This document shows positions 1 to 64,000 of a DNA stretch of 64,000 nucleotides, in pieces. The notes beneath the pieces are model-generated. The model searched no databases. It was given only the letters and a program-made list of their open reading frames with translations, and was not told the DNA's origin. Within the stretch, counting starts at the first letter, position 1. The number at the start of each line of letters is the position of its first letter. The stretch is from Rhynchopus sp. YZ270_cl-10. Lineage: Eukaryota. A program made the position numbers and the translations under genes. The DNA lies in assembly GCA_964035575.1 (NCBI GenBank), contig OZ037840.1:248001-312000 (forward strand), in the 5' to 3' direction.

Positions 1-673
1 TGATCGTCCGCTCCATTGTTGCCTGCTCCTTCAGGATGTCACGTGCAAACCCTCTCGTTGCCACAAAGTCAATGACAAAGACGCAAGCAGCCGCCAAGGT
101 AACTGTCATAGTGTTGTTCGAGCACGGGGGCGAATCACATTCACTCAAACCACGCAAGTATTGTATCCTCCCCGACTCACCCTCCTGCGGCACAAGACCA
201 GGTAGGTCCAGAAGGCCAAACCTGAAGTACTCCTCCACGCACATGAGAGCCAACCACACAAGCGTCGTGCAGACTAGACCACCGGTGTAGCGTGTGGGCA
301 CCTGCATCACAAGCAGGAGGTCCACAATGAGCACGAGGGGTGCCCAAAACATGTCACCTTTGCAACGAGCAAGCAGGTCTGATAAAAGCACGCCTGCGTA
401 CATTGTGTACGCTATAGCTACGACGAGGAAGGTCCCAAGTTGGACCCCGCACAGTATTAACATGGTACCCACGAACGACGCCACCAGTAACATTGCAGTG
501 GTATACAAACGCACCCCGCTGTACTGGAAGGAGATGATAGAGAAACCCACAAGAAACACAAAGGCCGTCACGCTGATCGCGAAGAACAGCTCCCGCTTCC
601 TCCTCTCCTTTGCGTCAAGTGTGCCATCCAGCGTCAGTGCACCCTCCACCCATCGTGGCCACTGCAGCTTCAT
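1..673 (-). CDS. Multi-pass membrane protein, N-terminal part only (runs off the window start); resembles the membrane region of the expanded diplonemid adenylate/guanylate-cyclase-like family
   Basis: Manual translation from ATG at 673: MKLQWPRWVEGALTLDG...FWAPLVLIVDLLLVMQVPTRYTGG...EEYFRFGLLDLPGLVPQEG...CDSPPC...FVIDFVATRGFARDILKEQATMERTI. About 224 codons with no stop and ~6 hydrophobic segments. Absent from the ORF track because it has no stop in the window. The cyclase call is from recalled family motifs; any catalytic domain would lie outside the window. Confidence 0.7.
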   Translation of the reverse strand, partial: MKLQWPRWVEGALTLDGTLDAKERRKRELFFAISVTAFVFLVGFSIISFQYSGVRLYTTAMLLVASFVGTMLILCGVQLGTFLVVAIAYTMYAGVLLSDLLARCKGDMFWAPLVLIVDLLLVMQVPTRYTGGLVCTTLVWLALMCVEEYFRFGLLDLPGLVPQEGESGRIQYLRGLSECDSPPCSNNTMTVTLAAACVFVIDFVATRGFARDILKEQATMERTI

Positions 674-1435
674 TGCGACAGCCTGGTGCACTGTCCCCCA
701 CAAAAGACGTCAGCCAAAGGCAACCCCACTGTGTAAAAGGTGTGTCCTGTATGTGGGTGGGTGGATATGATAACAAGCTTTGTGAACACAGACTGGGCAG
801 GCTCAGTGCACACCACATGAGAGGGTGCTTTCAGCAGACAAGCGTCCAACAATAGGCAACCTTGCTGTCTCTCTCACTACTATGATATGCTCACACTGTG
901 CACGAAGGTTTTTTTTTCCCCGCATTTTTTTTTTTTTTTTACGCCGACATGTAAAACTCTCCATAATAATTGCAATAAATCAATCAAAGTGTAGCCAGTG
1001 GAGACACACCACAAGGTCAAGGTGACTTGAAGGTGCGAAGATGTTTTATAATGTTGTCGTCCTCCTCGCCATCGAAGGAGGGAAGGAACTAAATACAGCG
1101 CAGTCGAAGAGGGGGGGAATGCGATCAACCAACAAACGACAAATAAAATAGAGGGGCGGGTGTTTCATGGTTTTTTTTTGACTTTGGGTTGTGTTATGCA
1201 AAAAAAAAGGGGGTGGGGGGGGGGAATAAAATATATAATATATGTCATTCATCCTCACTTCTCCCCCCCATCCCTTCTAATGTCCTTCGCTTCAATCAAT
1301 AGCAACACCCAGCTGACTTCTTCTTTTTCTTCTTGTTTTTTGTAGTATCGACACTCACCCTGTCCGAGGATGGGTTCTGTATAAAAACAAAGTCGCCGAA
1401 GGGCTAAAATGAATTTCAAAAGGTAGAATGTATAA

Positions 1436-4400
1436 GGGAAAACAAACTTTCGGTCTGCGTGCGCGTCCTGCGTGCCTGGGTTTTTTTGAGATTTTCAAAA
1501 AAAAAGTTTTTTTCAAAAGGGGAATAGTCAGATTTACCCTACCCTATTTTGAAAAAGTTCAGACTTGCCCCAAATAAGTTCAGACTTGCCCTAAAAACAC
1601 TTTTAGGGCAAGTCTGAACTTTTTTGGGGCAATTCTGAACTTATTTTTAGGGCAAACACTTTTTTTAGGGCAAGTCTGAACTTTTTTGGGGCAAGTCTGA
1701 ACTTATTTTTAGGGCAAGTTGGGAGCTCTTGGGTCACAGAGCCCGGCGGTCGTCGTTTTTGCGTTTCAGAACTTTCTGCTGTGTCGATTCTTGTGATTCT
1801 GCTATTCGCGACTCGAGTCCTGGTAGTGAAATGAGCAACCTATGGTATGCAGCTTTTCGCGCCGCACTGCACTACACCGCGAACCGAGACCCGTACAGAA
1901 AACAGAAAACAGAAGAAAGACGTACCCAAACGCGACTCCTCCTGGTACACGACGTAGTAGTAACAAAAAAAATACCGATTAAGTACAAAGCCTTCGGGCG
2001 ACATTGTGTACATCCTACCTCTGTAGGTGATCGATACAACCAAAGAAAGCATAGTGGTGCACCCTCGGGTGTCTACACTACTGCAACAACGATTTCTATA
2101 GCTACAGTTTCCCCACCTCTACCTTTAACTTTTTAAACGAGGACTGTAACCTCCAAAACCTGATTCTTTTCTTGCTAATAGTTGCTCTGAAAGGTTGCTA
2201 CCTTCCGTAGTACAAAAGGCTTCGGCCAGACCCTAATTCTCTGGGATTACTCGGCGATTGTCGACACAACAAAAAATTCCAGAGGACTTTGTTGGTCGCC
2301 TTACTCATTTGGATCACAACGGTATGTATATGCTACTCATTACAATGTTAGCCACTTCTATTGCCAGACACCGGGGCAAATAGTAAGTGCAAGAAAACTG
2401 CTTTTTGGAAACCAGGAAAACATGATGGACACTCCACTCCACGTGCGGACATGTTTGGCACTTCTGCATGCGTGCAGTATCCAAATGTGTCCCCGTGGGA
2501 CCAAAGTGATAAAGATGTGTCCACTGTGTACAGGGAAAAAACTTTGCGCTCCCCCGGACAGTGCACAATTCAACACCCCTTGTGGGTGGTCTTGTTGCCT
2601 TTTGGAACAACAACGATTTTTCCCACGTTGTTGCATTTTGGCCAGGCATGCTCTTGAAAGCATGACAATTTGATTGCGTATGGACAAAGCAAATAACCAA
2701 GTATGAATTCTGAGTTGAAGTGTGAGAGATGTTGTGGGAAGGGGAGTTCGCTCCTTTCAACGATGACCTCGTTGTTCTTCATAGGCTCGTCTTAACCGAC
2801 CACATAAATAAAATTGTGCCGGCCTCGAAGGAATTCTAAGCACGCCCTCGTGGTAGCTAAACACTGACTCTCTCTCAATTCAACAAAGAAGGAATACTTG
2901 GTAATTTGTGGAGCACCCGTGCATGAAAATTGTAAAACTTTGCGCCCCACGTTGCCCCAGAACACGGCTTCCTTGTAACCGGTTCTGGCCCAACGTGGAC
3001 TGCCTGCTCACCCTTTCCGGGTGGCTGGTGGTTTCTGGCATCATTTTTGGGCTCCGGCTCAGTTAGGCATTTTAGGGCAATATAACAAGTCATACCATGT
3101 GGGGCCCCAAGAGTGCCCCAGCCAAAGTGGCCTGACTTGTTGCCCTAAAATAAGTTCAGACTTACCCTAAAATAAGTTCAGACTTACCCGAAAATAAGTT
3201 CAGACTTGCCCTAAAAAAGTTTTTAGGGCAAGTCTGAACTTATTTTCGGGCAAGTCTGAACTTTTTCATAGGGCAAGTCTGAACTTTTTCAAAATAGGGT
3301 AGGGTAAATCTGACTATTCCCCTTTTCAAAAAAAAGTTTTTTCTGTGGAAAGGCGAATACCGACCCCCCTGCTACCCCCGTCTCCCCCAAAAAAATTTTC
3401 CCATGGAGAGCAATCGGCTCGCGCAATCAAAAGAAGGCAGAGAAAAGGGAAAAGAAAAAAAGAAAAAAGTTGGGTACCGTGCGCCTGCGGCGCTACCTGT
3501 TCCCTACACTCCTTTATTTTTAAACATGATGTACTTATTTATGTACAGTGTTCATTTTCTTTTGAGTATGACTCCACATCCCTTCTCCCTCACGGATAAA
3601 GATCAATTAGGATACCATGGGGCACACCTGCAAGTCTGCCGCAGAGAATAATGAGCTGCTGAACCGTCTCCACCCTCGCTGTGTGAGGGCACCCCCTCCG
3701 AGGACATAACCGTCCTGGTTTTTTTATTTTTACTCTTCTCTGTGGTCACTGAACCCCCACCGCACTACAATACCATAGCTTTCTTCAGTACATTAGTGTT
3801 TCCAGTAAAACACTACAATTTCATGCCAAGTTGGGTTTTCAGACTGAAAATGACCCTTGTTGAGTACGGGTTCATACTTTGTGATAATTTGAGTCACTGA
3901 AATTTTGTCCATTTTTCCGTATATCCCCCACCATAAGCCGGGATTGGTTCGGAAATGCGGTATCCTTACTAAAACCAGAGGAATCTCGTAGTTCCTAGTA
4001 AGGGTACTTCAGTGTATTTTTGTACACACATGTGACCCCACCGTGGAGAGCAATCGGCTCGTGCAATCAAAAGAAAGCAGAAAAAAGGGGGAAAGAAGAA
4101 AAGGAAAAAGTTGGGTACCGTGCGCCTGCGGCGCTACCTGTTCCCAGTCAAAAACACCATAATTTGATCTGAAGTTGGGTTTTCAGTCCTGAAAATGACC
4201 CTTGCTCACGAGTATGGGTTCATATTTTGTAAAAAAATAAGTCACTAAAATTGTTTCCATGTTTCCGTTTTTCCCCCACCACAGAACGGGATTGGCTCGG
4301 AAATGCCACAAAACACTGTTTTCACCCCCTTATACACAGCTGTCTGAGGTGCGTTTTTTTGGTCCCAAAACACGATTTTTCAGATTTTTCCCCCAAAAGT

Positions 4401-4542
4401 TAGCGCGAAGCCTGTTCTCACTCCATGAAAGAAGAACAATTTGAAAAAAACTTTTTTTTAAAACAAACTTTTTTTTGCCTGCCTGCCTGGGTTTTTCTGG
4501 GGGACGTCCCGACGCGCACGCAGACGAGAAGTTTGTTTTCCC
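1436..4542. mobile_element. Non-autonomous TIR element, GGG..CCC ends, TAA TSD (Zator/PIF-Harbinger-type)
   Basis: TIR gggaaaacaaact(ttcg)gtctgcgtgcgcgtc / gacgcgcacgcagac(gag)aagtttgttttccc; TAA at 1433-1435 and 4543-4545; contains nested element 1519-3322. Confidence 0.8.
1519..3322. mobile_element. TIR element with 9-bp TSD (MULE-like) carrying a decayed Cys-rich coding remnant
   Basis: ~52-bp TIR ggggaatagtcagatttaccctaccctattttgaaaaagttcagacttgccc; TSD ttttcaaaa at 1510-1518 and 3323-3331; many subterminal aagttcagacttgccc copies in both orientations. Confidence 0.85.
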
Positions 4543-5076
4543 TAATCTGTATACCTTTTAAGGTATGCAGATCTTCCTCAACCCAATGAAATTCCTGTTA
4601 AGAAAAAACACATTTTTTTTTTCTTTGAAAAATTTGGTTTGTAGTGTAGACACCCAAAGGCTGTGCTTCACTTTTTTATTTTTGTTTTTTTGTTTTTCTT
4701 TGTGCTCGATAATAATTTTGTATCCGTGCGAGACACTGAATATGCCCATCCGTTCCACTAGGTCGCTCCCTTACAGAAGCGAGAGTAAAATAATTTGTTT
4801 GATGTTCAAAACAGACGCGGCAACCACGAAGAAAGGGAAAAGAAGTCTGCCAGGATAATACTATTGCAGCCCGTAGTGGTGGCTGTGTTGTGAGAATTTC
4901 CTATCATAATACATACCGTAATCGTAAAAAAATGTTCGACCGTAAAAAAAAAAAGGTCAAACTTCCAGAAAAAAATCCTGAAAAGGTCGAACATTATTTC
5001 TGGTGTATTCCGGGGGTACCGGAAAATACAAATTTTTCATTCCAATTCACAAATTCACAACTTTTCACAACTCTTC

Positions 5077-6129
5077 CAGGCACTCCGCTAGGTACTAAAG
5101 TTCTGTTGATTGTCAACAGAACTTTTTGAAAATGGGGGAAAAAAGAAAAAAAAAAAAAGTTCTGCTAAGTGGTTCAGACCCGTTCTACCTGTCAAAAAAG
5201 CTCAGGAGAAGAAGATATGGAGAGGTGAGTGCTTAAACGCAGGGCGTTCGCCCCGGGGCGAAAAATATTTTTTTTCGTTAAAAAAATCTTTTCCTGAAAA
5301 AATGACGTTTTATTTCGCCCCAGGGCTTCGCCCCACCGGGGCGAAACCCTGTATAAATAAATAAATAAATAAAAAAAGGGGAAAAAAAAAAAAAAAAGAG
5401 AGACAGATTTCTCCCCACCACCCTGTAGACCCCCCCGGAGGGGGGGTCGCAGAGGGGTGTCCACTGTACTCAAAATCATCCGCAAACCCGCCTGCCGTGA
5501 GAGGAAGTTTCCCCAGCACTCCCGCTCGCTCCTCAATCCTGCAGTCTGCTGAAGGTGTACCGTACCCCCTGTTATAGAAGGTGTCACTGCTCGTGTCAAC
5601 TCTATCTTCAATGGCAGAGAGTTGAAAATAATCAAAATAAGGATGAAGTCTCATATGACGGATGCCTCTCTCTTGTACATCTGCTTGATTAAACAACACA
5701 AAGAGACCCTCAGTGAGGGGGGATTGATGAAATTCTCCATCGTTTTGCTGGTTTTAGTATCAGGAAAGTTCAGCTGTAATATCACTTGTGCTGGGGAAGG
5801 GATCACGCACAAATCGCAAATTTTTTTTGACCATTCAGTACCAGGGATTCACCCCACGAACTAACTTCTCTCCGGCGGGGAAAATTTTTTTGACCTATTT
5901 TAAGCACTAGTAAAAAAACGAAAATTTCGGGGTTTTTGGCATTTCGCCACGATCAGGAAAAAACGATGGCGATAGCGAACGCCCTGCTTAAACGTCCCAA
6001 AAAAGTCAAAATCGGGCGTTGGTAAAAAAAAAAGTTGCGTACCGTGCGCCTGCGGCGCAAGCATGTACCCCACCAACGTGGACCATCAACAGAATATTTT
6101 CAAAATCGGAAATCCTAGCGGAGAGCCTG
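5077..6129. mobile_element. hAT-type MITE copy A (interrupted by the 747-bp element)
   Basis: TIR caggcactccgctagg / cctagcggagagcctg; 8-bp TSD aactcttc at 5069-5076 and 6130-6137. Confidence 0.9.
5240..5986. mobile_element. 747-bp hAT-type non-autonomous element, copy 1
   Basis: TIR cagggcgttcgc / gcgaacgccctg; 8-bp TSD cttaaacg; the empty site is visible in the MITE copy at 7545-7842; near-identical copy at 38168-38914. Confidence 0.92.
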
Positions 6130-6271
6130 AACTCTTCACAAAAAAAAAAAAAAAACACATGGCATATACTATGTTGTGAAGATGTGTGTGAAGTCCCATG
6201 CCCCGGAACACACCAATTACGGTCGATATTTTTTTTACGATTACGGTAATACATGTCACACTACACATAGC

Positions 6272-6736
6272 TAGAGAATGCGCATCATGCGCATGATGCG
6301 CATAATGCGCATAATGCGCATAATTGTGTTATGCGCATGTTTTTTGTGTGTTTTTTTTATGTCATGCGCATACAAAAAAACAAAAGTGGATGCGCATATT
6401 TTTTTGTGTTTTTCTTCATGCGCATGTTTTTTTGTGTTTTTTTGGTATGCGCATAACACATATGTGTGATGCGCATACCAAAAAAACACAAAAAAACACA
6501 AAAAAACACAAAAAAACATGCGCATTTTAGAAAAACACACAAAAAAATATGCGCATCAAAATGCGCATAATGCGCATGACGCGCAAAATTTTGTGTGTTT
6601 TTCTAAATGCGCATATTTTTTTGCTGTTTTTTTTAATGCGCAAAATTTTGTGTTTTTCTCTTAGAAAAAACACAAAAAAATATGCACACGACAATTTGTG
6701 TTTTTTACACAATTTGCGCATGATGCGCATTCTGTA
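6272..6736. mobile_element. MITE built from tgcgca(t) palindromic repeats
   Basis: TIR tagagaatgcgcatcatgcgca / tgcgcatgatgcgcattctgta; interior of (atgcgcata)n and A/T-tract inverted repeats; TSD not clean. Confidence 0.65.
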
Positions 6737-7544
6737 TCTATAGTCTACAGCTGTGGTGTGATGTATTATGTCTTATGGGCAACTCTCAGAATACAGCCAC
6801 CACTACGCAGCTCCGTGGGGAGCTGGGGTTCTATGTGGCATAAGAAAACCACCCCCATGGTGGAGGTGGGTGGGAGGTTGCGGGAGAGTGAGTGAAATAC
6901 ATGAAATCAATTTTTTTTTTTTTTTGTTGAATTTTATTCTTTTTGGTTAGCTCCTCTGTGACAGAGGGGGGAAAAAAGAAACGTTTATAAGATGAACCTA
7001 AGCCTTTCGTGCTTAGTCACCTAACAAAAGAAGAAACAAAAAAGAGGAATGTGTGCAATGTGATTGCATGTGTACGTTGCCCCCATTTTATTTTTCATTT
7101 ATTTCCAAAGCGTCGTAGCATGAGGAAGCAAAGAAAAAAAAAATAATGAATAAATTGGGACAATATCAGAATATGAACTCCCAAGCCCTCCTTTTCTTCG
7201 CTCAGTTCATCGTTGCTCACAATCATTATCGTACACAGTATCAGCTACAATAAAAGATAGAGAAAAAAAAACTGTAGATATTAATGCAGGCACCTCCGAC
7301 TGACCCACGTACGATACCAGCCATCCGGATGAAAGCACAACAAACAACAACAAAAAAAAAATCAAATATGTAACCTTGAGAAGCGGGGTATGCAGGTTTT
7401 TGGATAAAAAAAAACAGAGGAAGATTAGGTAAGACCTAAGCGTAAATCAACCTAACAAAAACTTCCCCATTTTTTTTTTTCTGGAGCCTTCAAATTATTC
7501 GCAAATAAAACACCGAACCACACAAAAAAAAAAACCCCCCCATC

Positions 7545-7842
7545 CAGGCACTCCGCTAGGTACTAAAGTTCTGTTGATTGTCAACAGAACTTTTTGAAAA
7601 TGGGGAAAAAAAGAAAAAAAAACAAAGTTCTGCTAAGTGGTTCAGACCCGTTCTACCTGTCAAAAAAGCTCAGGAGAAGAAGATATGGAGAGGTGAGTGC
7701 TCAAACGTCCCAAAAAAGTCAAAATCGGGCGTTGGTAAAAAAAAAAGTTGCGTACCGTGCGCCTGCGGCGCAAGCATGTACCCCACCAACGTGGACCATC
7801 AACAGAATATTTTCAAAATCGGAAATCCTAGCGGAGAGCCTG
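7545..7842. mobile_element. hAT-type MITE copy B (uninterrupted, 298 bp)
   Basis: Same TIRs as 5077-6129; 8-bp TSD cccccatc at 7537-7544 and 7843-7850. Confidence 0.92.
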
Positions 7843-7851
7843 CCCCCATCA

Positions 7852-7893
<42 letters not shown>

Positions 7894-8304
7894 GAAAAAT
7901 TTCCCGCCCCACTCCAGGGACAGTTTCTTCTTCTTCTTCTTTGCATTTTTTTAAACCGCATCCCCCCTTCTTTAGGTGATGCACTCCACCCACTTCGCCC
8001 TTACCCTTCCGCAATCCATTTAATTTTCATTTCCCCCTAAATATGCAATTTTCTGACACACACACACACAAGTGGGCCATACTCCGTTCAGGCGTTACCC
8101 ACTCTAAACCCGTTATCAAACACACACACACACACAGGGGAATAGTAGGATCGGTAAGTAAAATTTGTTTTCGTTTGATTGCACAAAAATCCTCCTGTTT
8201 TGAGGGATGACGAAAGCAAGCTTTTCGTGGGAATAAGAACATAATCCTTTTCAGCATGGTGTTCCTCCTCCTCCTCCTCCCATTCCTGGACTCCTCCTGC
8301 TGAG

Positions 8305-9010
8305 TCAATCGGAATGGCGAACATTCTTTTTGGCTTGTGTATGAGAGAAGTACATGAACGAGAGTCCCATGAGCAGCAACGTTGCTGAAAGCACCGGACG
8401 CGCGAAGAGCCAAGCCACCGCAATGATGATCAACGTCAACGCCACCGAGAGCAGGAACACCGCCGTCCCAGTCACCCAACGCAGCACCGTGCCAAAGAAC
8501 GGCACGATGTCACCAACAACGTTAACAGGCTCGACACAGATCGACATCCCAATGTACAGCACAAAGAACCCAACCACCCTCAACACCCACAACAACAGGG
8601 TGTTCTGGCTGTGCCGTGCGGCAATCAAACTGGCTGCAGAGTGCGAACCCTTTCCTACCAAAGGCAACACCGAGTTGGGCGCTCCGGTGACCGTACCGTC
8701 TGACTGCATGATACCGACCACACTGATCTGTTCGTTGCTTGGGAAGTAATCGACGGAGACACGCAGATCACCTACCTGCGGCGAATGCGGCTGGGCTCCG
8801 AGGAAGACGTGGTTGCCCTGTACGTGAACATTTGCGCCAATGTTCTTCACATTGTCTGCGTTAAGAAAGAGCCTGCTCGTCGGCAGCGCTGACACCACCT
8901 CACTCGAAGCACGCAGCTCTCCAATCGCAATGTTATTTGCAGTCGTCCGCTGCATGGACAACGACAGAGCAGGGGAAGGGTTCTGATGGCCGTGGGGGAT
9001 CTTGAAGGAG
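8305..9010 (-). CDS. TMEM43: TMEM43/LUMA (DUF1625) family protein, exon 3 of 3
   Basis: Acceptor cacag at 9011-9015. Encodes (N)SFKIPHGHQNPSP..., PQVGDLRVS and four C-terminal TM helices (W.LRVVGFF..YIG; AWLFARP). Model join(11599-11970, 9365-9465, 8305-9010) = 1179 nt, 392 aa, with consistent phases. Confidence 0.88.
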
Positions 9011-9364
9011 CTGTGAGTGGGGGTGGTGGGGGAGGTGGTGTGGACATAATCTGATCAAGGTCACTTTTTCATGCAGTATTAGGGGGTTTGAAAACGTTTG
9101 TTTCAACTTTGTTGTGTTTTTGTTTTTGTTTTTGCTACTCTGTTTGTTTTGTATTGTATTTTCATTGTAGTACTTTGTAAGTTGAGAGGTAGGTGCACTT
9201 CTTTGTTAAGATAGCAGTATTAGGGGGATAAATGAGTGTGTTGCAGTCCAATGAGAGGATTCAGAAGGAAGCAGAATTAGTTTAAAATTGTTTGATTTTT
9301 AGAGGGGGGGGTGCAGCAAAGCGGCTAGGGGGGTATAAAAAGTGTGCGGGTCGTGGCGACATAC

Positions 9365-9465
9365 TTGGAGTTCTTGTACGACGACGACCAGGAGGTGTGG
9401 TAGTCGTAGTTCTTCACTGTGGTGGAGCTGCCTCCTTGCTTCTGCGTCTGGCTGCGGACAGTTTC
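9365..9465 (-). CDS. TMEM43: TMEM43 family protein, exon 2
   Basis: tccag|ETVRSQTQKQGGSSTTVKNYDYHTSWSSSYKNS|gtatgt; continues the EMFQWV-E motif; not in the ORF track. Confidence 0.85.
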
Positions 9466-9496
9466 CTGGATGTGTTGTGTGTTTTTATTTTTTATC

Positions 9497-11160
9497 TTAT
9501 TTATATCACATGTGAAAATGACTTTTTGCTGGGATCCTTCACAAACGGGGCGTGAAATAAAGTGAGCTTTTTTTCACGCTTGCTCTTAGTAATTTCGCTG
9601 GAGGCGTGAAAAAAAGTTTCACTGGCGTGAAAAAAAGTTTCACTGTTTTCTGTCAGTCACAAAACCACACACTCCACCCTACAAATCATGCCAAGGACCA
9701 AGAAGAAGGAGGCTATGGAGGATCTGTATGAGACCGAGCTTCTGGCAGGGTTGAAGTCAAGCACTGCATACAAAACGGAGTGGAATAAGTTTTTACAACA
9801 CAATAAAATCACGGGGCGGAAGCAGCCAAGAGAAGAACATGTGGTCTCTTACTTGACACACCTGCGCGAAGAACGCAGCTACAAAGCCAGCTCATTATGG
9901 TCGTGCTACTCTAAGCTCAACTTTATGTTCAAGACGGAGTTCGACTTTTCACTAAAGGAGTACCACCGCATCGGGCTGTTGCTGAAGACCTGGGGAAGTG
10001 ACGAATCGACGAAGAAGAGCAAGACGTTTTCGAAGGGAGAAGTGGAGATGTTTCTCAAGATGAGCGAGTTGAGCGACTGCTACTGGTGTGTCCGCAAGGC
10101 TTACGTCGCGGTGTGTTTTCTGTCGGGAATGAGATGCACAGAAGCACTGATGCTTGAGATGACAAATTATCAGGAATCACCAGTGGGATACCTCTTCACG
10201 TACCAGCACTGTGCTAAGGTGAAAAAGGCCGACATGGAGCGTGGGAGGTTTGTGGTACCAAGAGACAGCATCTACTTTTGTGTGGTGGAGGAGTACCTGA
10301 ACCGGCGCTCACCAGTTTCACAGGAGGGTCGCTTCTTCATCACTGGAACTAAGACGACAGCTGACAGAACTACTACTGGGACCTTTCGTGTGCAACCTCT
10401 TGGCATCAACAAAATGTACGGCATACCTGCAGAAGTCGCGAGGGTGCTTGCGCTGGACGGTTCGTACACTGGGCACAGCTTCCGCAGGTCTTCTGCGACT
10501 CAAGCCGCTGAGGCAGGAGCATCTATTGTACAGATGCAACGCCACTATGGGTGGGTCAGTCAGGCAATGCCACAAAGGTACACCGAAGTCACACAGGCCG
10601 GTCAAGTTGCGATGTCACAGCTGTTGACACAGAACAACAGTCCCCCAACTCAGACGCCACAAGAAGTCAAGATTAACATCAATGTGCAACAGAACAAACC
10701 ATGATCATGAGTGCAAAAAAAAAACCCCCCTTCTGTGATGCTCTATACACCTGCCCCCCCCCTACAGGCGAGATGAGTGGTGACATCTTGTAATTAGTAC
10801 CAGTCATAGGAGGCATATATCAAAAAAAGTAACCCCTTCCCTGCTTTTGATTGATGTTCACATGTTCCCCTACTCTCATTCACACTCTCACTTACAGGTA
10901 CCCACATTTTGTTCATAAAATCACTCTATTTTACGTCTCGTTTGTGAAGGATCCCAGCAAAAATATCATTTTCACTTGTAAAACAAAACTACGTATTAGT
11001 TTGAAATAAAGTGCGTTTTTTCACTTCCACGTATTTTGTCTCACTCGTGCTCTATTATTGCCCTCGCCTGCGGCTCGGGCAATAAACTCTCACTCGTGAG
11101 CCAAAATTACGTGGGCGTGAAAAAAAGTGCACTTTATTTCACGCTAATAATTAGTTATTT
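9497..11160 (+). mobile_element. Crypton-like tyrosine-recombinase DNA transposon in TMEM43 intron 1
   Basis: YR ORF flanked by inverted repeats at 9512-9565 and 10921-10975; long hairpin at 10995-11148; candidate terminal direct repeat ttattt (9497-9502 and 11155-11160; AT-rich, so the ends are uncertain); no RT or RNase H. Confidence 0.8.
9688..10704 (+). CDS. Tyrosine recombinase (phage integrase family), intact, 338 aa
   Basis: Catalytic R (SGMRCTE), K (AKVKK), HxxR (GHSFRRSSAT), H/W (RHYGW) and Y (PQRYTE); N-terminal core-binding-like region (YKASSLWSCYSKL); intronless; antisense to the host gene. Confidence 0.95.
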   Translation: MPRTKKKEAMEDLYETELLAGLKSSTAYKTEWNKFLQHNKITGRKQPREEHVVSYLTHLREERSYKASSLWSCYSKLNFMFKTEFDFSLKEYHRIGLLLKTWGSDESTKKSKTFSKGEVEMFLKMSELSDCYWCVRKAYVAVCFLSGMRCTEALMLEMTNYQESPVGYLFTYQHCAKVKKADMERGRFVVPRDSIYFCVVEEYLNRRSPVSQEGRFFITGTKTTADRTTTGTFRVQPLGINKMYGIPAEVARVLALDGSYTGHSFRRSSATQAAEAGASIVQMQRHYGWVSQAMPQRYTEVTQAGQVAMSQLLTQNNSPPTQTPQEVKININVQQNKP

Positions 11161-11222
11161 TTCAACGGAGTGTCCTATTTTTTTTTTCAGATTTGAGTCC
11201 TCATTTTAAATCGAGTACTTTG

Positions 11223-11332
11223 TCCACCTGATTTTCACCCCGCGGATAGGTCCGGATAGGCCCGTATAGGGCCGGATATGGCTGGATAGGGCCAAAAGCC
11301 GATTTTTTTTTGGGAGGGTAAAATCAGGTGGA
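11223..11332. mobile_element. 110-bp MITE in TMEM43 intron 1
   Basis: TIR tccacctgatttt(c)accc / gggtaaaatcaggtgga; flanking tttg duplication; internal (ccggatagg)-like tandem; the same terminus recurs near 15739. Confidence 0.65.
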
Positions 11333-11598
11333 TTTGTACAACCATGTAAAACTAGAAAAAAGTGTCACCTTGCCGTTCCCTCACCTCCCCTTCTTTGTAG
11401 TTGTTTGATGTTGACGCTTCCACACAAACAAAATAAAGTTGATAGTGCAAACCGCCTCTGGCACGCAGGCACTGACACTCCTCGGTCTATCATCCCGCCC
11501 CCCTCCCCGGGGGGCTGCATATGAGAGCGGCTGACAGATCTCAACAAACATTGCCTTACGCCTCTCTCCTTCAAAACCCTTCTTTACGGCTAACATAC

Positions 11599-11970
11599 CA
11601 CCCATTGGAACATCTCGGTGCTTCGTGACATCTTGACAGCTTCGACTTGCACCGTGAACGGCCCGACTGTATCAGTAATCATCTCCCCAGTGATGACACC
11701 TGTGAAGTGGATCGGGTTGGAGGCGAACCCAGCGGCGATCTTCAGGGGCGGGTCGTGCCCGATCTCCTTCAGGTTCGAGGAGAGGTAGTCAAGCTCCTTG
11801 GCCACCTCGACGGCGTTCTGCTCGTTGAAGAAGAGTACCATGGGGGCAAGAACGGCAAGCATCACCCAGCCAAAGCAGGCCCCACACAGCGACCCTGCAA
11901 CGCGCGAGCCATACGAGTTGTGCGTCACCTCCACATAGCTGTGCGGGCCTGTCTGGAATCCGTTGCGCAT
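11599..11970 (-). CDS. TMEM43: TMEM43 family protein, exon 1
   Basis: MRNGFQTGPHSYVEVTHNSYGSRVAGSLCG...LFFNEQNAV...MSRSTEMFQWV|gtatgt; a pyrimidine tract plus cag lies ~20 nt upstream of the ATG (likely trans-splice acceptor). Confidence 0.85.
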
Positions 11971-12186
11971 TTGTGTATGTGAGTTGTCTGGTGAGAAAGG
12001 GAGGGTGGAAGAGAGAGAGAGAGATGTGGGCTGATGTGCATGGCGTAGTCTCTTGTCATGTGTCATGTGATAAGTGAAATGAAAAAGGTAGTTTTCTATT
12101 TGTCGTTGGTTGTTTGTTGGATCGCATCCGCCCTCGTCCGTACTTCAGGAAAAAATAAACGGTTATTTTGGGTGGTTTAAAATCCC

Positions 12187-12345
12187 TGGGGTGATCAGGG
12201 GTAGTATTCTGCCAAAAAATTCGCAAAACCCGGAATGCGAATCGCAAAAATTCGCAAAAATTCGCACTGCGAATTTTTCGCATTTTTTCCCCGATTTTTC
12301 CTGGTTTGCGAATTTCGTAGCAGAATACTACCCCTGATCACCCCA
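12187..12345. mobile_element. MITE, TGG..CCA ends, 5-bp TSD
   Basis: 26-bp TIR tggggtgatcaggggtagtattctgc; TSD atccc at 12182-12186 and 12346-12350; internal aattcgca repeats. Confidence 0.8.
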
Positions 12346-12549
12346 ATCCCGGTGGTGAAAGTGAGTCTTTTGTGAAGTTTGTTTTTGCAAACCCCAAAAA
12401 AACCCGAAAACTGAAGTACGATGGAGAGGTGGAGCACAAAAGGGGGAAAGGGAAACGGTGAGACATGACACCGAAGAACGTCTCACTGCCACACATGTGG
12501 CATACGTGTACAATCAGACTTGTTTGGCATGCACACCGTCTCCACTAGG

Positions 12550-12590
12550 CATACCTAGAAAGCGAATATGATATTCGCTTTCTAGGTATG
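12550..12590. mobile_element. 41-bp perfect hairpin insertion with 6-bp TSD
   Basis: catacctagaaagcgaatat-g-atattcgctttctaggtatg flanked by actagg on both sides; absent from the paralogous 3' flank near 16717. Confidence 0.9.
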
Positions 12591-12737
12591 ACTAGGGCAG
12601 TTGTGTGCAAAGAAACACCCCAAAAAAAAAACCTGCGATGTTTAAAGTTCTCTTTTTGATACTTAGTTTGTTGCATCGCAGGTACGTGGCAGCGTTCTGT
12701 CGAAGCATCACGCTGCGTAGTTGTACCTTTGCCTTAA

Positions 12738-14582
12738 TCACTCTAATTTCTCTAACACAGCCTTGCTGCATTTCTTCTTTCCGTACAATGTAGGAGAACA
12801 TTTACAAAGGAAATACTCCTCTACCTCCACGACATTACTCAAGGGAGAGAGATCAAGTTCTGTCAGCGAAGAACAGCTCTGCAGGAACTGCTCCTTGATC
12901 CCTCTCACAGTGAGCAAGCCAGAGAGATTAAGTTCTTCCAAAGCTGTACAATCCTTGAGAAAGTAGGAACGAATCGCAGTTACCCTCACAAAGGAAGAGA
13001 GATCAAGTTGTGTCAGAGAAGTGCACCCCATAAGGAATGACTTCTCAATCGCTGTGACACTGCTCAATGGAGTGAGGTCGATTTCTTTCAAAGATCTGCA
13101 GTACTGCAGGAAGTGAGGCCCAACTGAAGTGACACCACTAAAGGGAGAAAGATCAAGTTGTGTCAGAGAAGTGCACTCGTACAGGAACTGATCCTGAATC
13201 ACTGTGACCCTGCTCAAGGGAGTGAGATCAAGTTCTTTCAAGGCTTTGCAGTCCCGAAGGAAGTGAGTCCCAACTGAAGTGACACTGGTCAAACCAGAGA
13301 TGTCAAGTACTTCCAAGCTGGCGCAATTCTGCAGAAACCCGTTCCCAATCGAAGCAATGCCAGACACAGCGCTGAGATCAAGACTCACGAAAGTTGCTCC
13401 GAAGAAGAATCTCATTGGAATCGCAGTCGCAACACCTGCCTGAAGAAGCAAACAAGCCACCTTCGCATCCGTCACTTCCGCCAACCTCGCTGCTGTCAGG
13501 TTTTTCTCACCCAATGCATCAAGTGCTGCAATGGCTACCTGCTCCTTCGTCTGCTTCTGCACAATCCTGTCAGCACTCAGCTGTGTCATGTCCTCTCCTT
13601 CTCCCATCACCTCACCCCTGAAACACATCCCAAAGCTGTTTCCAGGCAACTTTGTTGCAGACGCCACCTTCCGACGCAAGCCACACAGCGTGTCATCCAC
13701 ACTCACCTCAATCAAGTGTTCCACTCCATCCACACCCTCCACAAGCACAGGCACGACAAGTCCCAACCTCTGGCCAAGAGCGTCGTGCACGTCCGACACA
13801 GGCAGCGTCAGGGAAAACTCTGCGTGTGGGTATGCAGCACCCACAAGGCGGTGGCGGTCTCCGCACGCTGCCATGCTCTCGATGCTCCGCACAACGGCCT
13901 GCGACTCTGTTGCCGCACGCAGCGCCTGGTCGTCCCCAAGCAGACACACCTGCTCGCACTCGTCAATCATGTGTTCTGCCTTCGCAACAAACGTCTTCAG
14001 CGCACACACCTGCCCTGCAGCACTCAGTGCCTGTGTGAGGAAGCTCCGTGCCAACGCCTCCTCACACACGACGTTGCTACGCCACACATCCTCACCCATC
14101 AACAGGTGTCCGACGTGTGTCTGCAGGAGAAGGTCTTTGTACCTGGCCTCTGGGGGTTCGGCTGCCTCAAGCACACAGCACTCCTCATCTGCAGCAGCCC
14201 GCTGCTTCGTCAGGTCTGCCGCGTGTGAGCGCAGGATGCAGCGCTGGCGTGCAACGTACTCAGAGATTTCGATTGTGTTGTGTCCCGCATGTTCGCGCTT
14301 CTCACAGCGGACACAGATCATTGCGTCTCCACACGCAGGGTCTTCACAGACAAGGTGCAGCTTGAACTCTGGGTGCAGTGCACAGTTCGGCGATGCCCCG
14401 TACCAAGTCACAGAAGCAAGATGCATCTCACGGTCGCGTACCCTCGGGTGTAAAGCTTCGAAGCAGGCAGGATTGTCGCAGAAGAACAGTTCTTTACAAT
14501 GTCCACACTGCAGCTGTGCAGGTGCCGAACAGCTCTCACACAAAGGCATCTGTGGTGCGGTGGGCTCCATGTCACAGACCAT
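12738..14582 (-). CDS. Tandem B-box + coiled-coil + ubiquitin-like + BspA-type LRR protein
   Basis: B-box1 CESC..CGHC..CDNPAC..H; B-box2 CALH...VCEDPAC..ICVRC...HAGH; UBL (IEVSVDDTLCGLRRKVA); ~9 24-aa LRRs (LxxLDLSPLSxVTxIxxxFLxxC). ATG at 14582 follows a pyrimidine tract and gaag. Confidence 0.88.
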   Translation of the reverse strand: MVCDMEPTAPQMPLCESCSAPAQLQCGHCKELFFCDNPACFEALHPRVRDREMHLASVTWYGASPNCALHPEFKLHLVCEDPACGDAMICVRCEKREHAGHNTIEISEYVARQRCILRSHAADLTKQRAAADEECCVLEAAEPPEARYKDLLLQTHVGHLLMGEDVWRSNVVCEEALARSFLTQALSAAGQVCALKTFVAKAEHMIDECEQVCLLGDDQALRAATESQAVVRSIESMAACGDRHRLVGAAYPHAEFSLTLPVSDVHDALGQRLGLVVPVLVEGVDGVEHLIEVSVDDTLCGLRRKVASATKLPGNSFGMCFRGEVMGEGEDMTQLSADRIVQKQTKEQVAIAALDALGEKNLTAARLAEVTDAKVACLLLQAGVATAIPMRFFFGATFVSLDLSAVSGIASIGNGFLQNCASLEVLDISGLTSVTSVGTHFLRDCKALKELDLTPLSRVTVIQDQFLYECTSLTQLDLSPFSGVTSVGPHFLQYCRSLKEIDLTPLSSVTAIEKSFLMGCTSLTQLDLSSFVRVTAIRSYFLKDCTALEELNLSGLLTVRGIKEQFLQSCSSLTELDLSPLSNVVEVEEYFLCKCSPTLYGKKKCSKAVLEKLE

Positions 14583-15419
14583 GTTGTCCTTCAAAGCAAG
14601 GGGAGGGGAGGGAAGGGAAGGTCTCTGTGGGTTGTGGTGTCGTGAATGTTATGAATCCCCCTCGCCACTCCAGAGAAAGGTGTGTGTTTCTACTGCCGAC
14701 AACGACGGAGGAAGCAACGACCCTGCGGACGTGGTTCGGAGACAGGAAGATGAACGACGCGCATGCCAATGGCTGGTGGCACAGCCCAAGCCAGCCACGG
14801 CATTGAAGAGTGAAGAAAGGAAGGACACTGAGGAGTGCTGGTGCCGGAATGTGAACAGGTTCGCGGGAGTAGGGTGAGAGGGGGAAATACAGAAAAAGAA
14901 CGCCTTTTGCTTTTTATTTGTGTGGATGTTAAAAATACTACAGTGCCAAGAGCTATCTTCACCCACGCAGGAAAAGGGGAAACAAAATAGGGGGTGAGTT
15001 TGTTAGTTGTACGCTTCCACGTGGATCTTGAAAAACAAAAGAAAAACAAAAACACCCTCCAGTTATCCCCTTGTGTCGAAACTCTTTACTTTTTTCTGAA
15101 AATGAAAAGGGTGCTTGTCAAAGTGGGGAAGTGTTCAAAAATGTAAAAAGCGTGTATTTTTGTGTGTCAAGTGAACAAAAAAACCACCTCGCGGCGTTTT
15201 GTTTCGGTAACAAAACAGAAAGTAAGACAGATGAACCTTAGCCTGTGTTCAGTCACTGAAGAGAAGTGAAGAGAAAAGAAAAATGTCAGCAAAAGAGTTA
15301 TCAAAGAAGTGAACACTTACCCTCATGAGGACAGTTGGCTTGGCAATAGAAACACAAGGTAATGGAAACAGCACAGGAGAGGTGCTGTCACCTGCTTCCA
15401 ATATTATTTTTTTTTTGAT

Positions 15420-16432
15420 CAGTCTAAATGGGAGCCAATTACCCCCCCCTAGCCAATTACCCCCCCCCCCTTATATTACCCCCTTTTTCCAAAATCCGAA
15501 AATACGAGATTTTTCAGTGTCTATTACCCCCCCCCCCCCCCCCCCTTTAGGTGGCCCCACGTAGAAGGAAATCCTTAAGGATTTGCTGTGGACACACTGT
15601 GACCCCACCGTGGAGAGCAATCGGCTCGTGCAATCAAAAGAAAGCAGAGAAAAGGGGAAAGAAAAAAAGAAAAAAGTTGCGTACCATGCGCCTGCGGCGC
15701 TATCTGTTCCCTACCCCCCGTGATGTACTTATGTATAATCCACCTGATTTTGCCGGTGTTTTCCGGTGTTAGCCGGTGAAGTCACGGCATTGGGTACTGG
15801 GTACACTCACTTCAGCATTGTACTAGCCCAGGGAGGGTTCCCGGCTACCGGCAAGGTCTCTTCCAATCCGTACCCCAGTTTCCTAGGGGGCTTCACTGGC
15901 TCGGGCTCCAGTAGGTCCCTCCGCACATGTAATGTGCCTGCCTTCGGCACCCAGGGTAGCATTCCCAGCACCTTTTACCCTCAGGTCAGACCGCAAACCC
16001 GCAAATACGGTACACGTACACACGTACACACGTACACACGTACACACGTACACACGTACACACGTACACACGTACACACGTACACACGTACACACGTACA
16101 CACGTACACACGTACACACGTACACACGTACACACGTACACACGTACACACGTACACACGTACACACGTACACACGTACACACGTACACACGTACACACG
16201 TACACACGTACACACGTACACACGTACACACGTACACACGTACACACGTACACACGTACACACGTACACACGTACACACGTACACATGTACACAGGTACA
16301 CAGGTAGGTGTCTATTACCCCCCCCCCCCCTTGGGTGTCTATTACCCCCCCCCCTTATATTACCCCCAAAACCCGAATATGACCCTCAAGGGGGGGGGGG
16401 GGGGGGGGGGTAATTGGCTCCCATTTAGACTG
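15420..16432. mobile_element. TIR element (CAGT..ACTG) containing an 8-bp satellite
   Basis: TIR cagtctaaatgggagccaattacccccccc; flanked by 'at' on both sides; internal attaccccc repeats. Confidence 0.8.
16010..16304. repeat. (GTACACAC)n satellite, ~34 units
   Basis: Tandem array read directly; source of the spurious HTYTRTHV ORFs. Confidence 0.97.
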
Positions 16433-16859
16433 ATAAAATAAAAGTTAAATTCTAGAATTTCAGGCACAATGTCACCAAAAACGCTGGAAAAAAAGAAAGG
16501 TAAAAAAGAAAACACCTGCCCCTAGACCACAAAACAAACCTACATAGGGCCTCCTCAATAGGGCTGTAGGTAAAAATAAAAAGAAAACAAGCGTAAAACG
16601 ATGACAGCACAAAAGGGGAAAAGGTAAACGGTGAGACATGACACCGAAGAACGTCTCATTGCCACACATATTGCATACGTGTACAATCAGACTTGTTTGG
16701 CATGCACACCGTTTCCACTAGGGCAGTTGTGTGCAAAGAAACACCCCAAAAAAACCTGCAATAGTTAAAGTTCTCTTTTTGGTACTTAGTTTGTTGCATC
16801 GCAGGTACGTGCAGCGTTCTGTCGAAGCATCACGCTGCGTAGTTGTACCTTTGCCTTAA

Positions 16860-17873
16860 TCACTCTAATTTCTCTAACACAGCCTTGCTGCACTTCTTCT
16901 TTCCGTACAATGTGGGAGAACATTTACAAAGGAAACGTGTCCCTACCTCCAAGACATTACTCAAGGGAGAGAGATCAAGTTCTGTCAGCGAAGAACAGTT
17001 GTACAGGAACTGATCCTTAATCTCTCTCACATTGAGCAAGCCAGAGAGATTAAGTTCTTCCAAAGCTGTACAATCCCTGATAAAGTAGGTATGAATCATA
17101 GTTACTCTCACAAAGGAAGAGAGATCAAGTTGTTTCAGGGAAGTACACTTGTACAGGAATGACATTTCAATCGCTGTGACACTGCTCAATAGAGTGAGAT
17201 CGATTTCTTTCAAAGATGTGCAGAACTGCAGGAAGTGAGGCCCAACTGAAGTGACACCACTAAAGGGAGAAAGATCAAGTTGTGTCAGAGAAGTGCACTC
17301 GTACAGGAACTGATCCTGAATCACTGTGACCCCGCTCAAGGGAGTGAGATCAACTTCTTTCAAGGCTTTGCAGCCCTTAAGGAAGTGATGCCCAACTGAA
17401 GTGACACTGGTCAAACCAGAGATGTCAAGTACTTCCAAGCTGGCGCAATTCTGCAGAAACCCGTTCCCAATCGAAACAATGCCAGACACAGCGCTGAGAT
17501 CAAGACTCACGAAAGTTGCTCCTGATAAGAATCTCCTTGGAATCGCAGTCGCAACACCTGCCTGAAGAAGCAAACAAGCCACCTTCGCATCCGTCACTTC
17601 CGCCAACCTCGCTGCTGTCAAGTTTTTCTCACCCAATGCATGAAGAGCTGCAATGGCTATGTACCGCTCCGTCTTCGTCAAGACGACTGTGTCCCCGGCA
17701 CTCAGTTCTGTGATGTCCTCCCCTTCCCCCTTCCCTCCGAAGCCCATATGAAAGCTGTCTTCGCACAACCCCGTTGCAGACGCCACCTTCTGCCGCATCG
17801 TCTCCGTTGTGTCATCCTCACCCACCTCAATCACGTAGTCCGTTTCCCCAAACCCCTGGATCGTCAGTTCCAT
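16860..17873 (-). CDS. Ubiquitin-like + BspA-type LRR protein, tandem paralogue of 12738-14582
   Basis: 337-aa ORF; UBL N-terminus (YVIEVGEDDTTETMRQKVA); LRR region and 3' flank (~16615-17660) highly similar to ~12440-13560. Confidence 0.9.
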   Translation of the reverse strand: MELTIQGFGETDYVIEVGEDDTTETMRQKVASATGLCEDSFHMGFGGKGEGEDITELSAGDTVVLTKTERYIAIAALHALGEKNLTAARLAEVTDAKVACLLLQAGVATAIPRRFLSGATFVSLDLSAVSGIVSIGNGFLQNCASLEVLDISGLTSVTSVGHHFLKGCKALKEVDLTPLSGVTVIQDQFLYECTSLTQLDLSPFSGVTSVGPHFLQFCTSLKEIDLTLLSSVTAIEMSFLYKCTSLKQLDLSSFVRVTMIHTYFIRDCTALEELNLSGLLNVREIKDQFLYNCSSLTELDLSPLSNVLEVGTRFLCKCSPTLYGKKKCSKAVLEKLE

Positions 17874-18084
17874 ATTGTGTTGCCTCTATCTCTACAGGGT
17901 GGGTTGCTGTGTTGTGGGGAAAGGAACAACAAGGCTCCTCGAAGTGTTACGCCCGCCAGTCCATTCGGACTCGTATAGACCCGGTTGGAGACACGGAGTC
18001 TGGATGTGAACTTGGAAGGTGGCCGTTCGCCGAAGCTAGACTTGGCCACGATAAACTCATGTGCCCTGAAATATTTCACGTATG

Positions 18085-18147
18085 TCTCTAGACTGGGTTC
18101 TGGCTTTGAGGCGTTCAGCCATAATCCATCCAGTGGTAGCATCACGG
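18085..18147 (-). pseudogene. LSU rRNA 3'-region fragment (may extend to ~17935)
   Basis: The minus strand reads GCTACCACTGGATGGATTATGGCTGAACGCCTCAAAGCCAGAACCCAGTC, matching the conserved eukaryotic LSU GGATTATGGCTGAACGCCTCTAAG..AGAA motif. Confidence 0.75.
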
Positions 18148-18199
18148 ATGCCGTCCCACATCTTAAGGTTATGCAGGTCGTTAGCGTGGTGATAATCTG

Positions 18200-19600
18200 G
18201 AAACTTTCAGCTAAAGGGAAAGATGGGGGCACAAACCTAAGAAAACATCCCCACTTCCGCATACCCCCACAACCCCACCACACCACCCTGGTCATCGTGT
18301 ACGAGCTCAGCCCTCGGGAAGGGGAGACGTGGAAGCATGCGGGTGTAATATTCATAGAAAAAAGGGGGGTGAGGGTGAAGGTAGCATAGGACCCGGTGCA
18401 GCGCGGCGAACAACCACCTGGATGGTGGATGGTGGATGGTGCTACGTCTGTGCAGGAAAAGGTGCTCCGCCATCGACAACGTCGTACTGTGTCATTCCAC
18501 ATCATCCTAAACGTAAGCCACCCATGAGAACCATGGAAGGACACCCACCCATGTCTGTGGTTGCCTGCCACAACTCACCCCACAACTCTCACCAACGAAG
18601 TGCTGAATGCCCCAATTGCCCAACCCAACCCACGAACGACACAAGAGCTCCATGTGGGCACTATGTAACACACATTTGCACACCGGTGATAAGGTCCCAA
18701 CTCATGCAGGCGGGAAGGTGTCCCGACACTGGCCGGAGATAGGGTGCATGACGCATCCCTGCCAGAGGACGGGTGCCCATATGAGAAGGAAGAAGACCCT
18801 TGCCCAACCCAACGTACCAAGTGTATGAGGTGTGGGAGGTGAGGCAAGAAGGCGAGAGAAGCGTCTGCACCACATCACTGCCAAGGTGTCGGCAGTCGAC
18901 ACATGGCGTGCGAAGAGGTGCAGGCTCCAGAAGACTGCGCCAAACATGCCGCCCAGGACACAAACCCTCGCTGCCTGCAGGTCTCGACCACACGACCCCT
19001 CTGGACTGCAACGAACAAAGCACAACGCGCACATCCACCTTCCTCCACAGCCACCACAGTGGTTTCTCTTCGTCTCCTGTCGACATCCCTCCTCCCCTCC
19101 CCCACACACCATCACCCCACACTCTCCACCCCACATCCACATCCATTACAACATTAGCCGAGAACCAGAAGACGCTGTTGCACCTTATCGCAACCGCCTC
19201 ACGAACCCCTACCACTAACAAACGAACGACGTCCAGGTGGTGATGCCATTGCACATTGCCGTCACCCTCACACCCCACCCCCACCCCTCTAGCTTTTGCC
19301 AACATCCCTGCCCCCTGCAGCCACGTCTACCCCACATCAACGCCGTCCACCCCCTCTGAATACCCCACCCCCTCTCCTCGAGGCCCCCTACCCTGCCCCC
19401 AGCTGCTACCTGCTACTGGACACAACACCACTGCCCGTTGTCCCTCACCTCGCGTAGGATTTAGCTAAAAGGGAGCTCCTCACGACCCATCCCTCCCTTG
19501 GCTTTTACCATTCAAGGCTTACGCCTGCATTGGGCACGCTGGTTTGTTCACAGTAACATCGATGGTCGACCCGTGTGCGCATGGTATACGCGTAGACGCT
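18200..19600 (+). pseudogene. Possible decayed non-LTR retrotransposon remnant
   Basis: GC-rich stretch with broken frames; EGETWKHAGV resembles the RT YLG region and PCPSCYLLLDT (~19390-19430) resembles a CCHC knuckle. Weak. Confidence 0.35.
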
Positions 19601-20576
19601 TTCGGCAATGAAGGAACCAGCCAAGACAACATTCACCCCCAAAAAAGGCCACCTCACCCCACCCCCAGGTCTTTGGAAAATATTTAAAAAAAAATCAACA
19701 GAATTTACTTTCTATTTAACACCCCCCCCCAAGAGGGAAAGGTTGGGGGAGAGGGCTAGAGACTCACACTTCACCACATCCCACACCCATCGCCCATCAA
19801 CCATCAACCATACTACTTTTTGCTGTGCCGACGAATTCGCATAACGCACGCAAGCCTTGGTGGGGGGGGGTAACCAAGGGTACTCAAAATGACGCCTTTT
19901 GACCTCCTTTTTTTCCCCCCCTCAGCTTGCTTTTTTCCCCGCAGGTGGAAACTGCTGGTCATAGCAGCTGCATCTATGTGAATGACAGAAGTGGCTTTCT
20001 TCGGTCATAACGGCGGCTGCTGACCGAGGAGGAGGAGGTAAACTTCTAGCAATAAACGATCATCTGATACCTGCCGCACAGCTTGCAGACAGCAACCCCC
20101 CCATCCGATGATGATGCATTGTTAGGCAGTGGGATGTTTCACGCTTGAGTCGAAATAGGACGTCATCTTCGGAGCTGCAGTGCCCTCCACGCCGTCTGTC
20201 TGCCCCCAACCTCGAATCTGCCATGCTGTCCAGCCACCACAGTGTTCTCTTCAGCCACGGAGCTGAGGGTGCATCATGCCGTCACCCCACACCCACCCAC
20301 CACCCTTCGCACTCCTGACAGTGTCGCAGACGTACCAGCCACACCTTCTCTAAGCTGGTGTCATTTTGAGCTGCCGTCATGCACGTACAGTGTCCCTCCC
20401 TATACTGTGCACGTGCTACGTCATTCCAGGGTGGAAAATGGTCAACAGGATAGCCAATGTGTGTTCATTTCTCTGCATTTCAGGTAGCGGAATGTCCATG
20501 ATTTTCCCAGCAATCCTACAACGAAGCACCGAGATGCGACATCGTAGCTTTTGAGGCGAGCAATTAACACCTTTGC

Positions 20577-20830
20577 CTTAGGACCGACTGACCCACGTCC
20601 AAATGCTGTTTTGACGCAGGGAAACCTTCTTCCACATTCGGTCTTTCAGTATTGTTCTCCATTGAATATTCGCTACAACCAAGATCTGCACATCACCCAC
20701 GCTCCAGAGAGGCTCACGCCAACTCCTTCGCGGCGTGGGTCACGCACTCCTACGCATGCCATGTCTACACGCTGTTGGCGCTATTGCACTGCACAGGACT
20801 GCTGTCGCTGGGGCATCGGCTTAATGAACT
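20577..20830 (-). pseudogene. LSU (28S-type) rRNA fragment, copy 1
   Basis: The + strand reads cttaggaccgactgacccacgtccaaatgctgtt...gaatattcgctac..ccaagatctgcac, the reverse complement of a conserved LSU segment, with indels. Confidence 0.85.
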
Positions 20831-21874
20831 GTTGGGTGTAGGGTGGTCAAATGAGGCGGTGGTGAGACAAGGTGACAGTCAAATAATAAATGATAATGAT
20901 ACATGCTTCTGCTGAGAGAAAAAAATATTGTTTGATTATAGACCACTGATGACAGACACAATTTTTTGCACAGGATCCTTAAAAAAGAGAGCAAATAGAA
21001 GGAGCACGCTTTGCAGTAGCTTATGCTTAGAGGAAAAATGAAACATTGCCAGATGAATGTCTCTCATGCATACATCATTACCACTAGTCGGCAACTGGTG
21101 GGGGAAAAAAAATCCACGTAGGGAATTCCCTACGTCCCACAGAAAGGCTTGTTCACACAACATTTCTACAATTTTTCTCTTTTTTGTTTTGAAAACTTGT
21201 TTGTATTAGTGTAGACACCCGAGAATGCACTCCACTTCGCCCTTCAACTTCAACATGGATGCTGCCGAAACTGAAGCACAATTTTAGGGCTTTAAAAAAT
21301 ATTTTTTTTGGGGTGCTTCTACTCACTCTGAGTGGGTGTGTGATGGATATTCGGGACTATGTGGGGTCCGGGAGGGGTATTTTGGGGGTTTCAGGCAAAA
21401 AAACGAAAAAAATATGACCGTAACAGGGGGTGTGCAAAGTGTCTTGGGGATGTCTTGGGGACGTCTTGGGCATTTTTTTGACCTAAAAACACCAAAAAAA
21501 CACTTCCAAAAGTGTCAAATATGTCCAAAACAGGTTGGAATGGACTCACAGGCCACTTTTGGGGTATATTTGTGCCAAAGGAGGCTTTGTGATGTCAAAA
21601 AATATCCCGGTTTTTGATTTTTTTCTCGAAAAATCGCTATTTTGCCCAAAGTGGCCAAAACGTGAAAAAAGCCGTTTTTTCACTATTTTTTTCCATTTTT
21701 TTGTATTCTGGGGTGGCTTCTGGGTCGTTTTTCGACCCACAGGCCCCCTGTGACCCACTCTGAGGGTGTTTTTCACCCGCAGTTGCCTTGGAGATGACCA
21801 GATAATGCCAAATGAATTTTCCGTGCGCAAAAAATGGCTGGAGTCGTACCCCCTACCCCCCCCCCCCCCCCCCC

Positions 21875-22734
21875 CAGTGTTGGCAGAGTACGTGTACGTT
21901 GTACTTTTTGTACTTTGTACTTTTGTACTTTTTGACGTACTTTTTGGCGCCCAAATCCGTACTTTATGACCCTATATTTTACCCTGGGAATTCGACACAA
22001 GAAGAAGTCCGTTTTGGCTGACCGCTGTGAAGCTGACCCGCATCCCCCCTCACTCGTGCCAGTGCGAGGGAACATTCTCCGATATGGGGTTCGTCACTTG
22101 TGCACGTCGGCACAATATGGGACCTGTGAACATTCACCGCGCCACCTCGCTGTACAAAAAACTGAGGGCGAACAGGGAGGAGTGCTGGTGAGGGAGAATC
22201 CGGAGGGGGAGAACGAACCACCGACAAAGCGGAGTAAGAAGACTGATGACGCGCCCGTAAGCGAGATTGACTTTACTACCATTCTGTGAACCCCATAACC
22301 CCATCCCTTTTCCCCCTCCCAACTGTTCGAGGTGTAGTCATCTACCCCCTACTGTATCTCGACTTTGTTGGACCACACGTGATCACACGTGACCGACAGG
22401 AAACACCATCTCCCATTGCTTCTTGACTCCGAGGCGTCGCTGTTCGAGAACCAGGTGCCGCTGTCTGTGAACCTGCGAAGCACGCGCACATTCTTGAGAA
22501 GCCGTTCATAGCTCTGTGCACCCTCCTATTTGTACTTTTTAATCATTTTCCGTACTATACTGCCCTCAAACCTTTTTTTTGCCCCCACACTGGTACACCA
22601 GCTGCACAAACCCGGCCACAAACCCAGATGTACTTTTTGTGTATTTTTTGTACTTTTTACGTACTTTTTGTACTATTGTACTATTGTACTTTTTACGTAC
22701 TTTTTAAAATTGGACACGTACTCTGCCAACACTG
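21875..22734 (+). mobile_element. Internally deleted hAT transposon with a dimerisation-domain remnant
   Basis: TIR cagtgttggcagagtacgtgt; inserted in a poly-C run. The frame from 21985 reads WEFDTRRSPFWLTAVKLTRIPPHSCQCEGTFSDMGFVTCARRHNM, fitting the hAT C-terminal dimerisation consensus W....P.L...A.KL..IP.S...ER.FS.MG. Confidence 0.85.
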
Positions 22735-22768
22735 CCCCCCCCCCCCCCCCCCCCAAACAAGGCCCATA

Positions 22769-23344
22769 TCATACCGTATCAGAATCGTCATACGTCACAT
22801 CGATACTTTTCAGCAGCTGATGCACCATCACCTCCACCGACTTCCCTGTCCGCGCTGTCACTTCGTGGTACGCAGAGCCCCACGCCGCTGCAAGACTCCT
22901 GCCTTCCTGCTCTGTCACGACACGCTCATGGGTCAGATCCACCTTCGTTGCCACAAGCACAAAGGGCACTAATGGTGTATAGGCCCAGAGGTCGTTGTGG
23001 ATACGTTTCACCATCTCAAATGACTCCCTGCTGATGCTCGAGTACACGAGGATGTAGCCGTCCGTTCCGATCGTGTACTGTGGGTCAAAGAAGCCGCATT
23101 CGTCTTGCCCCACCGTGTCAAGGATGTGCACCAGGTAGTCGATTCCTTCTCGCGTCACCACTTTAGAGGACGTCTTGTTCGTCGTGGGGTAATGCTCGTG
23201 AGAGAACGTGCCCTGGGTGTACTGTTCGACAATGGAAGTCTTCCCTGTGTTGCTGTAGCCAAAGATGCAGAGCTTCCGCTGTCGGATGAACGACTGCTGT
23301 TGTTGTTGTTTGACAGAGAGTGTAGGTTTGCCTGGACTCTCCAT
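22769..23344 (-). CDS. RHEB: Rheb-like Ras-family small GTPase (divergent, no CAAX in the ORF)
   Basis: RKLCIFGYSNTGKT (G1), HYPT (G2), DTVGQDE (G3), IGTDGYILVYS, TKVD (G4), TAR (G5). Rheb-typical RK..GY, YPT and QDE features. Confidence 0.8.
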   Translation of the reverse strand: MESPGKPTLSVKQQQQQSFIRQRKLCIFGYSNTGKTSIVEQYTQGTFSHEHYPTTNKTSSKVVTREGIDYLVHILDTVGQDECGFFDPQYTIGTDGYILVYSSISRESFEMVKRIHNDLWAYTPLVPFVLVATKVDLTHERVVTEQEGRSLAAAWGSAYHEVTARTGKSVEVMVHQLLKSIDVTYDDSDTV

Positions 23345-23491
23345 AGTTTAATAAAGAAAGGGAAAAGTTTGTGCACCTAGAAAATTGTAAGGGCAGGCTC
23401 ACTTTTGTCTGTGTTTATTGCTCGCGCGCGCGGAAAATTTTGAGAATTCCAAAAAAAAAAAACATGGGAAAAAAAAAAAACATTGTATATA

Positions 23492-25201
23492 CCAGGCTTT
23501 GCGCTAACTTCTGTCCTTTGTCCCGGGATTTTTGGATATTTTTGTGGTGCGTTTTTTTTTTGCAAACCGGGGTTTCCTTAAGAAAACCAGAGAATCTCAT
23601 ATTTCATAGTAAGGGTACTTTAGAGTGTTTTCACACACACACATGTGACCCCACCGTGGAGAGCAATCGGCTCGCGCGATCAAAAGAAAGCAGAGAAGAG
23701 GGAAAAGAAAAAAAGAAAAAAGTTGGGTACCGTGCGCCTGCGGCGCTACCTGTTCCTACCCTCCTTTATGTTTAAACATGATGTACTTATGTACAGTTCA
23801 TTTTATTTTGAGTACGACTCCACATCCCCCCTGAGGATGATCTCCCCTCCCTCACGGATAAAGATTGATTAGGACGCCGTGGGGCACACCCCCTCCGAGG
23901 CCATAACCGTCCTGGGTTTTCTCACTCTTCTCTGTGGTCACTGAAACCCACAGCCATCACTACGTTACCGATAGCTTCTTCAGTACGTTGGGTTTTCAGA
24001 CCTGAAAATAACCCTTGTTTACGAGTATGGGCTCATGTTTTGTCAAATTTTAAGTCGCTTGGTGTGGCTGAAACCAGCAAATTTCACTGCTAAAGAACTG
24101 CTAACAAACTGCTAAATAATACCCTTTTTTTAGGGGTGGTGTATAAAAACATTTTTTTACCTTGGTTTTTCCACTCCCCCTGTTGGCGCGCCTCCACTCT
24201 TGCATACCCATGTGTGACCCCACCGTTGAACGCAATCGACTCGCTGAGTCAAAAGAACGCACAGAACGGGGCTGGAAAAAATCACGAAAAACGCGTACCG
24301 TGCGCCTGCGGCGCCCACAAAGTGAGTTTTCCCCCTGAGTATGCTGTGTATACTGTGTATACTGTGTATACTGTGTATACTGTGGAAATTGACCAAAAAC
24401 GAGAACTTGTTCATTTCGGCGAATTGACCCCACCACTGGCCGGACGGATTCCGGAAATGCAAATGCCGGCGTTAAAAAGCTCACCAACGAAAAAAAAAAT
24501 TTTTTTTTCCATCACCCGTGGGGAAAATTTTTTTTATACACCACCCCCCCAAAAATGCATGCTAACAAAGTGCTAACAAACTGCTAAATAATACCCTTTT
24601 TTTTGGGTTCAGCCACACCATCGCTGCATTTTTGTCCATTTTTCCGTACATCCCCCACCACAATCCGGGATTGGTTCGGAAATGCAACAAAACGACCTCT
24701 TGGCGGGGAAAAGCCACAGGAAATTTATGCACTTTTTGCAAACAGGGGTTTCCTTACTAAAACCAGAGGAATCTCATCGTTCAGAGTAAGAGTACTTTAG
24801 AGTGTTTTTGGACACACATGTGACCCCACCGTGGAGAGCAATCGGCTCGCGCGATCAAAAGAAAGCAGAAAAAAGGGAAACATAAAAAGACAAAAGTTGG
24901 GTACCGTGCGCCTGCGGCGCTACCTGTTCCCAGTAAAAACACCACAATTTCATCTGAATTTGGGTTTTCAGACCTGAAAATGCCCCTTGTTTAAGAGTAT
25001 GGGTTCATATTTTGTGAAAAGTTAAGTCACTAAAAGTTTGTCCATTTTCCCGAATATGCCCCACCACAGCGCGGGATTGGCTCGGAAATGCCACAAAACA
25101 CTGTTTTTTCACCCCCTGACGCACAACTATTTGAGGTGCGTTTTTTTGGTCCCGAAACACGTTTTTTCAGATTTTTTTCCAAAAGTTAGCGCGAAGCCTG
25201 G
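23492..25201. mobile_element. TIR element CCAGG..CCTGG inserted in a TA run
   Basis: TIR ccaggctt(t/c)gcgctaactt; tatata on both sides; contains internal repeats of the shared ~120-bp module. Confidence 0.75.
24060..24620. mobile_element. MITE TGGTGTGGCTGAA, 5-bp TSD, copy 1 (short 9-mer array)
   Basis: TIR tggtgtggctgaa / ttcagccacacca; TSD tcgct; inverted homologue at 51721-52496. Confidence 0.88.
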
Positions 25202-25203
25202 TA

Positions 25204-26393
25204 TATACATAGCGCTCTAATTAGAGTATTAGGGTATAATTAGAGTCTGGGATTTTGGGCCAAGTCAGTTAGAGTCCAGTTAGAGTATAATTAGAGTCGC
25301 TTTTCTTCAATTAGACTATAATTAGAGTGTAGTTAGAGCATAATTAGACTCTAACTACACTCTAATTATAGTCTAATTAGAGTAAAACAACAGGCTTCTT
25401 GTAGGTGCAAACGCCGTAAGGAACCGGTTCCCCTAAGGTTCCTCTGTAGGACCCAGGTGCCCAGGTACCCACATAGCTGAAAATAAGACTTGGGGACCGA
25501 GTTCTCAGCCGGACTGGGACACGATATGTGAAGGCGCTGTGGTCCGCCTGAAAGCGGGTCGGGGACCCGGTCGCGGGAGGGTGGGGGCCAGTCCTACTGT
25601 ACCTAGTACCCAGTACCGGGACTCGGCTTATTCTCAGCTATGGGTACCCAGGTACTCAGACCCGCGCAGTGGCACATGCCCTCAAGTGTGAGTGACCCGG
25701 GCATTATTGAAGGTGTTTGGGGTGCAAAATTTTCTACAAATGTTGATGCGCGGGTACAGAAGTGTTGTCTTGTTCTTTCATCTGTAGGAATGTAAATATC
25801 AATCGAATTTAACTACCACTAAGGGGTCGAAGGGGTAATCCCAGTATCAACGGCTGTGTTGACGGGAAATCTATAGCGAGCATACGTTCATTTCAGCCGA
25901 AGAAATACTACTTATGAACCCAGGAGAGATCCAAGCCTCGCGTTGAACAACTACCCGCGATCGACAATACCAAAGAGAATTCATAACAAAACAACACTGC
26001 CACATACACACTAAATAGCCATGCTTCAAGTGCATGCCCCTGGGCCAAAATTCCTGTGCTAAAAAGGCAACAAGACCACCCACAAGGAGTGTGAATTGTG
26101 CACTGGTTTTCTGGGGGAACAAACAATATTTTCTTGTGTCTGGTTCTCTGCAAGCAGAGAACAGACTTTCTGGATTACAAAGTCGAATTTCTTGCACTAG
26201 CTATGCCTGGGTTGATGGCTATAGCATTGATTGATGTGCCCCTCTTTATTGACCCTCTTATAGGACTCTAATTAGACTCTAATTAGAGTCCAGTTAGAGT
26301 ATTAGAGTTCAGTTAGAGTTTTAAAGACTCTAATTATACTCGAACTGCCGACTCTAATTATCTAGTTAGAGTCTAATTGGAGCGCTATGTATA
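25204..26393. mobile_element. TIR element TATACATAG.., rich in taattagag repeats, copy 1
   Basis: TIR tatacatagcgctc(t/c)aattaga; probable attgta duplication once the 23492-25201 insert is removed; homologue at 34842-36144. Confidence 0.8.
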
Positions 26394-26409
26394 ATTGTAG
26401 TAATATTAG

Positions 26410-27582
26410 GAGGTGTCTGCTCTTGAAAAGGAGGTCGGATATACATGCGGAGAAGAGTTTCCGCCCAGCACTTCGTCGTTATTCGAAAAATGTTATGTTA
26501 AACAAGAGCGCAGCTGTCTTCACGCAATCGAATGGCTTCTTTTTCAATCTCTGCAGGCCAAGAAGAAGCCACCGATTTGTGCACACTGCGGAACAACGGA
26601 AAATCTGCAGAATCCAAAGGAAGAAGTGACGAAACGGTATGGAACAATTCAAAAACTCTGCGCTAGCTGTACAGAAAAGGGGTATCCCGTCGTTGCCAAA
26701 AATGAAAAACCAGTACAAAACCCAAGGGTGTTCCCACAGCGTACCACTTCAGACCCTGTTCCTCCAGCCGCCCCGTCGCAACCAGGTGCCCCATCGCAAC
26801 CAGCCGCTCCATCGCAACCAGGTGCCCCGACTCAACCCAATGTTGTCAACGACTCCCTGGTGGAGTCTGTGACAGACGACACCACCAAAACTTGCGGCAT
26901 CATCTGTAACGGAAGTGCATCCATTGGCAGCGTTCTACAATGTTTGTATCACTCAAAGTACGTGAGGGATGTGATTTTGAAATGTACTAACAACGACCCA
27001 TGTTTCAAAGCTCTGAAGACCTTTCTTACCAGGCTTGCGGTGGAAGACGGGAAGGCTGCGAACTCTGGCACGCTCGTTAAAGCTTTAAAAAAAGATAGTG
27101 TGATAGAGAAATGTCTTGAGGGTAATAATGGTTATGAGTTCTTTTCGTTGCTCTTGAACAAATTCGATAACCCTCATACCCTTTTGACTGAAAAATGCGA
27201 GTCTGTTGAGGAAGCGAGCAAAGCGATCACCGAAAACCCTAAAGCATGGGTGTTTGGTGAAACTGAATCCCCCCCGCCGTTGTCTTTCAAGAGCGGTGAT
27301 GATATGTTTTCGGTTGTTCTGTTTTGTAGGAAGCATGCGATTGGAAACGATACGTGTTATGTGCGCAGAGACGAAAACACATGGATGAAGTACAGTGGCA
27401 GACAGGTAAGCGTTGTCAAGAACCCGGACATGGATCGACGATACCTGACAGTGTACCACCGTGCTGCCACTGCGAAGCGGAAACGTGAGAGAGACTCAGA
27501 CGCCCCCTCCGCAAAAAAGCAGAAAACGGAGAGCAACGATGTGGCGAAAATGGATGAGGATGATGAGGACGAGCTTTTTTAA
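26410..27582 (+). CDS. Transposon-encoded terminal exon: Cys-rich transposase C-terminus (Zator-like) + Pro linker + degenerate USP/C19-like domain + NLS/acidic tail
   Basis: YTCG...LFEKCYV...SC..AIE....ICAHCG...LCASC; APSQPG repeats; USP Cys-box-like CGIICNGSASIGSVLQCLYHS; His-box-like GNDTCYVRRDENTWMKYSGRQV. Starts after a tag (possible acceptor) at 26407-26409 with no ATG; lies inside the TIRs of 23391-28026. Confidence 0.65.
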   Translation, partial: EVSALEKEVGYTCGEEFPPSTSSLFEKCYVKQERSCLHAIEWLLFQSLQAKKKPPICAHCGTTENLQNPKEEVTKRYGTIQKLCASCTEKGYPVVAKNEKPVQNPRVFPQRTTSDPVPPAAPSQPGAPSQPAAPSQPGAPTQPNVVNDSLVESVTDDTTKTCGIICNGSASIGSVLQCLYHSKYVRDVILKCTNNDPCFKALKTFLTRLAVEDGKAANSGTLVKALKKDSVIEKCLEGNNGYEFFSLLLNKFDNPHTLLTEKCESVEEASKAITENPKAWVFGETESPPPLSFKSGDDMFSVVLFCRKHAIGNDTCYVRRDENTWMKYSGRQVSVVKNPDMDRRYLTVYHRAATAKRKRERDSDAPSAKKQKTESNDVAKMDEDDEDELF

Positions 27583-28827
27583 GTGTTATCCGGGCTAGGG
27601 AGGGGGTGTGCGGGTGTGGGGGGTGGGGGCCCAATTTGATGTAGATAAGTTCGGGGGATGAGGAGGGGGTGAGTGGTTTTCGTAAAAACCAAAAAACGTT
27701 GAAACTCCCTACTCCCCCCAATACAGGCTGTATCCTAAGTCGGGAAAAAAACCACCATTTTCGGACCCGTCGTGTCCCAGAATTTTTTTTCCCAAAAAAA
27801 AAAAAAAAAAAAAGACAAAAAAAAAGAGCACAAAGCAAAACGTAACAAAAATTTCATAAACCCATTTGACCCCCAATAATAGATTCTCCATCCCCAACGT
27901 GTGTGTGTTTTTTTTTTTCTTATTTTTTTTTCCCATGTTTTTTTTTCCATGTTTTTTTCTTGCGCGCGCGCGCGGAAAATTTTTGGGCCCTCCGAGCATT
28001 AAACACAGACAAAAGTGAGCCTGCCCTAAGTGGTTATAGACAACAAAAAAAAATGGGGGGTGTACCGTGTAGCGATGGATTAGTGAAGTGAAGTGAATCA
28101 ATACCATAGAAAGGAAGCGCAATTAACGGGGGAGGGGGGATTTATTCTTTTTTTTTTTTGCAAAAAAAATAATTCGCTCGCGTTTGGAAAAACGGGCAAG
28201 GGAAGAGGGGGGGGATGATGGGGACTAAGAAGGGAAACCCTAAATGGTAAGCTGTAAATAGTGTGGTCAAAAAAAATTATTATTCTTTTTTTTGAAGGAT
28301 TGAGTGCCTCTCTCATGCAATTATTGTTGCGGGTTTAGTGAAACTGGCGAGTCAGACAGGACTTCGCTATCCATAAAAGAACAACACTCAATATGGTGAT
28401 ACAAACGTCGGGTTTTCTGCTTCTTTTGATAACTTGTTGGAGTAGTGCAGTTGCCTTACGAGCAACCTTTCTTTTTTTTTGAAAAACTTGGTTGTTTTAG
28501 TGTTGACACAAGATGAACTCCACTATATATTATTTTTTCTTTTTGCGCGGGGAAAGGGGGGAACAAGCATTACCAGACCAGGGGAGGGATTTTTTTTGTG
28601 ATTTGCTGCACAAATTCCCACTGTCGAGGCACTTCAAAAAGGGGGGAGGGGGATTGCAAAAAAAATGCAACAAATGCAAAATTAAAAATGAATGGAAAAG
28701 AGAGTGTGGTGTGTTTAATTTGAGGTTGCAGCCGCAAAACCGCTTCAGCAAACGCAGGCACAAATTGTACCTTGCCAGCAATACCAAAAAAAAGAGAAAA
28801 AAAAAAGGGTTGACTTGAAAACAAAAC

Positions 28828-30000
28828 CAGGGGTGTCGCTAATTTTGGGGAAATTTTTGAAAAATCTGAAATCGGGGTGCAATTTTTTTTTTTTACGTGG
28901 GGATTTTTTTTCCATTACCAGGGGGCGAAAAAACAGTGTTTTGTGGCATTTCCGAGCCAATCCCACGCTGTGGTGGGGGATATACGGAAAAATGGACAAA
29001 CTTTTAGTGACTTAAATTTTCACAAAATATGAACCCATACTCTTAAACATGGGTCATTTTCAGGTCTGAAAACCCAATTCAGATGAAATTGTGGTGTTTT
29101 TGACATTACTGAGAACAGTAGGTAGCGCCGCAGGCGCACGGTACCCAACTTTTGTCTTTTTCTTTTTCCCTTTTCTCTGCGTTCTTTTGATTGTGCGAGC
29201 CGATTGCTCTCCACGGTGGGGTCACATGTGTGCGCTAAAATACGCTAAAGTACCCTTACTATGAAGTATGAGATTCTCTGGTTTTAGTAAGGAAACCCTT
29301 GCAAGCATGTTCCCAGATCACGAAAAAAGGGGAGGCGTTTTTGTTGATTGCATCGTCCGATGCGGTGCAATTGCAGAAAGTGATGGGGTCATTTTGGAAA
29401 AATGGACGAGTTTTCGGTATTTAAGTTTTCACCATTTTTTTATTCCTGTGCACTTTTCGAGACTGCCGATTCTCGTAAACAAGGGTCATGTTCAAGTCTG
29501 AAAACACAGCTTCAGATGAAATTGTGGTGTTCTTGACTGAGAACGGTAGCGCCGCAGGCGCACGGTACCCAGCTTTTGTCTTTTTGTCTTTTCCTTTTTC
29601 TCTGCGTTCTTTTGATTGCGCGAGCCGATTGCTCTCCACGGTGGGGTCACATGTGTGCGCAAAAACACGCTATGGTACCTTTACTAAGGAAACCCTGGTT
29701 TGCAAAAAAAAAGGGTAAGGCAGGGTAAGGAAATCCCACCCAAAAAAAAAATCTTCGCGGGGTGAGGGCGGCACCTGGTGATTTTCCCTGGCCCCCAAAA
29801 ACCTCGTTTTTGGAACGTTCTGACACAACCGAGTTCACGGTGGCCTCTCACTTAAAAAAAGAACAAGTTGTTAACACATTAAACCCACCCTGTATTAGGT
29901 GCAAATTTTTTTTTTCCTACACAGATTTTACTAGGGGTGCAAATTTTTTTTTTGGTTTTGAAAAAGTCGGGACCCTGGACCCGAATTAGCGACACCCCTG
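28828..30000. mobile_element. hAT-type non-autonomous element
   Basis: TIR caggggtgtcgctaatt; 8-bp TSD aacaaaac at 28820-28827 and 30001-30008; two reverse copies of the shared module inside. Confidence 0.88.
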
Positions 30001-30311
30001 AACAAAACACACAAAAAAAAAAAAAAATCAATTTTCGAGCGAGTAGTAATCTTCCGATATTCTGTAAGGAAAATTTGAGTGGGGAGGGAGAGAGCACTTG
30101 TAAAGATAATTCTAAGAATTCATCCAAGAAAACTTGTCAGATGAATGAGCCTCTCGTGCACACACATCTTTTACCGCTATCGTTCTCGCGCTTGGAATAA
30201 ACACATATGGGTACACTGCTTCACTGACGTATGACAAAGAAGAACAATTTAGTGAAAGGTGAATACAAGCCTCCCTTGTCCTTGGCTCCCTTCAGAATAG
30301 GGCAGGCAGTT

Positions 30312-30378
30312 TGGTGTGGCCGACGACCCCAAAATAGCAGAAAATAGCACAAAATAGCACCCCCTTTCAGCTACGCCA
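30312..30378. mobile_element. Mini-MITE of the TGGTGTGGC family (intronic)
   Basis: tggtgtggc...gctacgcca with aaaatagca repeats; flanks cagtt / tagtt; related inverted copy at 50656-50750. Confidence 0.6.
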
Positions 30379-30422
30379 TAGTTGTACAAAAAAAAAGGGG
30401 TATCAGTAGAAATAGCACATAC

Positions 30423-30715
30423 TTGCCAGTCGCTAGGTTCCGCTCCAACTCCCTCTGCTCTCGGTGCTGTTCCTGCTCGAACTGCTGGTACTCCTCTTCC
30501 TTGCGCTGTTTGTCCTCCAGCTCCTTTTGACGTTGCTCCGCGGCCAGAGTTTCCTGCTCAATCTCCCTGCGTTCGTTGTCCTCTTGATCCCGTTTGTACT
30601 CCTCCTCAAACTCCGCGAGATCTGCATCAGCGTACCCCAGGGCAGGGGCAGCCTTTTCCTCAGGGTCCTTCTGGTTTGTCCGCTCAACAGGATGAATCAC
30701 ATTCGTCTGCAGTGT
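30423..30715 (-). CDS. Charged coiled-coil exon, probably exon 6 of the large EGF receptor gene
   Basis: atcag|TLQTNVIHPVERTNQKDPEEK...ERNLATG K|gtatgt; the phase-0 acceptor is compatible with the phase-0 donor at 41093. The linkage is inferred. Confidence 0.6.
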
Positions 30716-31125
30716 CTGATTTAGGTGGAAATAATGTGGAAATAGTGTAAAAGAAAAATCCGAGGATTCTGGTCGGAGTGCCTGCGACAGAACCCCCCCC
30801 TAGAGGCAGTCTTCTGATTACAAAAAAAGAAGAAAAAGTTTATAAGATGATCCTAAGCCTCTCATACTTAGCCACCTTGATCACATTTCGTTATTGCGCA
30901 GCAACAGCTGCGCGAAGAAGGGCTGTTTTGACGATTCATAATCAAAACAAAGTCATCCACTTCTTTTTCAAATCAACACCAGACTGTTTGGCCCTATCAG
31001 GACTCCCTGGACCTCTTTTCTATCCTTGTTTCCGTTGTATTGCCAAAAGGTGGCAAAAGTGTTCCCCCCAAAAGCCCCTACATTTCAGCGGAATATACGT
31101 TACCCCATCACCTCCCCCCCTTAGG

Positions 31126-31269
31126 CATACACTCGATGCGAGTCGCATGCGAGAATCATTATCGCTCACGAAGGATTTTGGTCGTGCGAGAGTGAGCGAT
31201 AATGAGCGATCATTGTGCGATGATTTTTCGTCACACCAGAATTGTAATGCGACTCGCATCGGGTGTATG
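31126..31269. mobile_element. MITE CATAC..GTATG
   Basis: TIR catacac(t/c)cgatgcgagtcgcat; TSD decayed. Confidence 0.65.
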
Positions 31270-31714
31270 CACCAGGCTCCCCCCCCTAGCCTTCCCCACC
31301 CATGAAACGTGAGGGGCATACCTTAGAATCTCCGCTTGTGCTCGAAGACCCACACCCCATGAGGACGCACCCCCGTGTCCAGGTGTCCAGGTGTCCAAGT
31401 GCACCCAATTAAACAAAGTGAGGGTGACTGCCCGTGGGTATCGTGTACATTAAAAACGAAAAGGAAAAGAACAAAAAAAAAGGGGTTGATAAAAAACCAA
31501 GCCTCGCAGCTTAAGCAAATATAAAGGCGGTGTGGAAGAGGGGGGTGTGTGTGTGTAAATTGTCTGTGAGGTGTGCTTTGTATTTGATAACTAATAGGGG
31601 TAATGCTTGCGGCAGAATATGGCCCCAATGTGTTTGTGTGTGTGTGTGTCATTTTTTTTTTTTTGTTGCATCGACATTCACCAAAGCTATCCATCTGGGT
31701 GGGAAAGTTAGGTG

Positions 31715-31984
31715 TCTGGAGCGTGGGTGATGTGCAGATCTTTTGATTTGTAGGAGTACGTGACCCACAGTGCAGTGCAATAGCGCCAACAGCGTGTAGA
31801 CATGGCATGCGTAGGAGTGCGTGACCCACGCCGCGAAGGAGTTGGCGTGAGCCTCTCTGGAGCGTGGGTGATGTGCAGATCTTGGTTGTAGTAGCGAATA
31901 TCCAATGGAGAACAATACTGACAGACCGAATGTGGAGAAGGTTTCCCTGCGTCAAAACAGCATTTTTTAGACAGTAGGGTCAGT
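31715..31984 (+). pseudogene. LSU rRNA fragment, copy 2 (same segment as 20577-20830, with a partial internal duplication)
   Basis: GTGCAGATCTTGGTTGTAGTAGCGAATAT...GGAGAAGGTTTCC...AACAGCA; near-identical to the reverse complement of ~20600-20795. Confidence 0.85.
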
Positions 31985-34841
31985 ACTCAATGTTTGGCCG
32001 AAGCCTTTGTACTACAGAAGGTATTGCCGTAGGGTGCTCCTCAACCGAGAGCATTTTCCCTTTTTTAAAAAAAGGGAAAAGAAGGAAATAAAAAGGCCCC
32101 CCCTTTTTTTTGTATTGGGTGTCATTCACCTTTGGGAAGATGGGGGGAAAGGGGGGGAGGGGAGGGGAGGGGAGGGGAGGGGAGGGGAGGGGAGGGGAGG
32201 GGAGGGAAATTCGTCATCCTGTCTCTCTCTCTCTCTCTCTTTATCCCCCTTAACGTATAGTTTTCAGAACGCTTGCAAAACAAAACCCCCCGCTTCGAAG
32301 GGACAGTCTCAGAGAATAAAAACTGAACATTTTTTCTTCTTTTTTTACTTTTTTTGGGGAAAAGAAAGAAAAGAAAAAATAATGACACTCAATGTGTCCC
32401 TTTGCATGACGAACAGGAAGCTCTGGTTGGACCTGCTTTTTATCACAATTTTTTATTTTTTTTGTGATTTTTGGATAAATTGCTGGAATGGTGTAGTTGC
32501 CACCAAGCTCCACTTTCCCTTTTTTTTTTTAGAGTTTGTTTACTAAACGTTGGCCGAATCCTTTTTGTCATGTATGGTTCATAGTACAAATATATCCTTT
32601 TTGTGTCAAAAAGGAGATGAGATTTTGCCCTACTATCCATCAAGGCATGGGTGGACACAAATAATACAATAGTGATCCAGGCACACACCCCTGACCCACG
32701 TACAATGCCAAACATAAAATAAACAATCTCTTCCCTTGAAAACTTGGTTTGTATTATGTGTAGCCACCCCTAGAGTGTGCTCCCACTATACTTTCTTTCT
32801 GATCGTTTCTTGTTGTTGCCTTGACGCCATCTACACAGTAGTTGAAAACGTGCTAAAAACGTATCTCAGTTGAGTTCATGCAAAGCGTGTGGGGGAGAAA
32901 AAAATGTAAAATATACCTAAGCCTCTGTGCTTAGTCACCTTCAGAACAAAGGGGGAGAAATGTTCGCATGTATGTAAAGAGGGGAGTTCTATTCTGTTGT
33001 GGTTTTTGTTTGTTTGTTTTTTTTTTTTTGTTTGTTTGAAAACTTGGTTGTTTTAGTGTAGACACCCGAAGATGAACTCCACTCTTTTTTGTTTTTTTTG
33101 TTTTTGTTGCTTTTTCTTTTTTCGATTGGGAAGAGGCTTCTGTCTATTTTTAGTTTTGTTTTTTTTTGTTGGAAGAAAAAAATGGACAAGAGTGTGCGAC
33201 TCGACACTCTCAGGACATATGATACCTCTTATTTTTTTGATAAATTGTTGGAGTAGTGTAGTTGCCTCGGGTTGTGTTGCCACACAGTTTGTGCAATATC
33301 CACTGTTTTTGTTATGTCGACAATCACCTAAGGACCCGCTTGGGGAACCTAGGGTTTGTACTCTCCTTTTTATAGATGCAGAATACCCTCAACCCAATCC
33401 AATATCTTACTTTTGTATTTCTTTTTTCACCCAACTCCCCCCACCACCACCCCCGACAACCCAGCATTCCACCCCAGACAAGATAGTGATTGAAATTCTG
33501 GATTTAAAAAAAAAATAAAATAAAAATTTGTGGATGAAAGTCTTTCGCTTTTGTATTGTTCTCTTTTCCCAAGTTATTTTTTTTAGTGTTGTTTTTTTCT
33601 TCTATGTTTGGATTTTTGGCTCTTTTTTGTTTGTTTATTTGAAAACTTTTGTCATGACAAACGCAGATACCCTCAGGAATGGAAGCGTACTCCCTGGGAG
33701 GTATGCTTCAATTAATCTGCTGTTCTGCCCCCTCCTCCTCCTCCTTTTTTTTGGCTTTTTGTTGCTGTTTTGTTTGTTGATCATTTGATTTTATGTTGCC
33801 AAAAATAAAACAAAAAAACACAATTGCCCCATATCCCCTCTGCCTCATGACCATTTGCTTTACTTTTTTGATAAATTGTTGGAGTAGTGTAGTTGTCTTG
33901 GTTGTGTTGCCACAGTTTTGTGCAAATCTCCACTTTTTATTGCATACTATGTTTTTTTTTTGTGCCGAGCCTTTGCAGTCGTCTGTCTGCAAAAACAACT
34001 CACCTCTCTTTGTTGTGCACAACCAAAATGCCAGAGGGGAAAAAGTTGACTTGAAATACAAAGCCCTCTCGTGAACAGTGTACCTCAAAAAAAAAAAAAC
34101 ACACACACACTTTTTAAATAACACCAGTGAAGGGGGAAAGTGCAGCGAGTCCACAATGGGGGTGGGGAGATAGAAAAAAACATGGGGTAGGAAGTTGGTA
34201 GGAATTGGATACTAAGCCTCGGTACTAAGGGGGGTTTTGAAAATGTTTTTTTGTTTGTTTCGAAAGTGCTTTGTGCTCTGTTTAATTTTGCTCAATAGTT
34301 TTGCCTCAGTGCTAAGGGGGATATGGCCATGGGATATCATTTCTGACCAGGGAGTGAAGGAAGGTGTGTGGAAAACAACAACAACAACTCATTAGACTAG
34401 AGAGGGAAGAAAAATAAAACAGGGTGTGCTGTGGGAAAAAAAAACCCCCCCTCCCCTCCCGCGATTTTTCGAAAACCACCATAGCATCCTGGCGATTTGC
34501 TTCATGGTGTTGACCGGATTTTACCCCCTTTTTTCTACCGATATAGGATGACTGCATAAAAGGGGGGGGAGAAAAAAACTGTGGTTGTTGATGCAGGCAC
34601 ACCCTCCGACTGACCTACATACGATGCCAGCCATCTGGATGAAAGCACTACCCTGCGGGTCTACAACAGTAGATGTAAAAAGGAAACTTGAGGGAGGGGA
34701 AATACAATATTGAACGAACGGTTACCTAGTAATTGCACACATCAAAAAAGGGGGTGGTGATTCACACGATATGTCTAAAAGGCAACACTACACCCAACAA
34801 TTTTTTTTTTTTTTCAAAAAAAAAAAAAAAAACTAATCATA

Positions 34842-36144
34842 TATACATAGCGCTCTAATTAGAGTATTAGGGTATAATTAGAGTCTGGGATTTTGGGCCA
34901 AGTCAGTTAGAGTCCAGTTAGAGTATAATTAGAGTCGCTTTTCTTCAATTAGACTATAATTAGAGTGCAGTTAGAGCATAATTAGACTCTAACTACACTC
35001 TAATTATAGTCTAATTAGAGTAAAACAACAGGCTTCTTGTAGGTGCAAACGCCGTAAGGAACCGGTTCCCCTAAGGTTCCTCTGTAGGACCCAGGTGCCC
35101 AGATACCCACATAGCTGAAAATAAGACTTGGGGAACCGAGTTCTCAGCCGGACTGGGACACAAGGCGCTGTGGTCCGCCTGAAAGCGGGTCGGGGACCCG
35201 GTCGCGGGAGGGTGGGGGCCTAGTCCTACTCCTACTGTACCTAGTACCCAGTACCGGGACTCGGGACCCGGCTTATTCTCAGCTATGGGTACCCAGGTAC
35301 TCAGACCCGCGCAGTGGCACATGCCCTCAAGTGTGAGTGCCCCATACATTAGGGAATGCGATGCAAAAACTCTATGTGCACCTTCGGTGCAACGCCGCAG
35401 ACAGGCCAAGCAGCGTTGGACTCAGAGGAATGCCTGCTGTGCAGGTATCAATGAGAACCAACTCCCAGCAACAAGGGGCGCCTTTTGGCGGGCGTTATTG
35501 AAGGTGTTTGGGGTGCAAAGTTTTCTACAAATGTTGATGCGCGGGTACAGAAGTGGTGTCTTGTTCTTTCATCTCTAGGAATGTAAATGTCAATCGAATT
35601 TAACTACCACAAAGGGGTCGAAGGGGTAATCCCAGTATCAAAGGCTGTGTTGACGGGAAATCTATAGCGAGCATACGTTCATTTCAGCCGAAGAAATACT
35701 ACTTATTCTAAAATATACCAAAGAGAATTCATAACAAAACAACACTGCCCCATACACACTAAATAGCCATGCTTCAAGTGCATGCCCCTGGGCCAAAATT
35801 CCTGTGCTAAAAAGGCAACAAGACCATCCACAAGGAGTGTGAATTGTGCACTGGTTTTCTGGGGGAACAAACAATATTTTCTTGTGTCTGGTTCTCTGCA
35901 AGCAGAGAACAGGCTCTCTGGATTACAAAGTCGAATTTCTTGCACTAGCTATGCCCTCTGGGTTGATGGCTATAGCATTGATTGATGTGCCCCTCTTTAT
36001 TGACCCTCTTATAGGACTCTAATTAGACTCTAATTAGAGTCCAGTTAGAGTATTAGAGTTCAGTTAGAGTTTTAAAGACTCTAATTATACTCGAACTGCC
36101 GACTCTAATTATCTAGTTAGAGTCTAATTGGAGCGCTATGTATA
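34842..36144. mobile_element. TIR element TATACATAG.., copy 2
   Basis: Same TIRs and interior as 25204-26393; flanking duplication aatcata at 34835-34841 and 36145-36151. Confidence 0.85.
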
Positions 36145-36291
36145 AATCATAACATTATACCAACTGATCTGTCCTTACTATTCTACTACTATGTCTTTTT
36201 TTTTTTCGTTGACCGCAGCAGAAGCGTAAAGACAGATCTACCGTTGGTTTGAATAATATATTCTGTTTAGTTTCCAATAACACTTCGTGTA

Positions 36292-36406
36292 CACGACGGT
36301 GAAGTAAATAACTTGATTTGTGGTTTTACTTGTGGTGTCACGGTTGGTTTACAACGGTGAAACCACAAGTAAAACCACAAGTCAAGTTATTTACTTCACC
36401 GTCGTG
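36292..36406. mobile_element. 115-bp fold-back MITE, TA TSD
   Basis: ~45-bp TIR cacgacggtgaagtaaataacttga.ttgtggttttacttgtggt; ta on both sides. Confidence 0.85.
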
Positions 36407-37342
36407 TATGCAAAAAAAAGGGGGAGGGGGGGAAAAAAACGTACCTAGTCCCTAAGCCAATGAAGGGGGACGATACTCTACTGCAGGGGGTTTTGAATGC
36501 AACCTCCCTGCAGTAGTGTTCTCTTGGCATCCTGCCATGCACTCTCTTTTCTCCTCTCCATTTTTGTTTTTTTGAAAACTTTTTTTAACCATTCCTTTTT
36601 TAGGAACGGAACTATGTACGGTCCTGGAAGCTCCAAGAAAATGGGAGTCGGCGGGCTTAATAGGAAGTTGCCTTTCTAAACGTGCACAAAAAAAAAAACT
36701 TGGTTGTATTAGTGTAGCCACCCTAGAGTGTGCTCCACTATTTTTTTTTTTTTTCGTTTGCTTCGCTCATGAAGGTGGGAGGGGAAAGGGTGGGCGCTGG
36801 TTTGTGATGAAAGGAACAAATACCATTTGACAACGTTGGGAGGGTTTTTGCTCTCTGATGTATTAAAAAAAAATTGACTGGTGAAATACAAAGCCCTCTT
36901 GGGACAGTGTACCTAAAAAAAAATAGGTTGGGGGAGGATGGAGAACAGGAAGAAAAAACGACTTGACATGACACGATCACCCCAAACTACACCTTTCCTA
37001 CAGACAGAACTGAACAGAACAAAAGAGTGAGAGAGAGAAATTTGGTAAAAAAAATTGGCAAAAAGAACATCCGAAGCTTTGCTGTGTTATGGAGATGCTG
37101 CTTTTTTTCAACAAAGGGAAGCCTCTTTTTTACTTTCAACGGATGTCATCCGTCCGATTTTGAGAAACCCCCCCCCCTCCCCCCCCGGAGAAGATTGTAA
37201 ATTTGGCAACCTGAAGTTTTCGGCTTTTGGACAGACGTAAAAAAATTCGAAAACCAGCGGAAGTGGATTTCCGAGCTCCCCGCTTTTCACCACAAAAAAA
37301 ATCGACCACTTTAGTGGAGTAGAAGTTAATTTAAAGTGGCTC

Positions 37343-37813
37343 CAGTACACAGTACACAGTACACAGTACACAGTACACAGTACACAGTACACAGTACACA
37401 GTACACAGTACACAGTACACAGTACACAGTACACAGTACACAGTACACAGTACACAGTACACAGTACACAGTACACAGTACACAGTACACAGTACACAGT
37501 ACACAGTACACAGTACACAGTACACAGTACACAGTACACAGTACACAGTACACAGTACACAGTACACAGTACACAGTACACAGTACACAGTACACAGTAC
37601 ACAGTACACAGTACACAGTACACAGTACACAGTACACAGTACACAGTACACAGTACACAGTACACAGTACACAGTACACAGTACACAGTACACAGTACAC
37701 AGTACACAGTACACAGTACACAGTACACAGTACACAGTACACAGTACACAGTACACAGTACACAGTACACAGTACACAGTACACAGTACACAGTACACAG
37801 TACACAGTACAGT
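37343..37813. repeat. (GTACACA)n satellite, ~67 units
   Basis: Perfect tandem array. Confidence 0.97.
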
Positions 37814-38167
37814 GAAGTCAATTTAAAGGCTCCATGGGTCTTTATACAGTAACGTATAGGGGTCGGCTCCACCAAAAGTTGCGTACCGTGGAGTGTGTTC
37901 CTGAATAAAAAAAATGGTCGGAATTGAAAGATTCGTAAAAAAAAAATCCAAAGGAAAAAAATCGAAAACCTTCTTCAAAAGAAATCCAACTTAGAGACGC
38001 CACTGTGCTGCGACCCAAAGAGGAGGTTTTCTTAAGGAATTCCTTCAGAAACCTGCGTAGAAACGTTCCCAAAGGGGGTACCACAGCCAAAAATCACCTA
38101 ACCATCCACAGAGGCATAAAAAAAATCGTGCGACCCCGGAATTGAACGTTTTCGTAACCGATCTTTC

Positions 38168-38914
38168 CAGGGCGTTCGCCCCGGGGCGAAAAATATTTTT
38201 TTTCGTTAAAAAAATCTTTTCCTGAAAAAATGACGTTTTATTTCGCCCCAGGGCTTCGCCCCACCGGGGCGAAACCCTGTATAAATAAATAAATAAATAA
38301 AAAAAGGGGGAAAAAAAAAAAAAAAGAGAGACAGATTTCTCCCCACCACCCTGTAGACCCCCCCGGAGGGGGGGTCGCAGAGGGGTGTCCACTGTACTCA
38401 AAATCATCCGCAAACCCGCCTGCCGTGAGAGGAAGTTTCCCCAGCACTCCCGCTCGCTCCTCAATCCTGCAGTCTGCTGAAGGTGTACCGTACCCCCTGT
38501 TATAGAAGGTGTCACTGCTCGTGTCAACTCTATCTTCAATGGCAGAGAGTTGAAAATAATCAAAATAAGGATGAAGTCTCATATGACGGATGCCTCTCTC
38601 TTGTACATCTGCTTGATTAAACAACACAAAGAGACCCTCAGTGAGGGGGGATTGATGAAATTCTCCATCGTTTTGCTGGTTTTAGTATCAGGAAAGTTCA
38701 GCTGTAATATCACTTGTGCTGGGGAAGGGATCACGCACAAATCGCAAATTTTTTTTGACCATTCAGTACCAGGGATTCACCCCACGAACTAACTTCTCTC
38801 CGGCGGGGAAAATTTTTTTGACCTATTTTAAGCACTAGTAAAAAAACGAAAATTTCGGGGTTTTTGGCATTTCGCCACGATCAGGAAAAAACGATGGCGA
38901 TAGCGAACGCCCTG
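38168..38914. mobile_element. 747-bp hAT-type element, copy 2
   Basis: Same TIRs, length and ORF translations as 5240-5986; 8-bp TSD gatctttc. Confidence 0.92.
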
Positions 38915-40089
38915 GATCTTTCCAAATAAAAAAAATTCGAAAAAAAAATTTTTTGAAGAAAATTCATAAAATCCATGTGACCACGGTTTTGTACTAGACC
39001 CCCCCGTTGCCAAATTACCAAACTTGTCCGCTCACCCCCCCGGAGACCCCCCCCCTACCCCCCCGGATGACATCCGTTGAAAGTAAAAAAGAGGCTTCCC
39101 AAAAAAAAAAAAAAAAAAAAAAAAAAAACTTCTGAGTGGTGTGGGGGAGAAAGAGAGAGAAGAAATAAACATTCTTTTTTTTTTGGAAGATGGATACAGG
39201 CTATTATATACGATTTTTTTCCTGAACAAAAGTGCAAAAAAAGTGAGGTTGCTATTCCTGAGGGGGCTGGAGGCACGGAGGGGCTTTTTTTGGAAGTGGA
39301 CTTAAGATTGAAGTATCATCGTTGTCCAAGGAGGGTTCCCGGCTACCGGCTAGTTTCCTAGGGGCCTCATGCCTTCACTGGCTAGGGCTCCAGCAGGTCC
39401 CACACATGCACTGTGCCTGACTTTCCCAGCACCTTTCACCCCTTCAGGAGGAGTGCCACAAAGGGCACCCGGATGCAATTTTTCACGTCCATATCAGGAC
39501 GTGACTCAATTTTTTTTGCGGAGCAAAAAAAAATAATATAAAATGGCGCCGCAGGCGGAAAAAAATTGGGGTACGGTGTAAAAATCTAGCCTTTTACACC
39601 ACAGAGTCACTCAACGAACCCTTTTTTGCGGAGCAAAAAAGGAAAAATGGCGCCGCAGGCAAAAAAAATTTGGGTACAGCCTGTATGGTACGGGATTCAT
39701 GGTGCGATCAGCAGCCCAGTTCCCCAAAAAATGCAAAAAACTTTTTCTCCAAATCTGCAAAAATTTTTTTTTTTTTTCAAAACTGAGGTTTGGCCTCAGT
39801 TCTACTATGGTGTATAAATCTCTGGATGGATACGTGCCTCTCGTGCACGCACATCTCTACCTCTCATTCTCCTATATACTATGTGGGGAGGGGGGCGGAG
39901 AGAATACACTCCAGCCATGTGCCAAGGGTTTACTGATTATTTTTGTTTTCGTTTTTTTTTTTTGCACAGTCGGCTTAGAGAAGCACGTTCGCGTCGTTCT
40001 GTGGGAGTGGGTTGGTGGTGGTTTGAAAGTTGTTGTTTTTTGCTGTGTGCTCTTTTCTTGTTTTGGTGGTCTTTAAAAATGTACTAAAA

Positions 40090-41020
40090 ATGTACTTTGG
40101 TGGTAGGCATTGCAATGAGCACTCTTTTGTAAACCTCTCGAGGAAGGTAGCCCCGGAAGGCCAGAAGGGGAACGTATGGCAGCAGAAGGCCATAGATGTG
40201 TACCAGAGAAGGAACGGACAGCGTGATGATCAGCGGATAATAAGCTCTACCAAAAAATACTCCTCAGGGAGTTCAACGAAAGAGCGAAGATTTCCGGGAT
40301 GCATGTTGCATGGTCGCCAGCGTCCTTGTAAGCCTCAACGTAGAGTATTGAGCTTACAAAGGAAATGTGGATACTCAGATGGGGTATTTTTTTTTTGTAT
40401 CATTCATGGATTAATTCTTCCCAACCGCAAGGAAGAGGGAGGGGGAGGCAAGGGAAATGGATCACGACAGGGCACAGCGGGGAGAGGCGGCACGCCAAGC
40501 CCCAAGGGCATCAGGAACAGTGGGAGGGGAACAAGAAAGTGGGTGGAAAAGGAAGCGGGAAAAGGGGAGCGGGCCAACCAAACTGGGACGCGAGGCTTTC
40601 CGACCTCGAAAAGAAAGTGCAAACTCGCTCTTCCAATCAGGACAACCTCCTCCGATAAAGAAGGGTTAGAAAAGGGGTTCGAGAAAATCAGCAACGGTCT
40701 GACGCAGAGCCTGGAAAACTCTTACCCCAGAACCAGGTCCAGCCCGCAAAAAAGCCAAGAAAGGGAAGATACACTACAGGTAAACACAGACTTCAACACA
40801 GAAATGGGAGACGACGGCCGGCATCTCGCCAATGTCCTCGCTGTCGCTCCAGACAGCGGGATCGCAGTCACCGGGGGGAAAGGCGAAGGGGGGAGGAGGA
40901 GCACGGGCGGAACACATCCGCCAGGACCGGTGTGGGACACAGCTCCCCAGAATACAATGTCAAATACCCAGCCAGAGTTCATATTTTGGCACGTACTGGA
41001 TGTGCACAACGTTAGATAAA
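40090..41020 (+). pseudogene. Possible decayed non-LTR RT remnant (intronic)
   Basis: Frame-broken RT-like motifs in order: GIAMSTLL, (QR)DDQRIIS, ILLREFNERAKISGMHVAW. The 329-aa ORF is probably a patchwork. Confidence 0.4.
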
Positions 41021-41093
41021 TACTCTAAAAACTCTAAAAAAACAAACCCCCTCCCCCTCCCCCTCCCCCTCCCACCACACCCATCTCACATAC

Positions 41094-43754
41094 CGACGTC
41101 GGCGATCCAAAGCCCAACGGCGAGGCTGGCGTCCCCAACCCACTCGACGTCGTCCCTCCTAAGCCTAGCCCCAACCCACCACCACCTCCACCACCACTCA
41201 ACCCACCTTCTCCGAGCACTGGGTTCATATTCGCCATTGTGTTGTCTCCGAGACCTGCGTGGCCAAATTTGTCATCACGGGGAGCACTTGCACCACCACC
41301 ACCTCCTCCTCCCAGATCCACTGCAGAAGGGGGTGCGACGCTTCCTCCACCAAGCAATCCATTGTTGTAGAGGCCCTGAGTGAACTCAGGGCTCAGTCCC
41401 GGAAGGCCTCCTGCCGCAGCGTGGCCGATGGGCGCGAATTCGTCTGAGGTGAGGTCGATGTCTGCCGCAGTGAAGCCGTAGTTCGCGAGACGCGCCTTCC
41501 CGTAGAGTGCGTCCTGGAGCTCCTCCTTCGCGGCCTGCGGGGTGCTGCTGTCGTTCACTGCGCTGTGCACCGCTGAGGAGAGCGCACGGCCCTCTTCGTT
41601 CATCGCAGAAAGCGCGCTTTCTAATTGAGCTTGCCCTGCACCTAATCCCCCAGCAGACACAACACTTTGCACTGCGGCAGCGAGAACCCCTTGTGTAGGG
41701 TCCATTCCTTGCATATCGACATTACCATAAACAAAACTAACCTTTCCATCCAACGCATCGCGAAGCTGTTGAGCTGCGGCAGGCGGAAGAGTACCCGAGG
41801 AAATTGCATTTTGAACCGCCTTTTTGAAAGCAGCTTCCTGCGATTGAAAGCTTTCCGCCGCTTTTTGAAGTGCCGGTGCTGTTTTATGGGTGGACAACAC
41901 ATTGCGGACTGCCGCAGGCACCATCCCCTCTGCTGCAGCGCGCGATAGAGGGTCCATCCCTGACAGATCCACCTTTCCGTCGAACCCTGCCCAAGGGTTT
42001 GCGTCAGCCTGCAACGCCTTGGCGAGACCGTTGTCAGCACCGTTGAGCTCTTTCAACGCATTTTTTGACGCCTCAGTTAGGTCCCCATGCGCGTTGTTCG
42101 CGTCTTGCAACGCGGCTTCCAGGTTGCTTCGCAGATCCTTAGGGAGGTCTGGCTGCGCCAAAATCGCGCGAACCGTCGCCGCAGTCTGCCCCCCCGCCAT
42201 CGCAGCCCTCAATACCGGGTCCATCCCCGCCAAATCTGAAGCGGGCCCCCAGGTATTATCGTTCAAAGCATCCTCCAACACCTGCCTCGCCCTTTGCGGC
42301 AGACCTGGGTTTTCCAAGGCATTCTTTGCCTGCTGTCTGAGACGTTCCTCTGCGTTCTTCTGCGCTTCAAGACTTTGCTGCAAATTCACCTTGGCGCTTC
42401 CTTCAGGCATATTCTCTACCGCTGCTACAGCAGCTACGGGAACATGCCCTCTCGCAGTCGCAGCCCTCTGTAGGGGGTCCATCTGCGACATCAAGGATAC
42501 TCCAGGTTGTTGTCCAAAGCTGACTGCGTTTGAAAGGTTCTTTTGAACGGCATCGGGGAGCTCATTTCTTTTTGTTGCATCTCTCCCAGTGGAGGCTAAA
42601 GCTGCTGCAGCTGCGTCCGATTTTGCGAGGGCAGATTCTAAAGCTTTGCGATCTCCTGCATTTAATTCTCCATGTCGAAGTGCTTGGCGAACTGCGATAG
42701 GAAGAGCTCCTGCTGCAGCTAATGGAGCCATATCCGATAAATCCGCTGGTCCCCAGGTGTTTAAATCTCCCTTTGCGATGTCTTCGAGGTATTGTTTGGT
42801 GTTGCCATCTTGGATTCCGGACACGGCAGAAAGGAGGTCTGCGTTTCCAGATTTGGCCGCGGAGAGTGCGGAGGAGATGTCTTGCTGTGTCGTATGGTTT
42901 GCAAAGGGTAAAGCCGCTTCTGCTGCTTCAATGACCCGACCCCGCGCTGCAGCTTCTTTGATCATCGGATCTCCGTTGGAGGAGATTTTATCGGCAAGGG
43001 TACGTTGTTGGCCTAAGGCATCCTTCAGTTCTTGTCTTTGCGCAGCAGGGACAGAAGGGTTGTCAGAAGCCTCCGTTGCCGCGGTGATGACAGACTCTCT
43101 TGCCGCATCGCAACCACGAAGTGCCTCCTCCAGCTTCTTTCTGCTTTTCTTTGGCAGTCCTGGGCGTCGCAGAGCGGTGCGGGTCACCTCGGCAAGACCT
43201 CCTTCTTTGACGGCGCCCTTAAGGGGTTCCATTCCGTCGGTGTCCGCGCCTTCCCAGTTTCCGTTGAGGGCGCGGCCAAAGCTGTCTTGGATTGAAGGAG
43301 GGGTTGAGGAGGAGGAGGTGGCGTCGCGCATGGCTTTTTCGAGGGCGCGGGTTTTTTTGTCGAGGTTGCGGAGGGAGGATTTGGTGTTGGTGGTGGCGGT
43401 GTCGGGGACGGAGGGGTTTGCGTTGACGGAGCGGACCGCTTCGGGTACTTTGCCGTAGGCGGCGGCAGCAAGGTGTGTTGGTCCTGCTAGCTTTGCGAAG
43501 TTCTCGGTCTCCGCAGCGCCCTTTGTGGCAACAGAGCTCAGCAGCGCGCGGTCGCCGGAAGGAATGTCTTTGCTGGCCGCGCCGTCGCTAGCCGCCGCGC
43601 GTGCCTTGTCGTTCGCAGCACCCCATTTATCCATCGCCCCCGAAAGCTTCGCCGCAGTCGCCCCACCAATACCTCCAGCAGCCAAGGCACCTCCGATAAG
43701 CGCCGCCTTCTTTCCATCGGAAAGCGCTTGCTTGGCGAGGGGGTCCATGCCGTC
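41094..43754 (-). CDS. Large EGF receptor gene, exon 5: Ala-rich cytoplasmic helical repeats
   Basis: ccacag|DGMDPLAKQ...GFGSPTS|gtatgt; 887 codons; repeated W/F-G-x-A-D-L-x-G-M-x-P-L motif. Confidence 0.85.
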
Positions 43755-43989
43755 CTGTGGGGGGGTTGGTGGGTGGGGGTTTCAAAATTTGGAAATCTAT
43801 GAGTAGTGAAAAGGGAATAGAGGAGGGGGAGAAAGCCGGAAAATGCAAAAAAGCGTTTTCGCGATAGTGGGTGGCCATGATGGATTATGTTTGTATCTGA
43901 TATGTGTTCTTCCACAGTTTCTAGGTCAAATTGAAGAAAGGGAAAGGGAGAAAAAAAAGGTCAATTCATTTATGTGTCTGCAGGCATAC

Positions 43990-44106
43990 CAGCTCAGCAG
44001 GGCCCCATGCGTTGTCCAGTGCCTTCTCAAGTTCTGTGCGGGCAGCAGGCTCAAGCGTCGGATCGTTAAGCGCTTCAATAGCTGCATTGTGCAGGTCTCC
44101 GTTCGC
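43990..44106 (-). CDS. Large EGF receptor gene, exon 4
   Basis: caacag|ANGDLHNAAIEALNDPTLEPAARTELEKALDNAWGPAEL|gtatgc; phase 0; joins exon 5 to give WGPAEL-DGMDPL. Confidence 0.85.
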
Positions 44107-44187
44107 CTGTTGGTATGTTTGAAAGCATTATTTTTGTTGTATCAACAGCCACCCTATCCACGCACGGGTTCTGTACAATACAGTATA

Positions 44188-44288
44188 CAGTTGGACAAGA
44201 AACTTGGCGACCAAAAAAAATTGGCGGATTTTGGGGGTTTTCTTGCAATTGGCGACTTTTTTGGTCGCCAATATTACTTGTCCAACTG
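44188..44288. mobile_element. Tc1/mariner-type MITE (TA TSD) in intron 3
   Basis: TIR cagttggacaag....ttggcgaccaaaaaa; ta flanks. Confidence 0.8.
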
Positions 44289-44587
44289 TAAATCTTAACG
44301 TACACTCTGTTGATTCTAAAAACGGGGGAGGGTAAAAAATTGCGGTAAATTGGGGAAGAGGTTGAAAAGTTGGAACGCTTCCTCACCCCTCCCAGATCAC
44401 ACACAGTGTACAATACAGTATAAAGCAAAGTCGCCCCCGAAGGGCTAAAATGAAGTTCGAAAGGTATGCAGATCAGCCCAATGGGGAGAGAGAGAAATTA
44501 CGTCCGGTCGGCTGTATTGTTAAACGTAAGCTTCTCATATGGAAGTCTTTGAAAGTCAAGCTCTCAGAGGTGGGACATGGTGCATAC

Positions 44588-44716
44588 CTGATCGACAGCG
44601 CGTGCAGCAGCCTGCATGTCGCTTGCGTTGCCAGCAGGGGTGTCGGGCTTGGCCATGACCTCTTTGATGGCAGCGGCAGGCTTGCCTTCTTCGAGGGCGG
44701 CTTGCTGTTCGGGTGT
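44588..44716 (-). CDS. Large EGF receptor gene, exon 3
   Basis: cacag|TPEQQAALEEGKPAAAIKEV...AARAVDQ|gtatgc; phase 0. Confidence 0.82.
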
Positions 44717-45065
44717 CTGTGGGGTGGTGGTTGTGGTTGTAGTTTTATTTCCCAACCCAACAATGATAAAAACGTGAAAATAAAAGCAAAATCAGAATAA
44801 ATTTGATGTTTTTATGAAGCACTCAACGAAGTGTGCCGGCTCTCTGGAGTCACGGAGCCACCAACACTCCCCCAGTCTTTTTTCCTACGCTTCCAGGAAA
44901 ACTCGCGTATCCGACTAGGACCAGAACGTTTTTGACTTGAAATACAAAATCCCTCCAGTGTTACTGACTCATGACAACCGAAGAAGGCGCTCTTTCATTG
45001 CCAGACGTATTGCGCTACTCATACAAAAGAAAAAAGAGCAAAAAAACCCCATGAAGGGCACATAC

Positions 45066-46781
45066 CAGAGCATCAGCATTCCACCTCTGCTCAGGCGCTG
45101 CTGCTGGCGTCAGTGCTTCCATGCCTCCCAGATCCCCTGGGAAGAAGTCGTTCTTTGCGTTGGTTTTGTCCTTCGCCTCTGGCGCACCACTAGCAGCAGC
45201 AGCAGCACCAACACCTGCAGCAGCCACCCCACCTCCGAGCAGCGGGTTCATCCCTTCCATGTCCCCGGGGCCGAAGGAGCCACCGCCACCACCCAACGCA
45301 GCAGGAGGTGCGCCACCGAGCAGTGGTTCCTGGTCAGGCGTCGCCTGCTCCTTCAGGAGAGGCTCCATCCCGTCCTTCGACCCGGGGCCGAAGGTGTTCC
45401 CGTTGCCTCCGTTCGCGCTGCCGCCAAAGTTTACCCCAGATTTGCCTTCGTTGATCTTGTGTGCTTCCATATCCGTGAGGTCGCCGCCACCCCATTCACC
45501 ACTGGGGGATTTCTTTGGTGGCGGGGCCTTCTTCTTCTTGAGGAGCAGGTAGAGGGCGAGCGCCAGGCAGCAGAGGATGAGGAGGATGAGGAGCAGGACG
45601 AGCCAGCCGAGGCACATCCCGCCTATCTCGAAGAGGAGGCAGTCGTTGCCGCCGCTGTTGCTGGTGGGGTCGGTTGCGCCTTGTGTTTCGCGGAGGCAGT
45701 CTGGGGGCTCGTAGCCGGGGTTGCAGAAGCAGCCGCCGGTGTTCCAGTCGCAGATGCCGTTGCTGGAGCAGTTGAGGGCGGCTTCGCAGTAGACCGTGCA
45801 GGAGACGCTGTGGACGCCGGGGGGGAACCAGTTGGGGAGGCATTCGCTGCAGTTGCTGCCGACGTGGTTTTGCTTGCAGTCGCAGCCGCCGTCCTCGCGG
45901 CAGGTGCCGCGGTTGTTGCAGTCCTTTGCTTGATCGCAGGTTGTGGAGATGCTGCAGTTGTCGCCTATCCAGTTTGTGTTGCAGTCGCATAGTCCGGTGC
46001 CCCAGGCGCATTTGCCGTTGTCGCTGCAGGTGGTGGTGGGCTCGCAGTAGATGGTGCATGCGTCGGTGCCGGTGCCAGGGGGGTAGAGGTTGGGCTCGCA
46101 TTCTGCGCAGTGCTTTCCGGTGAAGCCTGCGTTGCATTGGCAGATGCCGGTGGGGGAGCAGGTGCCTCGGTTGGAGCAGAGCTCGTCTGTGCATTCAATG
46201 GAGCAGTCGTCGTTGTACCAGTTGGGCTGGCAGTCGCAGACGGGGAGGGTCGAGTCCAGGTTGCATTCACCGTGGGAGCTGCAGTTGGCGCTGCGTTCGC
46301 AGAAGAGGTCGCAGCTAGGGGGGTTCGGCTGGGAGGAGTAGTAGTTCACCGCGCATTCGGTGCAGTTGTCGCCGCCAAACCCAGGCGTGGTGCACACACA
46401 GTAGCCCTGGTCGTTGCAGTTGCCTCTAGCGTTGCAGGTCGCATCGTCGTCGCAGTATTGGTTGCAGAAGCCCTCAGGGAAGTACTGCGGTGAGCATTTG
46501 TCGCATGTGGTTCCAGTGAAGTAGCCGTCCTGGAGGTTCTGGTAGCATTCGCAGCCCATATCCCCGCAGGTGCCGTGGTGGTTGCAGAAGGAGGGGGAGC
46601 AGATGAGGTTGCAGACACCGTCGGGGTAGAAGGTGGTTGCGCATTGGCCGCACTTAATGCCCGAGAAGGTGCCGCTGCCGCCTTTGGACATCTCGTCGCA
46701 GTCGCATTCGAAGTTGTTGCATTCACCGTGCCCAGAGCAGTAGGAGTCACGGCTGCAGGATTCGTTGCAGCCAGTGGTGGT
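45066..46781 (-). CDS. Large EGF receptor gene, exon 2: laminin-type EGF repeats, TM helix and start of the cytoplasmic tail
   Basis: accag|TTTGCNESCSRDSYCSGHG...; repeated C..HG.C...C.C...G..C..C units; TM WLVLLILLILCCLALALYLLL followed by KKKK; donor gtatgt at 45065. Confidence 0.88.
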
Positions 46782-47179
46782 CTGGTGGGGTGGGATGTGG
46801 TTGTTTGTTGATAGATTTAGAATGGTTAACGCCTGAACGGAGTATAGTGTGTGTACTATGTGGTGTACTATAAGATGCTTAAGATTTAGTCAAAATGGTG
46901 GAAAAGAGACGTTGAAAAGAGTGGGAAGCAAAAAAGGGGGAAGTGGGGGTTTTGTGGAGCTCTCGTGTAATGGGGTGGTTGGAAGGTTTTTCAGTTGGTT
47001 TTAATTGGTAAAGGTGTAAAAAAAAAAAAAGGGTGTCGAGAGCAAGCTTTTGGGGTGAGGAAAGGAAAGAAAGTGAAGTTATTAATGCAGGCACCTCCGA
47101 CAAAGAAAGTGAAGTTGATAGTGCAAACGCCTCTGGGACGCAGGCACTGACACTCCGCGGGTTATCGAACCCCGGAGTG

Positions 47180-48150
47180 TTGCGCATGGGAGTGGTTTAC
47201 AGGGAAAGAAAAGCGGGGGCGTATGCCCACAGGGCAGTCCATGAAGAGGGGACTCAGGGGGGGACTCTGAGGGGGGGAGGGGTGTGTGTTGCATACATAA
47301 CTACCCCGCCACTGTGGGTCGCATTGGCAGTAGTGCGGAATGGCGAGGACCCAGTCCTCAATGCATTCACCGTTCCCGCTGCAGTTGCCGGCCCTGTCGC
47401 AAGACTGTGGTGGTGGTGTAGTGTCGGATGCCCATTGAGTAATTCTTGCGCAGAATATGGCCCTTCGTTGTGTGCTGTGTTTACGAACACCGCTTCATAA
47501 AAACAATACTAGACAGGAGACAAGACAGTGGGCACGACACAGTTGCAACAGAGTTGCAACAACAAGATAACAGGTGGGGAAACGCTAACCTTCATGCTCA
47601 ACATGCTGACGAAAAAAAACACGCGGGGAGTTGTGGAAGCTCCAAAACTGCAACATTTTTTTTTCTGAGGACTTCAACAACACCTCGGGAGCGAAGGTGA
47701 CAAAAAAGGGGGCATTCTGAACAGCTTTTTTGGACGAAGTCGCATTTCCGTGTATAGGATGGCGGTTGGAGCAGACGTGTTCAGGAATAGGACAAAGAAC
47801 TGAAAGGCGACCGACACAGATGACATCTGAAATGAAGGGCAGTCTTGTCACCAAGACCATATGTATGGAGGCCTCGACCTTCCTACCCTCACCCCTGTCT
47901 ACAACGCATTGTTGAGCACCGCTTCGTCGCAATGGTTTGAGACGATCCAACAAACGCCTTCACAAAGACGTCACTGCCCACTATAAAGTGGTGAGCGAGA
48001 GGCTGTGCCAGTTGAAGGAGAAAGCGGGTGCGACCCGAAACCGCAGACACAGATATCTGATACGTGAGGACAAAGAAACGCGACGAGGGACATTGTGGTA
48101 TGACAAAAAAGTTTACGAAAGTAGTGTTGCAGGAGTCCTCCCCTTGAAAT
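47180..48150 (+). pseudogene. Decayed non-LTR retrotransposon RT fragment in intron 1
   Basis: Ordered degenerate RT motifs VGCPLS..PSLCAVF, HAQHADE (YADD position) and YGGLDLP, across frameshifts. Confidence 0.55.
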
Positions 48151-48292
48151 AGAAACATCATTTGTTCAAAACAAAAAGGTGTTATCAGATGACCCTAAGC
48201 CGTGCTTACGTTATCCAATGAATTTATTCAAAAAGGCAAAAAGTGAAGTTGGTAAATGCAAACCACCTAGGGTGTGGCACTAAGAAACATAC

Positions 48293-50410
48293 CAAATCAC
48301 AGGCAGGATATTTGTAGAACGGGGCCATGCATTGGTCACATCTTGGTCCATCGAAATGCGGGTCACATTTGCACGTTCCGTCCATATTGCATACACCGTT
48401 CCCATTGCAGGTGTCCTCCGCCTTGCAGTAGATGCAGTCCGGGTATTTGAAGTGGTCAGCAGCACAGTCGTCGCAGGCTGCTCCCGTGAAGTTCGCGTCG
48501 CAGTTGCATTCACCAACACGGATGTCGGGGAGGCAGTCACCATGTGTCGAGCAGTTCAGGTCTCGTGTGCAGAACACATTGCACACCTTCTCTGGGAACA
48601 GACACACCCCGCTTGCCGCCGCTGCTCCAGGGAAATTCGCTTGGGTTAAAGGGCATTCAGCGCATTCGGTGCAGTTAGGGTTGACGGAAATATCCTTGAG
48701 TTGCGGTTCACATAGCTCGCATCTGGCCCCGGTGAAGCCGTCGAAGCAGGCGCAGGAGAGCGCGTTGCTGCATACACAGTTGTTGTCCAGCTCGCATTCC
48801 GCTGGAATGATGATGCTAACGTACATCGAGGCAACATTCCCAAAAATGTCGATCGCGAGAACCGACATCTTGTAGATCGTCCTTTCGAGGTATTTCATTT
48901 CAATCCGATCCGGGTGGTTTGCCACGATATGCGACCCCTTAAATTTAAATCTCCCTTCCGCCCCTCCATCCGTAAGCTGCCATTGCTTGATACGAACACA
49001 GCTTCCATTTGCGAAGAGCTCTCCAAAAGAGGCTTCCTTTGGAATGGCACGATACCAATCATGCTCGTGGTCTTCGGGCTCCCAATTCAAATCAAAACAA
49101 CCGTCCACAGGGCAAGCCAGCGAGGCGGGTTCTAACGCAAAGGTGATGTTCTGTCTGCTTGACCACAACGGAGGGGTGGAGGTATCGGACACGATGTACT
49201 CACATTCTTCGACATTGATTTCACCACTGTTCGACCGCGTAATCAGCTGCGCCTCTGGGGTGAATTCAAAGGACCCATCTGCCTGAATGACCAAAGTCGA
49301 TCCCTCCTTGCAAATATGGGTAGTCCCTGTACTCTGCGTCTGCGGATCCTGTCCAAACGTAGGGGCAACCTGAATGTTCATATTCTTGAGAAGCGGCGAC
49401 CAATCGTTTGCTAAGGCGCCTTCGAAGGCCGCAACGGTCATTTTCAGAAACTGATCTCTTCCTGGAGAGTTCCGTTCCACGCCGTAGAAATCCTCTGCAG
49501 TTACCGGTGCAGTTTGCCCCGGCTGAAGCTTAAAGAGACGTACATTCCCATAAATAACCCCATGCTGCGAGAGGTTGTACCAAGCAATCCTCCCTTTCCT
49601 CCAACCCTTCTTTGTGTTGGTCGCTGGGGGCACCGGAGTCACTGGTGAATAGCATTTTGCGTCGTTAACATTTGTTTGCGTATTTGCCTCGCATTTTACA
49701 ACAAGCTGCCATTGCTCAAAATTGAAAAGCTCCACCCCCGCGACAGCAATCGTAATACGCTCCTCAGAAAACAGAATCTGGAATGGATACTCAATCTTCT
49801 CCTCCCACCCATCGGAGTCGACCTGGTCAATCAGAAGGCACCCTACGTTCTCTCGGTTGGTCTGCGCGTTGTTTCCATTTGAGGTACGATACCAAAAACA
49901 GTCTCCAATCGTTCCTCCACTATGCGTAAAGTCCTGCACCGCGTGGGAGCCGTTGAGTTTCTGCAAAGTGTACTGTGAGTGAACGGGGTTCGGACCGGAG
50001 GCGCCCTTGCCTCCCCAAGAGAAGAGGAGACCGTCATACGTCCACTGATCGCTTGGGGTAGGTCCGTGGAAGCCGACTGCCATACCCAGAAAGTCATCAT
50101 CCGCCTTGACCGGGGATCCGTCGGAGTTTACCTGCGGTCTGACTGAAACGGTTCCGGTGATGACAACGTCAATGATGTCTTGATCCTCCGACATATAAAA
50201 CCCAGGTCCCGGTGTGTTCACATACTGCTTGACAGTTCTTCCTGCATCCTGAACCTCCCATCTCCCTTTCAGCCCAGCCTGCAGCCATGACGACATATCC
50301 AACCACGACTCTGACGCAGCCGAAGGACAATACGAAGTGTAATTAGCGGCGTTCGCAAACACGCTATCAATACACAGCACCGCAGCAAACCATAGGGTTA
50401 GCTGCCGCAT
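48293..50410 (-). CDS. Large EGF receptor gene, exon 1: signal peptide, thrombospondin-C-like lectin domain, Ig/cadherin-like domains, EGF repeats
   Basis: Signal MRQLTLWFAAVLCIDSVFA; WEVQDAGRTVKQYVN..DDDFLGMAVGF (TSP-C-like); TAEDFY..GALANDW..IQADGSFEFTP (Big_9/VCBS-like); EGF repeats; donor gtatgt at 48292. Confidence 0.88.
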
Positions 50411-50655
50411 GTTTTATATTCTCTCCGCTGTTAACAAAGAAGAAAAGGGGGGGTAAAAATGGGTCCCTTTTTAAGCCCTGAAAAACACCCTCTTTTTTTT
50501 GTGTAATATTCGGGGTATGTTTTACACCACCAAGAGAGGGGGGTGGTGGTGGGGGTGTGTGCTACCCACTCTGTGGAGGGGGTGTGGTGAAGGTGGTTGG
50601 GGGAGTTGAATGGGCTTGTGATGAAGTTGTTTTTTTTCACTTTTTTTGATATTAT

Positions 50656-50750
50656 TTGGTGCGGCTAAAGGGAGGTGCTATTTTGATTTTATGCTATGTT
50701 CTGCTACTTTCTGCTATTTTCTGCTATTTTGGGGTCGCCAGCCACACCAA
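50656..50750. mobile_element. Mini-MITE of the TGGTG family upstream of the receptor gene
   Basis: ttggtgcggct...agccacaccaa; attat duplication; tgctatttt repeats. Confidence 0.65.
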
Positions 50751-51632
50751 ATTATCGATGATTCTGTTTGGTTTATAAGATGAAGGCAATTCGAGTGGGG
50801 GTACACATCATGTACTGTCTAGGGTGTTATGTGACGAGGCTCATGAAGACAGAAGAACACTGCTGGCAAAAAAGGAACTGCTCGAGTAGCTATCAGGATA
50901 CACATCAGTACAGCTGGATTGTGTTCTGTATTACTATGGTTTGGAATCAGACTGAGTCAGACTGACTTTTGGGCCAGGCCGAGGATCGGACTCTTCTTGC
51001 ACTACGAGAGGGGTGCGAGAAGAGTCAATGTGACTCAGACTGACAAACCATGTATTACGATCGAGAAATTTATCATAATACAGTCATTATGGTGGTGGTG
51101 ATTGGGTGGGTTTCATGGCTGTATTCAACAAGGGGAAATCTTTTTTTATTTATTGCTTTTTTATCGCATCGACCAGCCTCCAAGATGGTAGGGTTCTGAC
51201 TACTCAATAATGCCATCCCTCCAAAAGGGGTTGGGAGTGAGGGGGGGGTGGGAGGTCAGTGTTGTGGGTTTTGGCATTTAAAACATTTAAAACGTTTCAA
51301 ATGTTTGCCGGTGGGGGAGGGGGTTTTAACTTGAACCAACTTAGGTCTGTTAGGAAGGCTGCTGACGGTCAAAAGGTTTTTGGAGAGGGAAAAAAAAAAG
51401 AAGGAAAAAAAAAACTGTGGAAGGATGAAGAATACCGCGATGCAGGGAAACAAAAGAAGAACGGATTATAAGATGAACCTAAGCCTCTCTGTGCTTAGTC
51501 ACCTTGAAAAGAAAAGTGTGCTTCTTGTACACGCACAACAAAGATAGGCTCGCGGGGCATCTAACTGTTTCGCATTGTATTTTTGAGAAGGGGAGGGGTG
51601 GAATGGGACTCAGAAGCACATCAGTCAATTCG

Positions 51633-51663
<31 letters not shown>

Positions 51664-51720
51664 GAAAAAACAAAAGTATGCCAACAATATGCATTCAATA
51701 AATTGATAGCATAGGTTATA

Positions 51721-52496
51721 TGGTGTGGCTGAACCCAAAAAAAAGGGTATTATTTAGCAGTTTGTTAGCACTTTGTTAGCATGCATTTTTGGGGGGGTGG
51801 TGTATAAAAACTTTTTTCCCCACGGGTGTTGGAAAAAAAAATTTTTTTTTTCGTTGGTGAGCTTTTTAACGCCGGCATTTGCATTTCCGGAATCCGTCCG
51901 GCCAGTGGTGGGGTCAATTCGCCGAAATGGACAAGTTCTCGTTTTTGGTCAATTTCCGCAGTATACACAGTATACACAGTATACACAGTATACACAGTAT
52001 ACACAGTATACACAGTATACACAGTATACACAGTATACACAGTATACACAGTATACACAGTATACACAGTATACACAGTATACACAGTATACACAGTATA
52101 CACAGTATACACAGTATACACAGTATACACAGTATACACAGTATACACAGTATACACAGTATACACAGTATACACAGTATACACAGTATACACAGTATAC
52201 ACAGTATACACAGCATACTCAGGGGAAAACTCACTTTGTGGGCGCCGCAGGCGCACGGTACGCGTTTTTCGTGATTTTTTCCAGCCCCGTTCTGTGCGTT
52301 CTTTTGACTCAGCGAGTCGATTGCATTCAACGGTGGGGTCACACATGGGTATGCAAGAGTGGAGGCGCGCCAACAGGGGGAGTGGAAAAACCAAGGTAAA
52401 AAAATGTTTTTGTACACCACCCCTAAAAAAAGGGTATTATTTAGCAGTTTGTTAGCAGTTCTTTAGCAGTGAAATTTGCTGGTTTCAGCCACACCA
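51721..52496. mobile_element. MITE TGGTGTGGCTGAA, copy 2 (expanded 9-mer array)
   Basis: 5-bp TSD ttata; reverse-complement homologue of 24060-24620. Confidence 0.9.
51959..52213. repeat. (GTATACACA)n satellite, ~28 units
   Basis: Tandem array. Confidence 0.97.
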
Positions 52497-53356
52497 TTAT
52501 AGGGATCAACAAAAAAAAATGTTCCTAACTTTCTTTTTTATGTGGCATGTTTTGCAAAATATAAAAAGGGTGAAGTTGACATCAGCTAAACGCTTCAACT
52601 TTAAAAAAAAAAAATGCAAGATGAGTGTACCTCTCGTACACGCATATCTTGAAAAGACAGAAAACGCTTTTTGATTTTTTTTTTTTTTTGTTTTTTTTAT
52701 TACTTGTTGTATTTTTTTTTAGACTACCATCACGGGATAGCAAGCCACGATTTCTTTTTTTTCTTCACAGGATTCCTAAAAAGAGAGAAACTAAAAAACC
52801 GGGTCTGGCAAAACGCACCGTATTTTTTGGTGTGCCATTTTTCGAAAACCACAAAAAAAATTTTTGTTTCGCATGACTTCTTTTGAAAAAGAAGTCACAG
52901 AAGAGGGGGAGGAAAGAAAAAAGAAAAGTTTGTAAGATGAACCTAAGCATATCATGCTTGGCCACCTTCAGGACTGGAAAGAAAAGAAAAAGAAGGGGAA
53001 AGAGAAAAAGCCAGAGTCACGTGCACACACTAAACTGCCTAGATTGTAGGTAGTGAAACACTAGTAACTCTGATAGGTAAAAGGGAAAAAGGCTTTTTCG
53101 TTGATTGCTCAATTACCCCTGTTGGAGGGGGGGTGGTTGGCGACCGTATCGGAGGAGCTATTTCTCCTTTAAAGCTACGCTTTGTAGGTATACAAATAAA
53201 AATGGAAATGAAAATAAATTTTTTTGGTGTGACTGAATGGGCCCGGGGTGGGGGGGCGCAAAAAGTGCGCAAGAAGTGCGAATCAGCCCTCGATTTTTTT
53301 TTTTCGTGTGGAGTGGAAAAAAAAGTGCGCAAAAAGTGCGAATCACCCCCTTTCAG

Positions 53357-54761
53357 CAGGGCATATCCTAAATATGAGGTCTGAGCGGCCAAATTTGCCA
53401 AAAGGGTGCAAAAAAAAAGGGGCGGATTTTTTTTTTTGATTTTTTTTCCAGGTTTCATCGTTGGTGGCGCTTTTAAACATCGGCATTTGCATTTCCGGAA
53501 TCCGTCCGGCCAGTGGTGGGGTCAATTTGCCGAAATGGACAAGTTCTCGTTTTTGGTCAATTTCCTCAGTACACAGTATACACAGTATACACAGTATACA
53601 CAGTATACACAGTATACACAGTATACACAGTATACACAGTATACACAGTATACACAGTATACACAGTATACACAGTATACACAGTATACACAGTATACAC
53701 AGTATACACAGTATACACAGTATACACAGTATACACAGTATACACAGTATACACAGTATACACAGTATACACAGTATACACAGTATACACAGTATACACA
53801 GTATACACAGTATACACAGTATACACAGTATACACAGTATACACAGTATACACAGTATACACAGTATACACAGTATACACAGTATACACAGTATACACAG
53901 TATACACAGTATACACAGTATACACAGTATACACAGTATACACAGTATACACAGTATACACAGTATACACAGTATAGTACACACGGGGTCCACCAATCGT
54001 TTGGATTGTCGACATTTCGCAGAGTCACCAAAGTGTAAGATTTTTTCGGCATTGGAAAGATTGGGCCATTTCTGAGAACTTCAATAAATCAGATCTCTGA
54101 GAGATTTGTTTTTAATTCCCATTTTCATGTCGCGAGTTTACGTGGAAACGCCTTTGAAACCGTGTGTTCTTTAAGGATTCTTTAGGCAAAACAGGCGTTT
54201 TGCACCAAAAACCACAAGTTTCAACACAAAACCCGGTTTTTTGGCCCAGACCCGTGTATGTGGCGCCGAAAACACGCTTGCGCGTTATCAGAACCCTGCG
54301 TGGGCCACACACGGTCGTGCACACGTGCCCTTTGCCTTGTCACACAACCCACGTTTTCACACCCAAAAACGACAAAGCCGTTTGTGGGCAAAAACCACCC
54401 AAAAACCCACACACAGGGGTTTGCGAGTGTTAAGGATTAGCAAACCCAAATATACAGTACACAGTACACAGTACACAGGTACACAAAAAACTAGAAAACG
54501 ACACTTCGCTGCGACCACGGGCCACCCCATAGGGGGTGAATTTTTTCACACCGAAAATGGTGTTTTTGGACTGTTTCGCACCAGATCTTTCCAAATATTT
54601 TTTTTACGGGCACTTTTGTCAAGTAGGTTTCCCCTTAGACCCCCTAGACCCCTCGTGCAAAAAAAGGGGGCAACGTGGGACCTTATAGCCGTGCAAAAAA
54701 AAGGGGCGCACTTTTTTTCAAAAACCCGCGGGTACCGGGTACAGACTTAGGATATGCCCTG
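53357..54761. mobile_element. hAT-type element containing a 9-mer satellite
   Basis: TIR cagggcatatcctaa; 8-bp TSD cctttcag; apparently inserted into the end of a tggtgtgactgaa mini-element starting ~53225. Confidence 0.88.
53573..53975. repeat. (GTATACACA)n satellite, ~45 units
   Basis: Tandem array. Confidence 0.97.
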
Positions 54762-55770
54762 CCTTTCAGCCATTTTTTTTGTTGTGTCGACAATCACCTG
54801 CTAGTGCAGGATCTGTACTCAATGTCGCCCGAAGGCTATTGAACTTAAAAGATATAGACGGAGGTCGTCCTCAACTCTGGAAAATCACTTTTATTTGTTG
54901 TTTTTTTTTTTTTTTTTTTTTTGGTATATTTTGTTGGATTAGTGTAACTGCCACATTGACACATCGTCACTGTCTTTTTTTTTTTGTTGTCCGAAATCTA
55001 GCGGGGAGTATCCTCACTGCGATTGGGCAGGGACAGGGGGAGGGGGGCAGTTTCCCTTTTTTCCTAGGGGGCTCGGCCCCTTTATGCTTTGAACACTTTT
55101 TTTTGTTGAAACTTGGTTGTGTAAAAGCATCGACACCTCGCAAAAGGCACCGCTATCTTTTTTGTTGTTATTTGCTAATTTGTTTGGAGTAGTGTAGTTG
55201 CCTCGGGTTGTGTTGCCACAGTTTTGTGCAAATCTCCACTGTCTTTGAGTTTTCGAGTTTCGTTTGCATTTAATAAACAGTTCTGATAGTACTGTAGATA
55301 TATTTTTTCCCCCGAACACGTAGTGTATTAAGAAACTAAACAAAAAAAAAAAAGAAAGCCAACGTTCAGATCTTGTATAACAGTATTTTCCCCTTGAATC
55401 CTTTCACCTTTGCGCCAAACAGGTTTTTACCCCTATTTGGCTGCGTTTTCAACGAAAAAAAAAACACTGTAATTTTTATTGTATCAATGTCAGTTGGTGG
55501 GGGTGATAATTGTCTAGTTTTAATAGAAAAGAGAGAGAGAAAAAAATGGATTCGCAACACTGATGACAATTCTCTTCTACCTCGTTTGGGATTGACCGTC
55601 CTTTTGGGGGGTTCCACTGAATCCTGTTCGTGTACTGGAAGTGGAAGGCGGGGGGAGGAGGGCAACAGGGTTTTCCGCGAAACGGGGGTAGTGCGAAAAC
55701 GATGCGATCTTGTGTGCTTGACCATCTTGGGCAGTGTACTGCTTTTTTTTTTAGAGAGAAAAAAAGGTTA

Positions 55771-56568
55771 GGGTAGGCACAATTTTTTTTTTGTTTAATG
55801 CTCGGTCGGGTCCCAAAAAGTTCCGCGCGCGCGCGCAGAAAAAAACACACAAAGAAAGTGAAGTTATTAATGCAGGCACCTCCGACTGACCCACGTACGA
55901 TGCCAGCCATCCGGATGAAAGCAAAGAAAAAAAAAACACACACACAGAGACACAGCAAAAATAAAACATCGAAGCCAGGCTGTTTTCTAATTCTGGAAAT
56001 TTTCCGGAAAATTCCGACATCCGGAAGCAATTTTTTTCCTTGAAAAAACAGTGGGTTTTCAGCCCAAACATGCCGCGATAGGCATTTCCAGAATCCGCTC
56101 CTTCTGTGGTGGGGGATATACAGAAAAACCGGCAAAATTTTAGTGGCATAAATTTCCACAAAATATGAACCCATCCTCATAAACAAGGGTCATTTTTAGG
56201 TCGGAAAATCCAAATTCGGATAAAATTGTGGCGTTCCTGACTGGGAACAGGTAGCGCCGCAGGCGCACGGTACCCAACGTTTGTCTTTTTCGTTTCCCCT
56301 TTTCTCTGCTTTCTTTTGATGCGCAAGCCGATTGCTCTCCACGGTGGGGTCACATGATAGAATTATATCATGTGACCCACTCGTATGGAGGATTCTGTGT
56401 TCGAAGATATTTGGTTGATTTTTCCCGTGGAGGAAGACGGGAGGGAAAGTCAAGATAACCTGTTGACGTAAGGCAATGTTTTTTTTTTCTTCCATGTTTT
56501 TTTTTTTTTGGAATCTCAAAATTTTCCGCGCGCGCGAGCATTAAACAAAAAAAAAAGTGTGCCTACCC
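55771..56568. mobile_element. Non-autonomous relative of 23391-28026 (GGG..CCC, TTA TSD)
   Basis: TIR gggtaggcaca.ttttttttttgtttaatgctcg; TTA at 55768-55770 and 56569-56571. Confidence 0.85.
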
Positions 56569-58901
56569 TTAAGATTTAAATTCTTTTTTAAAAGAGATTC
56601 TTCAGAGAAATGATTAAGATATTATTTTCAATCGAAAGATGGTGTTTTGTCCGAGAGAAAGAAAAATTATTGCAACAGCCACACCAAATACACTCAAATA
56701 AACTGAAAGCATAGGTTTTGGGATCAACAAGCCGCAAGAAAAGAGAGAGGAAAAAAAAAACGAAAGCGTACCATCACTTTTTTTTCCTTTGTGTTTCAGG
56801 GACATAGCTTTGCTTCCTTCTCCAGGCAAAAAAAAGTTATTGACACTTTACCAAAATCTCTTTATTTTCTCTTGTCTATTTTTCCTGCATTTCTTAGATT
56901 CTCTTCTTTGTACGTTTTTTTGTTTTGGTTGTTAGATACACTCAATCGCCTATCGAGTTCTGTGAATAGCACGGCACTCCTTTTCATGTGTATCCATGGA
57001 AAGACAGTATCATATGTGATACCGGGAGGGAAGATAAAAAAATCTATTTTCCCTGATCTGAGTAGGAGGACACTGAGAGAACAAAATTGTGCAACAAAAC
57101 TGATACATGCATTTTTAGGTCAAAAAATACTCATTTTTCTGCACAAAGTGACCCCATCACAGCACACCACTCCACAGACTCCGGAACACCGAAATCAAGG
57201 GGGGGGGAAATAAGGTTTTTTTTTTTTGTGGTACCAGTATTCGGTCATTTACAGCCGCACCGGCTTTTGCTAAAAAAAAAAAAAAAAATGATTCAGATAA
57301 TATTTTCAGTCGAAAGACGCCACGAACGATGGGGTTTTTGTCCATCAGCGTCGTTTCCTCTTACAAAACAAATGAAAGTGAAATGGTTGTGTATAGATAT
57401 CTCTTTTGCCTTGCCACATTGTGACAACCACATTTTCAAAAACACAACATCGTTTTTTAGGGTTTCTGATAGTGGAAAAGAGAAGGGGAAAAAATACATT
57501 TAATTACCGACTACTGCCACGAAAACAGCAGCCACGTTTTTTTTTAGGAGGGGAAAGAGTTGCTAAAAATTGGTGGGATGAATATAAGCACTTCTGTCGC
57601 TTGGGTAACCTCCAGGATGTCATTGTGGGGGGATTGAAAATGTTTTTTTTTGTTTGTTTTGAAAGTGCTTTGTGCTCTGTTTAATTTTTCTTCTAAAGCA
57701 AGCTTCGGAATAATATTAAAAAAGCAAAACGTTTTGACAAAGGGTTGACATTTAGACTACCATCACAAGATAGCAGACACGGCTTTTTCTTCACAGGATC
57801 CTTAAAAGGTAGTCAAAAAAAAAGTAGACTTGAAATACAAAAGCCCTCTTGAACAATGTACCTTGGTACAATTGACCGGCTGCACCGGGGGTGTACCCCA
57901 ACCATGCAGTCCTACAATCCATTTCGTGGTTTACATCTGATCAAAAAAAGGGGGGTTGAAAGATGAGTACATTGCCACAATTTTTTTTAAAAAATGCGGA
58001 TAAACAATTTTGCTTTTGGTTACAGACAGGACGATGACGTGGACACTGCTATTGACACACAGGTCAAGCCTGCCACATTTTAAAAAAAAAAGGGGGAGAC
58101 ACGTGGATAGGTGATTTGAAAGGGTTCACATAAGTGAAGGGAAAGGCCTTGAAGGGTGGGTGTGACCTTTGGACACACGGCAATCTATCAAGGAGGAAGA
58201 AGAACAAGGATACGCAGTGGCGGAAGGGGGGAAAAAAAACAAAATACATTCATATACTTACTATTTATAACACAAACAGTAAGCACTAAAGGGTGTAACA
58301 CGTACATCCTTCCTTTTTTTTTTTTCTGCATTTTTTTTTTTTGGAGTATCTCTTCTTCCTAGGAGATGAGACACAATGGTGTTTTGATAACAAAAAAACA
58401 AAAAAAAAAAAAAAACGAAGAAAAAGCTCAGTTTCATGTCACCAAATTACCCCCCCAAAAAAATCTCTAAATCTGGTGATTTCGGAAGTCGGTCAACGAC
58501 CTGTCAATATCAGGGGGTGTATGTATAAAGTCCCTGTGTCAGCGACCTGTCAATATCGACCCCTCCCGGAGCACCAAAAATCTGCCGTTATTTAGACGTC
58601 AATTTATTTGGAGTGCCATAACTATGATGAACCCTTTATGGCCATGGAAAGAAACAAATGGGTGGAAAGAAAAAAGTATTCCAACATGTGCAGCCAATAA
58701 ATTGATATAGCATGGGTGTAGGGATCAACAACAAAGGTTCCCAAAAGGAAAAAGGAAAAATCAAGAAACGTTCGTTCGACAAAAAGAGTTCACCTTCTAT
58801 TCAAGAGAAAAAAGAGGGGGAAAATATGGTGGAGGTGTAAAAAATAGGGTGTAGAAGACATCCTTATCAAAATAGTCGTCTCAAAAAAAAAAAAAAAAAA
58901 A

Positions 58902-61417
58902 GGGTGAAAGTCAAATGTATACACATATACACAGGGTTATAGTCAGATCTATACACTCATTGTATATACAATTGTCAATTGTACATGCAATTGTATAGAA
59001 ATTGTATAGATCTGACTATTTGATGTACAATCCCAACTTTTTTTATAGTCAGATCTATACAATTTATGTACAATCCCAGTATACACTAGGTCGTACACAA
59101 ATTGTATACAGCCAACCCGCCAGTCACTGAAAAGTGACCAGACAGTCCACTTGACAAACACAAAAGTGTCCGTCGCGTGGGGCATTCATGCACTGAGGAG
59201 ATAATGATCCAACAATTCACAACTTAACCTACTGCTGGAAATTGCCAGGTCGTAGTAACACACAAAGTGTGCCTCCGTTCGGGAATATCGGAGTTATAGA
59301 GTCCTAAAAGGCCTCTGCCGCTAGTCAAGGTATAACCGAATGAACGGCCCAAGACCCCCGTGGAGAAGTTAAATGTTGTAATGATTTCAAGTAAAATGCG
59401 AGCACTGTCTTACCCTCCTCAATGCATGGTGGAAGATGTCTTTCACAACAAATATCCTGTACCCAGGTACCCAAATTCCCAAACCCACGCAGTGGCACAT
59501 GACCGCAAGTGTGAGTGACCCACACATGAGGGAATGCGACACTACGCAAAATTTACCACCAGACCCTGTCTTCGTGCACCTGAAGTACAACGCCGCAGAC
59601 AGGCCAAACATGCGTTGGACTCAGAGGAATGCCCGCTGTGCAGGTATCAAACATGAGAACAACTCCCAGCAACAAGGGGCGCCTTTTGGCGGGCGTTGTT
59701 GAGGGTGTTTGGGGTGCAAAGTTTTCCACAATTTTGATGCGCGGGTACAGAAGTGTTGTGTTGTTCTTTCATCTCTAGGAATGTAAATGTCAATCGCGTT
59801 TAACTACCACGAGGGCTTGTTCAGTGAACCCACAAGGGGTCGAAGGGGGTTGGTTATCCCGTATCTATCAAAGGTTGTGTCGACCAGGCGAATCCACTAT
59901 GTTACGCTGTACGTTGTTAAATCCGAAGAAATAACGCTTTAGCAGCCGCAGGAAGTAAGTAGTGCCTCACGCTACACAAACCACCACCCGCAATTGACTT
60001 AGATGTTATAACAAAGAGAATTCAGAACAAAACAACACCCTGCCCCATACACACTAAATTGTCATGCTTCAAGAGCATGCCTGGGCCAAAATTACTATGA
60101 CGAAAAGGCAACAAGACCACCCACAAGGAGTGTGAAATGTGCGCTGGTTTTCTGGGGGAACGCAATATTTTCTTGTGCCTAGTCCTCCGCGAGCAGAGGA
60201 CAGACTTTCCGGAAGGTTTCCAAAGGTCGAATTTCTTTGCAATGCTATGCTCCCTGGGTTAAATGGCAATAGCAGTGACTGACTTCTGAGAAAAATCGGG
60301 TATGCGAAACCCAATGTCCATTGTTTTGGTGTAGTCCTGTTGGGGGTGGGTGTGGGTGGGCGGGTAGGTGGGTGGGTGTGTGGTTCCTAGTGTACACTGA
60401 AATTGTACATAAATTGTATAGATCTGACTATAAAAAAAGTTGGGATTGTACATCAAATAGTCAGATCTATACAATTTCTATACAATTGCATGTACAATTG
60501 ACAATTGTATATGGGTCCGTCCGGAAACCCTCCTGGTAAGATTCATCCTTTTGGGGTTTTTTGAGGTTTTTCTGCTCAAAACACCCAAACAACCCAATTT
60601 TTTGATACCCACCATACACCTACCACCCCAGAGGGCATATTTTGGGCATTTATTTTTGTTTATTTCCCCTCTCCCCCTTTTTACTTATATTTTTTTACAT
60701 ATTTTTTGGAAAAAAAAAACGTGGCAATGACAGCAGTGAAGTTCACTTTTTTGTCGAGAAACACGGTAAGAATGGGTGCGACGCACACTTGGTGTCGTTT
60801 CGAACCCTCTCTCTGATGATTCTTGTTGTCAGGAGATCCTTACCGTAGGGGTCATTGTCGGTGCCCTGCGCGAGCTTCCCCACACAGAGGCCTTTGTTAT
60901 CTCATTCCCTCGTACTCATACGTATCAGTGCACCCTTCTTTCCATCAATCTCTTTTCGTCTGTGTACTGCTGCCCGAGCAACGGTCGTGTCATTTCAGCT
61001 AGCGTGTACTCTGACACGGAGGGAACCTGTATTTACTATGGAGTCTCCACATCCAAGGTGACCCGCAAAGCAAAAGTCCCTGGCATTGATCCAGTAGATT
61101 TGACAGAGGTCAATGAAACCTTGTCAAGGCGGCATGGCAGGATTAAGAGAAAGAGAGAAGAGATCCAGAAGAACGACAATAAAAGGCTGAAAATCTGATT
61201 AAAAAAGCGAAAATATAGCCTCAGACCCCCCCAAAAACTTATTTTCATATCAGAATATCACCTAGATGCACTTTTTGTGGGGGGCATCATCAAAAAAACC
61301 CAAAAATACCCAAAAGGATGAATCTTACCAGAGGGGTTTCCGGACGAGTCCATATACAATGAGTGTATAGATCTGACTATAACCCTGTGTATATGTGTAT
61401 ACATTTGACTTTCACCC
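58902..61417. mobile_element. Long-TIR (~190 bp) element with decayed Cys-rich cargo; right TIR interrupted by a nested element
   Basis: IR 58902-59090 versus 60386-60511 plus 61353-61417; poly-A flanks; atagtcagatctatac repeats. Confidence 0.82.
60513..61351 (+). mobile_element. Sola-like element remnant (4-bp ATAT TSD)
   Basis: TIR gg..cgtccggaaaccc..ctggtaagattcatccttttggg; atat flanks; coding remnant VHFFVEKHGKNGCDAHL (60741-60791) resembles the Sola2 HGK..CD motif. Confidence 0.6.
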
Positions 61418-62204
61418 AAAAAAAAAAATTGGTTATAGACAACACTTGCCAGTAAAAAGTGTTGCCAGTTTTCAATGAGAGTTGCTATTTTTGCAGGGAA
61501 TAGTCGTCTCAAAAAAGAAAGGGAAAAAAAAGAAGAAAAGAAAAAAAGAAGAAAAAAAAGGGATTAGTCTATGCTTCTCGCTTGGTCACGATAGATAGAA
61601 CCTGACTTCAGGATGCAGCTGTAGAGGGGGAAATCCCATACCCCGGAACACCCCAAATGTAGAGTATTTAAAAATCGCTCTGCTTAAATGTGTCGTTGTG
61701 ATGAAGGATGATCTGGTTATCACTCCCCGAGTTTGCTCTTTTTTTTTTTGTCCCCTTAAAATATTGTGCGGTAGGAAAAAAGGGGAGAAAGGACCTTTGA
61801 AGAGATGATAGGACTCACCTCATGTCCGGAGTCTCTCGTCTTTCTTGTATACTACAGACGAACATGGCAACGCTAGCCACGACCCCCAAAGAAAAGCATT
61901 TCAACACAATAATTATGCACTCAATAAATTGATCGCATAGGAGGAGAGGGATCAATAAAAATGCTCCCTTTTTATGTGGTATGCTTTTTGCAAAAACGTA
62001 AAATAAAGCAAATATTTCATGTACAAGTTGAAACTTTCGGAGTCCCAAAGAAAAGAAGAAAAAAAATTGTAGAAGATGTTTGTGTCTCTCGTGCACATAG
62101 CTTAAGATAAAAGAGCTGAAGAGTTGAAGGCTGTCAAGACTTGCCACACGGTTACCAGATGACCCGGAAAAATAAAATGCATTTCTTTTGCTTGCATGGT
62201 TTAC

Positions 62205-62445
62205 CATACTATGGACACGGCGCGAGTCGGGCAGAAAAATACTCCCGAATTAGATTCATATACTTTCAGTTCACAGAATTGAAAGTATTTGAGAGGGTCA
62301 ACACATGCACCCTCGAATAAATAAATACCCCGGACTGAGTAGAGGCTGGGTCACTCAGCCTGGACTCAGTTCGGCGAAATATAACTCAGCTTGGGCTCAG
62401 CCAAAACTCAGGTTGATTCGGCCCGACTCGGCCATGCATAGTATG
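62205..62445. mobile_element. MITE CATAC..GTATG with a near-6-bp TSD
   Basis: Imperfect TIR catactatg....ggc.cgagtcgggc.gaa; flanks gtttac / ttttac; internal actcag repeats. Confidence 0.6.
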
Positions 62446-64000
62446 TTTTACGATGCACTTCATGCAAAAGAAAAGAAGAATCATTTTACTTAGTTGCTAA
62501 TGGCATGTTACTGTTGCTAGCATAGTACCCCAGGTCATATGATCATGCAGGTAAACACACAATAGAACCCACTATACATACTCTCACGAAGAGAGAAAAG
62601 ACGGAACAAAAAGGAAATGGGATAACCAAATAGTTCATCACATGTTGGGGCCAAGGGAGGGGGCACGCCACACACATTTTTTTCAAAAAAAAAATTCCTT
62701 TGACTATGTACTGCTATAGGAGGAGGCAGCAGTCACGTTTAGCACATCGTAACACACATCTTCAAAATCAGATATCAATGGGGAGAAAAACAAAAAACAA
62801 AAACAAAACGTTAGTCAGAGGAGCAAAGCCACTGTACTTCGGTAATCTCAAAAAGAGAGAAAAATATTTTTCGCACAAAAATAAAAATAAAAAAAAAGAG
62901 CTCCATTCCTTTATGGTGTCTATCAAGCTTTTGACAACATAGGAAATATGAATAAGGCATCTGCATACAAATAAAAGAGTGTCTAGGACGTACAACTACG
63001 GAAGGTGCGTGTCTGCTAAGCTACGTTATTATTATTTTGTTTTTGGTGCTCCTGATAACCCCATTTTGCGTACTTGTTGCGCACTTTGTGCACGAAAAGA
63101 AAAAAAAATACAGGAATACCCTATATTGCGTACTTGTTGCGTACTTGGTATTTTTTTATTTCAGGATCACCAGTTTTTGTTTTTTTTTTTTTGTTGTGTC
63201 GACGCTCGAGAATATACTCGACTTTCTTCTTTTCTTTTTTTTGTTATCTCCTTATTTTCCTACACACAACAATAAATTGGGGGGGAAAAAACAACAAGCT
63301 CGTAAAGCGACGAAAATCCTTTTTTCTTTTATCATCACTTTCCCCCCTCAGTGCACCCTGAAGTCAGTTGTTCAATTTTCAATTTCAATAATTTGGCTTT
63401 GAGATCTGAATCAGGGATTTCATTTTCACAAAGTCTTTTTCTTTTATTTTCCTTTTATTTTCACCGAAGGTATCTACTGATGATAACGTCCGGTTTGTCA
63501 ATCGCATACAAAAAGAGATAAATAATTCGTACAAACTAAAGAGAGGTTGAAAGTGCAAACGCCTTATCGTACCTTCATCAGACGCAGGCACTGGTATAAA
63601 GTGTTGGTGTATTTTAAAAAAATCAAAAAAAAAAAAACAAAAAAAAAAACATCGCCGGTTTACCAAAGTTATCCCAATATGGACTGCAGTAGGTCAGGCG
63701 CTCCTGTTTCCACCTCACAACACATCAGGGACATTTGGCATATTCAATTCTGTTTTTTTTTCTTTTTCTCTTTGTATCAAAAATATTTTTCGTGAATTTA
63801 GTACCACACCTCCGCAGGGTTCAGCCCCTCACATTATGTATTTTTTTTTAAAAAATGCTCCTTTTCTAGAAGTATTTAGGGGAACACAAAAGAGAAAAGT
63901 AAAAAAATGAACTTAAGCCTCTCTGTGCTTCGTCAACGTTGCAAGAAATGGGGTAAAACAAAACAAAACACACACACGCGCTATTGAAGACTCCCTGCCA

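What the first reader, a model, noticed from the sequence alone, without database searches (positions are those of the whole stretch)
9497..11160. Intact Crypton-like tyrosine-recombinase element inside a protist TMEM43 intron
Seen: an intronless 338-aa YR with all catalytic residues (R-K-HxxR-H/W-Y), antisense within intron 1 (9466-11598) and starting ~30 bp from the 3' splice site. It has no RT or RNase H, so it is not DIRS-like. It is bracketed by ~55-bp inverted repeats (9512-9565 / 10921-10975), followed by a terminal hairpin, and has a candidate 6-bp terminal direct repeat ttattt. Established: Cryptons are YR-only DNA transposons with short terminal direct repeats, described mainly from fungi, stramenopiles and animals. 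Inference: a compact (~1.7-kb), potentially active euglenozoan YR element, a group in which I know of no described Crypton. The protein resembles arthropod-type YRs, so horizontal transfer is possible. It is the only intact mobile-element enzyme in the window.
Basis: partly seen in the sequence, partly recalled or inferred. Interest (0 to 1): 0.88.

Follow-up and report, generated by a model that had tools for sequence, protein, structure and literature searches.

The report
Active recombinase transposon inside TMEM43 intron
A 1.66-kb jumping gene whose only gene is an intact Cre-like DNA recombinase sits inside an intron of a TMEM43 gene and occurs in dozens of near-identical copies; it likely moved very recently, probably as a DNA circle, and its two ends match an internal stretch in a way so far described only for DIRS retrotransposons.

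Summary
Window 9688-10704 (+) is an intact 338-aa tyrosine recombinase (PF00589; R149, K176, H263, R266, W289 and Y298 conserved; predicted Cre-like fold). It lies antisense in a TMEM43 intron (9466-11598), and a contig in one public run shows that intron removed exactly.

It is not a domesticated gene. The identical protein is called on 37 contigs. Element unitigs run at about 60-80 times the depth of the flanks. At least four different left flanks and four different right flanks exist. The shared sequence is 9500-11162 (1,663 bp).

There is no RT or RNase H here or beside relatives, so it is best filed as a Crypton-type, recombinase-only DNA transposon. It is an atypical one. The joined ends match the reverse complement of internal 10917-11038 (107 of 121 letters), which is the geometry of a DIRS-1 internal complementary region. 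The non-coding parts carry lox-like 13-bp inverted repeats.

Relatives (1,770 hits; 1.5-1.8-kb, recombinase-only) carry the same large palindrome, but on the other side of the gene. One relative shows a tail-to-head joint.

The euglenozoan host, horizontal transfer from arthropods and the TTATTT terminal repeat are not supported or could not be tested.

The parts
9500..11162 (+). Mobile element: the sequence shared by all copies, 1,663 bp. The 6 nt before it (9494-9499, ATCTTA) are shared with at least one other copy.
   Evidence: Element unitigs start at 9500 in X1, X5, X6 and X9 and end at 11161/11162 in X1, X5, X6 and X8. Single-copy flank unitigs end at 9525-9528, which is k-1 into the element. 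Loose ends with unrelated sequence begin at 9494/9500 and at 11162/11163.
9688..10704 (+). Tyrosine recombinase gene, 338 aa, no intron.
   Evidence: AlphaFold2 model with mean pLDDT 88.4. Best Foldseek matches are Cre-DNA complexes, TM 0.72-0.76 over about 330 columns.
9500..9571 (.). Left terminal arm, complementary to the first part of the internal complementary region. It begins with TTTATATCAC, 9 of 10 letters like the CTTTATTTCAC half-site.
   Evidence: (I1, I5); the half-site match was read.
9550..9579 (.). Lox-like 30-bp palindrome: 13-bp arm GCGTGAAATAAAG, spacer TGAG, then the inverted 13-bp arm.
   Evidence: I3, 93% complementary to 11115-11144; 13-mer found 13 times at <=2 mismatches against 4.2 expected, 6 of the 13 inside the element.
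9603..9644 (.). Two tandem 21-nt units, each holding the 17-bp palindrome GTGAAAAAAAGTTTCAC, just upstream of the ATG.
   Evidence: (D1).
10917..11038 (.). Internal complementary region: the reverse complement of the joined termini (11102-11162 followed by 9500-9571).
   Evidence: 107 of 121 aligned letters identical, score 155. 200 shuffles gave mean 24.7 and maximum 38.
10981..11162 (.). Imperfect palindrome of about 180 nt (hairpin) forming the right end; its centre is near 11070.
   Evidence: 74.6% over 185 nt; -52.3 kcal/mol, z = -9.8; palindrome score 62, z = 43.
11115..11144 (.). Second lox-like 30-bp palindrome (spacer TGCA), inverted relative to 9550-9579, 18 nt from the right end.
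   Evidence: (I3, I8).
9466..11598 (-). Host intron of the TMEM43 gene that holds the element. It also holds other repeats at 11223-11332 and 11322-11623.
   Evidence: GT..AG read. An X5 contig joins 9466 to 11600.
8305..8961 (-). Downstream TMEM43 exon (C-terminal part of the protein).
   Evidence: PF07787, E 1.3e-33.

Best explanation
This is one copy of a 1,663-bp mobile element, present in dozens of near-identical copies, whose only gene is an intact Cre-like tyrosine recombinase; it most likely moves as a Crypton-type DNA transposon, predicted to excise as a circle and to re-insert by site-specific recombination into T-rich sites.

Shown directly:
- the intact gene and its catalytic residues;
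- the copy number, the sharp shared ends and the different flanks of other copies;
- the absence of RT here and beside relatives;
- the repeated GTGAAA-type motifs and two lox-like 13-bp inverted-repeat sites;
- the complementarity of both termini to internal 10917-11038.

Inferred:
- the recombinase binds the GTGAAA(A/T)AAAG half-sites;
- the ends are joined into a circle whose joint (..TTAGTTATTTTT + TTTATATCAC..) is the crossover site;
- integration uses short similarity with T-rich target sequence;
- the internal complementary region and hairpin hold the two ends together, or present the site, during recombination.
For: Mobility and recency:
- The identical 338-aa protein is called on 37 contigs, a one-residue variant on 4, and five further variants or fragments on 1 each.
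- Element unitigs have k-mer depth 6,050-6,263 against 97.6-100.6 for the flanking unitigs in X1 (about 62-fold), and 5,524-6,263 against 75.7 in X3. This is a rough proxy; the tool warns that depth is not a copy number.
- Unitigs of 380-705 nt at full depth mean that most copies are identical over those stretches.
- Other copies have unrelated flanks that are absent from the window: three on the left (X3, X5, X9) and three on the right (X3 twice, X6), plus a variant that diverges at 11158.
- The insertion at this locus is spanned by single-copy unitigs in X1, X2, X3 and X4.

Enzyme:
- PF00589, conserved catalytic residues and a full two-domain Cre-like model.

Recombinase-only state is ancestral in the family:
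- 1,770 relatives at E<=1e-3, most of 300-450 aa.
- 0 of 19 longer relatives carry RT or RNase H.
- Many relatives sit on contigs of 1.66-1.75 kb.
- Among 85 ORFs scanned in relatives' metagenome loci, 1 is an RT, and it lies 5.7 kb from the recombinase.

Evidence from relatives:
- A relative family (L037, L039, L044, L046, L053) is 98.7-99.7% alike over about 1,541 bp in five different flanks, with ends TTGTAG...GGATAA.
- L037 begins with a tail-to-head joint, GGATAA|TTGTAG, as a circle or a tandem would give.

Cis sites:
- GTGAAA occurs 14 times in the element, 8.4 per kb against 0.71 per kb in the rest of the window.
- A similar GTGAAATAAAG..TTTTTTACAC palindrome lies in relative L002, whose protein is 32% identical.
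Against: - No circular or tandem joint and no empty site for this family was seen. Only assembled contigs could be examined, and they cannot show absence.
- Cryptons are described as lacking terminal inverted or long repeats (PMC3212892 and PMC13465315, passages read). This element has a 67-nt inverted pair, a 180-nt hairpin and an internal complementary region, the hallmark of DIRS retroelements that use a single-stranded cDNA (PMC7192593, passages read).
- The flanks seen are unpaired, so no target duplication or crossover core is established.
- 0 of 33 family members hit DUF3504, the CryptonA signature.
- No Repbase Crypton sequences could be compared.
Confidence: 0.7

Rival explanations
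1. A DIRS-type element that has lost its reverse transcriptase. It would be copied through RNA into single-stranded cDNA by an RT supplied in trans. The internal complementary region would act as the splint that brings the two ends together, as in DIRS-1, and its own recombinase would integrate the product.
For: - The geometry matches DIRS-1. An internal region near the right end is complementary first to the left terminus and then to the right terminus (DIRS-1 description in PMC7192593, passages read).
- That paper reports that the DIRS-1 RT can act in trans.
Against: - No RT lies in the element or in the 71 window ORFs scanned.
- 0 of 19 longer relatives carry RT. 1 of 85 ORFs in relatives' loci is an RT, and it is 5.7 kb away.
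- The compact recombinase-only form recurs in families only 25-40% identical. That fits an autonomous design, not a recent deletion.
- There are no long inverted terminal repeats, only a 30-bp subterminal one.
Confidence: 0.12
2. A recombinase-only element whose substrate is folded single-stranded DNA. The long imperfect palindrome across the joint would fold into a hairpin that rebuilds a double-stranded recombination site, as integron attC sites and the CTX phage attachment site do (both recalled, not checked here).
For: - The stem is very stable (-52.3 kcal/mol, z = -9.8).
- In a circle the stem would extend across the joint to about 150 nt per arm.
- Strong palindromes (score >=40, z >=5) recur next to the gene in 11 of 61 sequences with an ORF of >=300 aa: L001, L002, L007, L012, five copies of one family, L074 and the window.
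Against: - No single-stranded intermediate is known for eukaryotic recombinase-only elements.
- Nothing here measures strandedness.
- The palindrome is equally compatible with double-stranded binding sites arranged as inverted repeats.
Confidence: 0.1
3. A domesticated, single-copy host gene derived from a recombinase.
For: The reading frame is intact and the catalytic residues are conserved.
Against: The gene is multicopy with different flanks. It lies antisense inside an intron and is bounded by sharp repeat ends.
Confidence: 0.01
4. A fragment of a larger viral or giant element, or an assembly or contamination artefact.
For: Recombinases of this superfamily occur in viruses. The runs holding the stretch carry several coded organism labels.
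Against: - Both junctions are spanned by contigs in several runs at single-copy depth.
- The flanks on both sides belong to one spliced host gene.
- A scan of IMG/VR found 0 relatives. The scan was pattern-limited.
Confidence: 0.02

Closest known systems
Crypton DNA transposons (Kojima and Jurka 2011, PMC3212892, passages read; summary in PMC13465315, passages read)
   Same: A tyrosine recombinase is the only enzyme; there is no RT. Copies are small and interspersed. The proposed route is an excised circle followed by site-specific integration at short similar sequences. Animal Cryptons likewise lack an extra C-terminal domain.
   Different: Cryptons are described as having no terminal inverted or long repeats, and at most 4-6-bp direct repeats. 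This element has a 67-nt inverted pair, a 180-nt terminal hairpin, an internal region complementary to both ends, and iterated lox-like sites. It has no DUF3504 signature (0 of 33) and no GCR1_C domain. Grouping with CryptonF/S/A/I sequences was not tested.
DIRS-1 and DIRS-like retrotransposons (PMC7192593, passages read)
   Same: An internal complementary region near the right end pairs first with the left terminus and then with the right terminus, so that the joined ends mirror it. Integration is by a tyrosine recombinase.
   Different: No gag, RT, RNase H or methyltransferase. No long inverted terminal repeats. The complementarity is 88%, not exact. The element is 1.66 kb against 4.8 kb for DIRS-1.
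Cre/loxP of phage P1
   Same: Best structural match: TM 0.72-0.76 over the whole protein. The candidate sites are built from 13-bp inverted repeats.
   Different: 15-16% sequence identity. The spacer in the 30-bp palindromes is 4 bp, against 8 bp in loxP (recalled). The element is a eukaryotic multicopy transposon. Binding was not tested.
VIPER and TATE of kinetoplastids (PMC6681497, abstract and passages read)
   Same: Recombinase-encoding mobile elements of protists. That paper reports their recombinases as close to Crypton in trees.
   Different: They carry gag, RT and RNase H and split direct repeats. No such repeats or genes are present here.

Membership tests
Tyrosine recombinase superfamily (PF00589, Cre/Xer/Int) | Pfam match above the curated cut-off | tested here: met
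   37.2 bits against 27.1, E 3.3e-9.
Tyrosine recombinase superfamily (PF00589, Cre/Xer/Int) | Catalytic R, K, HxxR, H/W, Y | tested here: met
   R149, H263, R266, W289 and Y298 are invariant and K176 is >=90% conserved in 33 sequences.
Tyrosine recombinase superfamily (PF00589, Cre/Xer/Int) | Two-domain fold (core-binding plus catalytic) | tested here: met
   Model with pLDDT 88.4. Matches Cre at TM 0.72-0.76 over about 330 columns. This is a prediction, not a solved structure.
Crypton DNA transposons | Recombinase is the only enzyme; no RT or RNase H | tested here: met
   One long ORF in 1,663 bp. Relatives likewise.
Crypton DNA transposons | Interspersed multicopy element with different flanks | tested here: met
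Crypton DNA transposons | Short (4-6 bp) terminal direct repeats as crossover substrates | tested here: inconclusive
   TTATTT lies at both ends of this copy, but only 2 of 4 left flanks complete it. The flanks are T-rich and unpaired.
Crypton DNA transposons | No terminal inverted or long repeats | tested here: not met
   67-nt inverted pair, 180-nt hairpin and 122-nt internal complementary region.
Crypton DNA transposons | Recombinase groups with CryptonF/S/A/I reference sequences | not testable with these tools
   No Repbase sequences were available. 0 of 33 family members hit DUF3504. One distant relative, P0095, has recombinase plus BTB domains, the same domain order as KCTD1 isoform b described in PMC3212892.
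Crypton DNA transposons | Extrachromosomal circular intermediate | not testable with these tools
   Only assembled contigs were on hand. A tail-to-head joint was seen only in a 27-29% identical relative family (L037).
DIRS-like retrotransposons | RT/RNase H (and gag, often a methyltransferase) | tested here: not met
DIRS-like retrotransposons | Internal complementary region matching both termini | tested here: met
   107 of 121 letters identical, score 155 against a maximum of 38 in 200 shuffles.
DIRS-like retrotransposons | Long inverted terminal repeats | tested here: not met
   Only a 30-bp subterminal inverted motif (I3).
Ngaro/VIPER/PAT-like elements | Split direct repeats A1 ... B1 A2 B2 | tested here: not met
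   The only long direct match (48 nt, 79%) is itself the palindromic motif (D2).

The most novel reading that the evidence does not exclude
A widespread family of 1.5-1.8-kb recombinase-only transposons uses a DIRS-1-style internal complementary region. A linear or single-stranded copy would fold so that both ends are splinted side by side on an internal template, and the recombinase would then act on that folded joint. That would make the family the missing link between Cryptons and DIRS retroelements: the DIRS end-joining logic would predate the capture of a reverse transcriptase. It would also be a eukaryotic counterpart of recombinases that act on folded DNA.
Probability: 0.2. Interest if true: 0.8.

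Novelty: new variant of a known kind. Interest (0 to 1): 0.58.

Why it matters
Recombinase-only (Crypton-type) transposons are the least understood class of eukaryotic DNA transposons. No transposition intermediate or recombination site has been defined for them in the papers read here.

This family offers an unusually clean system:
- dozens of near-identical copies with an intact gene;
- ends defined to within 3 nt;
- iterated candidate binding sites;
- a predicted joint sequence that can be tested directly.

An internal region complementary to both ends, in an element without RT, bears on how DIRS retroelements arose. It also shows that 'no terminal repeats' is not a safe criterion for annotating Cryptons.

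The same design recurs in metagenome contigs and in beetle genomes, so the family is probably under-annotated.

The insertion lies about 31-34 nt from a 3' splice site, and the contig lacking the intron has exactly the join that accurate splicing would produce.

Tried and rejected
- Whole genome: none is held for this window. Copies with paired flanks, empty sites and any RT-bearing partner could therefore not be collected.
- RNA: no RNA holder is listed. Run X5 has no recorded type. Its contig lacking the intron is reported only as a join.
- Joints: no 11162-to-9500 (circle or tandem) joint and no skip from about 9499 to 11163 (empty site) appears among the joints listed for the contigs of 8 runs. 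Many rows were not shown, and contigs cannot show absence.
- Odd joints 9493-to-11997 (X1, X4; 21 letters on the short side) and 9724-to-10703 (X2; 21 letters) were not followed up. They are probably low-complexity matches or a deleted copy.
- Circular contigs among relatives: 0 of 80 loci have terminal overlaps.
- Viral origin: the IMG/VR scan found 0 relatives. The prokaryote genome scan also found 0. Both scans depend on one or two peptide patterns.
- Rfam on the whole window: 0 matches.
- Taxonomy: a TMEM43 search found only the window's own protein and one 28% relative. Three window proteins form one-member clusters without names. The Atlas look-up of the Ras-like GTPase (IFT27-like) was uninformative.
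- Our own scan holds nothing on this genome or this protein.
- A 33-sequence alignment was too diverse for the search for related loci. A 6-sequence alignment worked.
- 'Second gene' in distant relatives: rejected. The upstream ORF is the recombinase's own N-terminal domain, so the gene is split there, probably by an intron.
- TTATTT as a fixed terminal repeat: not consistent across copies.
- Tree: the careful search did not finish, so the quick tree was used.
- Literature: 0 papers hold both 'Crypton' and 'diplonemid'. Three hold 'Crypton' and 'Euglenozoa', and none of them describes one (listing only). None of the 12 papers listed for 'Crypton' + 'tyrosine recombinase' + 'palindrom' describes this architecture, judged by title and abstract.
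- The supplements of PMC10161547 (repeat catalogue) were not read.
Full report
**What is there**

Window 9688-10704 (+) is an uninterrupted 338-aa ORF. It matches PF00589 above the curated cut-off (37.2 against 27.1 bits) and, weakly, an N-terminal SAM-like domain. In an alignment with 32 relatives, R149, H263, R266, W289 and Y298 are invariant and K176 is >=90% conserved. An AlphaFold2 model built on that alignment (mean pLDDT 88.4) matches Cre-DNA complexes over its whole length (TM 0.72-0.76, about 330 columns, 15-16% identity). By sequence alone, Cre and Tre are only marginal hits (E 0.16-0.97).

**Host gene**

The gene is on the minus strand. The exon at 8305-8961 is TMEM43 (PF07787, 1.3e-33). 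Reading, an upstream exon ends ..QWV at 11599 and is followed by GTATGT. The next exon starts at 9465 (ETVRSQ..) after AG. That gives an intron at 9466-11598.

A 1,019-nt contig in run X5 covers 9380-9466 and continues with 28 letters that are exactly window 11600-11627. The intron, element included, is precisely absent from that contig. The run's type is not on record. The join is what a spliced transcript would give; an intron-less DNA copy is the alternative.

The upstream exon alone gave no Pfam hit. Its likeness to the human 'QWVE' stretch is recalled, not tested.

**It is a multicopy mobile element, not a host gene**

- The window's exact protein (P0002) was called on 37 contigs, a one-residue variant on 4, and five more variants or fragments on one contig each.
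- In Logan contigs of run X1, the element is three unitigs (9500-9967, 9993-10697, 10782-11161) at k-mer depth 6,050-6,263. The flanking unitigs (8181-9105, 9186-9526, 11285-12200) are at 97.6-100.6.
- In X3 the figures are 5,524-6,263 against 75.7.
- The tool warns that depth is not a copy number. As a rough proxy it suggests 60-80 copies, in line with the gene calls.
- Long unitigs at full depth mean that the copies are nearly identical, which points to very recent amplification.
- Element contigs start at 9500 in four runs and end at 11161/11162 in four runs.
- Other copies run on into unrelated sequence: before 9500 in X3 and X9, before 9494 in X5, behind 11162 in X6 and X3, and behind 11163 in X3. 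A variant diverges at 11158. None of these flanks occurs in the window.
- The insertion at this locus is itself spanned by single-copy unitigs in X1-X4.

**Ends and target**

The shared sequence is 9500-11162 (1,663 bp). The six letters before it (ATCTTA) recur in one other copy. The other two left flanks end ..TATTTTCC and ..TTTTTTT. Right flanks begin CAACGG (window), CTTGTGC, TTTTTTTT and TTGAGA. The flanks are T-rich and resemble the last eight letters of the element (TTATTTTT). They are unpaired, however, so neither a target duplication nor a crossover core can be fixed.

**Cis-architecture**

- The left 66 nt (9500-9565) are complementary to 10921-10987 (85% over 67 nt).
- 10981-11162 is an imperfect palindrome (74.6% over 185 nt; -52.3 kcal/mol, z = -9.8).
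- Taken together, the joined ends (11102-11162 followed by 9500-9571) are collinear with the reverse complement of 10917-11038. 107 of 121 aligned letters are identical, with score 155 against a maximum of 38 in 200 shuffles.
- That is the geometry given for the DIRS-1 internal complementary region. It lies near the right end, its first part is complementary to the left terminus, and the rest is complementary to the right terminus (PMC7192593, passages read).
- Equivalently, a circular form would hold a palindrome with arms of about 150 nt centred near 11070, with the joint about 90 nt off centre.
- GTGAAA occurs 14 times in the element (8.4 per kb against 0.71 per kb elsewhere).
- The 13-mer GCGTGAAAAAAAG occurs 13 times in the window at <=2 mismatches against 4.2 expected, and 6 of the 13 lie in the element.
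- These motifs form two 30-bp lox-like palindromes (9550-9579 and 11115-11144, mutually inverted) and two 17-bp palindromes just upstream of the ATG.
- The left terminus itself begins with a near-copy of the half-site.

**Relatives**

An exhaustive profile-free search found 1,770 proteins at E<=1e-3 and 393 at E<=1e-10. The best non-self hit is 40% identical. Most are 300-450 aa.

- None of 19 longer relatives carries RT or RNase H. One has a BTB domain after the recombinase.
- 0 of 33 hit DUF3504.
- The only named relatives are beetle proteins.

I built a quick tree of 50 near-full-length rows, out of 183 stored proteins. P0176 was left out for short coverage and P0009 was trimmed. In that tree the window protein groups with two unnamed proteins (SH-aLRT 98). 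The five beetle proteins sit in a separate long-branched clade. This gives no sign of recent transfer from arthropods.

Many relatives sit on contigs of 1.66-1.75 kb.

**Metagenome loci of relatives (80 fetched)**

- None has terminal overlaps.
- One of 85 ORFs scanned in these loci is an RT, and it lies 5.7 kb from the recombinase.
- Strong palindromes (score >=40, z >=5) lie next to the gene in 11 of 61 sequences with an ORF of >=300 aa. Further moderate ones occur among the closest relatives.
- In all of these except the window, the large palindrome is upstream of the gene.
- In L001, L002 and L012 the stretch right after the palindrome pairs with a stretch downstream of the gene. That is a circular permutation of the window's layout.
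- One family (L037, L039, L044, L046, L053) has five copies that are 98.7-99.7% alike over about 1,541 bp in different flanks. Its ends are TTGTAG...GGATAA and the palindrome is at the left terminus. L037 starts with a tail-to-head joint.
- L001 and L006 (78% alike) place the right end at the end of the downstream arm.

The family therefore shares one circular map, but the integrated form is opened on one side of the palindrome in the window's family and on the other side in at least two relative families. In the window's genome the mirror site (about 10981-10990) is contiguous at full depth, so only one side is used there.

**Mechanism**

The best-supported reading is an autonomous recombinase-only DNA transposon of the Crypton kind. 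The recombinase is predicted to bind the GTGAAA-type half-sites, join the ends into a circle, and integrate that circle at T-rich sites. All of these steps are inferred.

The internal complementary region is unexplained by the classical Crypton model. It supports two rivals: mobilisation through single-stranded cDNA by an RT acting in trans, or recombination on folded single-stranded DNA. Conservation of the compact RT-less design across families only 25-40% identical argues for autonomy.

**Knowns and novelty**

- Cryptons are described as lacking terminal inverted or long repeats. Animal Cryptons have no terminal repeats at all (PMC3212892 and PMC13465315, passages read).
- DIRS elements carry the internal complementary region but also RT, RNase H and gag.
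- Kinetoplastid VIPER and TATE are retroelements (PMC6681497, abstract and passages read).
- I found no paper holding both 'Crypton' and 'diplonemid'. None of the listed papers describes a Crypton with this architecture (listings only).
- The Diplonema papillatum genome paper reports transposable elements within introns and more than 60 ORFs resembling TATE, MULE or Helitron proteins. It does not mention recombinase or Crypton in its main text (passages). Its supplements were not read.
- Whether the window comes from a diplonemid could not be tested.
- Earlier notes of this scan list several Crypton-like elements in other eukaryotes. A Crypton in one more lineage is therefore not surprising in itself. 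The architecture and the apparent current activity are the points of interest.

Noticed in passing
window 11322-11623: A much higher-copy repeat lies in the same TMEM43 intron. Summed contig depth is about 79,000 in X1, against about 99 for single-copy flanks.
   Followed up: no
window 11223-11332: A MITE-like unit with perfect 13-bp terminal inverted repeats (TCCACCTGATTTT / AAAATCAGGTGGA) around a 10-bp tandem motif (I11). It lies just right of the element and is moderately repeated.
   Followed up: no
window 5195-5753 and 38048-38681 (-): The same ORF translations appear at both places, so this is a dispersed repeat. No Pfam family was found.
   Followed up: partly
window 24104-24573, 37241-37849, 51870-52462, 53440-54088: Satellite arrays are open in all six frames and give YTVHST-type peptide repeats.
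   Followed up: no
window 12741-14648 (-) and 16863-17885 (-): Two paralogous proteins carry BspA-type leucine-rich repeats (LRR_5, 5.5e-23 and 1.2e-32). The longer one has a weak B-box match.
   Followed up: partly
L037 1-58; L039 80-1623; L044, L046, L053: A relative element family of about 1,541 bp sits in metagenome contigs, in five different flanks. L037 carries a tail-to-head joint. Three of 4 left flanks end in TA or TAA, like the element's right end. The L045 copy lacks the palindrome.
   Followed up: partly
L015, L023-L025, L038, L040, L051, L056, L059, L066: In a more distant subfamily the recombinase gene is split into two ORFs about 400-500 nt apart. The upstream ORF is the N-terminal domain, so an intron is likely.
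   Followed up: partly
recombinase residues about 325-338 and relatives' C-termini: A short tail of alternating hydrophobic residues and Asn (..ININV.. / ..tlNf) is conserved at the C-terminus across the family. It has low confidence in the model. It may act in trans between protomers, as the C-terminal helix of Cre does (recalled).
   Followed up: no
window 9466-9500: The element ends about 31-34 nt from the host 3' splice site. The sequence upstream of that site on the coding strand is A-rich, not pyrimidine-rich. The contig lacking the intron nevertheless has the exact join.
   Followed up: no

Follow-up and report, generated by a model that had tools for sequence, protein, structure and literature searches.

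The mobile element described here occupies positions 9500..11162 (1,663 bp, plus strand) of the window, i.e. the whole 64-kb stretch of DNA that was analysed. It lies antisense inside an intron (9466..11598, minus strand) of a host gene coding for a TMEM43-like protein, which was recognized by its Pfam TMEM43 match (E 1.9e-33) on 8305-8955(-) and whose closest relative is 34% identical. The intron displays GT..AG borders on the minus strand. One public contig (X1) joins 9464 to 11598 (ends CT..AC, with the cut at +1) and 9010 to 9365, both joints being of the GT..AG type. The sole long forward open reading frame between 9500 and 11162 codes for a tyrosine recombinase of 338 aa (9688..10704, plus strand), and four other ORFs of at least 60 aa were found inside it. 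An Rfam search of the 64-kb window returned no family.

The recombinase ORF appeared intact as judged from Pfam, alignment and fold. Pfam PF00589 (Phage_integrase) was matched with an E-value of 3.3e-9 and PF13495 with an E-value of 4e-4, DUF3504 being absent from this search. Residues R149, E152, K177, H263, R266, W289 and Y298 were conserved across 41 family sequences. In a Foldseek search with the AlphaFold model (pLDDT 90.3), the best PDB matches were Cre/Tre-lox complexes covering both domains (E 5e-11, TM 0.72-0.76), at 15-17% sequence identity with Cre; the integron integrase structure 2a3v ranked 38 (TM 0.53). As modelled, the recombinase has a Cre-like two-domain fold with the R-K-H-R-W-Y catalytic set. 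An earlier note on this DNA had placed a recombinase gene between the two inverted sites described below, and the Pfam match, the kept catalytic residues and the fold bear this out.

The region 9500-11162 is a multi-copy mobile element with constant ends and differing flanks. Its copies were studied via Logan contigs from eight runs, those of X9 and X10 covering the stretch incompletely. Breaks at 9500 and/or 11162 occurred in contigs from five public runs and the flanks beyond them differed, so the repeat unit common to the copies is delimited by contig ends. Contigs from X4 and X5 span exactly 9500-11162, one from X7 spans 9489-11162, and two from X1 (9500-10709 and 10715-11162) jointly cover the element. 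In X9, a contig begins at 9500 after an unlike flank (...GTGTGTTTTTTT|9500); a right flank from X4 reads 11162|TTGAGATTTT..., and in six contigs of X3 a T-run directly follows 11162. Both ends of the element are themselves T-rich, the left one beginning with TTTATAT and the right one finishing with TATTTTT. The identical 338-aa protein was found on 37 contigs, together with truncated variants. Copies were almost identical throughout, since the variants listed in the eight runs consisted only of 9911 C>G and homopolymer indels. A joint from 9724 to 10703 in X3, whose shorter side counts only 21 letters, is weak evidence of a deletion derivative. Neither a circle junction (11162 joined to 9500) nor an empty site was present in the contigs of the eight runs.

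Short related motifs are found towards both ends. Site L (9550..9579) consists of two inverted GCGTGAAAWAAAG half-sites, and site R (11115..11144) is a 30-bp near-perfect palindrome, also made of two half-sites. As previously noted, L and R form 30-nt inverted arms that are 28/30 (93%) complementary, and the reverse complement of R is identical to L outside the central dinucleotide (AG versus CA). Their description as 11-8-11 sites proved arbitrary: R can be read as a 15+15 palindrome without spacer, and L as 13-nt arms with 4 nt between them (13-4-13) or as 11-8-11. The central sequences AGTGAGCT and AGTGCACT display two differences in either orientation, which argues against exchange between L and R. 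Two tandem 21-bp units (9604..9645, plus strand; sequence GCGTGAAAAAAAGTTTCACTG), each composed of a half-site followed by TTTCAC, occupy 9604-9624 and 9625-9645, that is 43-84 bp upstream of the ATG; the start formerly given for the first unit was correct, whereas that of the second (9626) had slipped by 1 bp. A degenerate third site, already reported near 10999-11025, extends here over 10996..11025. Its segment 11002-11021 is 90% like 9553-9572, and it is the mirror image of site R within the palindrome described below. The half-site signalled in the right inverted repeat was likewise recovered (10921-10936), as part of a 43-nt, 91% inverted repeat (9523-9565 / 10921-10963).

This motif is specific to the element in the window. 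When at most one mismatch was allowed, half-site GCGTGAAAWAAAGT matched six times across the 64 kb, never outside 9550-11144, for a chance expectation of 0.12, and 0/100 shuffles reached six. Likewise, GTGAAA/TTTCAC occurred 11 times in the 646 non-coding bp of the element versus 0.91 per kb in the window (about 18-fold). The distance to the terminus is 50 bp for L (terminus at 9500) and 18 bp for R (terminus at 11162) and, given that contigs stop at these termini, the two sites are subterminal repeats and not element ends. Because the motif is confined to the non-coding ends, where relatives have repeats of their own (see below), L and R are the best candidates for binding sites of the recombinase. 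The earlier suggestion of binding or crossover sites can thus be retained for binding, as candidates, but not for crossover, the mobile unit breaking at 9500 and 11162 instead. The sites were the same among copies, but this invariance carries no evidential weight because the copies are near-identical everywhere.

Between the gene and the right end lies an internal complementary region (10921..11037) composed of two blocks that abut or overlap at 10981-10987. The first block (10921-10987) pairs with the left terminus, since the left terminal block (9500..9565, plus strand) is its inverted copy (85% over 67 nt, blastn). The second (10981-11037) pairs with the right terminal block (11104..11162, plus strand; 80-86%). 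The break between the two blocks coincides with the termini located independently from contigs. It contains one copy of the T-rich terminal stretch (10981-10987), and the flanks of other copies are T-runs. The second block and the right terminus are the arms of a 182-bp imperfect palindrome (10981..11162; 74.6% self-complementary, centre about 11070), which begins 277 bp downstream of the recombinase stop and for which DNA folding gave an MFE of -48.9 kcal/mol (z -11.8). Were the element joined end to end, the result would be a complete imperfect palindrome of about 300 bp with its centre at 11070, and a simulated joined end folded, as DNA, into one continuous 40+62+12-bp stem (z -20).

The palindrome apex (11063..11077, minus strand) reads CGAGC-CGCAG-GCGAG, a cGCAg triloop with tandem G.A mismatches on either side. 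The window holds 13 other palindromes of at least 80 bp in its 64 kb, so what sets this one apart is not the palindrome alone but its apex motif and split repeat. The strict apex motif occurred once in 64 kb, and a c-GNA-g apex in none of the 13 control palindromes (5-mer background 0.0054 per position). According to PMC3201870, d(GNA) loops closed by a C-G pair form unusually stable DNA hairpins.

An HMMER scan uncovered 1,770 relatives of the recombinase, mostly stand-alone proteins of 300-450 aa. Arthropods and cnidarians are sources of relatives, and one relative carries a BTB fusion; a word-indexed protein search matched only the recombinase itself. Related metagenome loci (77) were searched with a 7-sequence recombinase alignment as query, and 33 of them displayed a palindrome of at least 80 bp. 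The split inverted repeat was detected by a BLAST criterion in 10/77 loci and the window, and in a finer test 13 of the 33 palindrome-bearing loci, as well as the window, exceeded all 40 shuffles. Four loci (L002, L006, L022 and L033) each had their own distinct short repeat, present within the palindrome and again close to the far end, and L068 contained a head-to-tail junction of the 1,541-bp unit of its family. Palindrome arms were about 75% complementary even where family copies were 99% identical. Searches for a reverse transcriptase found none in the element, none in eight long relatives and, in the flanks of the longer loci, none among 38 ORFs.

A c-GNA-g apex was displayed by 17 of 34 palindromes (13/30 after five near-identical copies had been merged). 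Five of the 77 related loci contained the strict motif: L015, L018, L028 and L071 have it at the apex of their palindrome, whereas in L057, where no palindrome of at least 80 bp occurs, it lies at position 170. Together with its tandem G.A mismatches, it is common to relatives at 24-30% protein identity. On sequence comparison, distant relatives that carry only a recombinase have the same layout, a split palindrome topped by a cGNAg apex. The gene itself is variously oriented, pointing toward the palindrome-and-terminus module in L023, L028, L074 and the window and away from it in L015, L055, L063, L071 and others; most relatives have the palindrome upstream of the ORF and the loop on the sense strand. 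When the GNA strand is read, the opened arm is found 5' of the loop in L015, L040, L055, the L063 family, L071, L023, L074 and the window, L065 being the exception. The L063 and L065 palindromes matched at 100 versus 101 of 140 positions in direct and reverse-complement alignment, which does not discriminate between orientations.

Considered together, these features are best explained, with a probability of roughly 0.6, if L and R belong to a Crypton-type transposon as its subterminal inverted repeats, likely recombinase-binding sites that join its ends and not parts of a switch. In this scheme, L, R with its mirror copy, and both tandem units would be bound by recombinase dimers, which would pair the two element ends. 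The element would then leave as a circle joined across its T-rich termini and insert anew into T-rich targets, producing no target-site duplication. Lying close upstream of the ATG, the tandem units may in addition let the recombinase control its own promoter. Two features fit this scheme poorly. The termini have no correctly oriented half-site beside the presumed crossover and, for a two-domain Cre-like enzyme devoid of a separate arm-binding domain, it is hard to account for cuts at a distance of 50 bp from L and 18 bp from R. Moreover, the conserved cGNAg apex is hard to reconcile with a purely double-stranded pathway.

A first alternative is that the element moves as single-stranded DNA, its internal complementary region acting as a splint for both termini, a reading that we regard as possible but doubtful. 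The 5' terminal arm on the cGNAg strand (here the minus strand) would fold onto the internal region, the 3' end would anneal beside it, and the recombinase would act on sites re-formed by the folded stem, in which the third site is the pairing partner of R. Precedents exist in bacteria, where the integron integrase acts on the folded stem of attC and XerCD on a hairpin of the CTX phage. Several observations are consistent with such folding: the frequency of the cGNAg apex as compared with other window palindromes, the stability of such loops as DNA (PMC3201870), the retention of the strict apex and its mismatches in distant proteins, the opened arm lying 5' of the loop with a single exception, and arms that remain imperfectly complementary (about 75%) in families of 99% identical copies. 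As far as PMC7192593 describes it, the internal complementary region of the DIRS-1 retroelement is essential, intermediates are single-stranded, and this region was proposed to be the splint aligning the two termini. Yet the motif could also be selected through a host protein reading the apex or through the extrusion of cruciforms by double-stranded DNA, and the GNA strand was the ORF sense strand in 12/17 cases, so that it cannot be first-strand cDNA of the recombinase mRNA. To our knowledge, a recombinase-only element has no route to single-stranded copies. In another reading, the element would be a stripped, non-autonomous relative of DIRS-type retroelements that has kept the inverted terminal repeats, the internal complementary region and the recombinase and is copied by a reverse transcriptase acting in trans. 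A layout of inverted repeats plus an internal complementary region does fit the DIRS definition as worded in PMC8969392 and PMC7192593, but this origin is the least probable of those considered here, given the lack of any reverse transcriptase in the element, the long relatives and the neighbouring ORFs, the predominance of stand-alone proteins among the 1,770 relatives, and, in most relatives, a palindrome upstream of the ORF with its loop on the sense strand, which misfits first-strand cDNA.

The remaining readings concern the sites as such. The earlier note had seen in them a self-inverting switch, where exchange between L and R would flip 9580-11114 and re-orient the gene with respect to the host transcript or to the element ends. 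The inverted arrangement of L and R around the gene is what such a switch would need, and the two ORF orientations among relatives imply that the gene segment was flipped relative to the module, at least on an evolutionary time scale; opening a symmetric palindrome in either arm would, however, yield both layouts without any inversion. The search for both orientations that had been recommended was run on the contigs of the eight runs and, although contigs drop rare variants, it returned the window orientation only: whole-element contigs of X4, X5 and X7 and the X1 pair were colinear with the window, and no strand-changing joint was encountered. In addition, since the centres of L and R differ at two positions and that of R is palindromic, exchange would leave mismatches. 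We therefore hold the switch to be unlikely, indeed a long shot. Somewhat less improbable, though still far from favoured, is a cis-regulatory role in which the tandem units and L would form a promoter/operator and the palindrome a terminator or a trigger of small-RNA silencing, recombination taking place only at the T-rich termini. It agrees with the position of the tandem units just before the ATG, with that of the palindrome past the stop, and with breakpoints at the termini instead of at L or R. It does not account for one motif recurring at the two ends and, as a mirror image, in the palindrome, nor for relatives whose own motifs occupy the palindrome and the far end regardless of ORF orientation; besides, the apex motif is a stable loop of the DNA and not of the RNA type.

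Under the preferred Crypton-type reading, the locus would provide a compact, apparently active eukaryotic Cre-like recombinase with candidate sites and defined ends, which makes it directly testable. The end-complementary split block, hitherto treated as a hallmark of DIRS retrotransposons, is now encountered in recombinase-only elements and ties Cryptons and DIRS structurally; this prompts the question of whether the block, usually assigned to reverse transcription, instead works for the recombinase. Hints at the sequence level that eukaryotic transposons may adopt a single-stranded DNA fold are rare, and the conserved DNA-type triloop is one of them. It is conceivable, if rather speculative, that an undescribed large group of eukaryotic recombinase-only transposons moves via a folded single-stranded hairpin, the capped split palindrome being both splint and substrate. 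Recombination at integron attC and in the CTX phage would then have a eukaryotic equivalent, and the internal complementary region of DIRS would be an old recombinase-substrate feature predating the acquisition of reverse transcriptase.

Among known systems, the element most resembles Cryptons (CryptonA and CryptonI as presented in PMC3212892), which are small, multi-copy eukaryotic elements whose sole gene codes for a tyrosine recombinase. Like them, it has no reverse transcriptase or other transposase, probably makes no target-site duplication and displays constant ends at different genomic places; deletion derivatives are likely here as well, in view of the weak X3 joint. It may stand closest to the animal-type groups A/I; relatives come from arthropods and cnidarians, and the BTB-fused relative recalls the Crypton-derived gene KCTD1. 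As to the short direct repeat (4-6 bp, constant from copy to copy) expected at both Crypton termini, the two ends are T-rich here, a single copy of this stretch lies in the internal block (10981-10987) and other copies are flanked by T-runs. Cryptons are described as lacking terminal inverted repeats (PMC3212892, PMC8969392), and animal Cryptons as lacking terminal repeats of any kind; the element, in contrast, has inverted sites in subterminal position, an internal block that can pair with either end, and a palindrome of about 180 bp with a conserved apex. This absence of terminal inverted repeats is a descriptive trait of published Crypton families and not a mechanistic requirement. DUF3504 was not detected in the present recombinase. 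As to the circular route of Cryptons, the contigs of the eight runs contained no 11162-9500 joint, whereas the relative L068 has a head-to-tail junction. In the full-text literature searched, neither an internal complementary region nor a capped palindrome was described for any Crypton.

The internal region rather recalls DIRS1-type elements, where it also lies near the 3' side with its first part complementary to the start and its second to the end; as given in PMC7192593 and PMC8969392, the two parts measure 33+55 nt in DIRS-1, compared with about 67+57 nt here. Inverted repeats near both ends, a tyrosine recombinase and the putative absence of target-site duplication are further common points. 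The element nevertheless has no gag, reverse transcriptase, RNase H or methyltransferase, and it is only 1.66 kb long versus about 4.8 kb, by the published descriptions, for DIRS1-type elements. Its inverted repeats are 30-bp sites (93%) located 50 and 18 bp inside the termini, while those reported for DIRS1-type elements reach about 300 bp, and in its relatives the module may precede or follow the gene.

With Cre/loxP, the element shares the predicted two-domain fold, the R-K-H-R-W-Y catalytic residues and inverted half-sites of 11-15 bp, but its site geometry is ambiguous (15-0-15, 13-4-13 or 11-8-11) and many half-sites are present instead of one site. The paradigm of inversion is Flp/FRT of the yeast 2-micron plasmid. 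In contrast to Cre/loxP and Flp/FRT, the breakpoints of the mobile unit are outside the sites and no inverted isomer was seen in the contigs of the eight runs. Invertible switches (Flp/FRT, fim-type) should display identical spacers and both orientations; here the spacers differed and, in contigs, a single orientation was found. Finally, although the host is eukaryotic and the hairpin a predicted fold, the palindrome is comparable to integron attC and CTX phage attP(+), with which it has in common an imperfect palindrome of 100-300 nt, half-sites in both arms and a conserved imperfection.

The limits of the element were established by comparing the region with Logan contigs of eight public sequencing runs (X1, X3, X4, X5, X7, X8, X9 and X10). 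In both X4 and X5, contig coverage matched 9500-11162 exactly, and in X7 it was 9489-11162; two contigs of X1 covered 9500-10709 and 10715-11162, and one of X9 started at 9500. Contigs running past 9500 or 11162 entered unlike, T-rich sequence (...GTGTGTTTTTTT before 9500 in X9; TTGAGATTTT... after 11162 in X4), and six X3 contigs displayed a T-run directly after 11162. These contig limits and unlike flanks therefore define a 1,663-bp multi-copy element. No target-site duplication was found in its flanks in the window. An identical 338-aa protein was recorded on 37 contigs and a one-residue variant on four; truncated forms also exist. Over 9725-10702, contigs of X3, X8 and X10 diverged at 9721-9724 and rejoined at 10703, which suggests element variants with almost the whole ORF deleted or replaced, as candidate non-autonomous derivatives.

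The element lies in a spliceosomal intron, antisense to the eukaryotic host gene, as deduced from an X1 contig with joints 9010-9365 and 9464-11598, whose CT..AC ends read GT..AG on the minus strand, and from a TMEM43-like ORF downstream (8305-8955, minus strand, E 1.9e-33). This host gene (8305-9010, 9365-9465 and 11599-12066, minus strand) has at least two GT-AG introns. The best database relative of its protein shares only 34% identity, which marks the host as a poorly sampled eukaryote.

Several other repeats were recorded. The upstream host intron contains a repeated piece (9112-9215, core 9170-9215) for which depth is raised in both X1 and X8; contigs diverge after 9215. A very high-copy short repeat occupies 11400-11503 (core about 11436-11485), where the breaks of many contigs fall at 11436 and 11480-11485; its summed contig depth in X1 was 52,570 vs 44 for the neighbouring exon. 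Adjoining the element, a small unit (11223-11332) consists of 13-nt perfect inverted ends (11223-11235 and 11320-11332) around CGGATAGGNC, repeated five times in tandem (10 bp each, 11243-11292). This unit may be a miniature foldback element, and its piece 11224-11260 recurs elsewhere in contigs of X4 and X7, in different surroundings. Thirteen other palindromes of 80-167 bp occur in the window (ranges 1552-1645, 3149-3289, 6390-6688, 12187-12345, 12530-12609, 25301-25386, 34939-35024, 36290-36408, 58939-59074 and 60391-60496). The same apex was shared by 25301-25386 and 34939-35024, and likewise by 1552-1645 and 3149-3289, suggesting foldback or MITE families. Long intron-free ORFs, all on the minus strand (12738-14582, 16860-17873, 45015-46691 and 48224-50410), code for two proteins with BspA-type leucine-rich repeats (LRR), the first of them fused to a B-box zinc finger, and for two EGF/teneurin-like repeat proteins.

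The element encodes a tyrosine recombinase of 338 aa (9688-10704, plus strand) with a Phage_integrase match in Pfam (E 3.3e-9) and a weak SAM-like match at its N terminus. When 1.84 billion representatives were scanned in full with HMMER, 1,770 relatives were found at E <=0.001, the best 40% identical and the majority stand-alone proteins of 300-450 aa. Residues R149, E152, K177, H263, R266, W289 and Y298 were invariant or nearly so in an alignment of 41 of these sequences. The AlphaFold model (pLDDT 90.3) was matched over both domains by Cre/Tre-lox complexes (E 5e-11, TM 0.72-0.76). The only named relative was a firefly hypothetical protein; Atlas neighbours comprised arthropod and cnidarian clusters, one with an ALOG domain, and a BTB fusion occurs in one relative. 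In the family protein alignment (A2), most members displayed a short conserved C-terminal tail (residues ~325-338 of the window protein) after a variable linker, with alternating hydrophobic residues and N (e.g. KININVQQ, ITINVQAGATLNV) and low model confidence.

The inverted sites, third site, tandem units and extra half-site described in the earlier note were all present in the sequence. Sites L (9550-9579) and R (11115-11144), located 50 bp and 18 bp inside the element ends, form 30-nt arms with 93% complementarity (repeat pair I3), and two central bases are the sole differences between L and the reverse complement of R. Tandem 21-bp units occupy 9604-9624 and 9625-9645, a degenerate third site 11002-11021 (90% like 9553-9572) and a further half-site copy 10921-10936. 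Allowing <=1 mismatch, half-site GCGTGAAAWAAAGT was matched six times in the 64-kb window, always within 9550-11144 (expectation 0.12; six reached in 0/100 shuffles), and GTGAAA/TTTCAC occurred 11 times in the 646 non-coding bp of the element vs 0.91 per kb in the window. The 11-8-11 geometry is not forced, R being a 15+15 palindrome with zero spacer (pair I9) and L having 13-nt arms with 4 nt between (pair I19).

At the left terminus, block 9500-9565 recurs in inverted form at 10921-10987 (85% over 67 nt), and at the right terminus block 11104-11162 does so at 10981-11037; thus, internal block 10921-11037 is complementary to the element start and end side by side. Its two halves meet at 10981-10987, which corresponds to both termini as located independently from contigs. 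A simulated end-to-end junction folded into a single uninterrupted stem of 40+62+12 bp (MFE -103 kcal/mol, z -20), while the imperfect palindrome alone (10981-11162, 182 bp, 74.6% self-complementary) gave z -11.8. Position 11070 is the axis of mirror symmetry for the sites in this joined form, R lying opposite the third site and 10921-10936 opposite the left half of L. The palindrome apex (11068-11072, minus strand) reads cGCAg within CGAGC-CGCAG-GCGAG, a strict motif found once in 64 kb and at 5/77 related loci.

These 77 loci, encoding relatives of the recombinase, were retrieved from metagenome contigs by a pattern scan. A palindrome of >=80 bp lay near the gene at 33 of them, which is not distinctive by itself since the window has thirteen others. 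The distinctive feature is a split inverted repeat, in which the palindrome borders one arm and the second arm lies beyond the gene (10/77 loci and the window by a BLAST criterion); in a finer test, the reverse complement of the inner flank exceeded all 40 shuffles at 13/33 loci and in the window. In one family, five copies that are 99% identical (L063, L066-L069) have in common a 1,541-bp unit beginning at the palindrome edge, and in L068 its right end is joined to its left end. A further copy (L062:2885-4285 vs L063:503-2043) is devoid of exactly the 139-bp palindrome, leaving plain 30-bp terminal inverted repeats, which might mean that the hairpin was lost or that this is an alternative product. 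Loci L002, L006, L022 and L033 each have short repeats of their own, located both within the palindrome and at the far end. A c-GNA-g triloop capped 17/34 palindromes (13/30 with five near-identical copies collapsed); the background is 0.0054 per position, and none of the thirteen other window palindromes carried a GNA apex or a recombinase half-site. The loop was on the sense strand when the palindrome was upstream of the ORF (12 cases) and on the antisense strand when downstream (L023, L028, L074 and the window; L065 is an exception). The terminus-carrying arm therefore lies 5' of the loop on the loop's strand, with eight independent cases and one exception. No reverse transcriptase was found in 8 long relatives or 38 flanking ORFs.

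Sites L and R are probably recombinase sites, as the earlier note had proposed, yet its interpretation was right only in part: they are unlikely to be a self-inverting switch. Strand-changing joints occurred in none of the eight runs, whole-element contigs were all colinear with the window, and the two central bases differ between L and R in either orientation. Relatives do show both gene orientations relative to the palindrome; this is accounted for without inversion if a symmetric palindrome is opened in one arm or the other. As rare isomers can escape contigs, inversion is still granted a very slight probability. The element is most likely a Crypton-type transposon. Its recombinase would bind the repeated half-sites and pair the element ends, and a circle would be excised, joined across the T-rich termini and re-inserted at T-rich sites. 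Next to the termini, no half-site is oriented as a simple Cre-like enzyme would require. The conserved DNA-type apex loop is hard to explain for a purely duplex pathway, and d(GNA) loops closed by a C-G pair are described as very stable (PMC3201870). The main alternative reading involves a folded single-strand intermediate, with the internal block acting as a splint between the ends.

In DIRS-1, an internal complementary region is described with 33 nt complementary to the left end and 55 nt to the right end (PMC7192593, PMC8969392), and block 10921-11037 fits the definition of such a DIRS-type region as worded there. Cryptons are described in the consulted text of PMC3212892, PMC8969392 and PMC13465315 without terminal inverted repeats, and animal Cryptons without any terminal repeats. 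Full-text literature searches, a scope outside which Repbase and supplements fall, yielded no Crypton that carries a capped palindrome or an internal complementary region. The element is probably a new structural variant among recombinase-only Crypton-type transposons.
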